A program made the translations under genes and the position numbers. DNA of 64,000 bases from Macrostomum lignano (Eukaryota). The DNA lies in contig NIVC01000038.1 in assembly GCA_002269645.1 (NCBI GenBank), positions 1,054,001 to 1,118,000 on the forward strand, given 5' to 3'. The notes beneath the pieces are model-generated. The model was not told the DNA's origin. It was given only the letters and a program-made list of their open reading frames with translations, and did not search any database. Of the stretch, positions 1 through 64,000 are shown one piece after another (positions within the stretch are counted from its first letter, which is position 1; the number at the start of each line of letters is the position of its first letter).

Positions 1-369
1 TCGCTATTCTGGAGATTTCTGCATCCATCTTGACGTTTGTTGGGGCGAAAGGTAGCTAAGATGACGTCTGCAATCTGATCACATCTAGAGATGAAATCTG
101 GATCCCATTTTTTCGACCCTGAAACAAAGGAGAGCCGTGTTTGGACGAGAAAAATATCAAATACCACGGTCAAGGCTCACCGTGATAAGCACTTCGAGAA
201 GATCATAATGACAATTCTCTTTGATCGTTCTGGCCCATTCACAATCGAGTTCTTAGAAGAAGAGCAGACGATAAATGCTGACTGCTTTTGCGCAACTGTA
301 CAGAAACTCAAGTCGGGCATCGAAAGCAAGCGTCGGTACGGTGAGAAGCCGTACCTTCTGCACTATTAA
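1..369 (+). pseudogene. mariner (Tc1/mariner) transposase fragment
   Basis: LITSRDEIWI (TGDETW-like first Asp motif), then after a frameshift FDPETKE..W, MTILFDRSG..IEFLEEEQTINAD and YLLH. These follow mariner motifs in order. Truncated at 369. Confidence 0.8.
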
Positions 370-381
370 AATAATATTATA

Positions 382-1200
382 ATGGATGAACTAGACGCAA
401 AAGCCTTTGACGATTTGCTAGCCAATTTTACAGTAGACTTGTGTCAAGATGAGGTGGTAACCACCCAGTAGCAACCAAGAGAGGTGGTAGACACCCAACA
501 GAAACAGGTAGAGGTGGTAGACACCCAACAGAAAAAGGTAGAGGTGGTACACACCCCAAAAGAAGAAGCAATATACACTCAACAGAGGTGGTAATCACCC
601 AAGAAAGTGCCAAACCAGTTTTAAAATTGATCATTATTAAAAAGACACATTAATCGGATATTACGAGTATTAACCGCACAGTCTTCACGCTCGTCTAGTG
701 ATACGGAAAAGACAAGCGGAGAGACTGCTAGTCCCTGAAGCCGCACTAATCTGCCAATACCAGGCTGGATCCACACACACGCAGTATGTACCTACGAAGA
801 GGCCAAGACAACAGCAACAGCACTAGCAACATGGAAAGCCAATACTGACCGGTCTAGTTCATACTCACAATGACAATCAATGCACAGCCGCCGCTCCATC
901 AGGTGGCCAGGCTGCAACAGCAGCCAGCGCAAGAAGCCCCACCTGTAGTGTACACCAATCAGCGGCTGGCCCAACAGAAGCTGATGTCGTTCGGCGTGAA
1001 CTACTCAGATGTCCTAGCAGGAATTCCAGGCGCGCAACATAAGACCTACAAGCAATTGATTGGCCAATTAAAAATTTACTTAATGAGATTTGTGCTGGAG
1101 GCGAGCTGTCATATACGCCTCCAATCAATAATGCAATTCGGCTGGGCTTATCAGCAGCTGAAGCTGCGGTATGAGTGTGCTGGACTGGGGCAAACATCAA
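382..1200 (+). pseudogene. decayed unknown ORF homologous to 22753-23832 (Gypsy ORF3-like family)
   Basis: ATG at 382 gives MDELDAKAFDDLLANF, followed by VLKLIIIK. Later SFGVNYSDVLAGIPGAQHKTYKQLIGQLKIYLM and QFGW align with the 22.7-kb ORF. Stops and frameshifts present. Confidence 0.5.
461..600 (+). repeat. about 30-bp tandem repeat (GAGGTGGTAGACACCCAACAGAAACAGGTA) encoding EVVDTQQKQV
   Basis: Four to five imperfect copies visible. Confidence 0.75.
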
Positions 1201-1774
1201 CTGGCCAGTACGACACAGTTTACCGACAGAATTCGATATTAATTAACTGCAAACATAACGAACTGACAAATTTAACGTATGGTGGTACAGTTGCAAAATC
1301 ATCATTATTGCCCACATGCTTTGCTCATTATTACTTGCATGTTATGCTCATTATTACTTACATGCAATTGATGTGGCTGCAGCCTTCTGCTGCAAGCATA
1401 GAGCCGCAGTCACATCTTAGGCACTTCTACAGTCCGCAGCTAGTATCTGGAATAGGAACTGTTCTGCTGCCTCCATGCACTCTAAGCAGCCTTCCTTGGC
1501 GCTGAAAAGTCGCGCAATATGGCGCAATCGAGCCGTCCTAATGAGGCTCATTAACATAGGAAATTAGGAAGTTTAGCCTAGGGTTAGTTAGTGGAAGCCG
1601 CCATAATTGGCGCTTGCCTGTACAGTTGTTGCCTGGCCTGCCACGTACGATAGCTCAGTGTACGCCAGCCTAGTTAGCTGCACTCCTCCCCACACGGCAT
1701 GCGAAAATAAAGAACATAATACGCGTAACTAGATGATAGCAAGAGCGTAGCTGAATCAGTGACATTGAAATCAC

Positions 1775-2463
1775 GTGCGCCTTCAAACCAACGCCATTCC
1801 GGCTGCTACCAAGGATAACAGTTTTTTCCCGAAACCGCTCAAGGGAAGGGGATTTTCTGCGCTGGTCAATCGTGGGACGAATTATTGGAACAATTTCATA
1901 AAAACCATGAGTGCGAAGGCTGGATTGCACAAGCAACACACGAACCACTGTATCCTGTAATTATTTACGTTTAATTTACCTGACTGTGATTAATTTTAGG
2001 CAATGTGTAAATGTTTTACTTCATTTCATTTCATTTATGCTTCATTTACATGTATTTTTCTCACAGGGTAACAAGAATTTGCGACCTGCATTTGCTTGGC
2101 TACAGTGTCAGTGATATCATGTCCGTGACTAGACACAAGTGTGAAAAGAGTGTGCGCGGCTACCTGAGGGTTCAGAGGGATCCAAGCCTGTATCGCGCAT
2201 CGATGGCCGCGCAGGATGCACTTCGCATTGTTCCGGCATCACAGCTGAATACCAGCTTGGTACCAGACAGTCAGTCTGTACAGAATGCAGCGAGTGTCAG
2301 TCAGTTAACACAGTCGCTATCTCTACTAGTGGAATATCCTCAGCGCCAGGTTTCAGTCAGTGCCAGTTTAATTGTCGGTCATGCCAGGTCCAGCATTGAT
2401 GGGTTCAAGTTCTCAGGATGCCAAATCACAAGCTGCACGTTTATTATTCAGCCGAAAGAATGA
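1775..2463 (+). pseudogene. Crypton-type tyrosine recombinase (DUF3504-like) C-terminal part with one intron
   Basis: KTMSAKAGLHKQHTNHCI, GT-AG intron 1957-2066, then VTRICDLHLLGYSVSDIMSVTRHKCEKSVRGYLR and the terminal FSGCQITSCTF motif. Matches the YR HxxR...H...Y layout. 5' truncated. Confidence 0.75.
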
Positions 2464-2742
2464 GCTTAATGACATCTGTGCTTTGTGGCACTACAAACTA
2501 TACGCAAATTGGTCTGAACCCATGATAGCCCTTCATTACGTTTCTGTTTTTATTAAGTGTAGTTAATTTTGTAGTTAATATGAGTATCGTTTACGTATGA
2601 CATTGTATGCTGCTTTTTTCACATTTTGTTTTGTCTCTTCTGAAATTCCGGTTTCGTCTATGTTCTATGTCGATGCGACCTTGGTTCTGGAAATGGAAGT
2701 AAAAAACGCCTAGTGAACATCAATGGGCTGAGGTAAGAAGCC

Positions 2743-2799
<57 letters not shown>
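2743..2799. repeat. (AG)n microsatellite
   Basis: About 28 AG units. Confidence 0.95.
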
Positions 2800-2801
<2 letters not shown>

Positions 2802-3841
2802 AGAGGTTTGGGTGCCGATCGATGGAAGCGAGCACTTGTCAGCATGAGAGGCTCAACTACCATTGTGATTCTCACTACACCACCTCTTTTGGCGCTATCC
2901 ACATTGCAGAGTAGACAGTAGAGCAAAAGTTTCCTTACTGAGCAGAAAAAAACTGGAAAAATTGTAAAAGCTCGTTTAGGCGTATGCAGAAAACCGAGAA
3001 GAAGCTCAAACCGTCACGGGTGATTTCACCAGCAGGAACACAGAAACGGCCGCTGGGAAAACAGCGCTGCGAGACACATGCCCCAAGCTTTTTAAAAAAA
3101 CCCACGCATCATAAAAAAGCTTCAATTTTTTTCAGTCTGCGAAATTCTTCTCAGATGAGTCAGTTACATTAGTTTTAATGAGAGAAGACAAACTATACTT
3201 ACTGTAGGTTCTACTACTAAAAGTAGCTCATCTGGTGTCCCACCGGTTGCGCATTTAACAAGAAAATACAAACCGCCAATACATTTTTTGCTTTAAACTA
3301 TCGATAAGTTAAAATATTGATGTTTGCAACACAAATGCACAACATTCTTAAAGTTAAATGAAGATTGGCAGACAAGAAGTCGCAATGGGAACAGCTGTGC
3401 TAAGTTGAATAGCTCCCTACTCCCGATGCAGTTTGGGAGCTACATGTAGGATTGCTGAGAGCATATTGAGAACTGGAGATGCGATTCAGTGGGTAGTCAA
3501 AATAATTAGCTAGCACACCTCCCACTACAGTTTCTACTTAATGGGTCTCTTAAGTAAAATGAATACCTGTCAATGAAATCGGAGGCCTGCCTTTCCAGGG
3601 TTTTCTAATATTGGATGCCAAACCCTGTTGGGACTAAAAACAATTGCATAGACAGCTGTTCCCACTGGTGATCTGGCAATCAAAATTATAGCAGGAGCCG
3701 CGCAAACACAGCTGCAACTGATTCTCGTCAATACTGGCATCCTGATACAGACAGTCAGGCTGCACAAAAAGTAATCCCCAGACTAGAATTATCCTAATCC
3801 ACAGACTAGGATTATATCCCGCCCACAATCACTACACACAG

Positions 3842-4616
3842 GCTGCTGGCTCCATTGACACGAGGCCCACTAGGCGCGGGGCTGGCGCTACCAAAGAAGC
3901 AGCAGCAGCTAAGAGTGCGGCAGCAGAGGACACCCGGGCTGCTTCGTCCATTAACGCCGCCTCAGAGTCCGATGCGCGCGGCACCAAAGATGGTGCTCCC
4001 GCAAAGACAGCGGCCGTGGCTAAGGCCCCTAGCGCTGTAAGAGACTGAAACTCGAATTTTGTAAATTACTGAAATTAACTACGTACGAGCTATTTAAATA
4101 TTCGCACGTCTAAAACGTTTGTAAATTACAGTGTAGCAAAATTCGATACGCCTTAAAAATAGAACCCTGAGGTATATACAACTTTTGCGATGTTTCCAAA
4201 TCCAACTTGTAAATTTCGCCTACATTCACTACACACAGGCTACATCCCGTGCGAGACGAAAAGGCGCAAACACCGCTGCCGCCACCTCCGCTGCCGCCAC
4301 CTGTGCTGACGCCGCCACGGCTGACGACGACACCTCCCAGGCCACCATACCGGCTGCCGCCACAACCTCTGACTCCACCTCCACCTCTGCCGCGGAGGAA
4401 CGCATGCGGTCCCTTCGCAAGCGTTCAGGCTTTGACTCCGTGCCGCAGCTACAAGAGCGGAAAAGGAGGCGGAAAATACCGCAAAAAGGCGGAGAAAATA
4501 AGAGCAACAGCGAGGTCGATCCGAGCAACCTCCTGCAGGGTGTGCTGCGCACTCGCACAGCGGCACACTCTTCCGCCGACTCCGAGACTACGACATCGAA
4601 AGTGTCCGGAATGTAA
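3842..4616 (+). CDS. two spliced low-complexity Ala/Ser/Thr-rich exons, product unknown
   Basis: Exon 3842-4036 (65 codons, GTAAGA donor) joins in phase 0 to exon 4239-4616. Both acceptors read CACTACACACAG|GCT. Confidence 0.4.
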
Positions 4617-4699
4617 ATTTAATTTGACATCAATTCGCTCCCATCAACTATTGCGTCGAGTATTGTGTCTACCGCTTGGCCGGAGGCTTTGAGGCTCTA

Positions 4700-4990
4700 C
4701 TTGTAGTAGTACAACAACAACAACAAAATACGCTGTCAGGATGTCAAAAGTCAGCGTCACAGGGCGCGTTTCATGGCTTGGGCGCGAACAAAGGCCGCGC
4801 CACCGGCAGTGTCCGGGGCGCCGGCGTCAGCCAGCAGACAGTCGACGTAACGCCTAGTTCGCGCTTGACCTCGCCGGTAGGGTGCCTGCAGCGTGAGCAG
4901 CAGCACCTCCTGCACCGGCTGTGGGCAGTACGACTCGGTGCGGATGAGATGGCCTGTGAGCTGGAGTCGCCGACGGCGCAGTCGGCTAGT
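4700..4990 (-). mobile_element. 3' end of an RTE-like non-LTR retrotransposon
   Basis: RRRRLQLTGHLIR...RRGQARTRRYVDCLLAD resembles the RTE-type post-RT C-terminus (RRLxWxGHxxR-like). Stop at 4757, followed by a (TTG)n simple tail. Confidence 0.6.
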
Positions 4991-5039
4991 GATAGTGATA
5001 GTAGTAGTAGTGATAAGAAGAGAAAAAAGCAAATATGAT

Positions 5040-5760
5040 AGGGGAGACGGGAGAAGAGTTGAGAGGAGAGTTCAGAGGAGAGATGAGAGAAGAGAATACA
5101 GAATATGAAAGGAGAGATGAGAGGAGAGGCGAGGGAAAAGATGAGGGATGAGAGGAGAGGAAATGACACGAGAGATGAGAGAAGGGATGAGAGATAAGTT
5201 ATCAGAATAGATATGAGGGGAGATATGAGAGGAGAGATAAGAGAACAGATAAGAGATGAGAAGAGACGATATGACAGGGGGAAAGCTCAAATAACCCTTG
5301 CTTTAAATTCTCGCAAACAAAAATGTAACCTGATTTAAGTTTGTCTAATAATTTTCGTGATATAAGTGTCATGTTTCTTTTGTAAACATTTACTTTGTGC
5401 ATTTCGTTTTAAATTTGCTTTATGAGAGAAGACAGTAGAGGATATGAAACGAGAAATAGGAGGATAGGTGAGAGAAGAGATGAGAGATGAGAAGAGAGGA
5501 ATTGACAGGAGAGATGAGAGAAGGGATGAGAAGAGAGGAATTGATGAGAGATACGATATGAGGGGAAAGATGAGAGAACATATAAGATATGAGAAGAGAG
5601 GATATGACAGGGGGAAAGCTCAAATAACCGTTGGTTTATTTTCTCGCAAACAAAATTGCAACCTGTTTTAAGTGTGTCTACTAATTTTCCTGATATGTGT
5701 CATGTTTCTATTGTAAAAAATTACTTTGTGCATTTCTTTTACTTTTGCTTTTGTAAATAT
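5040..5760. repeat. two diverged copies of an about 335-bp unit (GA-rich tract plus AT-rich tail)
   Basis: GATATGACAGGGGGAAAGCTCAAATAACC at 5268 and 5601 with homologous tails. Confidence 0.75.
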
Positions 5761-6468
5761 TTCCTGACGACATGAGTATAGATTGTGGGCGGTAAAAGAT
5801 TGTGGGCGGTAAAAGGTAAATAGTTACATTTTTTATGCCTGCTCCACAAGTGTGAAGTCGGTTGGCAAATATCTTTGGATGAACCCCGCGGCCAGCAACA
5901 GCGTAATTGGGAAACGAGCTGCGAGACCCCACTCGGATTACGTAACTGTTTTGTGCTGGCGACCCGAAGAAAGTGGCTATTGACAGTTTCCTATCATTGT
6001 TTTGTGCCAATCGCCTTTCTGGAAAAGAGGTGCCCTGGATATACAGCGGGCCCTGGATGTACATTGAGTGCCGGCCATATATATACTCGCAGAAAACTCA
6101 AGACCTCTGCACTCAGTCATAGTCACTTCTGATAATCTTCTGATTTTAGGTTTTAGATTTTAGGTTTGATTTTTTTATTCCCAGACATTTCCAGACTAAA
6201 AAACAAAGAAAGCACGGCTACTTCCTGTTACATATTTTTATAGCTAGCGTGCTCACTGAGCATTTAGGTAAGTATCTATTATGTACTTTTTTAATGATTG
6301 CTAAAAAGAGGCATTAGTACAAAATTGTATATTATTGGAAGAGACTGTATTGTATCTCATTCCTTCTTTTTATAATTAACCTAGCCTAGAAGAGGAAGCA
6401 TTTCTATTTTTTAAAAATATCTGACACTTTCTGCATTCTTATTCGTGTTTAACTTTACGATGTGACAG

Positions 6469-6653
6469 GTCGCGACCCTCTGCTTCGTGTAAACGTAAAG
6501 ACAAAAGTTAAAAGCCAAATACATTTTGAGCTGGATGCCAACATCTATATTCTTATTGCCGTAGTAGCCTTCTGGGCTATCATTAAGATACTTATGTTGG
6601 CAATAAAAAGACGTTTAAGCAAGGAAAGAAGACGCAGAGCCCAGCAGCCGCAG
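6469..6653 (+). CDS. possible isolated exon encoding a single transmembrane helix and basic tail
   Basis: AG at 6467-68 and GT at 6654. IYILIAVVAFWAIIKILMLAI followed by KRRLSKERRRR. Confidence 0.25.
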
Positions 6654-8158
6654 GTGTCCTTTACATCAAATGTGGTGAACTGTATTTACAATTTTTCAAC
6701 TAGACTTTGCGAACGGTTTTTTTGTTCTGTTTGTTTGTTCGTTGTTGGTTTTTTTCGTTTGTTTTGCTTTGCTTTGAGCTTTTGACATTCTCAAATTAAA
6801 ACTTGCTTTTCATGTTGCATGTTTTATGCATTCAGGCTTCACGATTCTCCAGTTTTTTAGCAGTTTTGACATTTTGCTTCTTATGTAGTTTTACGCTTTA
6901 ATGTTTGAGATAAAGGAAGGCAAAGACAACAAACAACACATGGCTAGAAAGAGGCCAGGCGGTGGCAGCAGGGCAGAGTAACGCTGGCGGCGAGTGAAAA
7001 CCAGTCGATAAACATAGGATCATTTTATGTAGTTAAATTGTTCCACTTCGAAAATCACATTCAAGCTCATTTTTGCGTAATTTAGATATAACTCGAAGAA
7101 AAACGGTTATTAATAGATACGTCACCTACCCACAACGTCTCATACATATCTCATATACATATCTCATGTCTCATGTTTTATACACACGCACACATGGGCC
7201 AATAGTGGAGAAAAGTGGAGAGACATATATTTTTAAGTCTCCTGCTTTGCTTTTAGCTTGAATATTGTTGGAAGCAAATTAACTGTTGTTTTAATTTCTG
7301 TATATAAATATACCTTCGCAAGTGAATGTGAAACAGTAAGGTAGAACGTAAAGTTGAACATTTAACATAGAAAAAACAACATATATGGACTTTAATGTAT
7401 TTTTTAGATCAACAAATTAACTGCTGAACAATACGAGTCTATCTTCTTTATAAAATCTTCTATGTAACTGAATCTCTACATAACTGAGTCTCTATAGACT
7501 TAGGGATGAACTTTGTAGAATTATTTGGAAAGCTCTGCTATTGGTTGCCGTGCCTTGCTTCTGGTTTGTTGTTAGTGGCTCGATCAGTCTTTTACTTGAC
7601 TTGTTGTTTCAAAGAGACTTGGGAATTTAAGGTTATGAAGCTCACTTTTCTGTCTTTAGTTTCAGTCGCTCTAACGGCGTCAAAAACCGTTCTCAGGGCC
7701 TCAAACACGCTCTAAAATACGAAATATGCTCTGAATGAGGCAGAATAGAAATAGTGGGGAAAAGGAATATAAGTAAGAAGTAAGAAGTAAGAAGTAAGAA
7801 GTAAAAAGTGATGGCACACGCATAACTGGCGACTATTTATGTTATTTAACTATTTCTAGAGATGGCACAGTCAATTGAAAAAAAATCGGTAGCTGGAGTG
7901 GATCATGTGGATCTGTAAGTGTACTTTTCACATAGTACTATGCAAATAATGAGTGCCTTTAGGCATTGCTTTATATATGTTTTAGGAGGGTTTAGTTCAA
8001 AGCAGTTTTGCTAAGGCGTTTGCCAGTTGAATTCCTATTTGTTGAGATAATTTTATTTAGTAACCCGAATCGAGTATAAACAGTTTTGCTTTTTCACTAC
8101 TGACAAGAGTTCACCGTCGGGAAAATACTTGAAGCGTTAGGAAATTATTCGGGTCTAT

Positions 8159-8640
8159 GAGAATTTCCCGCAGGAACTTTTCCCGCCGAGCTTTCCCCGC
8201 ACGAGTTTTTCCCGCACGAGATTTTCCCGCAGCGAGTTTTTCCCGCGACGAAAATTTGCCGCAGGAGTTTTTCCCGCACGAGATTCTCCCGCACAGAGTT
8301 TTTACCGCAGCGAGAGTTTCCCGCAGGAAATTTCCCCGTCGAGATTTTCCTGCCGAGCTTTTACCGCCGAGATTTTCCCGCACGAATTTTCCCCGCACAG
8401 ACTTTTTCCAGCAGAAAGATTTTCCCCGCAAGAAATTTCTCGTGATTGCCTGTTTACCTTAAGAAAAAAATTATAAAAAGGAAAGCTATTAGCAGAGACG
8501 CGATTTTTTTTGATAAATTCGACACAGGCAGCCAGCCAGGCAGGCAGACAGACAGACAGACAGGCAGACAGACAGGTAGGAAGGTAGTAAGGTAATGGAA
8601 GTAAGGTAAGGTAAGGTAATGGTAGTAAGGTAAGGTAAGG
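8159..8640. repeat. about 480-bp insertion in the LTR: TTTCCCGC-rich repeats, (GACA)n and (GGTAA)n
   Basis: Absent from the homologous position of the 38755 LTR. Probably a non-autonomous element; class not determined. Confidence 0.65.
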
Positions 8641-8828
8641 TAAAGGCTGATAAGCCTTGGGGAAAAGCATCCATTCAGGGCAATTCGTTTGAGATAGTCC
8701 ATTGGGACAACGTCTAAAAAAGACTAAAAGCTAAACATAAGGGAGTCTCTCCTTGTGTAAGAGCAAATTATAAACTCAAAAGAAACATAGAAAATGGGGT
8801 AAGTCCAGCGTAACATAGGGAGGCTAAA

Positions 8829-8975
8829 GGAGTCTACCATTAGTCAAAACGGAGTCTGCTATTAGTCAAAACGGAGTCTACCATTAGTCAAAACGGAGTC
8901 TACCATTAGTCAAAACGGAGTCTACCATTAGTCAAAACGGAGTCTACTATTAGTCAAAGTCAAAACGGAGTCTAC
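8829..8975 (+). repeat. 22-bp tandem repeat GGAGTCTACCATTAGTCAAAAC (6 units plus a partial)
   Basis: Units start at 8829, 8851, 8873, 8895, 8917, 8939 and 8967. Confidence 0.9.
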
Positions 8976-10322
8976 AGAGGCGGCGGAGCAGCGGAACCTG
9001 CTCGGTTATTTTGAGAATTTACGAGTGGAGGACAACCTGTTGATGATCGACCTGACTGACGGTCAGCAGTCCCCGAAAATTGTCCTGCCCGAAGCCCTCG
9101 ATGCCCAGGCGATCCAGGAGCTCCACAGTTCGCCACTGTGTGGTCACCTAGGCCAGACAAAAACGCTGAAACGACTGCGAGAACGATTCTGGCGGCCCGG
9201 ATTAGCCCGTGTCACCGAGAATTTTATCAGCAAATGCCGTGCCTGTCTCGAAAGCAAATCGCGAAGGCGAGACAAAGTTCCAGTTCAAAGCTTTCCAGTC
9301 TGCGAAGTACTAGGAAGAGTACATTGCGATTTAGTAGGCCCTATTGCTCAGAAGAGCAAGAGCGGGAACCGCTACATATTGACCTTGTGCGATGCAACGT
9401 CGAAGTACCCGTTCGCCTACCCGATGAGGAACCAGAAAGCCAAGACCATCATCAAGATCCTGCAGGAGCGCCTCATCCCGGATTTCGGTGTACCCTGCTG
9501 GATCCACTCGGACCAAGGCACCAACTTCACTGGATCCGCCTTCAAGAAGTTCTGCAACCTGTTTGGCATTCGACATACTAAAACAACACTGCATCTCCAT
9601 CAGCAACTGCGAGACGAGCACTACTCCAACCTGCCGAAGGCCAAGAAGCTCAAGCCCGGTGATTTGGTTTTCCTCAACAACCAGGTGCTCGAACCGGACG
9701 AGGCGGCGAAGTTTTATCGACCCTGCAAAGCACTCTATGAAGTCATCGAACCGAAAGGCGAGGTGGTCTACAAGATTCGCCGTAGACTGCCCAATCCGCG
9801 AGCCAGACGGGATGAACTTGTTGTTCATCGCCGCAACCTGCTCCACGTTCCTGATGCTGACTACGCGATGATTTCAGATCCCGAAGTCGAGAAGGCGAAG
9901 AAGCACAGACGACAGCCTGATGCTCCCGACGGTGCAGCACCCGCGACCCTGCCAACCGAGGTGCAGCCAGGAGGTGGACCAATCACGACACCAGCGAACC
10001 AGGCAAGTGCACTTCGGCGTGAGCCAGTGCCGTATGGTGAATGCCACCTGCGTGAGCCTGTTTCAAATGCATCTTTGCCTGCTGCTTCTTTTTCGCCCGT
10101 CCATGTCCCTACTCGCCCCGAACCTTTTCCTGCGGTACAGTCTCGTGTAACATCGCCATGCACCACTCCGGTGGAAGCGCCTGTAGGGCCAATAGGATTA
10201 GGTAGGCCAGCTAGGGACCGTAGGCCTCCAGAGAGGCTTCTTATTAGCGACACTAGGCCGCAAACGTACGCTAGTCGCACCGCCCGCATGCGCGCACAAA
10301 ATTTACCCATTTCAGCGCAGAA
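8976..10322 (+). pseudogene. pol: Gypsy integrase (element G1), internally deleted
   Basis: HHCC finger (HSSPLCGHLG...CRAC), VHCDLVGP and HSDQGTNF are present. An in-frame deletion after RHTKTT removes the catalytic Glu. GPY/F-like tail follows. Confidence 0.85.
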
Positions 10323-11448
10323 ATGCACTCATCCCGATGCGCCAAGCGCACTGAGCGCTCAGGATCTAGCGACGACGACCGCTACCGTGAACAGGTGTCA
10401 TACTGCTCGGCGCGGGAAGGCCCCCCGATGCGCGCGGCGGGCCAGTTTGAGCGGCCGGCCGAGCCACAGGCAGTCCGCCGCATTCACCCTCGCCTGCGGC
10501 TGCGACAGCGGCCAGGGTCGCCCTCGCTGACGCGCCAGCGTCGTTCGACACCGCTGGAGAGGGAGCCGCTCGCAGCGTCGCAGCGCCGAGCCTTCCGGCG
10601 ACGCCGAGGCCAGAGGCGCAGACCCCCACCTCCCGTGGAGGTCATTGACTTGACTGGCGACGACTCATCGCCCCGGGTGCGACGGCTCCGGACGCTAGAG
10701 CCCCGCGAAAGGACACATCGTGAGGACAGCGCGGACCCGGAGCCGACGGTCGCTGCCCTGAGACGGACGCTCATCCCTGCCCGCCCAACCGAGCGACAAG
10801 GAGCGGGTCCGGGCCCCAGCAGTGCGCAGGCTGCAGCGGCGACTTTTGGAGCTGTCAGCTCGACGCCTACACCGGGACGCCAGCCCCGGTCTACAACGAC
10901 CCAAATTGGCGGACCAAACTTCGGGCTAGTGCCATCGTCACCCGGCCATGACAGCCCGCCCCGGCTCCTGCCGATCCTGCGGCCTGGTGAGGCCCCCACC
11001 TGTGACGCCGAGGTTCAGACCGAAGAACCGGTCCCAGACACGCCATACACCTACACCTGGGCTGACCTGGCCGAAGAGCTCCGCGGCGCCTTCCCGACGG
11101 TGCCCCTGAACTCACCCGCAGGTCCGGCCAGGGTAGCGTCGGCGAAGGAACTCGGCCCGGAGGACCCGGTAGAGGCCGGCGCGGCCTTCTTGGCGGCACT
11201 CTTCGTCGCCGCGGCTCAACGGGGCGAAGAGCCAAACTTCGCGAAGCCTACTTAGACCCGGCTGCGGTCTCTCTCCGACCAGGACCGGCAGGAGGCGGTC
11301 GACCGCGCTGCCGCCCTCGCGGATGACGCCATCCAGGCTCCGGAGTTCCCGACGACCTTGCGCAGCGTGGCCCGACTCGCCGTTCGGTGTATGTCCGGCC
11401 GTACACCGGTACTGCCCGGGAGGCTAGCCAGGTCCCGGAGCTGTTGAA
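10323..11448 (+). pseudogene. G1 ORF3 (non-env, unknown function), one internal stop at 11253-11255
   Basis: ATG directly after the integrase region with acceptor TTTCAG at 10310-10315. The frame continues past the TAG to 11448. Confidence 0.6.
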
Positions 11449-12009
11449 CGGCAAGTGCAACGCTATTGACTGCCCAAGCTGGACGGACTCGGATTTAATC
11501 TCCTTTTGTTTCATTTCAGGTGCTCTCGCCCCATTCTGTACGCCGATGAGATGTGCATGCCTCTTCTTAGGTCACCGCGTACTTGGCCGGCCATCTCTCG
11601 AACGTTCGCATTTGTTTTTTTTTCTCCCTGCGCGCGTGTCATGTCCCCGGGATCTGCCAATTGACTCCCGGCATCCCACCAAACCTATTTAGGCGCCCTT
11701 TTGTTTTACGCTAATAGCTGGGCCGGCGCCCCCGCCATTATTCTAGACCAGTAATAGGGCACCAGTCCGTTCCAACTTTAATCAGGTCAACCATTTTCTA
11801 GTAATTCAATTTTACTGCATTTCCATCTAATCAGGTTAAATCATCGTTTTACCAGTTTCAGGTTCGCATTTGTCAACTCTATGTCGCCTTTTCTAATAAC
11901 GCCAAAGTATCATATTGTTTGCTTTATTAAGTACAAATTTATTTTTGTTGTTTTAAATAAAGCGGCTACGCTTCCACTCCGCCTCATCATTTGAACGGGT
12001 AGAGTGAAG

Positions 12010-13002
12010 TGAGCACTAGTTTAGTGTTAGGTGCCCCCTTTGTCAGCTGTGCCCTGCGCCCTTCTGAGCTGTTGGCTGCCGCTGGCCGCAGCTCTCCCTT
12101 TCCCTCTCCCTCTCCCTCTCCCGCTCCCTCTCCCTCTCCCTTCCCCTTTTTCTCCCCCTCTCCCGCTCCCTCTCTCCCTCTCCCTCCCGTTGTCATTTTG
12201 TCTGCCTGCGATCCCTTCTTCTTTCCCCCTTTTTCCGGTTCGTTTGCGTTCCCAGTGTCTGAGCTTCTCCGCTCAGCCTGTCCTTGATTCATTGTCTGTC
12301 TGGCCACTCTCCCCCTTTTCTTGTGTGGCTGCGTTTGGTCTCTCTGTCCGGCCTGTACTGTAGCGGATCACGTGCCCCCGGCGCTCTGTCCTTTTCTTAC
12401 GAAGCCTTGTGCAATCTTGGGTGTCAGTCTCTAAATTAGGAATAGCGTCCTTCCCTCTCTGGCAGGGGCTCCGCGCTTGCTTCTAAAAATAGAACTGAAT
12501 CACGCCAGGTTGAGCGGCTCAGTGAGAGCGGCCTTGCGAACCATGGCAACCCTTCCTCTCGCTTAACCGCCCTTCGTTTTTGAGACTGGGCTAAGTTTAG
12601 CCCTAACTTATAAGACTCGCGCATCTCGCGCTGGTCCTTGCAAACGCCATCCTGACTTCTGATCTATCATTGACTGTGTCTGAGCTTGTGCTAGACTCCC
12701 GACCAAGCTAACAAGAAACTAGCACAGTTCCTTATCCCCGCACTTGAGCCCGGAAGGACCGCTGACGAGGTGTGCACCGGTGCGAGCTGTCAAATCTGCA
12801 CGGCGTGCTGAGTTCTCGTGTCTCGTTTATTTCGCTCAGCCCGGAGTCTCCCTCATCGAAGGACAAGATCCGAGCGAGCTGGTGGCAGCACTACCTACGC
12901 TACAAGGATCGTTTCTAAGAAACCGCCAGCTAGAGGTCACCGCCCAGCGCTTGGAGACCTACCAGGCCATTTCTAGCCGGCCTCGAAGAAGCCTGTACAC
13001 CA
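12010..13002 (+). mobile_element. Gypsy LTR between G1 and G2 (start approximate)
   Basis: Preceded by a purine tract (GGGTAGAGTGAAG). Contains GCCCGGAGTCTC and TGGTGGCAGC motifs shared with the 38755 LTR, ends ...ACACCA, and is followed by a PBS. Confidence 0.6.
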
Positions 13003-13003
13003 C

Positions 13004-13014
13004 TGGTGGCAGCG
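13004..13014 (+). promoter_or_regulatory. primer binding site, tRNA-Leu type
   Basis: TGGTGGCAGCG is complementary to the eukaryotic tRNA-Leu 3' end (CGCUGCCACCA). Confidence 0.7.
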
Positions 13015-15451
13015 ATCCCATTGAAGACTTCTAAACAGCATCGAGCTAAGTACAACCACAGGCAAGACACCTGTACTTCATGTGTCACCAACGGGCTTGA
13101 CTGAATCGCCTGGCTCATTCCAAATGACCATTACTTTGCTCCTAGAGGGATTGAAGCCCCATATTGCGCTCGGGTATATGGATGACATCCTAGTTCATTC
13201 AGTAACCTTTGAGCAGCATCTTGCGCACTTAGAAACAGTGCTGCAGCGCGTAATTGACGCGAAGTTGAAGCTGTAGGCGAGGAAATGTTCGCTATTCTCA
13301 GTTGAGTTGGCTTACTTAGGACATAAGCTGACTCCTGAAGGTGTTAAGACGGATGAGGCGAAACTCGCCGCTATCCGCGATTGGCGAGTGCCGCGCACAG
13401 CCTCGCAGTTGCGCAGTTTTCTAGGCTATAAAAAGCCTACTATAAAGAGTACTATAAAAAGTACATTAAAAACTATTCTAGTATAGCATCGCCATTGCAC
13501 GCTTTAACGCGCAAAACTATCACTAGCTTGTCAAAATTATGGACTGATGAGCATCAACAAGCTTTTCAGGCCCTGAAAGAACAAATTATGTTCTTCAGAA
13601 GTTTTAGCTTATCCTGAATTTACCAGTGATCCTAAGGTGACATTCATCTTGGACACAGATGCTAGTGATATTGGAATTGGCGCATGCTTAGGCCAGATTC
13701 AGTCTGATGGCGAAGAGCATCCTATTGCTTACTTCAGCCGCAAGTTGTCAGCTGCAGAAATGCGCTACACGACAACCAAGAAAGAGTTGTTAGCGATTGT
13801 CGATTCTCTCCGACATTTCCGCTACTATCTACTACGGAAGAAGTTTAAGATTAGGACAGACAATTCCGCGCTTTGCTGGCTACTTCGCCAAAATGAAGCC
13901 ACCGGAATTCTAGGTCGTTGGGTGCAGAGGTTGAGTGAGTTTGATTTCGAGTTGTCCCATAGAGCTGGGAAACTGCACGTCAACGCTGACACGTTGTCCA
14001 GGAAGCCGGAGACCCCGGCCCAATGTTCAACTAGCGCCATGAATGCGCCAGCGGAAGATGCTGCTGTAAAGCGCATCAAGAGTGCCTGCGAGAAATCAGA
14101 CTGGGAAAGAAGCGAGGAGGCCACTGTGAATTCAGCCCACCCGCCAGAAATCCCTCAACACTCAGGATGTGAAGTAGGCGCATTAAGGCCCGACTGCTCT
14201 CCCATGAGCCCGCCTAATGCAACTGATAGTCTAACTAAGACTCCATGGCTCGACTGCTTTCCCATAAGCCTGCCAGGTGTCGCCAAACCAAGTGCGCAGA
14301 ACTCGAATTGCTCCCCGCTGAGCCGTTCTGCTGCAATACCGACTATCTCGAAGGTCAAATCGAATCGATCACTGACCCTGATGTCGAGCAATCCTGCTGA
14401 GATGGGCACTGAAGCGTCGATACGATGTGGATTCCAATCCTGCCTTCGACATGCCAATCAGCAGAGGATGAAGAATTCTGCCAGAGCCAGAAAGGCGCCG
14501 CAGAATTAGCTGCCAGGATGTGAGTGCTCTGATGATGATGATGCAACAGGTTCGGACTGCACGACAGAATCTGAGACCAATCGACAGCCTGATTCGCCCG
14601 ATGCATTGCCGAAGCCTCAGTTGGATTTCGACTCCCACCAGTCACCGTCGCTGCCAAGATGTCGATTTCTGCTGACCGAAGCTCTAGAAGAACCGATTAC
14701 GAGACAGGAGCTGCTTGAAGCGCAGAAGAGAGACCCTGTACTCGCGAAAATCGCTGAGTTGAAGGCGCAGAGTTCGCCGAAACCGTCTCTCGACGAGAGA
14801 CTAAGCATGAGCAAGTAAATGAGAAACCTGCTCGGGTACTATGAGACCCTATGCTTAGATGATGATGGCATTCTAATGATAGATTTCGATGATAATCGAC
14901 CCATTAGATTTGTCTTGCCAAAGGAGTTAGACGCTGCACTAATGCGCGCACTGCATGACTCCCCGCTAAGCGGCCATTTGGGCCAGAAAAAGACTCTGCA
15001 GAGAGTCCAGCAGTTATTCTGGAGACCCGGAATTCACACTGTGGTCGATCGCTATATCGCACAGTGCAGAGCTTGCTTAGAGAGCAAAGCCAGGCGCAAA
15101 GTGCACTTGCCGCCTCATAAATTCCCGGTCGGAGATGTGTTAGACCGCGTACACTTGGATATCATGGGCCCAATCAATCAGCCCAGTGCTGCAGGCCATA
15201 GATATGTCCTAACCTTGTGTGACGCGACGTCGAAGTATCCGTGGGCCTGTGCTCTGAGAAATCAGAAGGCCAAGGCGATTATTAAGGTGATTCAGGAACA
15301 GTTCATCCCAATTTACGGTGCGCCAGCCCAGTTCCATTCTGATCAAGGAACTAATTTTACGGGCACCGCCTTTAATAACTTTTGAAAAATATATGGGATA
15401 AGACACACAGTAACTTGTCCATATAATCCTGCATCTAATGGACCTGATGAG

Positions 15452-18400
15452 CAGTGGTGGGAGTGAGGAGTGCCCTTTTTTTCGCGCCTACGATTTTTTT
15501 TCGCGCCGCAAGTTTTTTTGTGTCAATTTTTTTTGCCATACATTGACTGACTATATAATGTTCAAAAGAGTAACTCTGATTGAAAAAAAACGATTGTTGT
15601 GTTGTTGCAACAGCTTGACTATAATTTAACATCGTAGTTGTAGACAATAGTGCGCCACTCGCACTCGTGGGTCTCGTGTATTGCATTTTATTAGGTCTTA
15701 CAAATGAATTATTTAAATGAAAGTTATTGAATTGCTAAAGATTAAATTCGAAATAATCGTAACTTGCATTTGTTATAATTCAAGCAAGACTAAATCTAAT
15801 ATTATATGAAATCGAAAGCTATATACGAGAGCGTATCTAACTTTGGAAGATGTAATTTTAAGCAAGTAAAAGGCAACTAACATAGCATTAGCCTAAAAAA
15901 ACGTTACGACTAATTGTTCAATATTGTCATTGTCACGCTGTTGTTATCCAGAGCGGAACTTTTTCTGTTGAACGCTTTCTGGCAGAGGGTTCGACAATGA
16001 CTGCTCAATAGCTCGACGCTTGAGCACCGTCTCAGTGATTTTCTCGGCCTGTTTCAGCTTCTTCTTCTGCAGCTTGTCTTGTCTGTGTCGCAGGTCGTCC
16101 AGCTCACGATCTCGGTCCTCCTTCGCCTTAGTCATTTCCAGCAACAGCTTCTGAGCGTCATCCCTCTGCTTCTGCTTCTTCTTTATCTGCTCGTTAGTCT
16201 CCAGAACAGAATTTCCTAAGTCTGTGAATGTCTTGCTTGCGCTTTTCTCGTTTCGAATTTCGGAGAGGACACTCTTCTCGAGCTCTTCCCTCTTCTTGCG
16301 CTCCTCTTCTTGCTTCTCTTCTTCCAGCCGTCGGCGGTACGCAGCATAGGCGCTGTTGCACAGGTTCTGCAACCTAAGCGAGACTGGTAGCGTAGCAGCT
16401 GTCCAACATTTAGCAGCAAGGCAAGAGCGCGCGACAACTAGTGCCTTAATGGTGTGCGCTCCAAGACTGGAGCGCTTCTTTGTAACGACATCATTAAGAT
16501 TGCTGAAAATTCTCTCGACTTCCGCGTTGCCGTGCGGCAAGACGAATAGCACACGTACTATGCGCATAAGAAGTGGGCGATTGCCAACTGCGGCGACCTT
16601 TCCCCAGAAGTTACTAGCCGATTCGGATTCAATGTCTAACTCAGCAATCAGCACATCTTGTTGATGAGCACGAGCCTCAACTCGCAACGTGTCGAGCTCG
16701 CTTGCTGTCATGATCGTCGGTAGCTGCCTGGCAATGGTATCAACCCACTGAACAAACCGATCGTTTGTCTGCTTTTTCGGATCCAGCAGTTGGCAGGCAC
16801 GAAGAGTGGAGCTGCTCAGCGGCAAATATTCAAAGAGTTTCTCTGTTCCCTTTACAAAGAACGCTTTCACCGAAGCTAGACAGGCCTGTTGGTCACTAGC
16901 AGACATCTCAATGAAGAGACGCCTGGCCTGCTCCCCCATGCCGATTTGCAGATGGGGCAGCCAAATCGAACTGTCCTTTAAATCCAGCTTCCAGACTTAG
17001 TCTTCCAGACTACTCCAGGCGGGTAGTTTGACTGGCGAGACAAAGCGCAACAGCCAGCAGCGTGTCAGGTCATTCAGCACTTCGTACAGCCGGAATATTT
17101 GGCAGTCTTCTTGTTGGAACAACAGCTCGAACTTCTGCAGAGGACGCAAAACTTCGACCAAAAATAGAAGAAAAAATTCGACTTTGGGGTCACGAACTTG
17201 GGCCTTGAGTGTGCTAAATTTTGCGCCATGCTCCTTAGTCGCGGAGTCGAAGAAGTACTTTTTTAGAGGCTCTAACAGTCGCAAAACTCGTTCAACTACC
17301 GGCAACAGCTGCAGCCAACGGGTGTCAACTGGCCGAATAAATGCCAGCTTTCGCACTTCATCGAATTCAGTTGCAATGACATGTAAGCGGTCCTTTTCGT
17401 CGAGCGAAAACTTGAAGTGGCAATAGAGGTCGCGCACTAGTGTCTCTACACTGAGACCTAAGTCCGAAGCGTCGCAAGCGTACTTCGCGGCGTTGTGGAT
17501 GTGATGAAGGCTGCAGCCGCCTACATCAATGACATTTCGAAGGTCATCCCGAAGTCGAACTACTACTCCGCTCTTGGAGCCCCGCATGGTGTTGCAGCTG
17601 TCCGACATCACTCCGACACACTTTGACTTGTCGAGGTTGCACTCCGAAATCGTCTGCAAAACAGAAGCAGAAATAGCTGCGGCAGTTGTAGAAGACAGCA
17701 TAGGCAAATCTATGCAGACTGATTTGGCCTTCATGGTTTTTTCGGTACTATTTTCTGAAAGATATCGCAGAAGGATGCCGAGAAACTTTCCATTCTTATT
17801 GGCTTCATCAATTTGCACTGAAAAAAAGCCTGAGTCTGGTGACTTGCTGTTGCTGCAAACATCGGCCAGAATAACCTCTTTCAGGTAGGGAAAGAGGCCG
17901 TGAGACACGAGGTAAGAAATCTTCGATCGATGAAGCTGCATTGCAGTCGGAAACTTGGAGTCGGGACAAATCGCACGTAAGTCCTCAACGGCGTCATCCT
18001 CAGACTCAAAGCTACGATTTTTAATAATAATCCTTGTGATAAAACGAATTTCCGAGACTTTCGCAGAGTGACTTAAGTCGTTTGGCTCGCAAGACCCGCC
18101 AATACTCTGATCAGCCTGGCCTGCGGATGCCCCTGCCATCAACATCTTGAGGGAGCTGCTGCTCCGACGGGCCTTCGAAATTTCGCGATGATTTACTGCC
18201 TGCGAGTGGCTCTTAAAGTTTGTAATGCCACTTCGAAAAACAAAATCGACATTACATCAGGCACAATCTGCTTTAAAGTCGTCTCGCTTACGTGCCCAAA
18301 GACCAATGACGTCACCATTATAGTCGAGCTTATTTAACCAATCGTTGTTCCATTGAACACGCTTCGCCATGCTTAATTTTAATAACAATTGTCAGTAGCA

Positions 18401-18822
18401 CTGGAAGGAGAAAATGGAAGAGATGCTGTAGTGAAAACTATTAGTCTATGAGTGTTGTCTTAACTTGGTATTCAATTCTTAGTCACAACGGATTACTGAT
18501 TTCCAAGAATAGAATAAGAATAAGTTTCGGTTCTATTTCTAAAAATGCTAAATAAAACTAAGACACTTAAATGTCTGATAAAACTACAAAATTCTTCACC
18601 ATAACACAAGTTTATTTAAACAACAATAAGTTTACAAGTGAAAGTACAGCTGTATGAGACACTGGGGGTGTGGCAGTCACTGGCAAAGTAAAGCAAAATC
18701 AGCTAACATTTTTCGCGCATTGAGCATCAAAAAAATCGCGCCTCGCCTCAGAAATCGCGCATTCGCGCCAATTATCCCGAAATTCGCGCCAGGCGCGAAT
18801 TCGCGCCTCACTCCCACCACTG
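15452..18822 (-). mobile_element. hAT DNA transposon, 3371 bp
   Basis: Perfect 17-bp TIR CAGTGGTGGGAGTGAGG; 8-bp TSD CTGATGAG at 15444-15451 and 18823-18830; TTCGCGC subterminal repeats. Confidence 0.95.
15944..18370 (-). pseudogene. hAT transposase (808 codons, two in-frame stops)
   Basis: N-terminal C-x2-C..H-x4-H finger, FSVQIDE, MSDSCNTM, CSLHH (CxxH), TRWL and PHGNAEVERIFS. Stops at 18257-18259 and 16997-16999; no frameshift. Confidence 0.9.
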
Positions 18823-19744
18823 CTGATGAGAACCTGAATCGGAACATTAAGTCTGTGCTGACTGTCTGTTAGAGACAAAGCACAAAGATTGGGCACACTA
18901 TCTGCCAGCTTGCTTAATAGCGCTGCGCACGGCTGTTCACTCAGTGACAGGATACAGCCCGCATTTTCTGATGTTTGGCCGCACATTCAATTTGTCAATT
19001 GAAAACGAATTGCGCCACTCACCTGAGTATCAGAATTTGCCAGATTATGTGCGCCAATTTGAAAGTAGACTGAGTGAGGCGACCGCCCTAGCAAAAGAGC
19101 GAATTCGTGCTCAGCAGGATTTGCGCGTAGATCACTTTGCCGGAAAACCGCAAGTAGATCCGCTGCAGCCAGGACAATTGGTGTTCTTGGCGAATCCAGT
19201 GCTAGAGGCAGGTGAAGCGCCAAAGTTCCATAGACCTCGAAAGGCCGTCTATGAGGTGATCGAGCAGAAGGGCGAGCTGGTCTACAAGATCCGTCGCCAA
19301 AGGCGAGAAGCGCCGTGCTCGAAAGGAGGTGCTTGTAGTGCACCGGAAGAATCTGCTCCCCGTGCCAACTGCCGACTATCTCCCACAGGTCGCAAAAGTA
19401 AAGCACCCGATGCACCGACAGCGTTGTCATACGGCGCCACAGGCTGCTGCCACGCTGAGTTCTGCACCGAGGAGTCCGACGAGGACGGAGACGAGAGCAC
19501 GGTCGACGTGAATTGGGCGCACCAAGCTGCAGCCGCCGCTGCGCTGTGGTCGACGCGCTCGCCGCTGCAAGCGCGATCGCGAGGCGCCAACGCTGAAGTT
19601 GTCGACCAAGGAGCTGAAACGGAGAGAGGAGATTTTGCGCCCATTGAGGTTGCGCAGTTGCCGTCACGCAGCCCAAGCCCACGTGAATCTCCTACTCCCG
19701 CGCTCGCATCTTTCGCCGGAAATGATTACCTTCCAGCGACAGCA

Positions 19745-20627
19745 ATGTCACAAGAAATGCAAGCCACCCAAAGAATTGCTACCCGGCCCAACCCGCCGTC
19801 CGGCACTAAACCTAAAACGGGCTCTGTGGCCGCCCGAGTAGCCGAACTTAAGGAAAATGGTGGTCTGCGCCTAAAGAGCGTAGTCACGAGACCACTCCCT
19901 GAGAGAGTGCCCGAACTTACGTTCGTCGAAGACGTGGTTGATTTACAGGCTCCGAGCTCGCCAGTCGAAGGTAAAAACTCGCCGCCTCGCCTTAACCGGT
20001 TGAGGGCGGCTGAGGAAGTTGATTTCAGGCAGGAGCGACGAGCCGAAGGCTCGCGCCCGAATGCCCTTAGCGCAGCCCATCGGGCGCGTTCGCCGATGGA
20101 AGGGAGCGACCCGCAAGGGCGCCCAATCCGACCGCGGAGACGTGGCAGAAGAGCCGGTCGGTTTCGCGGGAGAATAGCCGCCAGCTGTTCCTCAGCCTTC
20201 GCCCGCAGCCGCTGCTGTGGCTGTCGCCACACACCTTGCTGCAAGGAACGTTCAACCTCCTGGCACTCCCCCAGAGCATGGCCGACGAGCGCCGCTACCT
20301 TCGCGCGCTGACTCCTCCACCACGACTGACGATCTGGCTGCCTGGACGAGGCAACGACAGGCTACGGAAGTTGCTAGCCTGATTCATCTCGCTGGCCTGC
20401 GTGGCCACCTTTTTGGAGGACTACCGCCAGACCTACAGGTAGCTCTCCGAGCTGAGAGTCGCAGCTACAAAGAAAGTCTGTTCCAATGGGCAGCCAGTAT
20501 CGCTGCCCAACGGCTAGCCTCGGAATCGTTCGACCGACACGCGGCTGAGCTAGTAGCTCGCAGACTCGCGGCCGAGCTTGGGCATCTCGATTTGACTCCG
20601 CCGCTGAAAGCCGTCCTGCGGGAGTGA
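19745..20627 (+). pseudogene. G2 ORF3 (non-env, unknown function), frameshifted
   Basis: Acceptor TACCTTCCAG ends at 19736, ATG at 19745. RLKSVV and VVDL motifs; helical C-part in the 20217-20627 frame. Confidence 0.6.
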
Positions 20628-20949
20628 ATGACTAAGCCTTGAACGAAGTTCATTGTTCTTGACGGAACTGTCTAGTGAATCGCTCAAATCCCGAGTCCGC
20701 ATTTGATACTTCATTGTTAATCAGGTTCTAGTACAGGCCAATTGGGCCTCAAGTCAGCATTTTTTTCAGCCAATTAATTCGATCCCAGGAACTTTTCAAA
20801 TTTTATCAATTCACCATGCTTTTCTCTATAGGTTTTACCTTGCGCAGTTAATCAGGTGACCTTCCGGCATTTTACAATCAATATTTTCTTCGCTTTTCTA
20901 CCCTTGACTCAAATACCTATATATAATTCTGCATGCTTGCCAACTAGCT

Positions 20950-22400
20950 AAATAGAAAGAGCCAATAGAAAAGGGAGGCCAGCCCAGTATGCCAACTGCA
21001 GAGCTTCAAGATAAGGGAAGCCAGGCGGCAGAGGCAATTCGCAAGGGAAGCCAGCCCAAGAAGAAGACAAGAACTAGAACGACTGAGAAGCTATGTGAAC
21101 AAGAAGTAGAATCAGCATCATCAGATGAAGACGACCAAATCAATTGGCAATGCAAGCTCCGTGATGGAAATGAATCAGTAAGAGGAAGTGACTTAGAACT
21201 AGGAGCAGAAGTAGAAATTAGGGAGGAAGGAAGTGAAGGAGAGAGTACACAGCGTGATAGCTCAGAGGAAGAGATTGAGGAAAGTGAGAAGGGAGAGGAA
21301 TCAGAGTGTAGTGACTGGCTGCTAGCTGGTTATTCAGCAGCATTCACTAGCTTTCCCTAAGAGTGCTGTGGTCCGCTGCACAGTAGCTCAGTTCACCTGA
21401 TCTAGTGAGAGAGATACCCTGTGCTGGGCCTAAGTGTTTACTGCCCGATGACTCATCGCCTCAGCAGGCGTGGGCAGCCACACTTAATGTCTTCCCACTC
21501 GCGCTGAGGAGGCGTAGCAGGATGACTCATCACTTGCGCGGAGTGTAATGGCTGCCTAGAGGGAGTAAACAGGATGACTCATCCGCCCAAGTTCTATTTT
21601 TAGCACAGAAAAGCACGTGACTGTGCACGCACACTGTGCGTGGCCACTGACCTTGAGTCACGCCACTGCCGCGTGACCGGGTTGCCTTATTTGGAAGTTG
21701 GCCTTGGATCACGCGTCGCTCGCATGATTCTGAGGACCAAACAAGGAAGTTTCACGCGCTCACCGCATGAAACTAACGTGACTTTTGGGGGTCCGCTCGG
21801 CAATAAATACGAAGCATCTGCGAGCAATTTTCTCCAGATCAGGTCGTCCTGCCTGGGCTCGACCGGATTTGTCTCTCTGCCCCCGAGCTCTCCTCTCTCA
21901 TTTCAGGTTTTACAGGTTTTCAGGTTCGAGCAGCATTCTACTAAGACGATCGACTGTCGAGACATTTTCAGATTTGCCTTTTCTCCGAGCGACTTTTTTT
22001 TCAGGTGACGGATAGACAACTCTGCCGACGCGTCGAGTCCACACACCAAGGTGGCAGCAACCCTACCAAGTCACGGCTAACGTTTTAGGTTCATTTTCAG
22101 GCAAATCCATAGGTAGTACAGCGGTGCTATCTAGCTACTTCAGGAGCAGCGGGTTCTATTTCTAGGAACATCTTCAAGAACCCGAGGAGTAGTAATACAA
22201 GAGCTTGAGCACGAGAAAGAGAAAGGAAGGAGGAGGTTGCACGCGAGCACAGTGAGTCAAAGGAAGAGATATCGCATGCTGAGCAGAGTAAAGGACAGGA
22301 TGACGTAATACCAGCTAAAAGGTATAACACGCGCAGTCAGACCAAGCCCCCAAACAGATGTCAGTGCTATCTGAAAAGGCTAATCTCTGTGTGGAGCCTA
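20950..22400 (+). mobile_element. probable degenerate acidic C-terminal tail of another Gypsy pol, interrupted by an LTR-like block (about 21307-22119)
   Basis: Acidic frames on both sides ending RYNTRSQTKPPNR, typical of Gypsy integrase tails. The middle block starts TGTAGT, ends AGTACA and has AATAAA and GGTGGCAGC. No TSD found. Confidence 0.35.
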
Positions 22401-22499
22401 TTAGAGGGACTAAAGTTCTGAGTCAGGGAAGAATTGTTAGTGAGGGTAAGGCACAGGGCAAGCAAACAAGTGGGACTTCATTGGGTGAGGGAAGGAAAT

Positions 22500-22660
22500 C
22501 AGATCAGCCAATTAGAAGTCAGCTAGTGGGAAGACCAGGAGTGGTCAACTGGGAAATCAAGGCGGTCAGCCAATGAAAATTCAGCTTTTGATTAAATGAA
22601 CTGATGGGCAAATCAAAACAAACAACGCCTGGGGTGGGGTGCCACGCCTATATAAACAAA
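22500..22660 (+). promoter_or_regulatory. Pol II promoter-like cluster: CCAAT boxes, GC box, TATA
   Basis: CCAAT near 22508 and 22570, GGGGTGGGG 22631-22639, TATATAAA 22649-22656, about 100 nt before ATG 22753. Confidence 0.55.
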
Positions 22661-22752
22661 CACTCAAGGCAAGAGGAAGTCAATTATAGTCGTGCTAACA
22701 GCTAATTAACCGTTTTGGTCTGATTAACCATTCTGGATTGCAATTCTCCGTA

Positions 22753-23832
22753 ATGGACGACACAATTGACATCATGGCAGAGGATGATATCCTCGATAAG
22801 ATTCTAGCAGACATCGAAGTAGGTAATGCAGAAGAAATTGGAGCAAATGTGATGGCAGCAACAACGACGGCGACGTCAAGCAGCAGCGCCGTGATGGTAT
22901 CTGATAATAGCGCCGTGGTGGCATCGAATATGGCGGAAGACGAGAAAGATCGCCTGGCCAAGCGATTAAAGTCTGTGATCATCAAGGGGTCGTCTACGGA
23001 GGCAGAAGGCGCTCAGTTGGCTAAGCGGCCCGCTCTGGGGAGTCAGCCTTTGACGCCGCACAACCTGAAGGCCCGGGCACAGCTGCTCAACGATCAGGCC
23101 AACAAGCCGGTGCCTGTAATCCTGGCTATGAGGCGAAAGCCGCAGGGCGCCAAAAGCGCGATCTGCCTTGCCAGTTAGTACCGGCCAATTTAGCCGAGGC
23201 CATTGGTAGCATCTGGCGGGCGAGGGCAACAATCAGCGGCAGCAGCAGCAGCCAGCCACCGGAGGCCAGCAGCAGCAGCCAGCCACCGGAGGCCAGCAGC
23301 AGCGGCAGCCGCAACATCAGCAAACGGCGGGCAGCCTGTAACAATGTTGGCAGCAGCCCCGAGGCCACCAGCGCCGAAGCAGCAACAGCCTTAAAACGCG
23401 GCAGCACGGGGGTCAGCCAGCACCGCATTGGCCGTAGACCTCAGCTTAGGTGCTGATTTTCCGGCAGTCCTTGACAGAATCCTGAGGGGACAGCACGACC
23501 AACTGAAATGCTTCATTAAGATGCTGAAGGGACATCTAATGTGAATGGCGTATTTACACACTGATCGACCCACTCCATGCCAATGCACACAAGCTAAGCC
23601 GGTGTTAGGCCTGCTAGTGCAACAATTCGACTTGGAGTCGCGAATTGCAGCATGGCGCAGAGCGGCGCACTATGCGCTGCACGATCTGGCGTAGGCAGGA
23701 CAAACCTATCATCGTCTACTCCTGCAGATCGAAATCTGCTGGATGGCGGACCAGCTCGGCTGGCCTGTATCACAATCAGCTGCCAGAAGAATTCGAGCTG
23801 GAGCGAAATTGAGTAACTATTTGACTATTTGA
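22753..23832 (+). pseudogene. unknown ORF3-like gene, about 360 codons with 5 in-frame stops
   Basis: One frame throughout, with stops at 23176, 23191, 23392, 23542 and 23692. RLKSVIIK motif; C-domain homologous to 987-1185. Confidence 0.6.
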
Positions 23833-24524
23833 ATGAACTTTTGCTATTGCTAATTTTCTTTGTTTTGCCAACTTGCTTTTATTTTGCATGAATTTTCTGT
23901 GCCAGTGCTTATTTCTTTGTGAACTAGCTTTTATAAAGTTTTTTTTTGAACTAGCTAATAATTACATGCCCAATTTTTATTTTCTTCTTTTATGTGTACA
24001 TACTCATTTTCCTTGGTGAATAATTGTTTGGTGTATTGGCGACTCAGGGTTTTTCTATTGTTTATATATTCCCTTGCAATCACATTTACTATTCTTTATT
24101 CTTTGTGCCATTATTAAATTGCTTAGTTTTTGATGATTATGTACCGTTGTGTTTTTTCATTATTATATACTACTAAATTATAATTTTGCTCACTTAAAAA
24201 TTTGCAAAATAATATACCCATAATATTCCCAATATATTCCCATCTATTGTTCTATTGAATAATTTTAATATTCTAATAAAACCTGCTGCTAGAGGCATAT
24301 TATATATTTTACTTGCTTGCAGTATAACAGGGATATATATAACATAGGTGTACCTGTATGTAAATTGCGATATGCTCAATTTTTCGTTAACTATTAACTG
24401 ATTTCTGACTAATGCTGTCTGACTAACTGATTATTTGCTAACTGAAACTGACTGGCATTAAGACGAAAGTTAAGACTAAAGTTAAAAGTTTAAGTTTCTG
24501 TCAAACCCTGTAACGCTGAAAGCA

Positions 24525-26241
24525 ATGTCAAGTAGGTCTACTAGTAGAAAAAGACCACGAGTTGAAGAAACATCAAGCTCTGCTGAAACTGAAACTGAAA
24601 GCGATAGCGAAAGCTTAGACTCCACTGTTTCTAATTCTAAATCTAACGTTAGTTCAAATCTTGAAGCTGGAGCTGATTCTGAACAGGCTGAAGTTGCTGA
24701 AGTTGCTATTGCTAATAGTATTGCTGAAGCAGCTGAAGAGGATAATGATGTAGTTGTGACAGCGATAGGTAAGTTTAAATATTTTTTAAGTTAAAGTTTG
24801 GGAATGGGACCTAATGCCTTAACACTAAAAAGCCTAAGTGTTGATTATTAATTCATTTTTAATTAGTTAATTGGGTTATTGGGATAATGTATTAATGTGA
24901 AAATTTGAAGTCTACCTACTCTACTAAATACTAATACTATTATACTAAGTACTAATCTATCTTAGCTTAAGTTAAGTCTAACACTTATGACTTATATGAC
25001 ATTATGAGTGATGAGTCTAAGTCTAGTCTAGAAAGAATCTTAAGTTAAGTATAAAAATAATCTCTAATAAAAATCTAACTTATGGATTTCTAATTTAATT
25101 TTCAATAAGGAGCTTCAACTTCAACGAGTCAAAAATGTCAAGGTGACAAAGCATCATCAGAACATTCAAAACCAGGTTGGAATTTGAATGCACTTCGACT
25201 TGGACAGTTGTCTTTAGCACCTGCTGCACCTAAGAGCCAAAATGTCCATGGCACTGGCAGTACTGAGAGTGAGAGTGCTAGCACCGTGCGAAATTCAAAG
25301 GACACTCACTACTGCATTTCCTGTCTGGAGGCTGGTGTGGAGCTGAAACACTGTACAATATTTTGCAATGATGCTAGTTCACGTAAACGTCACTTGTCCA
25401 GGTAATTGATTATACCCCATCTATTGACTTTTGCCTGTTAAAATTAAAAGTCAAACTTAGCTACTTGCTAAGATGGTATTAGTAAGACTGAACAGACACA
25501 AACAACAGTACAGTCTATGTTTAAAATTTACATTGAAATATGAAGAAAAAACTTTATATTTGAGCAGGTTAAGTTCATGTTCTTTTTAAGATATCTTACT
25601 GGGTTTTTTAGAATTGTAGTTATTCATTAAGTAAATCATGTCAGAAAACTTTGTAAGTAGCAATACAGCAATACCTTAACTACTTTGTATTATTTTGACA
25701 AACTTTAAAGGAGACACAAGGATGGCCAAATCATGCTGCAGTTTGCACGGCCTGACACTCATGACGTCCGCCGCCTCCTGAGGCAAAGGCAAAGCGAGAC
25801 AGCGAGCGCAACACCAGCTGATGCAGGGCTGCCGCAGCAGACAGCGAGTGTAATACCAGCTGATGCAGGGCTGCTGCAGCAGATGGCGACACAAGCCGAC
25901 GGGACTCGATTGCAGCAGTCAGCAGCAACTGCATCAACATCCGGGTGCCGACAGCAGTTGCCCCAAACGGGTTCCCGTTTCTTGGAACAGCAGAATCTGC
26001 ACATCTCGCTAGGGAGTTTGGACATGAGCTTCGCTGCTCCCATTTCAACACCCGCAGTATCTAATGGTCGAGTAACACAATCGGCGCCAGCTTGCAACTG
26101 TAATTGTTGTGACCATTTAAAGTCCGAAGGCAAGGCCGAACAAAATATTGATAAACTGCTACAGTTATTCACTAACTTTACTGTCTCGCAAGCTACACTC
26201 CAAGGCCAGTCTAGCGATTCACGGCAACGGGCAACCCCGAT
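24525..26241 (+). pseudogene. N-terminal exons of an intron-containing hAT-like transposase (element A)
   Basis: Exons 24525-24768, 25110-25401 and 25711-26241 splice in phase. YCISC...RKRHLSRRH zinc finger is homologous to 33290-33460. Cut by an LTR at 26242. Confidence 0.6.
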
Positions 26242-27111
26242 TGTGACGTTGCCAGTTTAAAGTGGTCCCGCAAAAGGGCCGTTGGACTGCAGTTCCTCTA
26301 CAATTTCTCATTTTAATTTCTCCAATCGTTTATTTTAACGTTTACTTGTAGTAGTGCCCAACGAATCTGTGTCTATCGCTAAATCACTGCGTACTTTGCA
26401 ATCCTTGCATGCGACCGTAGAAAACTTGCACGATCGATAATTTTAAGTTCTTTAACCAGCCAATGAGAACTCCACTCGTGTTTTATGCTAACCCTTCTGC
26501 GCTCCTTTATTAACCCCCGCCTGGCGGCGGCCTGGGGGGTTTTTCACTTCTGCCCTTCGCTGCCCTTCCTTCGCGGCTCTTGTTTTCCTTCTCTCTCCTG
26601 GCTGCCTCGAGCCTCCTTATCTCTCGCCACGGCTCCTCTGTCTGGGCCAGCCTGTTTACACACTGTTACTTCACTGTGTACCGCCACGGCTAACGCCAAT
26701 CTCGCCACTACTTATCTACCTGTCTACTTGCTACTCACTGCCTCCACTGTGCTCATCGCCATCACTAACCGGTTAGCAGGCAGATAAGTAGTGGCTTATA
26801 ACCACGTTGCGTCGCGATTGTATCCTTCGTCTGCCACTTGACTTCATATTCTAATCACCTTCAAAACCATCGTTGCAGCCACCAGTGCCCAGAACGCTAT
26901 AAGTTTATATTGACATTATCCAGTTCTAATGTTGATCTCGACAATAAATTAGCTACGGCAGTTTCCTGCCTTTATACGCCAAGTGCTCCGCTACAAAATC
27001 CGCTTTGCAAGAATTAAACTTCGATTCATTTTGGGACTACAACGACTTACAACAACTTTCGTCAAAACGGCCCTTTTAAGGGTCATAGTCACTACATTCA
27101 ATAACGTGACA
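26242..27111 (+). mobile_element. Gypsy 5' LTR, 870 bp
   Basis: Ends TGTGACGTT...AACGTGACA (8 of 9 inverted match); followed by a PBS and gag. Confidence 0.8.
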
Positions 27112-27117
27112 TAATTT

Positions 27118-27134
27118 TGGAGGTCCCACCGAGA
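27118..27134 (+). promoter_or_regulatory. primer binding site, tRNA-Gln(UUG)
   Basis: TGGAGGTCCCACCGAGA is a 17-nt complement of the tRNA-Gln 3' end. Confidence 0.85.
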
Positions 27135-27440
27135 CTTCTGCTCAGCACTGCCGGCTCGCAACTAAGTCAGTACCACCAAGACTTCTGCTCAGCCCTGCCA
27201 GCTCGTAATCAGTGCCATCAAGACGTCTGCTCAGCCCTGCCAGCTCGCAACCAAGTACCAGCGAGATTCTGCTCAGCTCTGCCGGCCCGGGACTGAGTGC
27301 CGGCCTGCCTCGTCTGCGTTTCGGTCCGCAAGGCTTACAAGAGCCTGTGCCACGTCTCTGAGGGTCGGTCCGCAAGGCCTGAGTGCCTGTGCCACGTCTC
27401 TGAGGGTCGGTCCGCAAGGCCTGGGTGCCTGTGCCACGTC
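27130..27440 (+). repeat. leader tandem repeats (about 45-50-bp units, then 42-bp units)
   Basis: CTGCTCAGC.CTGCC.GC x4; GCCTGTGCCACGTCTCTGAGGGTCGGTCCGCAAGGC x2.5. Confidence 0.8.
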
Positions 27441-27804
27441 AGGCCCAGGGGTCTTGATCGTCACCGGTCGTCGCTGGTCGTCGCCCTGAGCAACGCGCGC
27501 TGTCAACTGCGTTGAGCTCGAGCTTACGCTCTGCCAAGATAGCTCCGCTGCGTGTGCCAAGCCACGCCAGGTTACGCCGTGCGCTGATTGTTTGTAGGGA
27601 CTATTGCCTGACAGTTAGTCCGGGTGGTTTGCGTGATAGGACTTTCCCCTATACTAGGCTTTTTGTGGTTTGCCCCTGTCAGGCACTATTTATTACTAGG
27701 ACGCAATCTCTCTCGCCTCTCTCGCGTCATCAACCTCAATTCGTTTTCTCTGGAGCCTTATTTTCATTCACGCTTGCTTCATTCGTCTCACTCAATCTAG
27801 CACA

Positions 27805-28310
27805 ATGTCCGACAACGGGGACAACCACGCCGCAGCGTCATTGGCTGACGGAGATGCCGTCAGGCCAGGTCAGGACGCAGCCGATGCCGGCGAGCAGCCA
27901 GCAGGCGCAGCTGCTGTCGCCGCGCCAGCTCCCAGTGAGCAACTCTTGCTGACTCAAACCTTAGCCTCTCTTCATCGGATGCTCGAAGAGCGTCTCGCCG
28001 TTTCCTCACCGTCAGCGCCAGATTCCTCGCCGCCTGCGAAGCCAGATATACGCCTTCACCCTCCAATAGCTTATCAGCCGAAGATGAACTTCGATACGTG
28101 GGAAGCTCAGCTTACTTTGTATCTAGCCACTTGCCGCGTTCCTGAGGACCAGAAATCCGCCATTCTCGTCTCTTTACTGTCCACCGAGTGCCAAGAGGTT
28201 TACCTTAACTACCGGTGTGACCGGATGCCTTTCGAGCCCTGCAGCTGCTCAGGGGAAGGTACACCGATGCCAAGAAGAAGGACAAGGCCTACGTAGAATT
28301 AGTTGCTGCT
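27805..28310 (+). pseudogene. gag: Gypsy gag N-terminus, truncated
   Basis: RLHPPIAYQPKMNFDTWEAQLTLYLATCRVPEDQKSAILVSLL, with frameshifted continuation ALQLLRGRYTDA. Confidence 0.7.
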
Positions 28311-28544
28311 GCCCAATCTCATAATCTCACAACTCTTCTACAGCTCCAGAAATCAGCATCAACTCGAGCTAAGCTGATGCCGATGCCACCGGATGAGGAT
28401 ACTGGTGAGTTATTATTTCGCCCACCCACATTAGCTAACTCATCCAATCATCCGCTCACTCACACTACACACTCATTTATGATTACTCATTAGTAGCCAC
28501 AAAATCATTTCAACACACTCATTCTTCCCCAGAACCAGCATTGC

Positions 28545-28710
28545 CAGAGCCAGAGTCACAACCAGCGGCGTCAGAGCCAGGGACAGCAGAGCCAGAGTTA
28601 CAACCAGCGGCGTCAGAGCCAGGGACAGCAGAGCCAGAGTTACAACCAGCGGCGTCAGAGCCAGGGACAGCAGAGCCAGAGTCACAACCAGCGGCGTCAG
28701 AGCCAGGGAC
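28545..28710 (+). repeat. 42-bp coding repeat (EPESQPAASEPGTA x4)
   Basis: Four near-identical units. Confidence 0.9.
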
Positions 28711-29839
28711 AACAGAGTCATTAGAGTTAATCGAGCTCGAGCCAACGACTATCTCAAAGGGGTCTGTGGCAGTTGATGCGGCGGCCTCAGCTGCAATGCC
28801 AACACTCCTAGATGTAGAGTCAGCGTCAGAAGGGTACCCACAGTTCCTTAATTTTGGTCAAGGCCCAATCAAGAAGCTGGGAGAAAAAGTGCAGGCATGC
28901 ATCGGTCACAATCTGAGCAGTCCTGATGGCCTCGCCTTTTTGATGCTGACCGTCCTGCGGGCGTCTGGCGGCCTGGAGGCAAAGATGACAGCACAGGCGG
29001 TGGAACTAGTGGCTCTTCGCAATGAAGTGGCGGGTCTGCGCAGTGAAGTTACTCGCCTCTCTGCTGCCTCACTGGATAATGAGCCAGTCGGTCCGCCAAC
29101 AAGTAATTTCTGGCCAATTTCTTCTTGGTCGGATTACATAGTTTGCCTCGTCGCCGGAAGAGTTGCTCGTCGAATTGGTTAGTGACATTCGCCTCGAAAG
29201 AATTAACCAACATTCACTCACCAATTCATTCATTGATCCACCCAATGACTCATTCATTCATCAATCAATCAATCAATTTATTCTTTCACTCATTCACTCA
29301 TCCATGAGTCATGAACCATAACTCAACCCCTTAAGCCCACCATTTACAAAAACGCAGAGGGCAGCGCTGCTTTGCTGTAAATCAGCAAAATGGACCATGA
29401 CCATCAGGGCAATGATGGACTTCGCCTTGGCAGCCGAAATGCAAAGGGCGATCAATTTTAACGGTCGCGAGATGGCAGAAAGAGCTCGCGCTGCTGGCTG
29501 TCCGACATCTCTAACGGACGACATGCTCGTCTTTGAAAAAGCTTTTCTTCGGTGGTTTCAATGTGAGAATAGTTTTGTGATATACTGCGTTTAGAAACTG
29601 CATGCAGTAAAAGTAGCCACTTAAAAAACAATGCTGCCATGATTTAACTTGCAAAAAATTTAAAATGCACCCATTCCAGACGCTATAAACAGCATCTACG
29701 GGGACTTCACCCTCCAGCCACAGATGAGACCAGCCCACGTTCCATCAATGGTGGAAGTGCGGAAAACATGTATGAACATGCTGAAGCATGCCATTGACCG
29801 CGTGACACCTCGATCTCACAAGAAGATAACAACAGCCAC

Positions 29840-30430
29840 AAACAGCCAGCAGCAAACGCCAGGGCGACAGCAACAGCAGCAGGAAGCGCTGGAGCAGCAG
29901 CAGCAAACGCCGGAGCAGCGGCAGCAGCAGCAGCAAACGCCAGAGCAGCGGCAGCAGCAGCAGCAAACGCCGGGGCAGCGGCAGCAGCAGCAAACGCTGG
30001 GGCGGTAGCAGCAGCAGCAAACGCCGGGCCAGCGTCAGCAGCAGCAAACGCCGGGCCAGCGGCAGCAGCAGCAAACGCCGGGCCAGCGGCAGCAGCAGCA
30101 AACGCCGGGCCAGCGGCAGCAGCAGCAAACGCCGGGCCAGCGGCAGCAGCAGCAAACGCTGGGCCAGCGGCAGCAGCAGCAAACGCCGGGCCAGCGGCAG
30201 CAGCAGCAAACGCTAGGCCAGCGGCAGCAGCAGCAAACGCCGGGCCAGCGGCAGCAGCAGCAAACGCCGGGCCAGCGGCAGCAGCAGCAGCAATCGCCGG
30301 GCCAGCGGCAGCGGCAGCAGCAATCGCCGGGCCAGTGGCAGCAGCAGCAGCAATCGCCGGGCCAGCGGCAGCAGCAGCAAATGCTGGGGCGGCAGCAGCG
30401 GCAGAAAACGCCGGGGCAGCGGCAGCAGCA
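29840..30430 (+). repeat. 24/27-bp coding repeat (QTPGQRQQQ)n
   Basis: More than 20 units of CAGCAAACGCCGGGCCAGCGGCAG. Confidence 0.9.
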
Positions 30431-30859
30431 GTGCAGCGTAGCCGCCCTGCTGCCTAGTATCCATAATGCAAGAAGAGCCACTCTTGGCAGGTTTGAAGCG
30501 CTGCCAGACCTCGAACCTTGGGCCAAAAAGATGAAGATCTCAGAGAAGAAGAGTGAATACAGCAGCAGCTCGAGCGAAGACTCACGAACTGATTTTCTAA
30601 CTGAAAATCTAACTGATGATGACCTTGACAGCGATTTTGACTAATCAATACGATTGTTCAATTGCTCACTTGATCACTTATTCACCACGATAGTTTTATG
30701 CATGAAGTTCGGTTTATATATTCTAGGGTTACCAATGTGAAAATTTCGAGGGACAAAATAAAGTAGCTCGTATATTCGAAAAGCAAGAGCAGCTATGAGA
30801 AATGAAAAATATATGAAAAAGTACGTTGGGGCGACCGTACAATTAGTCCGCCTTGCTGA

Positions 30860-31544
30860 CGTCAAGCGGCTGTCAGGCGCACATCGCCCGACGATTGGGG
30901 TGAACTAGGATTTTCCACTGGGCTGACAGTCACGAAGGACGACGACTCCGTCGTCGAGGTCGCGCTAGACGAAGAGGCTGTCTTCAAGTCATTCTACACC
31001 GACACCCCCGTGTACTTCGCGCTTAATTGTGGTAGTACTGGTAAGACTTTATTTCTCTGACATTATGGTGTACATCAGGTAAGCCTACATTAAAAATTAA
31101 CAGTAGAACTACCAAAGAACCTTCTTTGTTTTCCTACACTTAAACAGATTATTTATTCACTCTAGTTATGATTTTAAATGAACCAATTATACTGCAAATG
31201 GGTCTCTTATGAAACACATACTCTGAACAGAGGCCATTGTCAAGTCATTCTACGGAACCATGCGCTCATAGCAAAAGTACGGCGGGCAAGCCAATGAGGC
31301 CCTGCAGTGTCGTACTAAGCTGAAATGTATGCTGCCTCTCCTGGGTAGCAACGCCTGTGAGCGGTTTCTAGACGAGGTGGTGAAATTGTATTTCAGAGGC
31401 GACGTAAAGCGCGGCATCCGCAAGCACCGCGTGCCATACTTCGTCTCAAACCGAGCCACGAACTACATAATCAACAAAGTTGTTGATCGTTGCAAAAATT
31501 TAACATCTCACAGCAACTTTGTCGGCGCAGAGTGTGACCATTAA
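30860..31544 (+). pseudogene. C-terminal exons of hAT-like transposase (element A)
   Basis: VALDEEAVFKSFYTD..GST|intron|EAIVKSFYGTMRS*QKYGGQANEALQCRTKL is homologous to 36480-37028, with the same intron position. Confidence 0.7.
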
Positions 31545-31580
31545 CTGCCTCTACTGACTCTACCCCACAGCCAGGAAGAC

Positions 31581-34500
31581 GGTAGAATCCTTGGAATTTT
31601 CCGGCGCAAATCAGCAATTTGCCGGCGCACGGCGCACACTTCACTGCGCCGCGCGCATGGACTCGGCGCATCGGCGCATGGCTCGGTGCATCGGTGCATG
31701 GCTCGGCGCATGGCGCACAAAGTACGTCAGTGTACGTGACAATATAATAATGAATAATAAAAAAACGTATATTAAATGTCAATCAATCAATAAAATAAAC
31801 GATAGTCGTTATTTCCAGTGTTGTTTCTACTTCAAATTTCATTAATCGTAGCTTTTAACGATTGCAAAGCAACGAGCAATGGAGCAAGTTGGAGAATCTT
31901 CAGTTCAGTTCAGTATGAGTAAGTCAAGGTCAAGTCACTCAAGTGACAGTGACAGTGATCGTGATGCAGATTTTGAAGTTGGAGTTACGGGCATGGCTAC
32001 TACCATCAGTAAAAATGCCAAAGGTGAGTCGTCCAACTCCAAGTGGAGTCAAATTCCAAATTTCCAATGATGACTATCAATTATCAATATCGAATATCAT
32101 ATATCATGATATGATATTCATGACTCCAATGACCAATGTTACAATTACAAAGTTACTTAATTACTTACTGTCTGACTGACTCTTAAGTGTTACTGTTATT
32201 GTTAATTTTTACTTTTAGTGTTTACTATTATGACTTATGTGAATGTCTATTATTCGTAATTAAATTAGTTACTTATAAAGTTATTATTTTATCACTTTAA
32301 TGTTTAGACTTTAGTTGTTAAAAACTCTCACTCTTGCTTGAGTTGTCTTGAATATTGGATAGAAATTTAGAATTGGATAGAATTTATATAATTATATAAG
32401 ATTATATAAGAGTAAGATTAATAGTATTTTAATATAAATATAAGTTAATAACAAATAAAACTGAAGGGCATTTTTTAATTTAAACTAGCAATAGAAGTCA
32501 CTTGTGACTTGTCTTGATAGCCCCATACTCTGATACTTAAGGCCTAGCCTAGGCCTAGGCCTAGGGGTAATTGAAGAATTTTTTTCTGGGAAGCACAGCA
32601 CAGGCTGCATAGCCACTGAGCCACACAGGCCATACATACATACCCATGGCCATGGCCATATGGGCCATATTTTCAATAATTGAAAGGGCATAGCCTATGG
32701 CTATGCGCGGCGCGGCGCGCGGGTAATGTGCCTAGGCAATAGCGGTAGCGACATATTTTTGTAAGAAGGTTTGTTAAAATTCAATTAATTTTGTGTACCT
32801 GTAAGAGTATAGAGACTAAAGAGTGGAGTTAAGTGTAGCGGGCTTCAGCTTAGGCTAAAACTAAGGCTGAAGCCAAAAATCTATTAGAAATTGAAATTTT
32901 TCAAATTTTCAACAAAATTTTCAATAGCAAAAGCAAATCACCATTGTAAATATAATTCTAGGCTACTAGTGCTAAGGCTAGTCTGGCTAGACTACTTAAA
33001 GGCCATTCGGCCATGCCCATAACAATGATAATAGCCCACTGGGGATTTGGATTTGGGGGTCAATAAAACTGGAAGCTCAAAGACTAGTATAAACAATTTA
33101 AGCCATTATTTTATTTTTTAGCTATTCAGAAAGAGGAATGGAGTTTCCTGACTAAGTCTGGTGGTGTGGAAGCACCTGGCACTGGCACTTCTCACAGAAG
33201 CTCTGCAGCAGCAGCAGCATCAAAACGGAAAGGGTCAGCATCAACAAGCACTGCAACTGCTGCAGATACAGAGCCATCAGCAAGATAGCCTCAGATCTTT
33301 TACTGCATAAATTGCCTTCAGAATGACAAAAAAGATCTCGAAAGTACCAATTTGTTCGAGGCAATCCATCCTTCAAAAAGTGACATATCGCAACAATCAT
33401 GACACTGTTGATGCTCACAATGTGAGCTTTGGAACCGCTGACCTTGAAATTGTCCAGAGTCTTCTCATGGCCAGGGAGGAGAAGAGTAAAAGAATTGATT
33501 GGAAGCGATCTCATTCTGCAGCCAATTCTGATGCTGCAGCCAATTCTGCTGATGCTGCTGCCAAATCTGCTGATGCTGCTGCCAATTCTGCTGATGCTGC
33601 AGCCGTTGCTACTGTCACTGATGCTTCCTCTCTCCAGCTGTTTGTTCAGCTGCCACGTTCAGACTTATTATTATCAGGTAAGTCATAGAAGCAGCACATT
33701 AATCTTTTATTGAAAAATGAATTAAGTTAAGTAATTCTTACTGTAGCTATGGCATGATTCACTGATCAAAGAGATATGACCACCTACTTTTCATATTCTC
33801 TAATGTCTATTAAACAGGTGCAGCAGCCGTTTAATCAACGCCAGCTATTTTTGAGCCGCGGCGTTCCACTAGTGCATCTGCTCCACCTGGAGCTGTCAGT
33901 GTTGAACAATTTGAGTCGCTATGTGGTCTAGTAAATAATCAATCGCAGCAAATTTTGCACCTGACTGAAGCCCTAAAAAGTCTTTCTGCTGCTGTAAAGG
34001 CTGGTAGCCATAGTGCAGCTGCTGCTCCTAGTCTTCCAGTTGATGAGTAGTACACTATGATTAAAAGTGCCAAAAATATTGCCAAGTTGCTGGACCATCC
34101 ATTCGTTAGTATGGCATCATGCGGCGTCGACCACATCATTTTCTGTGAACCTTGCTTCGCTAGGTGTCGCAAAGTTCCGAGTCTTCACCTGCCAGTGGAA
34201 TGTTCTATAGAAGAAGCTTTTCTAAACATGTAAGTCAGGTAACATGGCGAAGCAGATGCTGAGATGTAGAACCTAATACAGTAACACTAACACGCTACAA
34301 TATATTGACATAAAATCCTCTATAATTTAACCCTCATAATTATACAGGAACCCTTGAAGAAAGGTTCTCTCAGCACTGGTCTGTTAGTTTTATCAACAAC
34401 CATGCAGCAATACCACAGCAACCATTCGAAATTCTGCCACTTTTGGGCAATTGTCACAGATCACTTTTTGGGTGTTGCCAGCAAGGAACACTCAAACGCT

Positions 34501-37500
34501 GTGAGAGAATTTCATGACGATAAGAAGCGCCAATCAGGCAATGAGAAGGTTTTAAGAATACTACTGCTACCGCTATCTTCATTATACAAATCGGAACCGC
34601 TAATGTGCACTACAAGGACCTTATGTGCCATTTGGATGCATCTGATGCAGCTATCGGCAACATTGGTCACGGCTTGTAAGTTCTTGGTTTCTTGGTTTGT
34701 TTGTAGGCTAACATTAAAATTATTATTAGTAAATTTTTTCAAAACGAAAATTGGAATTCGCATTTCCCACGCTTCTTATTCAGCGCTTACTGCAAAGAAC
34801 TTTGGCATCTTCTTGAGTATTGCGTTGACCGAGATGCCTCTATGTTTCTGCACGAGGTGCTTCCATCCACTGGCCATCCGCCCTTGGTCTGCCTTACCTG
34901 CGACAAAAGCACACCAAGCTGGACCACTAATCAAGCTGCCCTGATTCTTGCTAGAGATTCATCAGGTGGAGCGGTGGCAATTCCAGCTAGCGCACCGCCT
35001 ATTTATGATGACGACATGGATGCCGGAAGGGAAGCCTTAGCCAATCTTCTATTGGAAAGTGTTCAAAAGCTTAACCTTCCGCTGCCAAGCATTGTTGGCT
35101 TTGTTGGAGATGGTCAGTATCATCAAAATGGGCCTTTTGTCGCAACTCTATGCGAGAGACTCGGCTATCATAAAAATGACAACAGCTTACCAGTCTGCTG
35201 GGATGCAGCTCATTTTTTAAATCTCGGCGTTCAGGACATCCGTGACGTCAAGGAAATGGAGTTCTTTAAGCGATTTATAAAGCGAGCTAATGTCTTCCCC
35301 AAAATGTTTGGGCATGGCCATGGCTTTGCTGCTCTCGAAAAAGCAGCCAAAGCTCAGCAGGAGGCGAAGGAAAGTGCGAGGGCAAGGTGCATCTCAGTTT
35401 TTGCTGCACAATGCTTCCTGAGCTCTGCAATGAAGATGTGGGAGGCCGTTGAAGAATCATACGAAGTAAGTTTTTTACTGCTTACAGAAATTAAAGACTG
35501 AAAGGGGGAAATATTAATATTTGAAATAAATACAATCAATTCCTTTCTTTTAAACGTCTAATACAGGCATTATACTCTGCCTTCCGGAAAGAGCATCCGG
35601 AGAGCAACCCAAACAAGAAAATCCAATATTAGCTCTTTGGCTACGACTTCCTGTTCGATTTGCTTGGCCTACTAGACTTGCTGGATCCCGTCTGAAAGCT
35701 ATTGGAGCTTGTTCAAGATCTGGAATAGCCTCATTGGAAGTTGGCGCTTTTATGGCCGAAGGTGGCTAGCTTCTAGAATGCCAAGCTTGAGGCTTTAATG
35801 TCGAGGATTATCCGAGGCTAAAAGCTTGTTACAGATCGCTTCATCCAGGTAGACTCAGACTGGGTGCTAAATCTTATTTTTATTAATTTATAAAAGTTCC
35901 TGTAAGCTAGTCCAAGCAACATATTTTCAATAAATCAAATTCTATCAACAGGTGGTACATTCCACGGTGTGCCCCTACTTGACGGCTGGCTTACGGACAA
36001 TGACGAGAGAGACCAGCGCGTCAACTGGACTGCTCGGGACCTCCGTGACATGGAGCAGGACTTGGTCCGGCTGTCTGCTGCCCTGCTTAAGAGCCTCTCA
36101 TCATATATAGCGAAGGCTGACAAGCACTCCTCTGTGACTGCTAGTGCGATGGTCATGGATGTGGCTAATATTATCCTGTTTCTGACCTCCGCCAACCCCA
36201 AAACTAGCACTGAGGAGTTCACCACCTCTGCTGCCATTCTAAAGTTTGTCAAGCAGGCTGAGAAGCACCAGTCTGCATGTGAGGTCTCAGCTGGCTCGGA
36301 AGTACGTGGCCAACTATGCCAGTGCTATTCACTAGGTATTTTTGTCTGGTGTTGGCCGCGATTCCTGGCTCAAACCCAGCATGAAAGGGCCCATCAAACA
36401 AGTCGCATGCTCAGAGTCGTGTGCTCCAAACGTGCTTTTGCTTCAGTTGCAGCTTGTTGTGACTACTGAGTCCGGATACAAGAGCTCAGTATGGCTGAAC
36501 GAAGCTGCCATGTATAGGTCGCTGTACTCCGATCCAAGGCTTTACAAAGCAGCCGGCCAGGAGGCATGCCACTTGCTAGACTTTGCGCTTCACCTTGGAG
36601 GCACAGGTGAAAGTAATTTTTTTATGCCTTTTATAAAGTATTTTAGTAATTCTTAAAGTATTTTGATGTCCATACGAGTTTCTTTCTGCTTGTAAAGTTT
36701 CTGTATGTAGAAATAGGTTTAAAAATTACGAGCTACATGTACTGTTAGCAATTATAAAATATGACAATAGACAGGAGAAACAACATATATTTTAATTTCA
36801 GAGGCGATAGTCGAAACGTATTACTCAGTAATGCGATCGCAGGAGCAGCAAGGGGGCCAAACTAATGACACTCTAGCGTTACGAACTAAACTAAGCTGGA
36901 TGCTACCCCCCAAAGTAAATACGCAGGAGTGCCGACTGCTTTTGAACGAAGCTGCTAGGCTCTTTTTTGTCGGAGACAGGCAACGCGGTTTTCGGCCTCA
37001 TTGTGGCCCATTTTTCTACGACATTTAGTAGTAGGCAGCAAAAAAGTATCGCGTAAGCAAGGTTGTTGACCGGCACAGCAACTCCATCCCTCGCTGTCCC
37101 TTCATTGGCCGGTATCAGCATCAGCAGCGTCAGTTGGCTGAGGAAGCGGAAGCTGAGGAGCAAAGTGACGAGTCTAGCTAGAGTAGGTTGGTCTATGAGT
37201 TGAATAAAAAAATTACATGATCACACAAAATTTGGTCTCTTTGACCAGTGTGAATAGGTTTTAATACTTATACTCAGTATATGCTTATAATGCTTACACT
37301 ATACTTATACATATGCTTACTACATGTATGTCTGACTATATCATGTACTATGTACTTTTTACTTAACAAATTTGCGCCTTTCGCAGCTTTTGTTGCACCT
37401 TTTTGCTTATATTTTGCAAATAGAAGCCATGATTGAACTGCTTGAACTTGCATTGATATTGATTCAATTTAGATACTTAATACTTGATGTTGCTTTTTCA

Positions 37501-37626
37501 AGTGTATTTTTCTTGGCGCATGGTGCACAAGTAATTTTTTTTCTCGGCGCATGCGGCGCACAACAAAAATTTTGATGGATGTTATTCTGGCGCACACGCT
37601 GCACCTTCCTGACCATGGACTCTACC
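31581..37626 (+). mobile_element. hAT-like DNA transposon (element B), about 6 kb
   Basis: Imperfect 14-bp TIR (GGTAGAATCCTTGG / GGTAGAGTCCATGG) and GGCGCA subterminal repeats at both ends. No clear TSD. Confidence 0.6.
31915..37028 (+). pseudogene. intron-rich DDE transposase of element B (about 7 exons), decayed
   Basis: LTCDKST (D), FVGDGQY (D), CWDAAH (DxxH) and EAIVETYY (E); N-terminal zinc finger; GT-AG introns; many stops. Confidence 0.7.
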
Positions 37627-38299
37627 GAACATAATTATTCTTTTGCCAATTTGCCATACATGCTACCAGGGACATCCAATGTCAGGATAGGTGCTATGGA
37701 TTTCTGTGGGAGTGAGAACATAATGTAAGTGCAAATTTTGCTTGGCGTATTTTTGTGAGCAACATAAATCTGCTGGCAAACATTGGCATATAGGAGCTAA
37801 GGAATCAAATTTCATTCCGGTGTACAACGGTACAAAATCCTGACCCTGGGCGTATAGTTAGGGAAGGGAAGGCAGAAAAAAATTGGCATTCATTGGCATA
37901 CAAACTGTGAATCCATCAAGTTTTAGTTTGGCGTACACCCTGCCATGATCCAGACTATGGCCAGCATACATAGAAAACCTGCAATATGGCAGCCATAGTG
38001 TAGATCATGTAGTGCACGCGAGAATTTTCCCGCGTGCATTTTAAAAAGTGGCATGCACCGGCATGTGATTAGGTAAGTGGCATGCATTTGGCGTGCATAA
38101 TGCACACTACATAAATACACTGGCGTGCCTGGCATGCGCCGTGTGCCGCATGCCTGGCACCTGATGTGGCAACATACATGCGCAACCTCCGAAATTTGGT
38201 CGGCCATGCGACTTAGTTTCAACAAAAATGCGACATAGTTTTTGGCCAAAAATGCGACTTACATGTAAAAAAACCCTAAAGCAAAATTAACGCAACTTT

Positions 38300-38363
38300 G
38301 GGTAAACGGCAGGAGTAACTATGACTGTCTTATTAAGCCAAAATGCCTTGTCAGCTACTTAGT
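38300..38363 (+). rRNA. degenerate 64-bp fragment of 28S rDNA (not a gene)
   Basis: GGGTAAACGGCAGGAGTAACTATGACTGTCTTATTAAGCCAAAATGCCTTGTCAGCTACTTAGT matches conserved LSU GGGTAAACGGCGGGAGTAACTATGACTCTCTTAAGGTAGCCAAATGCCTCGTCATCTAATTAGT. Confidence 0.85.
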
Positions 38364-38754
38364 ATTACTACTTGGTTATTTTTTCGGGTGGGCATTTTTG
38401 CAACTTCCTTGGTTGGCCGCCAGATTGGTCAGCCGGATTGGCCAACTCGGCCAACTGTTGCGCATGTATGTGTGGCAAAGCTGCCAATGCAATGGTAAGC
38501 AGACATAAAATACGTATTATTGTATTTAACTTTTGAAAAAAACTATTGTAAACAAACAGTGTATAAGACTGTTAAATAAATTAATATATGAGAAATACAC
38601 ATTTTTAAAGATATATCATTTCTTTTGTACATCATTTGTTGCTTTGTTTTACACAATGCAATTTAAAATACGTTTTTTGTCTTCAATTTGAATTTCAATT
38701 TATTGTTTCTTGTATTGGATCTATTGTAGTATTGATTATCATCAATCATATTCA

Positions 38755-39630
38755 TGTAGTAGGGGGTTTAGTTCAAGCAGTTTTGCTAAGGGCGTTTGCC
38801 AAGGTTTCCGATTCGTCGAGATAATTATTTTAGTTTTCCGAAATCGAGAATAAGCAGTTTTGCTTTTACGCTACTATTAGTAGTTCACCTTCGGGAAAAT
38901 ATCTGAAGTTATGGGAATTCGAGTATTAGCGGGTTCCTCTATTAGTAAAAGGCTGTTTAGCCTTGGGAAAAGCATCCGTTCGGGACAATCAGTCAAGGAT
39001 CCGTTCAGGACCGTCCATCAGGACAGTGTTTATAGAGACTAAAGATCTCAATTCAAAATAGAAAATAAGGGAGTTTCCTTTCAAGGATTTAATATAGAAA
39101 CTTAAGGAAATTAAGGGTAAGTTAAGGATAAAATTCTAAAAGGGGTAAAATAGGGAGGCTAAGAAGGAGTCTACCACTTAGTCAAAACGGAGTCTACCGA
39201 AGAATAGGAATAAATTAGGTAACATAGGGAAAGACTAAGGGAGTCTACCATTAGTCTAACTAAGAATCGGAGTCTACCGAATTGTTAACATAGGGATTAA
39301 TTGTATACCTTCTTTTGCATATTTGGTTTAATAATATTTCTTTTGTTTGTTTGATCTAAACAATCTTATATGAAATTGACTCTTGTCTCACTTATTTTAA
39401 TTTAACATTAATTATAAGGGGCATTAGTCTGGTGGCAGCGACCTACCAAATAAAAGTACGTAATAGCAGATTAGTAGAGCAAAGTAAACCTAAGATCGTA
39501 ACAACTATTCATCCAATTTAAGGTAGCTAGGAAATCTTCTAGCTTAATCTAAGCCCGGAGTCTCTCGAGCTTAGATTAATCAAATTAAAAATAAACCAGT
39601 AGCCTAAACCGCAGGTACCACGCTTGTCCA
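38755..39630 (+). repeat. 5' LTR
   Basis: About 4 substitutions versus 46873-47748 by eye. Confidence 0.97.
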
Positions 39631-39632
39631 AT

Positions 39633-39642
39633 TGGTGGCAGC
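39633..39642 (+). promoter_or_regulatory. primer binding site, tRNA-Leu type
   Basis: TGGTGGCAGC, 2 nt after the LTR end. Confidence 0.8.
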
Positions 39643-40042
39643 TTAGGGGATTAGTAAACCCGAGAAACGCAAAAAGTTAAGACTGGTGCAAACTAGCAAA
39701 AAATTAGTAAATTAGCTTGCAAATAAAACGTTTCGGAAAGTCAGAATCAGTAGAGAAGGTAATCTAAATACTGAAACTAATGCGATAATCCTAAATCCTA
39801 GGATTAACGAATTAAAGAACGAATTAACGCTTCTATTGAGCTAGCAGTTCAAAAATTGATAGCAAGGTCATAAAATTGACCCAAATAAAGTGAAGAGATC
39901 ACGCAGTCTAGCAGTTCTGTTCACAATTAGAAATAACCAATTAAAAACTAGTTAAATAGATCAGTGACTCAGGAGTCTCCCAGTTTCACTGAATTCAATT
40001 AATAGTAAGTATCAGAAGCGATAATTCGTAATCAGAAATCTA

Positions 40043-41053
40043 ATGGACGCCAACGAAGTAGTAGAAGCTTTGGCTGAAGGCATTAGAGACAGGCTAGACA
40101 TTAGAAAGCACATTAGGATCCAAAAGTACACGCCTAATCAAGATATTGACGTGTGGATTCAGGCTTTTGAGCAAAGGTGTATCGCAGATGAGATACCTGC
40201 AGCCGATTGGAAAAATGAACTACTATCTAATCTAGATGTCCAATCAGCGTTTGCTATTGTGACAAGGCTGAATTTAGACCTTAATCTACCGTATGCTGAA
40301 TTCAAGGATAGGCTCATCGAACGATTCACGCATGCGGGTAGTGCTCAAGAAGCTAGAGAAGAATTCCGTAGCAGATACCAATCTAAGACAGAGAGCTCTG
40401 ACGACTATGCGGAGAAGCTGACAGAGTTAGCCTATAGGGCGTTTCCTCACCTAACTAACGATCAAAGACAGGAAGAAGTGGTGGAACAATTTATTAGAGG
40501 TGTTAGGATAACCCCAGAGGCTAGGGAAAAGCTACTGCTAGCACAGGCGAACACACTCCAAGAGACACGTCGAGTCTTGCGACGTATCGAAATGGCGTAT
40601 ACCATGTCTCGCCGAGGGAGAGATCCAGCTCAGTGCAAGGCAACTGGAGGAGATGAGGCGGAAAGTAGCTTGAGGGAGTTAGTCCGCAAGCAAGGTGAGA
40701 CACTAGAAAGCCAGCAGAGGGTACTCCAGGAGTTGCTTCGACACCAGCAGAGTGCTGAGCAGAAGGCTAGGCAGAAGCCGTACCAAGGCCAGCAACAGGG
40801 CCAAGGTCAGAAGCAGCCAGTAAAGTGCTTCAAGTGTGGGAAAAGCGGTCACATAGCTAAGCATTGCCAGCAGCAGCAGAATCAGCCGCAGTTTCCGCAG
40901 CAGCAGTTTCCACAACCACCACAGTTTATTCCGTACCAGCCGCAGTACCCGCCGCCGCAGTTCCCGCAGCAGCAGTTCCCGCAGCAGTACCAGAATAAGA
41001 ATCAGGGAAACGGAGTAGCCGGAAGCGTAGGAGGCAACGCTTTCCAGAAGTAG
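40043..41053 (+). CDS. gag: Gag, 336 aa
   Basis: Capsid-like region (YQSKTESSDDY...FIRGV) and CCHC knuckle CFKCGKSGHIAKHC. Confidence 0.95.
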   Translation: MDANEVVEALAEGIRDRLDIRKHIRIQKYTPNQDIDVWIQAFEQRCIADEIPAADWKNELLSNLDVQSAFAIVTRLNLDLNLPYAEFKDRLIERFTHAGSAQEAREEFRSRYQSKTESSDDYAEKLTELAYRAFPHLTNDQRQEEVVEQFIRGVRITPEAREKLLLAQANTLQETRRVLRRIEMAYTMSRRGRDPAQCKATGGDEAESSLRELVRKQGETLESQQRVLQELLRHQQSAEQKARQKPYQGQQQGQGQKQPVKCFKCGKSGHIAKHCQQQQNQPQFPQQQFPQPPQFIPYQPQYPPPQFPQQQFPQQYQNKNQGNGVAGSVGGNAFQK

Positions 41054-44000
41054 ACAGCCAGCAGTCTGTAGCCTCGCAACCTGTAAATAGCAGCGATAGT
41101 TTTTCTGTAAATAGTGAATTGAATTCTTTGTATAACAGTAGACATGCGCAACCATTTAATCAATCATTTAATCAACCAAATATTTATTCTCAGCACTTTT
41201 CACACGCACCACAGCAACAACCTTGTTCTAGTAAGCAGCAAATTAAACCACAAAATTTAAGCGAACCAACTAAGAAGCAAAATTACGATCCGTATATTAC
41301 TGGCAGCATTCTAAATAAGGAGGTAGTTTATCTATTAGACACTGGCAGCAATAGGAACATTCTAGGACGTGAAACCTGGAAACACTTGTTCACTGGCAAG
41401 AATAGTCACTTAATTAAACAATGGAACAATAGAATCGTATCGTTCACAGAAGAGCCGATTCCAATTAAAGGTTCCGTAGTTATTAAGGCGACATTCGGTG
41501 ATTTTGAAGAAGAAATAGAGTTTCTCTTATGTGACGCAGAAGTAGACAATGTAATAGGCGTGACGTTTGTCCAACAATATTGTAATGCTATCGACTTTGA
41601 GACAGGAATGCTAACTATGAAGCAGGGAACCAGAATTCCACTTCGTTCTACCAGAGCTAAGCCTCAGGTTAAGAGAATCTATGTTGCAGAAAAGACGACA
41701 GTTCCAGCTAATAGTTCAGGATTAGTCAAGGTTAGATTAGCCACAGGTAGTGAATCCAATTTCGGAGTGCCGTCAGTTGTTGAGCCACTCAGATCAGGAT
41801 TGAAGACTAGAGCAGAGAAGGTAACTGTAGTACCAAGCTTAGTAACTCTAAGGCAAGGAGAAGCGTATCTAGAAGTGATTAACACCAGCTCACAGGAAGC
41901 TAGAGTGCCAGCAGCAGCACTAGTAGGAATGGCTAAGCCACTTTTAGCTAGTGAATTAAACTATCTTAAAGATCAACCAGAGAAAGAGCAGTTATGCCAG
42001 AATAAGAACACGCAGTTTTGCGAAAACATCAGACAGGTTCAAGACAAGTCAGAAGACTGGATTAGTGAGATTAACATAGGAACTGAACTGACTCAGGAGC
42101 AGAGACAGAAAGTGATTGAGGTCGTCAAGGAGCATTCAGCAGCTTTCTCGCAGCACGAGTTAGACTTAGGCAGAACGCATTTAGTCACACATGAGATTAT
42201 CTTGAAGGACAACAACCCAGTTCAGATACCAGCTAGAAAGATTCCACCTCATTGGATCAAGGAGGTAGATGAGCAGTTAGATCTCATGTTGGCTAGAGGC
42301 ATAATTAGGCCTAGTTACTCGCAGTACTCGACTCCATTAGTCATAGTACCTAAGAAAGATGGTTCGCTGAGATTAGTTAACGACTATCGAGCACTAAACA
42401 ACAAATCGGAGTACTTTCCGTATCCAATAACTAATATTAATGAAACATTCTCGTGTCTCCATGGAGCCAGTCAATTTTCTACGTTAGATCTATTCTCAGG
42501 ATATTATCAGATAGCTCTTAGGGAAGAAGATAAATGCAAAACTAGTTTTCCAACTTTACATCGAGGCTCGTTTGAGTACGAAGTTTTGCCAATGGGATTG
42601 CAAGGAGCTCCAGGAACTTTCCAAAGGTGCATGAACTTAGTTCTTAAGGACATTGCACAGAAGTTCGCCATAGCTTACTTAGACGATGTAATAGTTTATA
42701 GTACAGACTTTGAATCTCACTTAGAACACCTGAAAGAAGTGCTCAAAAGACTAATCCAAGCTAATATGAAACTAAAAGCGAAGAAATGTCACCTTTTCAA
42801 ATCAGAACTGCAATATCTAGGACACGTCATAGGCAAATCAGGAATTAAAAGGGATGCGTCAAAGTTAGAAACGATTAGGAACTGGCCAAAACCTAAATCT
42901 GTGACAGAGCTTCGAAGTTTTCTCGGACTCTGTAACTATTATCGAAAGTTTGTTAGAGATTTCGCCGAGGTAGCAGCACCACTCTGTGAGCTAACGAACA
43001 AGAACATCAAGTGTATCCAGGACAATTGGACCAGGATTCATGATGAATGCTTCGAGCTGTTGAAGGAACGGATGTGTTCCGAAGAAGTGCTTGCTTACCC
43101 AGAGTTTAATACGGACCCCCAAGTTTATTTTGTGTTAGACACTGATGCATCAGATGTCAGAATTGGGGCGGTCTTAAATCAAGTACAGAGCGACGGAGTT
43201 GAGAGACCGATCGCGTATTATAGTCGGAAAATGAGGCAGTCAGAAAGTAGATACCCGATTACGAGGAAGGAGCTTCTAGCGATTGTTGACTCGCTGAAGT
43301 ACTTCAGGTTTTACCTCGTAGGGAAACGTTTTAAGGTGCGCACTGATCACAATGCCCTAACCTGGTTGCTTCGCCAGACCGAGCAGACAGGCATTTTAGG
43401 TCGTTGGATCGAGAGACTTAGTGAATTTGATTTTGAGATTGAGCATAGAAGTGGCCCTAAGCATGTGAATGCTGATGCTCTATCCAGGATCCCGGATCCT
43501 CAACAGGATGAGTCATCCCCATTTGCCAGGTCGCTTAGCTGTAGGGCAACTGTGAACACAGACCCAGCATCAGCTGTTACTGTGAGCTCAGGCAATTCCG
43601 CGCAAGCCGAAACCTGTAGTCTGCACAGTGGAGTTACGTCATGCTGTTCGCCGCAGAATATGGCGCCGAACCGACACAATACTCCGAGCTTTAGTAGCAG
43701 GTTGCTAAGCAAAAGGCAAGAACAGGAGCCTAAGGAAAGGCACCCGCTTGTTTGCAATGCACTGCTGAGTGATTACCTTCGTAGCCCTGTGCGTCGCGAA
43801 AATTTGGTCGCAGCTCAGCTAGCCGACCCCGCACTAAGCTATGTCAGGAATCTGATTGAGTCTGACTTGCCGAAACCGAACTTTCAAGAAAGACTAGAAT
43901 TGTCTCACGAGATTAGAAATCTGCTAGGTTATTATGAACTCTTCAGGATAGAAGACGGTGTTCTCCGAATAGACTTAAATTCAGGGCGGACCGAATCTAA

Positions 44001-45450
44001 AGTGGTGTTGCCCAAGTCTTTGGATGGTGAAGTTTTTCACGAATTCCACGATTCACCGTTAGCAGGTCATCTAGGAAGAGATAAAACTTATCAGCGAGTT
44101 AAGGAAAGATTTTGGAGAGTAGGATTAGCTACAGCAGTCGAAAAGTACGTCGCCAAGTGCAAATCTTGTTTAGAAAGTAAATCAAGAAAGCGATGCAAGG
44201 CACCAGTGCAGAATTTTCCTATTGTCGAGCCATTCTCACGCCTTCACATTGATTTGATAGGTCCGATCAGTCAGACTAGCAAATCTGGTAACAAATATGT
44301 CTTGTCAGTTATTGACAGCACTAGCAAATTTCCGTTTGCGTTTGCAATTAAAAATCAGAAGGCTAAGACAGTAATTAAAATTCTGCAGGAGCGAGTTTTC
44401 GCCGACTTTGGAATACCTCAGTGGATTCACACAGATCAGGGAACACAATTTACAGGGAAAGCATTTAGGAAGTTTCTAGACCTCTATGGGATTAGGCACA
44501 CTAGGACAACAAGCTATCATCCACAAAGCAATGGGCTAGTAGAAAATTTAAACAAACAAATTAAGTCAATTATTACCTGTTTGCTCGAGAAAGAACATGC
44601 GAACTGGGATGTTCTTTTGCCCGGTTGTATAACCGCATTGCGCACCAGCACGCATACAGCCACAGGTTTCAGCCCGCATTATCTTGTGTTTGGAAGAGAG
44701 GCCCGGATGCCGAGTGACAATGTGTTCCAGCAGCCAAAGGCGTTCGCCGATCTGCCTGCTTATGTTCAAGAGCACTTGACTCACCTGCAAGAGGGGCAAG
44801 AACTCGCCAAACAGCGGCTCAAATTAATACAACGTAAGCGTGAGCAGCACTATTCTAACAAACCTAAACAACCAGACTTACCTATAGGGAGCTTAGTTTT
44901 CATTAACAACCCAGTCATCACACAGACAGAAGCCAACAAGTTCCACAGGAAGAGAAGAGCAGTCTACGAGGTCATAGAACAGTTATCAGAAGTAGTTTAC
45001 AGGATTAGATTATTAAACAAAAGTACTAAGGCTAGAAAAGAGGAATTAGTCATGCATAGGGATAATTTACTACCCGTACCAACAGCCGATTACGTTAGTG
45101 AGGAAGAAAAGCCAGAAAGCAGTTGTGCCAGGCGACCGAAACTTCGAGAAAATGTACCGCTTAATCCGATGTACGAAGCAGCCGACAGTGAGAGTGAACA
45201 TGAAGATGAAGTGCAGTTTGTGCCAGTGCAAATTCAAAATAATGTTCCAGTGCCAGTGCAGGTTATGCCAGTGCAGGATATACCAGTGCAAGATATGCCA
45301 GTACAAAATAACGAACAGCCAGTAGTCGAAAATAGACCAGTTAGAAATAGACGGGAGCCGAGTAGATTAGCGATAGACCCAGGCCAGAAGAGCTACGTAC
45401 AGAGAGTAAAGGAGTTGTTTAACCCCTATCTACTCTTCCAGCTCGAATAG
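40999..45450 (+). CDS. pol: Pol (PR-RT-RH-IN), intact; frame open from 40999, track start 41119
   Basis: LLDTGS, YLDD, LDTDAS, HDSPLAGH..CKSC, HIDLIGP, HTDQG and NGLVENLN. Confidence 0.97.
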   Translation, partial: ESGKRSSRKRRRQRFPEVDSQQSVASQPVNSSDSFSVNSELNSLYNSRHAQPFNQSFNQPNIYSQHFSHAPQQQPCSSKQQIKPQNLSEPTKKQNYDPYITGSILNKEVVYLLDTGSNRNILGRETWKHLFTGKNSHLIKQWNNRIVSFTEEPIPIKGSVVIKATFGDFEEEIEFLLCDAEVDNVIGVTFVQQYCNAIDFETGMLTMKQGTRIPLRSTRAKPQVKRIYVAEKTTVPANSSGLVKVRLATGSESNFGVPSVVEPLRSGLKTRAEKVTVVPSLVTLRQGEAYLEVINTSSQEARVPAAALVGMAKPLLASELNYLKDQPEKEQLCQNKNTQFCENIRQVQDKSEDWISEINIGTELTQEQRQKVIEVVKEHSAAFSQHELDLGRTHLVTHEIILKDNNPVQIPARKIPPHWIKEVDEQLDLMLARGIIRPSYSQYSTPLVIVPKKDGSLRLVNDYRALNNKSEYFPYPITNINETFSCLHGASQFSTLDLFSGYYQIALREEDKCKTSFPTLHRGSFEYEVLPMGLQGAPGTFQRCMNLVLKDIAQKFAIAYLDDVIVYSTDFESHLEHLKEVLKRLIQANMKLKAKKCHLFKSELQYLGHVIGKSGIKRDASKLETIRNWPKPKSVTELRSFLGLCNYYRKFVRDFAEVAAPLCELTNKNIKCIQDNWTRIHDECFELLKERMCSEEVLAYPEFNTDPQVYFVLDTDASDVRIGAVLNQVQSDGVERPIAYYSRKMRQSESRYPITRKELLAIVDSLKYFRFYLVGKRFKVRTDHNALTWLLRQTEQTGILGRWIERLSEFDFEIEHRSGPKHVNADALSRIPDPQQDESSPFARSLSCRATVNTDPASAVTVSSGNSAQAETCSLHSGVTSCCSPQNMAPNRHNTPSFSSRLLSKRQEQEPKERHPLVCNALLSDYLRSPVRRENLVAAQLADPALSYVRNLIESDLPKPNFQERLELSHEIRNLLGYYELFRIEDGVLRIDLNSGRTESKVVLPKSLDGEVFHEFHDSPLAGHLGRDKTYQRVKERFWRVGLATAVEKYVAKCKSCLESKSRKRCKAPVQNFPIVEPFSRLHIDLIGPISQTSKSGNKYVLSVIDSTSKFPFAFAIKNQKAKTVIKILQERVFADFGIPQWIHTDQGTQFTGKAFRKFLDLYGIRHTRTTSYHPQSNGLVENLNKQIKSIITCLLEKEHANWDVLLPGCITALRTSTHTATGFSPHYLVFGREARMPSDNVFQQPKAFADLPAYVQEHLTHLQEGQELAKQRLKLIQRKREQHYSNKPKQPDLPIGSLVFINNPVITQTEANKFHRKRRAVYEVIEQLSEVVYRIRLLNKSTKARKEELVMHRDNLLPVPTADYVSEEEKPESSCARRPKLRENVPLNPMYEAADSESEHEDEVQFVPVQIQNNVPVPVQVMPVQDIPVQDMPVQNNEQPVVENRPVRNRREPSRLAIDPGQKSYVQRVKELFNPYLLFQLE
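41005..41045 (+). promoter_or_regulatory. -1 ribosomal frameshift signal
   Basis: G GGA AAC heptamer in gag register at 41005-41011, with a downstream GGAAGCGT/ACGCTTTCC stem. Confidence 0.8.
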
Positions 45451-45454
45451 CATT

Positions 45455-46282
45455 ATGGCTGATGCCCCGGAGCGCATTTATCCTATTAAAAAGATTTATT
45501 CCGGAAAAAGGAGACATGATTCAGACGAAAATGAACCCCCGAGAGTGCGCTCAGTAAGGGTGATAGAAACGGCTGACGAGCCCGAGAAACCCCATCCACG
45601 GGAAGAACCGATTACGAAGGAAGAAGAAGGCGAAGGTAGATTAATAATAGATCTGGGAGGCGCAGATCTGGAAGCCAAGACAAGGAAGCAGGAAGAAGAG
45701 AGAAGAGAAGAGCACGATGAGTTTTTACAAATGTTGCTAGACGTTAGTCTGCCCGATATTGAAGAGGCCTTGAGCCCTGCCAATGAGGCACCAGTGGCAG
45801 AGGAACCACCAAGCAATGATGTCCAAGAGCATAAGCCGGCTCCGGTGGCGGATGAGCCTCCCTTGGATGTCGCCGGACTATTTCGAGACGACGTACCACC
45901 GCCGAGCAACCAAGACGCAGCGACCGAACCTTCCGGCGCCAGTCCAAGGAAGTTCCGGAAGTGCACCAAGGCCCTGAAAAGGTGGTTGCTGCAGACCGGC
46001 AACACGGGCCGGTACGATCCGACAGTGCCAGCGGCCTGCACACGATTTCTCGCTAAGGCTACGGCGGCGCAGCGCATCCAGAGCTTAGAGGTGGCCTGCA
46101 CCTATGCGTTGCAGCATGCAGAGGAACGGGTGAAAGGACCAATATCACCGTACCAGGTGAGTGAACATCTACGCGACCTGGCAGAATTATTTGACCCGGA
46201 AGGCAAGAAAACGCCAGCAACCTGCCTGCTTTACCAGTGTGCGCAGAGGGCGCCAACCTGCCGACCCCTAGGGAATCTTTGA
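45455..46282 (+). CDS. ORF3, 275 aa, unknown function, no signal peptide or TM segment
   Basis: Intact ORF starting 4 nt after the pol stop; acceptor TACTCTTCCAG ends at 45441. Confidence 0.8.
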   Translation: MADAPERIYPIKKIYSGKRRHDSDENEPPRVRSVRVIETADEPEKPHPREEPITKEEEGEGRLIIDLGGADLEAKTRKQEEERREEHDEFLQMLLDVSLPDIEEALSPANEAPVAEEPPSNDVQEHKPAPVADEPPLDVAGLFRDDVPPPSNQDAATEPSGASPRKFRKCTKALKRWLLQTGNTGRYDPTVPAACTRFLAKATAAQRIQSLEVACTYALQHAEERVKGPISPYQVSEHLRDLAELFDPEGKKTPATCLLYQCAQRAPTCRPLGNL

Positions 46283-46860
46283 GTTGAAAATTTAATAACC
46301 CAGGGATTAACGCTTCCATTGCTGCTAATTTTTTTTTTTTTTTATTACACAACCACACAGCTTTAACTTTTCTTTTCTATGTTGTCTGCATTTTACACAG
46401 TGCCATAGTGCCATTTTTTTCTTTTCTTTTTCTCAAATTATTGCACCGCTTCTTGGCCTTATATATATCTTTACATATCAATAATATTCAGGAAGGAAAC
46501 CTATATGGTCATTGCCTATTTCATGAATCCCATTATACTCAATGCTCACATAATATTGCTCAACTAATATTGTATGGCTTAATTATTGTTGTTTAATTTT
46601 CCTTAATCATGTACTCGTACTGTTTATTACCTTTGCTGATAGTATGCTATTATTACTACCTATACCATATATTACTAATTAATCATACTATGTTCCATAC
46701 TATGCTATGCTACCATTACTCAGTTATTATTATTGCTTAATCATGCTCATTATATTGCTTATATTTAGTCCATGCATGCCACTACTAATACTGTCTGAAT
46801 TACTTGAAATAAACCCGATATTAACTAAATATGCAAAGGGGTTTGCACATTTTTTTTTTA

Positions 46861-46872
46861 GTGGGGGGTAAG
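46861..46872 (+). promoter_or_regulatory. polypurine tract
   Basis: GTGGGGGGTAAG abutting the 3' LTR, after a T run. Confidence 0.8.
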
Positions 46873-47748
46873 TGTAGTAGGGGGTTTAGTTCAAGCAGTT
46901 TTGCTAAGGGCGTTTGCCAAGGTTTCCGATTCGTCGAGATAATTATTTTAGTTTTCCGAAATCGAGAATAAGCAGTTTTGCTTTTATGCTACTATTAGTA
47001 GTTCACCTTCGGGAAAATATCTGAAGTTATGGGAATTCGAGTATTAGCGGGTTCCTCTATTAGTAAAAGGCTGTTTAGCCTTGGGAAAAGCATCCGTTCG
47101 GGACAATCAGTCAAGGATCCGTTCAGGACCGTCCATCAGGACAGTGTTTATAGAGACTAAAGATCTCAATTCAAAATAGAAAATAAGGGAGTTTCCTTTC
47201 AAGGATTTAATATAGAAACTTAAGGAAATTAAGGGTAAGTTAAGGATAAAATTCTAAAAGGGGTAAAATAGGGAGGCTAAGAAGGAGTCTACCACTTAGT
47301 CAAAACGGAGTCTACCGAAGAATAGGAATAAATTAGGTAACATAGGGAAAGACTAAGGGAGTCTACCATTAGTCTAACTAAGAATCGGAGTCTACCGAAT
47401 TGTTAACATAGGGATTAATTGTATACCTTCTTTTGCATATTTGGTTTAATAATATTTCTTTTGTTTGTTTGATCTAAATAATCTTATATGAAATTGACTC
47501 TTGTCTCACTTATTTTAATTTAACATTAATTATAAGGGGCATTAGTCTGGTGGCAGCGACCTACCAAATAAAAGTACGTAATAGCAGATTAGTAGAGCAA
47601 AGTAAACCTAAGATCGTAACAACTATTCATCCAATTTAAGGTAGCTAGGAAATCTTCTAGCTTAATCTAAGCCCGGAGTCTCTCGAGCTTAGATTAATCA
47701 AATTAAAAATAAACCAGAAGCCTAAACCGCAGGTACCATGCTTGTCCA
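46873..47748 (+). repeat. 3' LTR
   Basis: Near-identical to the 5' LTR. Confidence 0.97.
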
Positions 47749-47886
47749 TTCATAAGTCATGACATCAAGTATTTGTTTAGACAAATACAATTATACAATT
47801 CTATTTCTAGTTTTGTTATTTGTTGTTACCTGTGGTTAGTAGTCCTTGTCCTAGTAGGCGTGCATCGGCGTGTATTCGCTTGTCAT

Positions 47887-48295
47887 TAGAGGTCGGACAA
47901 GATCCGATCCTGATCCCGAAATCTCAAGATCCCAAGGAAAATTGGATTCCTGCGGGACTAGAATCCCGACCCTAAAAAACACGAGAAACGGGAACAGGTC
48001 TTTTGATTAAAATTTATAGAATTAGTGATTACTTGTACTCATTACATTGTTTTACCTTGTACTCATTACATTATTAATTTGCTGGTTACAAAACTTTGCA
48101 TCAATTTTGTTGTATTTTACTTTTTGATCTTGATATTTTTAGCTCAATTTTTTTAACTTTATATGGACCTACAAGCTACAATACACTAAAAGACCTAATC
48201 TCGATTCCCAAATCCCGATCCCGATTCCAATCTCGAAAAAAAAATTATTCCTGATCCCAATCCCACCTGAAGATTTCAATCCTGTCTGACTTCTA
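47887..48295. mobile_element. hAT-type MITE, 409 bp
   Basis: TIR TAGAGGTCGGACAAGAT / TAGAAGTCAGACAGGAT; 8-bp TSD CTTGTCAT / CTTGTCGT; internal GATCCC repeats. Confidence 0.85.
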
Positions 48296-49619
48296 CTTGT
48301 CGTCGGCGTGCTTTTGGGAATTAGCTTTGGGTCGTTTCTCGCGTGCACTTAGCATGATCCACACATTGGTATGGCAGATATTATTAGCATTTGATAGAAT
48401 GACCAAAATTCATAATCCTAGTAGAATACAATAGGCTAGGCATAAAATCTCAAAAAATAATATATTTTTATTTTAATTTTAAATTGCAAAATTATTGAAT
48501 TTATTTTATATAAATATTACTATCAGTCATTTTGAATTAGCATACTTTTATCTATCAAATTCCAAATGGATTTGTCTATTAGTATTAATGTCATTATTGA
48601 CAATAAATTAAATATCAACTTTTTATAACTTTACTTTAGACAAGTACAAAAGCTTGTCTATTGACATTGTAAAAGGAAGGATAGTGTTACTTCAGAATTG
48701 AATCAAAACTATGCTTACCTTACTAAGTTGTTGTCCTTACAAGTTACAACTTACAAGTTAGGGGCCTACATTTCATTTTTTATTTCCTTATTACTATTTA
48801 AGCATAGCTGCTTGAAACTAATGAGCTAGCGGTTCCAGCCACGGAATTGGAACAAATTTTGGAATTTCCAGGTTCCAAGAATCCTAGGGACCTAGACAGT
48901 CGTTTCGATGATAAGTGAAGTGGGGATGGCTGACCGGATGACCCGATTTTCAGTTGTAAGAAGTAAGAAGTAGTAAGAATTTGGCACAGGCAATTAGCCT
49001 GTTTGGCCAATATATTATAGAGCAATGTATTTGGAAAAAAATTCGAAATGGAAGTTTAAAACGACGATTCGACGAAGTGTTATTGTAAAGGATAAACTAT
49101 TTGAAAGCGCGCCAGAATATTTTTACGGTATTTTTGGACGAAAAGTGACGACTAACAACTAACAACGAGTATAAATATTAGTACAAAAATGAGTACGAAT
49201 TACGAGGTATAGCTTTGATTACGAGATTACGCGATAAGGAGCGAATGAAGTTTGGACGTAAAGTCCAAAAGAAAAAATAACTATTTTATGCCAATATATC
49301 AAAGCATATATAACCGTAATTACAATAGCAGTTCTCAGTTCAGTTCCGAAATGTAAATTATTTCATTCCGGATTGCCTCTAAATAGTTAGTGTATAGACA
49401 AAGTAAAAACTTTTGTGCTACAATTGCACCAATAAAAAAAATATAAAAACCTTGTCCTATATAGAATTATACTTTTTAATGAATAATTTACATTTCTTTG
49501 TACTATTTGTATTAGTCACTAGCGTGCATATGAAATTATGCACGAATATGAAATTCAAAAGCACATGCTTTCGAAGTCCTGTTGAAAAGACACTAGGGTA
49601 AAGAAAGTTTCCTTACACA

Positions 49620-50330
49620 CCTCTTTTTAATATATCGTACAGGGCCTCGGTCCCGACGCTCTCGTCAGCTCGAAAGGCCGCGCGGAGCAGCCCTGAGTGC
49701 GCCGAGAGTCCAGCTGCCGCTCTAGAGTAGTCGTCAGTGTCCACTTCTCGGCGTTGTAGAGCAGAATGGTTTCGACCACCGCCTGCCACAGCCGAGCCCT
49801 CTGGTGGTCGGGCAGCGCTTCGGACTGGACGTCGGCCCGGTTCGAACGGAAGGTCGCCCAGGCAAGTCCTCGGCGCCGCCGGATCAAAGTCTTCGTCCAC
49901 GTGAGGCACCAGACCACCGAGTAGGTGAACCGCTGGTAGCGTGCGCGCGAGCGTGGTCGTCTGCCCGTCTGCGAAGCGACATGTCCGGTCCGCTGGAATA
50001 TCGGCCGGCACAGTCAGCACATCAGTTTTCAGCGTGTTGACAACCAGTCCGACGCTCGATGCCACCTCGACCAACCTGTCGATCTGACGCTGGGCGCCTT
50101 CAACGGACGAGGACAGGAGGGCGAGGTCGTCGGCGTAGCCAAGCACGCTGCATTTATAAGGCGCTTTTCGCCGTGGCGGCGACCGATGCGTCTGCGCAGC
50201 GCAGCAAGCCGTCGTTAGCCGAGGAGACTGCGGTCCGAAGCACCCAGTCCAGCAGCAGCACGAAGAGAAACGGCGCCAAAGTGTCGCCCTGCAGAACTCC
50301 TGATGAAGTGTCGAACTGATGATGATTTAC
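49620..50330 (-). mobile_element. RTE-like LINE reverse transcriptase fragment
   Basis: GVLQGDTLAPFLF, LGYADDLALL and ILLYNAEKWTLT; frameshifted. Confidence 0.85.
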
Positions 50331-50954
50331 ATGTATGTAATCGCCCCAGTGAACCGTCTTCTCATGGGAGAAGGATCAGATCGTATGACTATAGGGATGG
50401 CTGCCAGCCGTCTATGACCAGGCTATGACCGACAGATCGCCTTCAGGTTTAGTTTTAATTAGCTTAGCTTTTTGGTGGTGTTATTTTAGAGACCTGAGGG
50501 ACAAGGACCCACATGTGCCCCATCGATAGCTAATGTGCAAATTTGGTCATCGGGTTATATAATTGCATGACCCACGGCTGTCACCACTCTGTGTGACCTG
50601 GTGCCAGAGCCCCGCCTGGGATGGGTATCAAGGGTTTGAGCGAGCAGGGAGCAGCATGCAGCCGAATAATGGGACTCTGCTTGGGCACAAATCGGGAACT
50701 CCAGGATCATTACTGAAGGATTTTTATCAGGGGATCCTTTTAAGGCATGACATACGGTTCAGATTGCAAAGAGTTGCGTATAGAGAACACGTAACAGCTA
50801 TACATGTACATGTAGTTTGGATTGATCAATGGGTTCGGGCCTGGCCGCCTCATATGAAAGGTTCTCCTCCACATGGAGCACCAGACCGCTGGTGTGATAA
50901 ACCACTGCTGGCAGCGTGCGTCTGCGCCATAGCATGTTTTTTAGGTCCCCTGTG

Positions 50955-51115
50955 ACGTCAGCAGACACAGTCAGCATCTCGGTCTTCCATTATGCTGACA
51001 ACGCTTGAATCCACCTCTCTGTGCTTTCAACAGACGAGGAAAAGAGGTTGAGGTCGCCAGCGCTGCCAAACAAGCTCAGGTGTTTTTTTGCCGCTGTGGC
51101 GAACGATGCGTCTCC
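50955..51115 (-). mobile_element. second, more decayed fragment of the same LINE RT
   Basis: RRIVRHSGKKHLSLFGSAGDLNLFSSSVE...KTEMLTVSAD aligns with the translation of 50000-50190. Confidence 0.6.
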
Positions 51116-51258
51116 ACAACAGATAAAAAAGCACGAAGAAATCCCTCCATTTCAGCATTCGAGGTATGCCATGAAGCTCACAGATGTTCAATTGAAAAGA
51201 TATTTTTGGTGTAAAGTCTACTCAGATGTTATATTGCAAAAATGCTTTTAGTTTAATT

Positions 51259-51429
51259 TTAGAAAGCCCAAGATAAGGCTATATCAGCACCCCAATTACT
51301 CGTATCAGGGCCGCCGTTTTCTACGTCTAGGGGGATTATGTGTTCGGGTATATCACCGTCGAAGGCGGCTAATTCTTCAGCTGGGCGGTTGTTGTCCCAG
51401 AGGGTGGATAGAGCTCGGCGGCGAGACAT
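51259..51429 (-). CDS. short ORF (56 aa), probably a truncated gene with its own TATA
   Basis: Minus-strand CTATATAAC at 51499-51507, then ATG 51429 (MSRRRALSTLWD...). Confidence 0.3.
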   Translation of the reverse strand: MSRRRALSTLWDNNRPAEELAAFDGDIPEHIIPLDVENGGPDTSNWGADIALSWAF

Positions 51430-51541
51430 GTTGGAATCAGCAGACTATAGTATCAGGGCTAGGATTAGGGTTTGGCTCTCTAGAGGCTGGATAGATTAGT
51501 TATATAGGGAGCCCCGCGGGGTGGCGCGAGCCAATAGGGAA

Positions 51542-52090
51542 CTACCAGCGCTGACTCTCGTCAAACAGATTTTCCCAGGGCGGGGATTGGTAGGGTTTGA
51601 GACCCACAACCTGGAGAACGTCCTGGAGATTTTCTTCCTCCTCCTCAGTCCTGGCTACCGGAGAGGTCTCGGTCCTGGCTCGCTTGGCTAGCGGCGGGGC
51701 CTTGGGTTTGAAGAGCTTGCCCAAACGGGCGGCAAACATCCGGTGCCACAGTTCAGGCGTGAATTCAATTGTGTAGCGCTAATTGAACTTTGGATCCCGA
51801 TTAAGCCAATTGCGCCGCAAACGAATCCTCCCCTGTGAAGCTTCTGCCGCCTTGAAGTTGCCCAACACGACTCTCTTGTCCACGTGAAGACGTGCCGCAG
51901 CCTCCAGGTCAGGGCGTGCAGCTTCGAGCTTCTTCCACTCGACCTCGCTTAAATAGATTGCTGGGAAGCCGTCCTTCCACACTCCAGCTTCGTCGGTGTA
52001 GAGCCGACGGATTTCAATTAAGTCATGTTCCGTTTCAAATGTGGGCTTCCGCGCCACAAAGTTTTCGTATAGAGCGATAGAAGAAGACAT
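51542..52090 (-). pseudogene. PC4/Sub1-like ssDNA-binding protein, possibly two tandem domains; one internal TAG at 51779-51781
   Basis: LIEIRRLYTDEAGVWKDGFPAIYLSEVEWKKL matches the PC4 pattern LIDIR..D..G..K.G...I.L...W..L. TATATAAA at 52135-52142 and a TCAGA initiator upstream. Confidence 0.65.
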
Positions 52091-52608
52091 GATTAGCAGC
52101 AGCAGCAGAGAGCTCTCTGATAGCCGCGCAGCGCTTTATATACCCCCAGATGGAGGGTGGGAGGGTGTGATTTTGGGGTGATTTTGAGTGATTCTGGTTG
52201 GTTTTTTGGTGATTTGGCCAATAATAGACGAGCTAAGCAAGTTTTTAGTATATACTAGCAATCTAGCGCCCCCCTTCGGGGTGGCCAATAAGCAAGGGAC
52301 GAATCCTTTAAAATGAAAAAAAATTCTTAGGGAGGGGGGCTAGGAATCGAATTCTCATTTTAATTCCAGGCTTATGTACCAATAAAACATGCTTGTGCAG
52401 AATTTTATAACAGACATTGAAATTCAACAATACTTGCCTTCTTTCAGAGCTACTTCTACCAGTATGCTTCAGTACGCTACCAGTACCCTTGTAAGCCTTG
52501 ACATGTCAGTAATCCCCCCCACAAGCCTTAAAATATCAACTCCCCCCTTGACGTCTCAGCGATGCTCCCATAAGCCTTGAAATCTTAAAAAATCTGTCTA
52601 CTTTCTAA

Positions 52609-52638
52609 CCCTAACCCTAACCCTAACCCTAACCCTAA
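52609..52638 (-). repeat. (TTAGGG)5 telomere-like tract
   Basis: CCCTAA x5. Confidence 0.9.
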
Positions 52639-53469
52639 AGCATTGAAATTTCAGTAATTCTCTCTAAGAGTCATTATAGCACTACTACAGCATTATAGCG
52701 ATTCCCTGCAAGCCTCGACATCGTAGGGATTCCCAAATGAATCTCTTAACTTCGACATGAAGCTTCTTTTATTTTTTACATTACGCCTTTTCTATCAGCG
52801 ATCCCTCCCGTGAGGAGCCAACAAATAATGTAATAACTTTTTTCCAATAAACTACATGCAGCTTCTGACATTAGCCTTGACATCTCATTTATTCCCCCGT
52901 GAGCCTTGACATCTCAGCTATAGATAGATAGATAGATAGATTCCCCTCGTAAGCCTTGACATGTCAGCGATGCCCCCATAAACCTTGATATCTGAAAAAT
53001 CCCCTGTTAACCTTGAAACCCGCTAAAATCTAACCCTCAACCCAAACCTGACGTAAACCTAACTTTAACCCAACCTAAAGCCTTGAAATCACAGCAATTC
53101 TTCTTCCCTAAGCCTTGGCATTTAAATGATTCCTTCTTTAAGAATCACAGCACTATAACGATTCCCTCCAAGCTTTGACATCGTAGCAATTCCCAAATGA
53201 ATCTTTTAACTTTGACATGACTTTTATTTTATGTATACATAGTGCTTCTTTTCTTTTTTACATGACTCTTCTTCTATCAGCGCCCCCCCCCGTGGCGAGC
53301 CAACAAAGAATGCAATAAAAAAACTTAAGTAAAGTACATGAACTTGAAGTAGCTTCTGACTTTTGCTTTAACATCTCAGAAACCCCCCTGTAATCTCAGT
53401 TATTCTCTGTGAGCCTTGACGTCTCAGTAATTCTCCCCAACACAGCACTATAGCTTCATTTAATTTTTA

Positions 53470-55255
53470 TATGACACTTCTTTCATGTCTGACATGACGC
53501 TTCTTTTGATTTTTACATGACGATTCTTTTATTCTTCCATGATGCTTCTTAATTTTTTAAATGACACTTTCATTAGTTTTTATATGAGGCTTCTATGATT
53601 TTTTCATGACGCTTCTATGTTAACATGACTCTTCTATGCTTGTTTACATGACGCTTTTATGATTGTTTACATGACGCTTCTATGATTGTTTACATGACGC
53701 TTGTATGATTGTTTACATGACGCTTCTATGATTTTTTACATGACGCTTCTATGATTTTTACATGACGCTTCTATGATTTTTACATGACACTTCTATGATT
53801 TTTTCATGACGCTTCTATGATTTTTACATGACGCTTCTATGATTGTTTACATGACGCTTCTATGATTTTTTATGACGCTTGTATGATTGTTTACATGACG
53901 CTTCTATGATTTTTTATGACGCTTGTATGATTGTTTACATGACGCTTCTATGATTTTTTATGACGCTTGTATGATTGTTTACATGACGCTTCTATGATTG
54001 TTTACATGACGCTTCTATGATTTTTTATGACGCTTTTATGATTGTTTACATGACGCTTCTATGATTGTTTACATGACGCTTCTATGATTGTTTACATGAC
54101 GCTTCTATGATTTTTTATGACGCTTTTGTGATTGTTTACATGACGCTTGTATGATTGTTTACATGACGCTTCTATGATTTTTACATGACGCTTCTATGAT
54201 TTTTACATGACGCTTCTATGATTTTTTACATGACGCTGGTATGATTGTTTACATGACGCTTTTATGATTGTTTACATGACGCTTCTATGATTTTTACATG
54301 ACGCTTCTATGATTTTTACATGACGCTTCTATGATTTTTACATGACGCTTCTATGATTGTTTACATGACGCTTGTATGATTGTTTACATGACGCTTCTAT
54401 GATTTTTTTATGACGCTTTTATGATTTTAACATGACGCTTCTATGATTTTTTTACATGACGCTTCTATGATTGTTTACATGACGCTTGTATGATTGTTTA
54501 CATGACGCTTGTATGATTTTAACATGACGCTTCTATGATTGTTTACATTACGCTTCTATGATTGCTTGCATGACGCTTCTATGATTTTTTATGACGCTTT
54601 TATGATCTTAACATGACGCTTCTATGATTTTTTTACATGACGCTTCTATGATTGTTTACATGACACTTGTATGATTGTTTACATGACGCTTCTATGATTT
54701 TTACATGACGCTTCTATGATTTTTACATGACGCTTCTATGATTTTTTACATGACGCTTGTATGATTGTTTACATGACGCTTTTATGATTGTTTACATGAC
54801 GCTTCTATGATTTTTACATGACGCTTCTATGATTTTTACATGACGCTTCTATGATTTTTACATGACGCTTCTATGATTGTTTACATGACGCTTGTATGAT
54901 TGTTTACATGACGCTTCTATGATTTTTTTATGACGCTTTTATGATTTTTACATGACGCTTCTATGATTTTTTTACATGACGCTTCTATGATTGTTTACAT
55001 GACGCTTGTATGATTGTTTACATGACGCTTGTATGATTTTAACATGACGCTTCTATGATTGTTTACATTACGCTTCTATGATTGCTTGCATGACGCTTCT
55101 ATGATTTTTTATGACGCTTTTATGATTTTAACATGACGCTTTTATGATTTTAACATGACGCTTCTATGATTGTTTACATTACGCTTCTATGATTGCTTGC
55201 ATGACGCTTCTATGATTTTTTACATAACGATTCTATGATTTTTTACATTACGCTT
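53470..55255. repeat. satellite array 1, 21-24-bp unit ATGACGCTTCTATGATT(G/T)TTTAC
   Basis: About 75-80 units, with a 520-bp higher-order duplication. Confidence 0.95.
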
Positions 55256-55316
55256 CCATAATTTTTTTTGTCTTGGCGTTAAAAAGCTTTAATTAAAAAA
55301 AACTCTACTCTCTAAA

Positions 55317-55376
55317 AATTCGAACCATCGTCCCTGCATTTAGCAGTTTAGTCTGTTTACCTCTAGGCTAGCTCTC
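55317..55376 (-). ncRNA. tRNA-derived A/B-box module, copy 1 (decayed)
   Basis: Homologous to 58285-58343; minus strand reads TAGCCTAGAG...CTGCTAA...GGTTCGAAT. Confidence 0.6.
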
Positions 55377-55419
55377 ATAAATTTTAGTCATTACCCCTAA
55401 ATAGAAAATATTCCCAAGA

Positions 55420-55690
55420 CAGCAAGCATCCCCCCAGTAGCAAGCATCCCCTAATACTCCTAGCAAGCATCTACCCAGATAGCAAGCATCTGCAGATAGC
55501 AAGCATCTGCAGATAGCAAGCATCTGCAGATAGCAAGCATCTTGCAGATAGCAAGCATACCCCAAATAATGTAGAAGCATCCTTCCAGATAGCAAGCATC
55601 CCCCAAATAATGTAGAAGCATCCTTCCAGATAGCAAGCATCCTGCACATAGCAAGAATCCCTAAATAGCAAGCATCCCTGGATAGAAATA
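55420..55690. repeat. 17-bp GATAGCAAGCATC(TGCA) array
   Basis: Tandem units; homologous to 58985-59360. Confidence 0.9.
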
Positions 55691-55719
55691 ATCCTATACA
55701 TGTAGCCAAGCTTATCAAG

Positions 55720-58205
55720 CGCAGTAATCCTTGGCTATCGAGTGCAGTAATTCTTGGTTTGCCAAGTGCAGTAAGTAATCCTTGGTTTATTAATAGCAAT
55801 AATCTATGGCTTATCGAGTGCAGTAATCCTTGGTTTATTAATAGCAATAATCCATGGCTTATCGAGTGCAGTAATCCTTGGTTTATTAATAGCAATAATC
55901 CATGGCTTATCGAGTGCAGTAATTCTTGGTTTGCCAAGTGCAGTAAGTAATCCTTGGTTTATTAATAGCGATAATCCATGGCTTATCGAGTGCAGTAATC
56001 CTTGGTTTATTAATAGCAATAATCCTTGGCTTATCGAGTGCAGTAATCCTTGGTTCGGGTTGCATTAATCCTTGGTTTATTAATAGCAATAGTCCTTGGC
56101 TTATCGAGTGCATTAATCCTTGGTTTATTAATAGCAATAGTCCTTGGCTTATCGAGGGCAGTAATCCTTGGTTTATTAATAGCAATAATCCTTGATAAAT
56201 CAAGTGCAGTAATCCTTGGTTTATTAATAGCAATAATCCTTGATAAATCAAGTGCAGTAATCCTTGGTTTATTAATAGCAATAGTCCTTGGCTTATCGAG
56301 TACAGTAATCCTTGGTTTGCCAAGTGCAGTAATCCTTGGTTTATTAATAGCAATAATCCTTGGCTTATCGAGTGCAGTAATCCTTGGTTTATTAATAGCA
56401 ATAATCCTTGGCTTATCGAGTGCAGTAATCCTTGGTTTGCCAAGTGCAGTAATCCTTGGTTTATTAATAGCAATAATCCTTGGCTTATCGAGTGCAGTAA
56501 TCCTTGGTTTATTAATAGCAATAATCCTTGTCTTCTTGAGTGCAGTAATCCTTGGTTTGCCAAGTGCAGTAATCCTTGGTTTATTAATAGCAATAATCCT
56601 TGGCTTATCGAGTGCAGTAATCCTTGGTTTATTAATAGCAATAATCCTTGGCTTACCGAGTGCAGTAATCGTTGGTTTGCCAAGAGCAATAGTCCTTGGT
56701 TTATTGAGTGCAGTAATCCTTGGTTTATTAATAGCAATAATCCTTGGCTTATCGAGTGCAGTAATCCTTGGTTTGCCAAGTGCAGTAATCCTTGGTTTAT
56801 TAATAGCAATAATCCTTGGCTTATCGAGTGCAGTAATCCTTGGTTTATTAATAGCAATAATCCTTGATTAATAAAGTGCATTAATCCTTGGTTTATTAAT
56901 AGCAATAATCCTTGGCTTATCGAGTGCAGTAATCCTTGGTTTATTAATAGCAATAATCCTTGATTAATAAAGTGCATTAATCCTTGGTTTATTAATAGCA
57001 ATAATCCTTGGCTTCTTGAGTGCAGTAATCCTTGGTTTATTAATAGCAATAATCCTTGGCTTATTGAGTGCAGTAATCCTTGGTTTGCCAGGAGCAATAG
57101 TCCTTGGTTTATCGAGTGCAGTAATCCTTGGTTTATTAATAGCAATAATCCTTGATTAATCAAGTGCATTAATCCTTGGTTTATTAATAGCAATAATCCT
57201 TGGCTTATTGAGTGCAGTAATCCTTGGTTTATTAATAGCAATAATCCTTGATAAATCAAGTGCAGTAATCCATGGTTTATTAATAGCAATAATCCTTGAT
57301 AAATCAAGTGCAGTAATCCTTGGTTTATTAATAGCAATAGTCCTTGGCTTATCGAGTGCAGTAATCCTTGGTTTGCCAAGTGCAGTAATCCTTGGTTTAT
57401 TAATAGCAAGAATCCTTGGCTTATCGAGTGCAGTAATCCTTGGTTTGCCAAGTGCAGTAATCCTTGGTTTATTAATAGCAATAATCCTTGGCTTATCGAG
57501 TGCAGTAATCCTTGGTTTATTAATAGCAATAATCCTTAGCTTATTGAGTGCAGTAATCCTTGGTTTGCCAGGAGCAATAGTCCTTGGTTTATCGAGTGCA
57601 GTAATCCTTGGTTTATTAATAGCAATAATCCTTGATTAATCAAGTGCATTAATCCTTGTTTTATCAATAGCAATAATCCTTGTCTTCTTGAGTGCAGTAA
57701 TCCTTGGTTTATTAATAGCAATAATCCTTGGCTTATCGAGTGCAGTAATCGTTGGTTTGCCAAGAGCAATAGTCCTTGGTTTATTAAGTGCAGTAATCCT
57801 TGTTTTATTAATAGCAATAATCCTTGGCTTATCGAGTGCAGTAATCCTTGGTTTGCCAAGTGCAGTAATCCTTGGTTTATTAATAGCAATAATCCTTGGC
57901 TTATCGAGTGCAGTAATCCTTGGTTTATTAATAGCAATAATCCTTGATTAATAAAGTGCATTAATCCTTGGTTTATTAATAGCAATAATCCTTGGCTTAT
58001 TGAGTGCAGTAATCCTTGGTTTGCCAGGAGCAATAGTCCTTGGTTTATCGAGTGCAGTAATCCTTGGTTTATTAATAGCAATAATCCTTGATTAATCAAG
58101 TGCATTAATACTTGGTTTATTAATAGCAATAATCCTTGGCTTATTAAGTGCAGTAATCCTTGGTTTATTAATAGCAATAATCCTTGGCTTATGGAGTGCA
58201 GTAAT
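55720..58205. repeat. satellite array 2, 24-bp subunits (AGTGCAGTAATCCTTGGTTTATTA / ATAGCAATAATCCTTGGCTTATCG)
   Basis: Alternating 24-mers forming 48/72-bp patterns. Confidence 0.95.
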
Positions 58206-58284
58206 CTAAGTGTTTTTATTTAGCTTTTAATAAAAATTTTTACACTACTACTTTTCAGACACTAATCTACTAATCATACACTTA

Positions 58285-58343
58285 GATTCGAACCCAGGTT
58301 GCTGCATTAGCAGTCTGGTCTGTTCAGCTCTAGGCTAGCTCTC
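58285..58343 (-). ncRNA. tRNA-derived A/B-box module, copy 2
   Basis: GAGAGCTAGCCTAGAG...GACTGCTAATGCAG...CTGGGTTCGAATC; acceptor stem not paired. Confidence 0.7.
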
Positions 58344-58984
58344 ATCGAAGTTATCAGTGAATTTGTACCACTTAAATAGTTCAACACTCACACAAAGTCA
58401 GGTAGAGTAAAAAGTCACGAAGCAGTTATGAGTTATGACATAATCAATTTCTTAGGCAAGTCAGTACCAGTCTCTATAAAAGTTAACAATATGGTTACGC
58501 AATATAAATTGAGTACTGTGCTATGCTTTCACACTCAACGCTGTGACGCAATTCAATTGAGTGTCTTGTGTATTGTGATGCAATCTATTTTAGAATCAGA
58601 ATTCAACCAGTCAGTTTTTCTGCTAGCATTCTTACAATGCATTTCAATGCTTGACCTTTGCAAAAAAGCATGTTTTTCGAATATTTAATCCCTTTAACAT
58701 TGAGCAATTTCTTAGCCAAGATGCATGTACCGTCACGGAAAAATTTCTGATCGAACAGTGCAAGTTCGAAGAAAATCGGTCCAGCCATTCAGGAGAAAAT
58801 CGATTTCGTACAAGCAAGCAAGCAAGATTTTCATTTTTAGTATATGGACTAGCAATCTTCGCCCCCCGATGGGGGACATCTGGATAGAACTTCTGTTCTC
58901 TACAAATAAAAAAAACCCGCCAAATAGAGTCTTCACAAAGACAATAGAAAAACTGCTCAAATGAAGCGCAATGCAAAAAGAAAA

Positions 58985-59360
58985 CATCCCAAGACAGCAA
59001 ACATCCCCCTCCTCCCAGATAGCAAGCATCCCCAGATAGCAAGCACCCCCAGATAGCAAGCACCCCCAGATAGCAAGCACCCCCAGATAGTAAGCACCCC
59101 CAGATAGCAAGCACCCCCAGATAGCAAGCACCCCCAGATAGCAAGCACCCCCAGATAGCAAGCACCCCCAGATAGCAAGCACCCCAGATAGCAAGCACCC
59201 CCAGATAGCAAGCACCCCCAGATAGCAAGCACCCCCAGATAGCAAGCACCCCCAGATAGCAAGCATCCCTCAGATAGTAAGCACCCCAGATAGAAAGAAC
59301 CCCCAGATAGCAAGCGTCCAATTGATAGCAAGTATCTATCCTTAAATAGCAAGCATCCAC
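58985..59360. repeat. 17-bp GATAGCAAGCACCCCCA array
   Basis: About 17-20 units. Confidence 0.95.
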
Positions 59361-59419
59361 CAGACAAAAAGTATATAGTGCAACATTTCCTTTTAGCTTT
59401 CTAGGGGCTCCTTTATGAT

Positions 59420-62400
59420 TGGCATGACGCTTCTTATTACGTTTGAAAATGTCTCTCCTGTGTTTGAAATGGTGGCTATTTTATGTTTGAATTGGTGGCT
59501 TTTTAATGTTTGGCATGGTGACTCTTTAATGTTCTACATGGTGGCTCTTTAATGTTTGACATCGTGCCAGTTTTATGTTTGTCATGGTGGCTCCTTAATG
59601 CTAGAAACGGTGGCTCTTTAATGTTTGACATAGAGTCACATATATGTTTCACATGGTGGCTCTTCTATGTCTAACTTGGTAGCTCTTTTATGTTTGACAT
59701 CGTGGCTCGTTAATGTTCGACATGGTGGCTCTTTAACGTTCGACATGGTGGCTCTTTAATGTTCGACATGGTGGCTCTTTACTGTTCGACATGGTGGCTC
59801 TTTATTGTTTGACATGATGGCTCTTTAATGTTTGACATTGTGGCTCTTTAATGTTCTACATATTGTGGCTCTTTAATGTTCGACATGGTGGCTCTTTAAT
59901 GTTCTACATTGTGACTCTTTATTGTTTGAAACGATGGCTTTTTATTGTTTGACATCATGGCTCTTTAATGTTCTACATTGTGGCTCTTTAATGTTCTATA
60001 ATGTTTGACATGGAGTCATGTATGTTTTTGGCATGGAGTCACGTATATGCTTTACATGGTGACTCTTTAATGTTCTACATTGTGGCTCTTTAATGTTCTA
60101 TAATGTTTGACATGGAGTCATGTATGTTTTTGGCATGGAGTCACGTATATGCTTTACATGGTGACTCTTTAATGTTCGACATGGTGGCTCTTTAATGTTT
60201 GACATGGAGTCACGTATATGTTTGACATGTAGTCACGTATATGTTTGACATGGTGGCTCTTTAATGTTTGACATAGTGGCTCTTTTATGCTTGAAATGGT
60301 GGCTCTTTAATGTTCAACATGGTGGTTCTTTAATGTGTGACATGGTGGCTCTTTAATGTTTGACATGGAGTCATGTATGTTTTTGGCATGGAGTCACGTA
60401 TATGCTTCACATGGTGACTGTTTAATGTTCGACATGGTGGCTCTTTAATGTTTGACATGGAGTCACGTATATGTTTGACATGTAGTCACGTATATGTTTG
60501 ACATGGTGGCTCTTTAATGTTTGACATAGTGGCTATTTTATGCTTGAAATGGTGGCTCTTTAATTTTCGACATGGTGGCTCTTTTATGTTTAACATGTTG
60601 CTCTTAAATGTTCGACATCGTGGCTCTTTAATGTTTGACATGGTGGCTCTTTAATGTTTCACATGGAGTCACGTATGTGTTTGACATGGAGTCACGTATA
60701 TGCTTTACATGGTGGCTCTTTTATGTTTGACATAGTGGCTCTTTATTGTTTGACATGGTGGCTCTTTTATGTTCGACATGATGGCTCCTTAATGTTCGAC
60801 ATGGTGGCTGTTTAATGTTTGTTATGTAGTCATATGTATATGTTTTACATGGTGGCTCTTTAATGTTAGACAGGGAGTCACGTATATGTTTGACATGTAG
60901 TCACGTATATGTTTGACATGGTGGCTCTTTAATGATCTACATGGTGGCTCTTTAATGTTTGACATGGTGGCTCTTTAATGTTCGACATGGTGGCTCTTTA
61001 ATGTTTGACATGGTGGCTCTTTAATGCTTGACATGGTTGCTCTTTAATGTTCGACATGGAGTCACGAATATACTTGACATGGTGACTCGTTAATGTTTGA
61101 CATGGTGGCTCTTTAATGTTTGACCTGGTGGCACCTTAATGTAATGATGGCTCTTTAATGTTTGAAATGGTGGCTCTTTAATATTTGACATGGTGGCTCT
61201 TTAATGTTAGACATGGTGGCTCTTTAATCTTCGACATGGTGGCTCTTTAATTTTTGAAATGGTGGTCCTTTAATGCATGACATGGTGCCTCTTTAATGTT
61301 TGACGTGTTGGCTCTTTTATGTTTGACATGAAGGCTCTTTAATGTTCTACATGGTGGCTTTTTTATTTTCGACATGGTGGCTCTTATATGTTTGGCATGA
61401 TGGCTCTTTGATGTTTGACATGGAGTCACGAATATACTTGACATGGTGACTGGTTAATGTTAGACATGGTGGCTCTTTAATGTTTGACCTGGTGGCACCT
61501 TAATGTCTGTAATGATGGCTTTTTAATGTTTGAAATGGTGGCTCTTTTATGTTTGACATGGTGGCTCTTTTATGTTCGACATGGTGGCTCTTTGATGTTC
61601 GACATGGTGGCTCTTTAATGTTCAACATGGTGGCTCTTTAATGTTCGACATGGTGGCTCTTTAATGTTTGACATGGTGGCTCTTTAATGTTAGACATGGT
61701 GGCTCTTTAATGTTTGACATGAAGTCACATATATGTTGGACATGGTGGCTCTTTAATGTTTGACATGGTGGCTCTTTAATGTTCGACATGGTGGCTCTTT
61801 AATGTTAGACATGGTGGCTCTTTAATATTCGACATGGTGGCTCTTTAATGTTAGACATGGTGGCTCTTTAATGTTCGACATGATGGCTCTTTAATGTTTG
61901 ACATGGTGGCTCTTTAATGTTTGACATGGTGGCTCTTTAATGTTCGACATGATGGCTCTTTAATGTTTGAAATGGTGGCTCTTTAATGTTAGACATGGTG
62001 GCTCCTTAATGTTAGACATGGTGGCTCTTTAATGTTAGACATGGTGACTCTTTAATGTTAGACATGGTGGCTCTTTAATGTTTGACATGAAGTCACATAT
62101 ACAGTATGTTGGACATGGTGGCTCTTTAATGTTAGACATGGTGGCTCTTTAATGTTCGACATGGTGGCTCTTTAATGTTAGACATGGTGGCTCTTTAATA
62201 TTCGACATGGTGGCTCTTTAATGTTAGACATGGTGGCTCTTTAATGTTCGACATGATGACTCTTTAATGTTTGACATGGTGGCTCTTTAATGTTTGACAT
62301 GGTGGCTCTTTAATGTTCGACATGATGGCTCTTTAATGTTTGACATGAAGTCACATATATGTTCGACATGGTGGCTCTTTAATGTTAGACATGGTGGCTC

Positions 62401-62515
62401 TTTAATGTTCGACATGGTGGCTCTTTAATGTTCTACATGGTGGCTCTTTAATGTTCGACATGGTGGCTCTTTAATGTTCGATATGGTGGCTCTTTAATGT
62501 TTGACATTGTGCTTT
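59420..62515. repeat. satellite array 3, 23-bp unit GACATGGTGGCTCTTTAATGTTT with a GACATGGAGTCACGTATATGTTT variant
   Basis: More than 120 units. Confidence 0.95.
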
Positions 62516-62577
62516 TTTGTGTTTAGCATTTTGTGTTTTTAAGGTTTTTGAATAAAAAAATCTTTTTGCACAGCTAA

Positions 62578-62634
62578 GATTCGAACCCAGGTCGCTGCAT
62601 TAGCAGTCCAGTCTGTTCGCATCTATGCTATCTC
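62578..62634 (-). ncRNA. tRNA-derived A/B-box module, copy 3
   Basis: TAGCATAGATG...CTGGA CTGCTAA TGCAG...CTGGG TTCGAAT CTTAG, then a T7 run. Confidence 0.7.
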
Positions 62635-63389
62635 TTGTCAATTGGAGTACATGAATTGTGGCCCTTATAATTAAATTCTTATAGCAAATCGGTTAGAGTA
62701 AAAAGTTATGACATAATCAATTTCTCAGTCAGCCAGTATCAGTCTCAATTCAAGTTAGCAATATGGTTACGCAATTACAATCAAGTCTTGTGTGCATTTC
62801 TTCGGCACTGTTTTGAACTTGTTGTGATGCAATCATTACCACAATCAGAATTCAGCCAGTCAGTTTTTTCTCTAGCATTCTTAAAATGCATTTTAAGTCG
62901 AAAATTTTGCTTGACCTTTGCAAAAAAGCATGTTTTTCGAATATTTAATCCCTTTAGCATTTAGCAATTTCTTAGCCAAGATGCATGTACCGTGCCAGGA
63001 AAATTTCTGAATGAATGGTGCAAGTTTGAAGAAAATCGGTTGAGCCATTTTTTCCGAAATCTATCGCATACCCACAGACAACTCATTTTTAGTATATAGG
63101 ATTCGGACCCCTAGAACAGGGGTAGAGAGATAATCCTTCTCTCTGTATGCAAAATGGCTAAACGCAGCGCAGCATCGACCACTTTCCTGGCTGACAAGAG
63201 GCAACGTTTTTATGGTAAGTTTTAATTAATTTCTGACATCAGTCTAGACGGGTTTTGAGTTGCTGCAGCAGGGAGCTTCTATGAATTGACAGGGACAGGA
63301 GCAAGAGGGGCTCGATAGAGAGTTGAAAAGAGCAGGTTAGACAGGCGGGGTTAACAAAGAGTTTAGGGGTTTGTCGCTGTGACAGCTTC

Positions 63390-64000
63390 AGGAGCATGCG
63401 GGAATTCAGAGTGCTGCGACAGGGGCTTACGAGTTTGAGTAGGGAAGGCGCGCAAACAAATAGCAGGCCGGATAACAGCTGCGGGCGGGGGTTAAAAAAT
63501 TGCAGAGCGTTTCAGCAGCAGGGTCTACGCGCAAGAGGTTATGTGGGAACACAAACAATGAGCCAGACCGGTAAAAAATGGTGGGCGCTCTGACAGCTGC
63601 AGGAGCATGCGGGAATTCAGAGTGCTGCGACAGGGGGCTTACGAGTTTGAGTAGGGAAGACGCGCAAACAAAGAACCAGGCTGGATGCGGGCTGGGGTTA
63701 AAAAATTGCAGACGCGTGTCGGGAGGAGGCATGAGTGCGAGGGGTTATGGGGGAGCGCAAACAAAGAACCAGGCTGGATGCGGCTAGGGTTAAAAAAAAT
63801 TGCAGAGCGTTTCAGCAGCAGGGCTTGTGCGGGAGGGGTAGCGCAAACAATGAGCCAGGCGGGATGCGGCTAGGGTTAAAAAAAATTGCAGAGCGTTTCA
63901 GCAGCAGGGCTTGTGCGGGAGGGGTAGCGCAAACAATGAGCCAGGCAAATGCGGCTGGGGTTAAAAAAATTGCAGACGCGTCTCGGCAGGGGGCATGCGT
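63390..64000. repeat. GC-rich tandem repeats of about 85-105 bp, running off the window
   Basis: GGGTTAAAAAAATTGCAGA.GCG...GCGCAAACAA.GA.CCAGG recurs at least 5 times. Confidence 0.85.

What the first reader, a model, noticed from the sequence alone, without database searches (positions are those of the whole stretch)
22753..23832. Unrecognised protein family present twice (382-1200 and 22753-23832)
Seen: SFGVNYSDVLAGIPGAQHKTYKQLIGQLKIYLM (987-1086) aligns with SLGADFPAVLDRILRGQHDQLKCFIKMLKGHLM (23443-23541). QFGW/QLGW, the acidic N-termini (FDDLLANF vs LDKILADI) and LKLIIIK/LKSVIIK also correspond. The ORF track splits both genes, so the homology is hidden. Inference: the 22.7-kb copy follows an integrase-tail-like frame and precedes a T-rich UTR, so it may be another ORF3-slot gene.
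Basis: partly seen in the sequence, partly recalled or inferred. Interest (0 to 1): 0.7.

Follow-up and report, generated by a model that had tools for sequence, protein, structure and literature searches.

The report
Dead copies of orphan transposon gene
Two broken, anciently diverged copies of a protein gene with no known family lie among jumping-gene debris in an animal genome, and are most likely an extra gene once carried by a retrotransposon.

Summary
Copy B (22753-23832) is one frame with 5 internal stops; copy A (382-1246) has stops, frameshifts and a deletion. Two C-terminal blocks match: 13/34 identical residues (20 of 5000 shuffles reach the score) and a frameshift-split block (score 75; shuffles max 41). 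Third codon positions are saturated (0.25), so these are old paralogues. The QFGW/QLGW pairing is mis-registered and the LKxxIIK match is chance-level. No Pfam, NCBIfam or PDB family and no fold match; the only relative found is a deleted copy inside a Macrostomum lignano gene model. B has no membrane helix, so it is not env. It has a CCAAT-CCAAT-TATA block upstream and a T-rich tail with AATAAA. The 'integrase tail' is unproven: it is half of an acidic frame split by a solo LTR, and the nearest integrase already has its own ORF3. Both 3' flanks weakly resemble the neighbouring Gypsy UTR/LTR. Best reading (0.5): a decayed soluble accessory gene of Gypsy-type elements, expressed from an internal promoter. 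No intact copy was seen; function is inferred.

The parts
22753..23832 (+). Copy B: 359-codon pseudogene in one frame, internal stops at 23176, 23191, 23392, 23542, 23692; acidic N-terminus, Ala/Gln/Pro-rich middle, about 130-residue helical C-domain
   Evidence: 14 and 22 stops in the other + frames and 10-14 in the - frames; 11 of 2000 base shuffles have 5 stops or fewer
23440..23778 (+). Conserved C-domain of B shared with A; predicted all-helical at low confidence
382..1246 (+). Copy A: more decayed paralogue with stops, frameshifts (near 1119 and 1175) and about 100 nt less than B between the two conserved blocks
   Evidence: gap between blocks 10 nt in A, 111 nt in B
22506..22655 (+). 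Candidate internal promoter of B: AGCCAAT at 22506 and 22568, TATATAA at 22649, 104 nt before the ATG
   Evidence: 2 of 11 TATATAA on the + strand have two GCCAAT within 200 nt upstream; consensus match only
23833..24348 (+). T-rich 3' tail of B, AATAAA at 24275, LTR-type 9-mer at 24340
21307..22199 (+). Solo LTR (TG...CA, 4-bp target duplication AGAG) inserted into the acidic frame upstream of B
   Evidence: summed depth about 100 times the flanks and a contig joint 21299 to 22213 in run X8
20956..21306 (+). 5' half of an acidic low-complexity frame (ATG 20989), preceded by a second CCAAT-CCAAT-TATATAA block (20736-20926)
   Evidence: no relative among 360 candidates
22204..22418 (+).
   Evidence: not significantly like the G1-G3 integrase tails
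1291..1583 (+). 3' flank of A with weak likeness to the G3 3' UTR end (1291-1378) and to the G3 LTR 5' part (1445-1583); LTR-type 9-mer at 1552
   Evidence: 0 and 2 of 300 shuffles; weaker against real tiles
175..366 (+). Mariner transposase piece, cut off about 15 nt before A's ATG, so A's upstream region is lost
   Evidence: Pfam PF01359 E 3.3e-8
1770..2460 (+). 5'-truncated tyrosine-recombinase-like (Crypton-like) piece with an apparent intron, downstream of A
   Evidence: translation with motifs recalled from Crypton/DUF3504; Atlas rank 6, score 0.90, PF00589 on 25% of members; no Pfam hit: a lead only

Best explanation
A and B are dead, old paralogues of a lineage-restricted accessory gene of Ty3/Gypsy-type LTR retrotransposons, lying between pol and the 3' LTR. 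In a live element the gene would be transcribed from its own internal CCAAT/TATA promoter as a short unspliced mRNA with a T-rich 3' UTR, and would give a soluble protein of about 360 residues: a short acidic helix, a long low-complexity linker and a helical C-domain. It is not an envelope. The most likely job is regulation in trans of the element's own expression or RNA fate: acidic activation-type or adaptor end plus a helical interaction domain, like the accessory regulators of complex retroelements. Shown: homology, old divergence, decay, orphan status in the databases searched, no membrane helix, promoter-like motifs. Inferred: the carrier element, promoter activity, and the function.
For: Homology; identity by codon position 0.55/0.62/0.25 over 76 aligned codons, 21 of 31 identical residues on different codons. 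A third, internally deleted copy sits inside an unrelated Brix gene model, as expected of a dispersed repeat. Diverged contigs cover 20981-21306, 22213-22532 and 22429-22941. All recognisable neighbours are mobile elements; three Gypsy integrases are followed by an orphan frame and a T-rich tail. B's tail and the G3 UTR are tied-best tiles for each other (64 among 410 tiles, 67 among 396). A's flank matches the G3 UTR end (0 of 300 shuffles) and LTR start (2 of 300) and is the best non-LTR tile for the first 238 nt of the G3 LTR. TAACATAGG occurs 8 times (0.37 expected): 5 in LTRs, 1 in pol, 1 behind each copy. Peak 19-residue hydropathy 1.27. Family profile against the G3 ORF3 C-part: 3.1 bits, 38 of 3000 shuffles.
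Against: No integrase core abuts either copy; G2's ORF3 slot is taken. The 'tail' is not significantly like any integrase tail and its upstream half found no relative. The flank likenesses are weak and partly compositional: an unrelated tile at 32001 ties with B's tail, A's LTR score is 40 against 39 for the next tile, and with the contiguous UTR+LTR query both flanks score 44, below several unrelated tiles; B's tail against the G3 UTR gave 20 of 300 shuffles. The 9-mer was chosen after seeing it (17 of 1000 shuffles, 60 of 2310 tile pairs). B's candidate LTR start does not begin TG, and 8 of 38 AATAAA have a TGT[AT] 60-73 nt later, B's not among them. Pairwise tests against G1-G3 ORF3 are all chance-level (10 comparisons under 2 matrices; 12), and the profile hint is 1 of 7 candidates. 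The codon-position pattern is partly built in by aligning on protein. G1-G3 ORF3 have no such TATA block. No functional evidence exists.
Confidence: 0.5

Rival explanations
1. The gene is a passenger or accessory gene of a DNA transposon (Crypton-like tyrosine-recombinase element or hAT-type element), or of a non-autonomous multi-gene cassette in which each small gene has its own CCAAT/TATA promoter.
For: A is followed within about 520 nt by a recombinase-like piece on the same strand; B is followed within about 700 nt by a spliced transposase-like gene start at 24526. Two promoter-like blocks in tandem before two orphan frames.
Against: The two copies have different DNA-element neighbours; the recombinase piece is 5'-truncated and has no counterpart near B (self-search). 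No convincing inverted-repeat/8-bp duplication pair encloses B, while the same scan finds 15452-18822 and 31565-37618. A diverged contig of the downstream gene starts at 24386, not upstream of B (contig starts are weak evidence).
Confidence: 0.22
2. A lineage-specific host gene family (intronless orphan), whose pseudogenes were trapped in a transposon nest.
For: Ordinary polymerase II promoter motifs, ATG, T-rich UTR and AATAAA; summed depth over the ORF is near that of exact single contigs (25-101 in X1); contigs of runs guessed to be RNA cover it.
Against: No intact gene model among 1.84 billion representatives (1 hit, a chimeric deleted piece) or in two word searches; all three copies seen are broken; no host gene was recognised around either copy.
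Confidence: 0.16
3. It is the ORF1/gag-like first gene of another retroelement (DIRS/Ngaro, Penelope or LINE), driven by a 5' promoter, whose enzyme genes were lost.
For: TATA promoter right before the ATG; low-complexity N-half with a helical C-domain; a recombinase-like piece behind A.
Against: Both copies are followed by T-rich non-coding tails, not by an RT frame; no zinc knuckle, gag or ORF1 Pfam hit; no capsid-like match stands out (low-confidence model, so inconclusive).
Confidence: 0.1

Closest known systems
Non-envelope ORF3s of bdelloid rotifer LTR retrotransposons (PMC5408684; passages read)
   Same: Family-specific extra gene after pol, typically a separate transcription unit.
   Different: Those are GDSL, DEDDy, coiled-coil or transmembrane ORFs expressed from spliced messages; this one has no Pfam hit, no membrane helix and a promoter-like block of its own.
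Tor env of Oikopleura with internal promoter Penv (PMC4402516; passages read)
   Same: Third gene transcribed from a promoter in pol or in the gap after pol.
   Different: Tor Env is a transmembrane glycoprotein and its promoter was mapped by RACE; here there is no membrane helix and the promoter is a motif match only.
CERV of C. elegans Cer1 (PMC10309623; abstract and outline read)
   Same: Novel soluble accessory protein of a Gypsy-class element; a model for the inferred job (control of element RNA).
   Different: CERV comes from a spliced mRNA; no sequence comparison with CERV was made here.
ORF3 frames of G1-G3 in this window
   Same: Orphan, low-complexity N-part with a C-terminal ordered part, T-rich tail; no Pfam family.
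   Different: They abut or overlap the pol end with no TATA block; similarity to A/B is not significant pairwise, and a weak profile hint concerns G3 only.

Membership tests
Gypsy 3' accessory ORF (ORF3 slot) | Lies directly downstream of a pol integrase | tested here: inconclusive
   No integrase core adjacent; tail frame not significant; nearest integrase has its own ORF3. Both copies are in rearranged context.
Gypsy 3' accessory ORF (ORF3 slot) | Followed by 3' UTR, polypurine tract and a 3' LTR | tested here: inconclusive
   T-rich tails and weak UTR/LTR likeness; no purine run of 8 or more behind either copy; no paired LTR.
Gypsy 3' accessory ORF (ORF3 slot) | Linked to gag-pol in other full-length copies | not testable with these tools
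   No genome held; contigs too short; no loci in viral or metagenome contigs.
G1-G3 ORF3 protein family | Significant protein similarity | tested here: inconclusive
   Pairwise chance-level; profile 3.1 bits, 38 of 3000 shuffles for G3 only.
env / fusion glycoprotein | Transmembrane anchor and hydrophobic signal | tested here: not met
   Peak 19-residue Kyte-Doolittle mean 1.27 in B, 0.89 in A's main frame.
Gag / ORF1 | Capsid or zinc-knuckle domain, followed by RT | tested here: inconclusive
   No Pfam hit and no RT downstream, but the fold model is too poor to exclude a capsid fold.
Crypton or hAT passenger gene | Enclosed by the element's termini | tested here: inconclusive
   No convincing TIR/TSD pair around B; Crypton termini were not tested.
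Known protein family (Pfam, NCBIfam, PDB sequences) | Profile or sequence hit above cut-off | tested here: not met
   0 Pfam families at E 0.1; best NCBIfam E 0.11; best PDB sequence E 0.064.

The most novel reading that the evidence does not exclude
A flatworm Gypsy lineage carries a cassette of two or more non-envelope accessory genes after pol (acidic frame at 20989, then B), each with its own CCAAT-CCAAT-TATA internal promoter, and B encodes a new helical-domain trans-regulator, remotely related to the G3-type ORF3: a complex-retrovirus-like regulatory layout in an invertebrate LTR retrotransposon.
Probability: 0.15. Interest if true: 0.65.

Novelty: new member of a known kind. Interest (0 to 1): 0.36.

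Why it matters
Extra ORFs of LTR retrotransposons are a known source of new proteins (env, nucleases, RNA-export factors), and most have no assigned function. An orphan family that was conserved at protein level while synonymous sites saturated would add a new accessory domain. If the internal promoters and the tandem layout hold, it would extend the few known cases of LTR-independent accessory expression, in an animal where transgenic promoter tests are routine. As it stands, both copies are dead and the carrier is unproven, which limits the interest. It also flags a gene-model artefact: a piece of this family is fused into a Brix-domain UniRef entry.

Tried and rejected
No genome was held, so no genome-wide search was possible. 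Word search with B's C-domain: 0 of 301 candidates; longer proteins: 1 of 7999 scored, the same Brix model; 'shorter' was not run. Acidic frame: 0 of 360. Viral and metagenome contigs: 0 of 1 and 0 of 138 pattern matches confirmed. B was not compared in the ESM Atlas; G3 ORF3 there gave a best score of 0.75, uninformative. AlphaFold without alignment: mean pLDDT 42.9 (whole) and 46.1 (C-domain); VIA best Z 7.0 (rmsd 3.4, 79 aligned), none at 8 or more of 48,161, generic helical hits; BFVD 0 matches at E 0.001: no fold assigned, none excluded. No RNA holder on record; contigs of runs guessed to be RNA cover B but show nothing about expression. Stop read-through or another code rejected: three stop types occur in B while the G3 pol runs 1483 codons open. 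Sequencing error rejected: contigs of X1, X8 and X11 match 22654-23269 with 0 other letters and the rest with 3-5. Splicing round the stops: only one donor-like and one acceptor-like site in B, which could not remove the last two stops. The bacterial promoter scan is irrelevant; a CCAAT pattern is only slightly enriched window-wide (58 against 45.5). My first AATAAA-to-LTR control had a faulty pattern that missed G3; the redo does not support B. My first tail comparison used the wrong frame, redone. Five short window motifs were absent from the 5 supplements of PMC12801592, which align only six families. Five paper searches listed no description of this protein; a thesis, Repbase entry or subscription paper could hold one. 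Earlier findings: none. No tRNA genes.

Full report
Setting. The window is an animal-type, transposon-dense stretch; no genome is held for it. It contains an intact Gypsy element G3 (38755-47748; LTRs 876 bp, 99.5% identical; gag, pol with RT, RNase H and integrase; a 275-codon orphan frame after pol), two decayed relatives G1 (integrase 8932 on) and G2 (13070-20627, integrase split by a hAT at 15452-18822 with 14/14 inverted ends and an 8-bp duplication), further hAT-like elements, a mariner piece and satellites. The only database relative of B is labelled Macrostomum lignano, so the window probably comes from that flatworm or a close relative (inference).

Observation. B reads in one frame from ATG 22753 to the stop at 23830 with five internal stops; the other five frames have 10-22 stops, and 11 of 2000 base shuffles have five or fewer. 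A starts at ATG 382 and is broken by stops and frameshifts. A frameshift-aware alignment finds a second block, A 1096-1219 against B 23653-23778 (6/8, 6/19, 6/15 identical in three frames), score 75 against a maximum of 41 in 60 shuffles and 42 in 78 + strand tiles. The blocks are collinear; A lacks about 100 nt between them. Over 76 codons, identity by codon position is 0.55/0.62/0.25 and 21 of 31 identical residues use different codons: an old split, not a recent duplication, though aligning on protein favours this pattern. QFGW/QLGW is mis-paired, LKxxIIK is chance-level (878 of 5000), and the acidic N-termini are borderline (80 of 5000).

Relatives. Pfam gives nothing for B, A or G3 ORF3; NCBIfam and PDB sequences give nothing significant. 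phmmer over 1.84 billion representatives gave 1 hit, P0003 (E 2.9e-26), a 738-residue Brix-domain model in which residues of about 270-392 match two separate parts of B (48% over 112 and 78% over 36), that is, a copy with an internal deletion fused into an unrelated gene prediction. Word searches found nothing more. Folding without an alignment was poor (pLDDT 43 and 46); the C-domain is predicted as six helices, and fold searches gave only generic helical matches. There is no membrane helix.

Context of B. Upstream lie AGCCAAT at 22506 and 22568 and TATATAA at 22649; only 2 of 11 TATATAA on the + strand have two GCCAAT within 200 nt, and the other (20920) precedes the ATG of an acidic frame at 20989. 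That block, however, overlaps G2's T-rich tail, which resembles G1's (1 of 300 shuffles), and the two blocks are not alike in sequence (124 of 300). Between them sits a solo LTR, 21307-22199, TG...CA with a 4-bp duplication, at about 100 times the summed depth of its flanks; a contig of X8 joins 21299 to 22213, so the site exists without it. Its motif recalls Gypsy integrase ends (from memory), but it is no closer to the three tails here than shuffles, and the near half has no database relative. G2's own ORF3 occupies 19.4-20.6 kb, so B is either a later gene of G2 or part of another element. Downstream come a T-rich tail, AATAAA at 24275 and, from about 24.4 kb, a spliced transposase-like gene (identified by eye). 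Contigs from three runs match B almost exactly, so the stops are genomic; diverged contigs cover the flanks and the 5' end (depth is not copy number).

Context of A. A mariner piece (PF01359) ends about 15 nt before the ATG, so the upstream region is gone. Behind A, 1291-1378 resembles the end of the G3 UTR (0 of 300 shuffles) and 1445-1583 the 5' part of the G3 LTR (2 of 300), out of 11 comparisons. Against real tiles the LTR match is best of the non-LTR tiles but by one point, and the joint query does not single out A or B. A 9-mer of the G1/G3 LTRs recurs behind both copies (17 of 1000 shuffles, 60 of 2310 tile pairs; chosen after the fact). Further on is a truncated tyrosine-recombinase-like piece, a lead for the DNA-transposon rival.

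Relation to G1-G3 ORF3. All pairwise tests are chance-level. A small profile of the family scored G3 ORF3 above 199 of 200 shuffles, one of seven candidates, and its C-part above all but 38 of 3000 (3.1 bits): a hint, not a result.

How it most likely works. Taking the context together, I favour (0.5) a soluble accessory gene from the 3' part of a Gypsy-type element, transcribed from an internal CCAAT/TATA promoter, acting in trans on the element's expression or RNA through an acidic end and a helical domain. The likeness of the acidic, hydrophobic N-terminal helix to activation motifs is recalled, not tested. Rivals: passenger of a DNA element or promoter-bearing cassette (0.22), host orphan family (0.16), ORF1 of another retroelement (0.10).

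Known systems. Rotifer LTR elements carry diverse, family-specific ORF3s, usually from spliced messages (PMC5408684, passages). Oikopleura Tor elements express env from an internal promoter (PMC4402516, passages). Cer1 encodes the export factor CERV (PMC10309623, abstract and outline). The M. lignano LTR survey (PMC12801592: passages, first part of Results, supplement list, supplement 1 and a motif search of all five) classifies 137 families, and the word 'ORF' does not occur in its main text; its family consensus set was not available to me and could settle the carrier. B works like these accessory genes at best; it is not shown to belong to any of them, and it fails the env test.

Verdict. 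A real, previously unnamed (in the databases and five paper searches used) protein family, dead in every copy seen; probably a transposon accessory gene; carrier and function open. New member of a known kind; interest 0.36.

Noticed in passing
window 38755-47748: Intact, recent Gypsy element G3 (LTRs 99.5% identical, 4-bp duplication TTCA) with a 275-codon orphan ORF3 overlapping the pol end; no Pfam, NCBIfam or Atlas match.
   Followed up: partly
window 10275-11252, 19400-20627, 45455-46279: The three ORF3 frames are not detectably alike, yet each has a short hydrophobic-acidic stretch (VIDLTGDD, DVVDLQ, LIIDLGG) that recalls SUMO-interacting motifs (recalled, untested).
   Followed up: no
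window 1770-2460: Crypton-like tyrosine recombinase C-terminal remnant with an apparent intron at about 1950-2066.
   Followed up: partly
window 31565-37618: hAT-like element (11/14 inverted ends, perfect 8-bp duplication) nested in the 3' end of a related element whose gene seems to start at 24526 and is split by an LTR insertion from about 26.2 kb.
   Followed up: partly
window 15452-18822: hAT with perfect 14-bp inverted ends and 8-bp duplication inside the G2 integrase; transposase has one in-frame stop.
   Followed up: yes
window 12025-13002: Probable LTR between G1's T-rich tail and a primer-site-like TGGTGGCAGC before G2's RT; unrelated to G1's 5' LTR, suggesting a recombinant tandem.
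   Followed up: partly
window 28439-29179 and 29664-30644: Further orphan low-complexity frames (28-nt-scale and 27-nt repeats) inside the gag-bearing insertion at 26.2-30.7 kb; the family profile does not match 28439-29179.
   Followed up: partly
window 23247-23323: A 27-nt in-frame repeat unit of B is absent from contigs of three runs: length variation or assembly collapse.
   Followed up: no
P0003 (UniRef100_A0A1I8H9T0): Brix-domain gene model is chimeric: it includes a deleted copy of this family before the Brix domain.
   Followed up: yes
window 53450-63400: Large satellite arrays, with 24-nt and 23-nt periods among them; the 24-nt array gives long open frames on both strands.
   Followed up: no

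Follow-up and report, generated by a model that had tools for sequence, protein, structure and literature searches.

A conserved non-envelope third gene in the env position of a Ty3/gypsy clade of Macrostomum lignano

The Intact Element and Its Relatives in the Window

The window, that is, the whole stretch of 64,000 nucleotides of Macrostomum lignano DNA analyzed here, contains an intact Ty3/gypsy LTR retrotransposon (G3), assigned by its LTRs, primer-binding site, polypurine tract, gag and a pol of the order RT-RNase H-integrase, and copies of two related families, G1 and G2 (Table 1). The primer-binding site of G3 is presumably tRNA-Leu-like. Its pol lies in the -1 frame relative to gag and is probably reached by frameshifting at a slippery heptamer; the protease was recognized by eye, and the end of pol consists of a disordered tail and the pol-end motif of the clade.

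A sequence-only reading of this DNA had pointed to an open reading frame directly after integrase in three elements, the integrases of which it judged about half identical. The integrase pieces indeed measure 44-72% identity to that of G3, and the reading frame, here called ORF3, is real and occurs in five families. However, the other two window copies are broken, G1 by a premature stop within the conserved domain and G2 by a frameshift, plus a deletion upstream of the acceptor, and in intact copies of the G1 family Pol runs on in frame into ORF3, which thus has no separate frame.

Table 1. Positions of the features of G3 and of the G1- and G2-family copies in the window.
Feature	Position	Strand	Remarks
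G3, intact element	38755-47748		gag, pol and 275-aa ORF3
Target duplication flanking G3			4 bp, TTCA
G3 5′ LTR	38755..39630	+	876 bp, TG...CA; 99.5% identity to 3′ LTR
G3 primer-binding site	39633..39650	+	same place in relatives
G3 gag	40043..41053	+	Retrotrans_gag, CCHC knuckle
G3 slippery heptamer G GGA AAC	41005..41011	+	
G3 pol open frame, 1483 codons	40999..45450	+	RT, RNase H and integrase by Pfam
G3 branch-like TTTAAC and candidate YTNCAG 3′ splice acceptor	45418..45441	+	cis or spliced-leader; use inferred
G3 ORF3, 275 aa	45455..46282	+	disordered acidic/basic N-part (basic cluster, SIM-like motif), then conserved domain
G3 ORF3 C-terminal ~100-aa all-helical domain (predicted)	45938..46246	+	mean pLDDT 85.6, pTM 0.78
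G3 U-rich 3′UTR	46283..46859	+	co-inherited with ORF3 allele
G3 AATAAA	46808..46813	+	65 nt before 3′ LTR, upstream of polypurine tract; clade-conserved
G3 polypurine tract	46860..46872	+	
G3 3′ LTR	46873..47748	+	
G1-family copy	10310..11441	+	acceptor 10310-10315, ATG 10323, ORF3 domain match 11163-11441
G1 copy AATAAA	11956..11961	+	49 nt before its 3′ LTR (LTR start 12005)
G2-family copy	19731..20621	+	acceptor 19731-19736, ATG 19745, ORF3 domain match 20334-20621

ORF3 Is a Selected Gene of One Clade

Searching the host genome with the G3 ORF3 gave 110 matches, among them many open frames of 33-100% identity, and five families (G1-G5) of one M. lignano clade carry an ORF3 in the env position. 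In an RT-RNase H tree of 59 rows, obtained by a quick search and rooted at the midpoint, these families cluster together and are separated from the closest relatives in the databases (SH-aLRT 100, stem 0.9). Some distant relatives of the clade have SCAN domains, which may hint at the Gmr1/Osvaldo clade. Forty Gmr1/Osvaldo families of M. lignano have been listed in a paper whose main text contains neither "ORF" nor "splic" (PMC12801592).

The dN/dS ratio of ORF3 was 0.07-0.58 in those 16 of 24 pairs for which dS could be computed, the remaining eight being saturated, and the gene is under purifying selection. A first profile comparison among the families, with shallow alignments, gave no significant match; with deeper profiles G1-G2, G1-G4, G1-G5 and G4-G5 scored above all 40 shuffles, G3 was linked to no single family, and G2-G4 and G2-G5 likewise stayed unlinked. 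The G3 domain has a weak tie to the other four families combined (hhalign score 17.3, matched by one of 100 shuffles).

In two families, G1 and G4, ORF3 is fused in frame to Pol; such fusions make up 36 of the 79 scored loci, have open frames of up to 2206 codons and are also represented by a public gene model (P0009); the other three families keep ORF3 outside the pol frame. A multi-copy subfamily of G1 lacks ORF3 at all seven loci, and in one of its copies (L127) the acceptor hexamer and the ATG are both gone. Pol frames of 1626-1754 codons persist in some of these copies, which fits ORF3 as a factor supplied in trans.

Outside the host, no homologue of the G3 ORF3 was found among 1115 candidates, and the sole match of a five-family profile among 8000 candidates was P0009, the fused model, which is 91% identical to a copy in the same genome. 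Eight matches from a profile search of 1.84 billion sequences were dismissed as noise, being short stretches of mostly repeat proteins (WD40, FN3, Ig-like). Searches of viral and metagenome contigs yielded no relative, none of 10 ORF3s was present in a collection searched for exact sequences, and no PDB sequence matched at E<0.09. A description of ORF3 was not found in the literature, although an earlier classification paper of 2020 and the Repbase and GyDB annotations may hold one. The suggestion that this gene had not been described therefore appears to be right for the protein family, within the reach of these searches, but not for its kind, because non-Env genes in the env slot are known from Cer1 (PMC10309623, PMC3315495) and from bdelloid rotifers (PMC5408684). 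Findings that go beyond the sequence-only reading are the Pol-ORF3 fusion, the ORF3-3′UTR cassettes, the AATAAA before the polypurine tract and the loss of the acceptor in the ORF3-less subfamily.

A Conserved Acceptor without a Conserved Donor

The acceptors that had been proposed in the window were confirmed, namely TTCCAG ending at 45441 in G3 (13 nt before ATG 45455), with a branch-like TTTAAC at 45418-45423, TTTCAG ending at 10315 in G1 (7 nt, ATG 10323) and TTCCAG ending at 19736 in G2 (8 nt, ATG 19745). Genome-wide, 100 loci were examined and the 79 that have the pol-end motif, any YAG and the ATG were scored; all 79 carry YTNCAG 7-30 nt upstream of the ORF3 ATG, in 48 distinct contexts and five families, the copies being related and thus not independent draws. 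In the families fused to Pol, acceptor and ATG are still present and lie exactly 7 nt apart. The hexamer varies only at sites where the splice consensus permits it (N = C, G, A or T; -6 = C or T) and falls in pol phase 0 at 28 loci, phase 2 at 50 and phase 1 at one. Judged against the background in pol, where only 6-14 of 147 windows taken at a 27-nt step contain YTNCAG, its conservation exceeds chance, and the acceptor is very probably used.

Cis-splicing from the leader donors named by the sequence-only reading is unsupported by conservation. The donors at 39615, 39759 and 40005 are present in G3, but in a sister subfamily the first and last are not kept and the second is reduced to AG/GT followed by poor consensus. 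No leader donor is conserved across the clade, and GTRAG is absent from the 700 nt preceding the gag motif of G4. A donor-like CCN/GTRAG in the gag of G1, kept in G1 copies, was rejected; it has no counterpart in the other families and would yield an out-of-frame gag peptide. The host genome contains 43 exact copies of the published 35-nt spliced leader (control, 0), and the host leader-acceptor motif is YTNCAG, the same as before ORF3, although this motif is not exclusive to trans-acceptors. Because the host trans-splices and uses this motif, trans-splicing is as likely as env-style cis-splicing: we would give the spliced-leader route to the ORF3 RNA about an even chance, and the cis route a chance somewhat short of even.

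Among 11 joints listed for assembled contigs of four runs (three guessed to be RNA and one of uncertain kind), none reaches 45442, and one contig of a presumed-RNA run crosses 45246-45480 unspliced; such contigs drop rare forms, and the flank is covered too in the presumed-RNA runs, so that these data speak neither for nor against splicing. Processed genomic copies beginning at the junction were not found among 59, 45 and 17 DNA matches. Three copies cut 60-72 nt before the ATG were considered as marks of a subgenomic start and discarded, since in two of them the contig still holds the missing end of pol at a distance of 5-9 kb.

Properties of the ORF3 Protein

The ORF3 proteins, of 238-470 aa, are mostly disordered; in the predicted layout, the disordered N-part contains the basic and the SIM-like motifs and is followed by a helical domain of ~100 aa. 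They start with MAD/MAE, MH, MS, MT, MD, MK or MQ, and an N-myristoylation start is absent. The statement that they lack signal peptides and membrane helices holds for the G3 family on a hydropathy scan (best 19-residue hydropathy 0.19-0.65), but values of 1.62-1.70 are reached by six of 50 distinct ORF3s in other families. No Pfam family scored above cut-off, and no known viral fusion protein family was matched. The view of ORF3 as a genuine gene in the env slot that is kept by selection, follows a conserved acceptor and encodes a soluble non-Env protein is supported.

Of 30 non-redundant ORF3s, 18 contain a basic cluster (mean 4.1 and at most 10 in shuffled sets) and 16 a SIM-like motif (mean 1.1 and at most 5), by patterns that were in both cases chosen post hoc. 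An LC8-type TQT pattern is present in 11 of 14 G1-family ORF3s (shuffle mean 0.4) and in none of 14 from G3, G2 and G4; G5 has only TQS-like sequences. No RNA-binding domain, export signal or DNA-binding fold was recognized. The protein is probably nuclear; the motifs hint at this.

The G3 domain model (pLDDT 85.6) retrieved nothing at E<=0.001 from the PDB and viral libraries with Foldseek, and its best VIA Z of 6.4 (rmsd 4.6, 107 aligned) falls in the range that common helical bundles give; the G2 model is of low confidence (pLDDT 61). As far as the models go, these comparisons indicate neither a new nor a known fold. Language-model leads at 0.80-0.84 all belonged to the histone-fold clan, a candidate that monomer models failed to confirm and for which a second atlas query gave no usable match.

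Exchange of ORF3-3′UTR Cassettes

Backbones that are nearly identical carry deeply diverged cassettes of ORF3 and the 3′UTR. Of 51 pairs compared, 14 are close in both parts (ORF3, at least 89% identity; UTR, at least 93%) and the other 37 are distant in both (at most 76% and 67%, respectively), while LTR and integrase assort freely relative to the cassette. This linkage may also follow simply from missing homology between alleles. ORF3 alleles with saturated dS are found on backbones with an integrase dS of 0.03-0.08, which suggests long-term balancing selection, a mark of host or inter-element conflict.

AATAAA lies 35-80 nt upstream of the 3′ LTR in 51 of the 54 elements in which the LTR start was located (it was not located in 28). 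The signal is retained in the ORF3-less subfamily and is therefore not specific to an ORF3 mRNA. Folding of G3-family 3′UTRs did not surpass that of shuffled sequences (z of the best window between -0.3 and -0.7 in seven of eight, -2.4 in one), so that an RRE-like structure is not evident.

Possible Expression and Function of ORF3

In the explanation that we tentatively prefer, at rather less than even probability as a whole, a single Ty3/gypsy clade of Macrostomum has ORF3 as its conserved third gene, and the likely template for its translation is a processed subgenomic RNA that begins at the YTNCAG acceptor. Default processing of the LTR transcript, at the acceptor and at the AATAAA before the polypurine tract, would yield ORF3 mRNA first. 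The predicted soluble protein, likely nuclear and acting in trans, would then favor full-length RNA, possibly via a matching element within its own 3′UTR, by steering element RNA away from processing and promoting export of the full-length genomic RNA, in the manner of CERV or Rev. That its task is the fate or export of RNA, rather than work on chromatin or particles, is possible but falls short of an even chance, and the SIM-like and TQT motifs indicate chromatin complexes as much as RNA export.

Rather unlikely, yet next to be considered, is that the same gene and processed mRNA provide a chromatin-level anti-silencing factor or transactivator, which would oppose or imitate co-transcriptional silencing by the host through its SUMO-interacting and LC8-binding motifs, many old alleles being kept by a small-RNA arms race. 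The frequency of SIM-like motifs, the TQT of G1-family proteins and the saturated alleles on young backbones speak for such a role, as does the finding that TQT motifs in disordered regions of the fly silencing factor Panoramix bind LC8/Cut-up (PMC7861614). The restriction of TQT to G1 does not agree with it, nor does the lack of a recognized DNA-binding fold, and a cognate LTR-binding activator predicts linkage to LTR type, whereas ORF3 alleles are unlinked to it. A further alternative is a mainly particle- or integrase-associated ORF3, which would be made either as the Pol C-terminus or on its own, be packaged, and then help to move the particle or pre-integration complex or to tether it to target sites. 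The Pol fusions of G1 and G4, the public model P0009 and the fact that LC8 is a dynein light chain favor this improbable alternative; the separate frame in three of five families, the spread of the ORF3-less subfamily and the 7-nt spacing in fused families, which argues for a free protein, disfavor it.

There is a small chance that YTNCAG is unused and that ORF3 is expressed by termination-reinitiation, by an internal promoter or only as a Pol fusion. The absence of a donor conserved across the clade, with none of the GTRAG type in the 700 nt before the gag motif of G4, and the position of the G3 ORF3 ATG only a few bases from the pol stop are consistent with this, and some Oikopleura Tor elements are described as having internal env promoters (PMC4402516); against it, the hexamer varies as a splice site would, in two codon phases, and has decayed where ORF3 was lost, and a transcript with a short outron, started from an internal promoter, would use the same acceptor anyway. 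A degenerate envelope or FAST-like fusogen, which would account for the env position and for exchange between elements as with env genes, is largely refuted by the G3 family's lack of a signal peptide or membrane helix, by the missing Pfam match, by the length (FAST-like proteins have 60-210 aa), disorder and lack of an N-myristoylation start, and by purifying selection rather than decay. The most far-reaching reading, that the LTR retrotransposon acts as an operon from which host leader trans-splicing frees an ancient, allele-diverse and swappable ORF3-3′UTR cistron, the product of which is a nuclear regulator or anti-silencing factor of a new type, with SUMO- and LC8-binding motifs and a new helical domain, is speculative and on balance improbable in its entirety. 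If trans-splicing does occur at the internal acceptor, it would be a route of 3′ gene expression differing from env-type cis-splicing. Because the host is a regeneration model with transgenesis, ORF3 is open to experiment.

Comparison with Known Systems

The usual description of LTR retrotransposons in animals is gag-pol, with env optional, and to our knowledge very few regulatory genes of the complex-retrovirus type (CERV, sORF1) occur in them; ORF3 would add an independent example, in which a new protein family has spread through a whole clade of young elements. Rev and Rex are small trans-acting proteins with basic clusters made from processed RNAs, and ORF3 resembles them in its basic clusters and in a possible pairing of protein and cis-element; unlike in these systems, no structured response element was found in G3 3′UTRs, and no link in sequence is established. 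Errantivirus env is the product of a subgenomic spliced RNA. ORF3 shares with errantivirus and retroviral env, and with Oikopleura Tor env (PMC4402516), the position after pol and an acceptor just upstream, but it lacks membrane-protein features and a conserved leader donor, and its AATAAA precedes the polypurine tract.

The Drosophila MDG1 group also has accessory ORFs in env-less LTR elements (sORF1 and sORF2), of which sORF1 is nuclear with its own internal poly(A) site; in contrast to ORF3, these have lengths of 70-110 aa, need no splicing and mostly precede gag, and sORF2 is a transmembrane fusogen (bioRxiv 10.1101/2025.03.14.642691). LTR elements of bdelloid rotifers carry family-specific non-Env third ORFs after pol, which encode either membrane proteins or enzymes acquired by capture, such as a GDSL lipase and a DEDDy exonuclease (PMC5408684), whereas ORF3 matched no family. 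The closest known case is CERV of Cer1 in C. elegans, like ORF3 a non-Env ORF at the env position of a Ty3/gypsy element. CERV is a nuclear protein made from a spliced mRNA (PMC10309623, PMC3315495), is needed for genomic RNA export (PMC10309623), and its mRNA is additionally SL1 trans-spliced (PMC3315495). Compared by description, CERV has five exons, ~517 aa, N-terminal peptides shared with Gag, and G-protein-like and Cys-loop domains (PMC10309623, PMC3315495), whereas ORF3 starts at an ATG of its own directly behind a single acceptor, is largely disordered apart from a helical domain of ~100 aa, and comes in swappable alleles.

ORF3 and its clade

The host is Macrostomum lignano, judging from how the closest database proteins are named and from 43 exact genomic copies of that species' spliced leader. 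The intact G3 element is flanked by a TTCA target duplication and has a primer-binding site and LTRs of 876 bp each that are 99.5% identical. A G GGA AAC heptamer precedes its pol, which is in the -1 frame and in which reverse transcriptase (RT), RNase H and integrase domains are found. An RT-RNase H tree, built by a quick method and rooted at the midpoint, places the five ORF3-bearing families G1-G5 in one clade (SH-aLRT 100). ORF3, the third gene, comes after the pol stop in G3 and lies in another frame overlapping or following the end of pol in G2 and G5; in G1 and G4 (36 of 79 loci) it continues the Pol frame as a fusion, and a public gene model, P0009, contains such a fusion. The distant gypsy Pol relatives P0042, P0059 and P0068, from other organisms, carry the extra Pfam domains PF03539, PF01661 and PF02338. 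The motif GGAGTCT is shared by LTRs and leaders of several families, and in G1-family leaders the full primer site is present two or three times at intervals of about 78 nt.

Features of the window (coordinates in nt)
Feature	Position	Remarks
Solo LTR	7977-8960	relative of the G3 LTR; tandem GGAGTCTACC-containing repeats
G1	about 9000-13000	damaged copy of another family
G2	about 13070-20630	damaged copy of another family, split by DNA transposon
DNA transposon	15453-18824	breaks up G2 integrase; terminal inverted repeats; hAT-like by eye
Its transposase-like gene	15944-16939, 16997-18145	minus strand
Solo LTR	21268-22180	family G5; follows G2
G3 element	38755-47748	young, intact Ty3/gypsy
Internal primer-site-like TGGTGGCAGC	39430-39447, 47548-47565	also loci L083-L097, L173-L182; in clade LTRs, 100-200 nt upstream of LTR 3' end
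G3 gag	40043-41053	
G3 pol stop	45450	
G3 ORF3	start 45455	275 aa
Tandem arrays	53450-61000	long; 23- and 24-nt units giving spurious repetitive ORFs

ORF3 is a real gene. The G3 ORF3 has 110 genome matches, and aligned copies keep the start, contain in-frame indels and conserve a C-terminal block down to 34-39% identity. Purifying selection, which the sequence-only reading had proposed to gauge by dN/dS, is evident from pairwise values of 0.07-0.58; dS could be computed for 16 of 24 pairs. Families G4 and G5 and many ORF3-bearing G1 variants turned up among 40 integrase-defined relatives fetched irrespective of ORF3 presence.

The protein is neither an Env nor a FAST-like fusogen, so that its earlier interpretation as a non-envelope product holds. 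Its C-terminal ~100 aa are homologous in G1, G2, G4 and G5; the G3 domain, confidently modelled by AlphaFold as five helices, aligns in register with a profile from which G3 was left out, although weakly (E 0.18-0.9, equalled by 1 of 100 shuffles). Hydrophobic residues make up 17-21% of the N-part vs 30-34% of the domain. The N-terminus of G3-family ORF3s keeps MADAP-x-R-V/I-Y and an ENxxP motif (window 45455-45560), the latter resembling a KEN-box degron. Among patterns picked after inspection, basic clusters and SIM-like motifs are far more frequent in 30 non-redundant ORF3s (18 and 16 proteins, respectively) than in shuffles, and an LC8-type TQT occurs in 11 of 14 G1-family ORF3s and in that family only. 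The TQT definition is that of PMC7861614.

Putative splicing signals

Of 100 loci examined, 79 were scored, those in which a YAG and an ATG come after the pol-end motif. Each of the 79 carries YTNCAG 7-30 nt upstream of the ATG (TTCCAG 30, TTGCAG 22, TTTCAG 19, TTACAG 6, CTACAG 2), as compared with 6-14 of 147 windows taken from pol; the acceptor is in pol phase 0 or 2 at all but one locus, and the gap is exactly 7 nt, the G1 and G4 spacing, in 35. The 21 unscored loci comprise four with a visible acceptor (L068, L126, L128, L143), seven lacking ORF3, and others partial or damaged. The acceptor, branch-like and donor-like motifs of the sequence-only reading are all present at the positions it gave, and its expectation of a conserved acceptor is borne out; its donors fare less well, since 39615 and 40005 are not conserved in the sister subfamily, which at 39759 retains AG|GT only. 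GTRAG occurs in the LTR, leader or early gag of each family about as often as by chance and at unrelated positions, and G4 has none within 700 nt upstream of the gag motif.

YTNCAG is also compatible with ordinary acceptors, and for this reason we give trans-splicing at the ORF3 acceptor about an even chance and cis-splicing slightly under even. According to PMC8629364, 30% of M. lignano genes are trans-spliced, the top trans-acceptor motif is [T/C]TNCAG, and the stated condition for trans-splicing is an acceptor without a matching donor; the spliced leader published there has 43 exact copies in the host genome. In G5 LTRs (L175 1536-2376) several acceptor-like TTTCAG sites lie downstream of a clear TATA box with no donor before them, and the 5' end of G5 genomic RNA could itself be trans-spliced.

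A swappable cassette and the 3' end

Elements that are near-identical elsewhere bear ORF3 alleles that are saturated at synonymous sites. L064 and L069 are 61% identical in ORF3 and 100% in integrase (dS 0.027), and L073 and L081, which are 94-100% identical per 300-nt bin elsewhere, fall to 36-65% over ORF3 and its 3'UTR, with the ATG as left border. ORF3 and 3'UTR always move together in 51 pairs, while LTR and integrase assort freely; old alleles are thus retained and reshuffled onto present backbones. This pattern would be accounted for by a protein/cis-element pair or by balancing selection, but the block would also stay intact simply because the alleles lack homology to one another.

Of 54 elements, 51 (36 of 38 distinct sequences) have an AATAAA 35-80 nt upstream of the 3' LTR, before the polypurine tract. 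Neither AATAAA nor ATTAAA occurs between the 5' end and the primer site in 8 of 8 G1/G2 elements. RNA ended at the AATAAA near the 3' LTR would be without the repeat needed for reverse transcription, so genomic RNA would have to get past both acceptor and AATAAA. A hairpin, predicted without shuffle control, is possible between AATAAA and LTR, of unrelated sequence in each family (window 46808-46872; L083, L097, L130, L150), and pairs with the polypurine tract in G1, G2 and G5.

In a multi-copy G1 subfamily (L127, L136, L138, L146, L147, L167, L172), the end of pol is followed after about 530 nt by the LTR, without ORF3, at 7 of 7 loci. The 3'UTR and AATAAA are retained, which makes the signal a general clade feature. 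The hexamer and ATG are lost in copy L127, and pol frames reach 1626-1754 codons in three of the seven; hence acceptor and ORF3 go together, and an element can do without ORF3 in cis. This subfamily is a natural control for ORF3 function.

Possible function and known systems

What the sequences show is the gene, its selection, the acceptor and the cassette behaviour; the RNA processing, localisation and function given here are proposals. As the most probable reading, though at slightly under even probability, we tentatively propose that the LTR transcript is processed at the acceptor to give ORF3 mRNA, and that the protein would go to the nucleus and act in trans to help full-length RNA survive and be exported, as CERV, the non-Env nuclear protein of C. 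elegans Cer1, does for Cer1 full-length RNA (PMC10309623). A chromatin anti-silencing factor or activator is a less probable role, and a Pol- or particle-associated one is improbable.

Searches of literature and proteins found no earlier description of this ORF3 protein family, its three layouts, the allele-swapping cassette or the pre-polypurine-tract poly(A) signal. The sequence-only reading, which knew of no description of the gene, is upheld for the protein family within the reach of these searches and not for the kind, which is already known: in Cer1, CERV likewise occupies the env slot as a third gene that is not Env and is made from processed RNA, and the rotifer ORF3s (PMC5408684) are likewise non-Env third genes.
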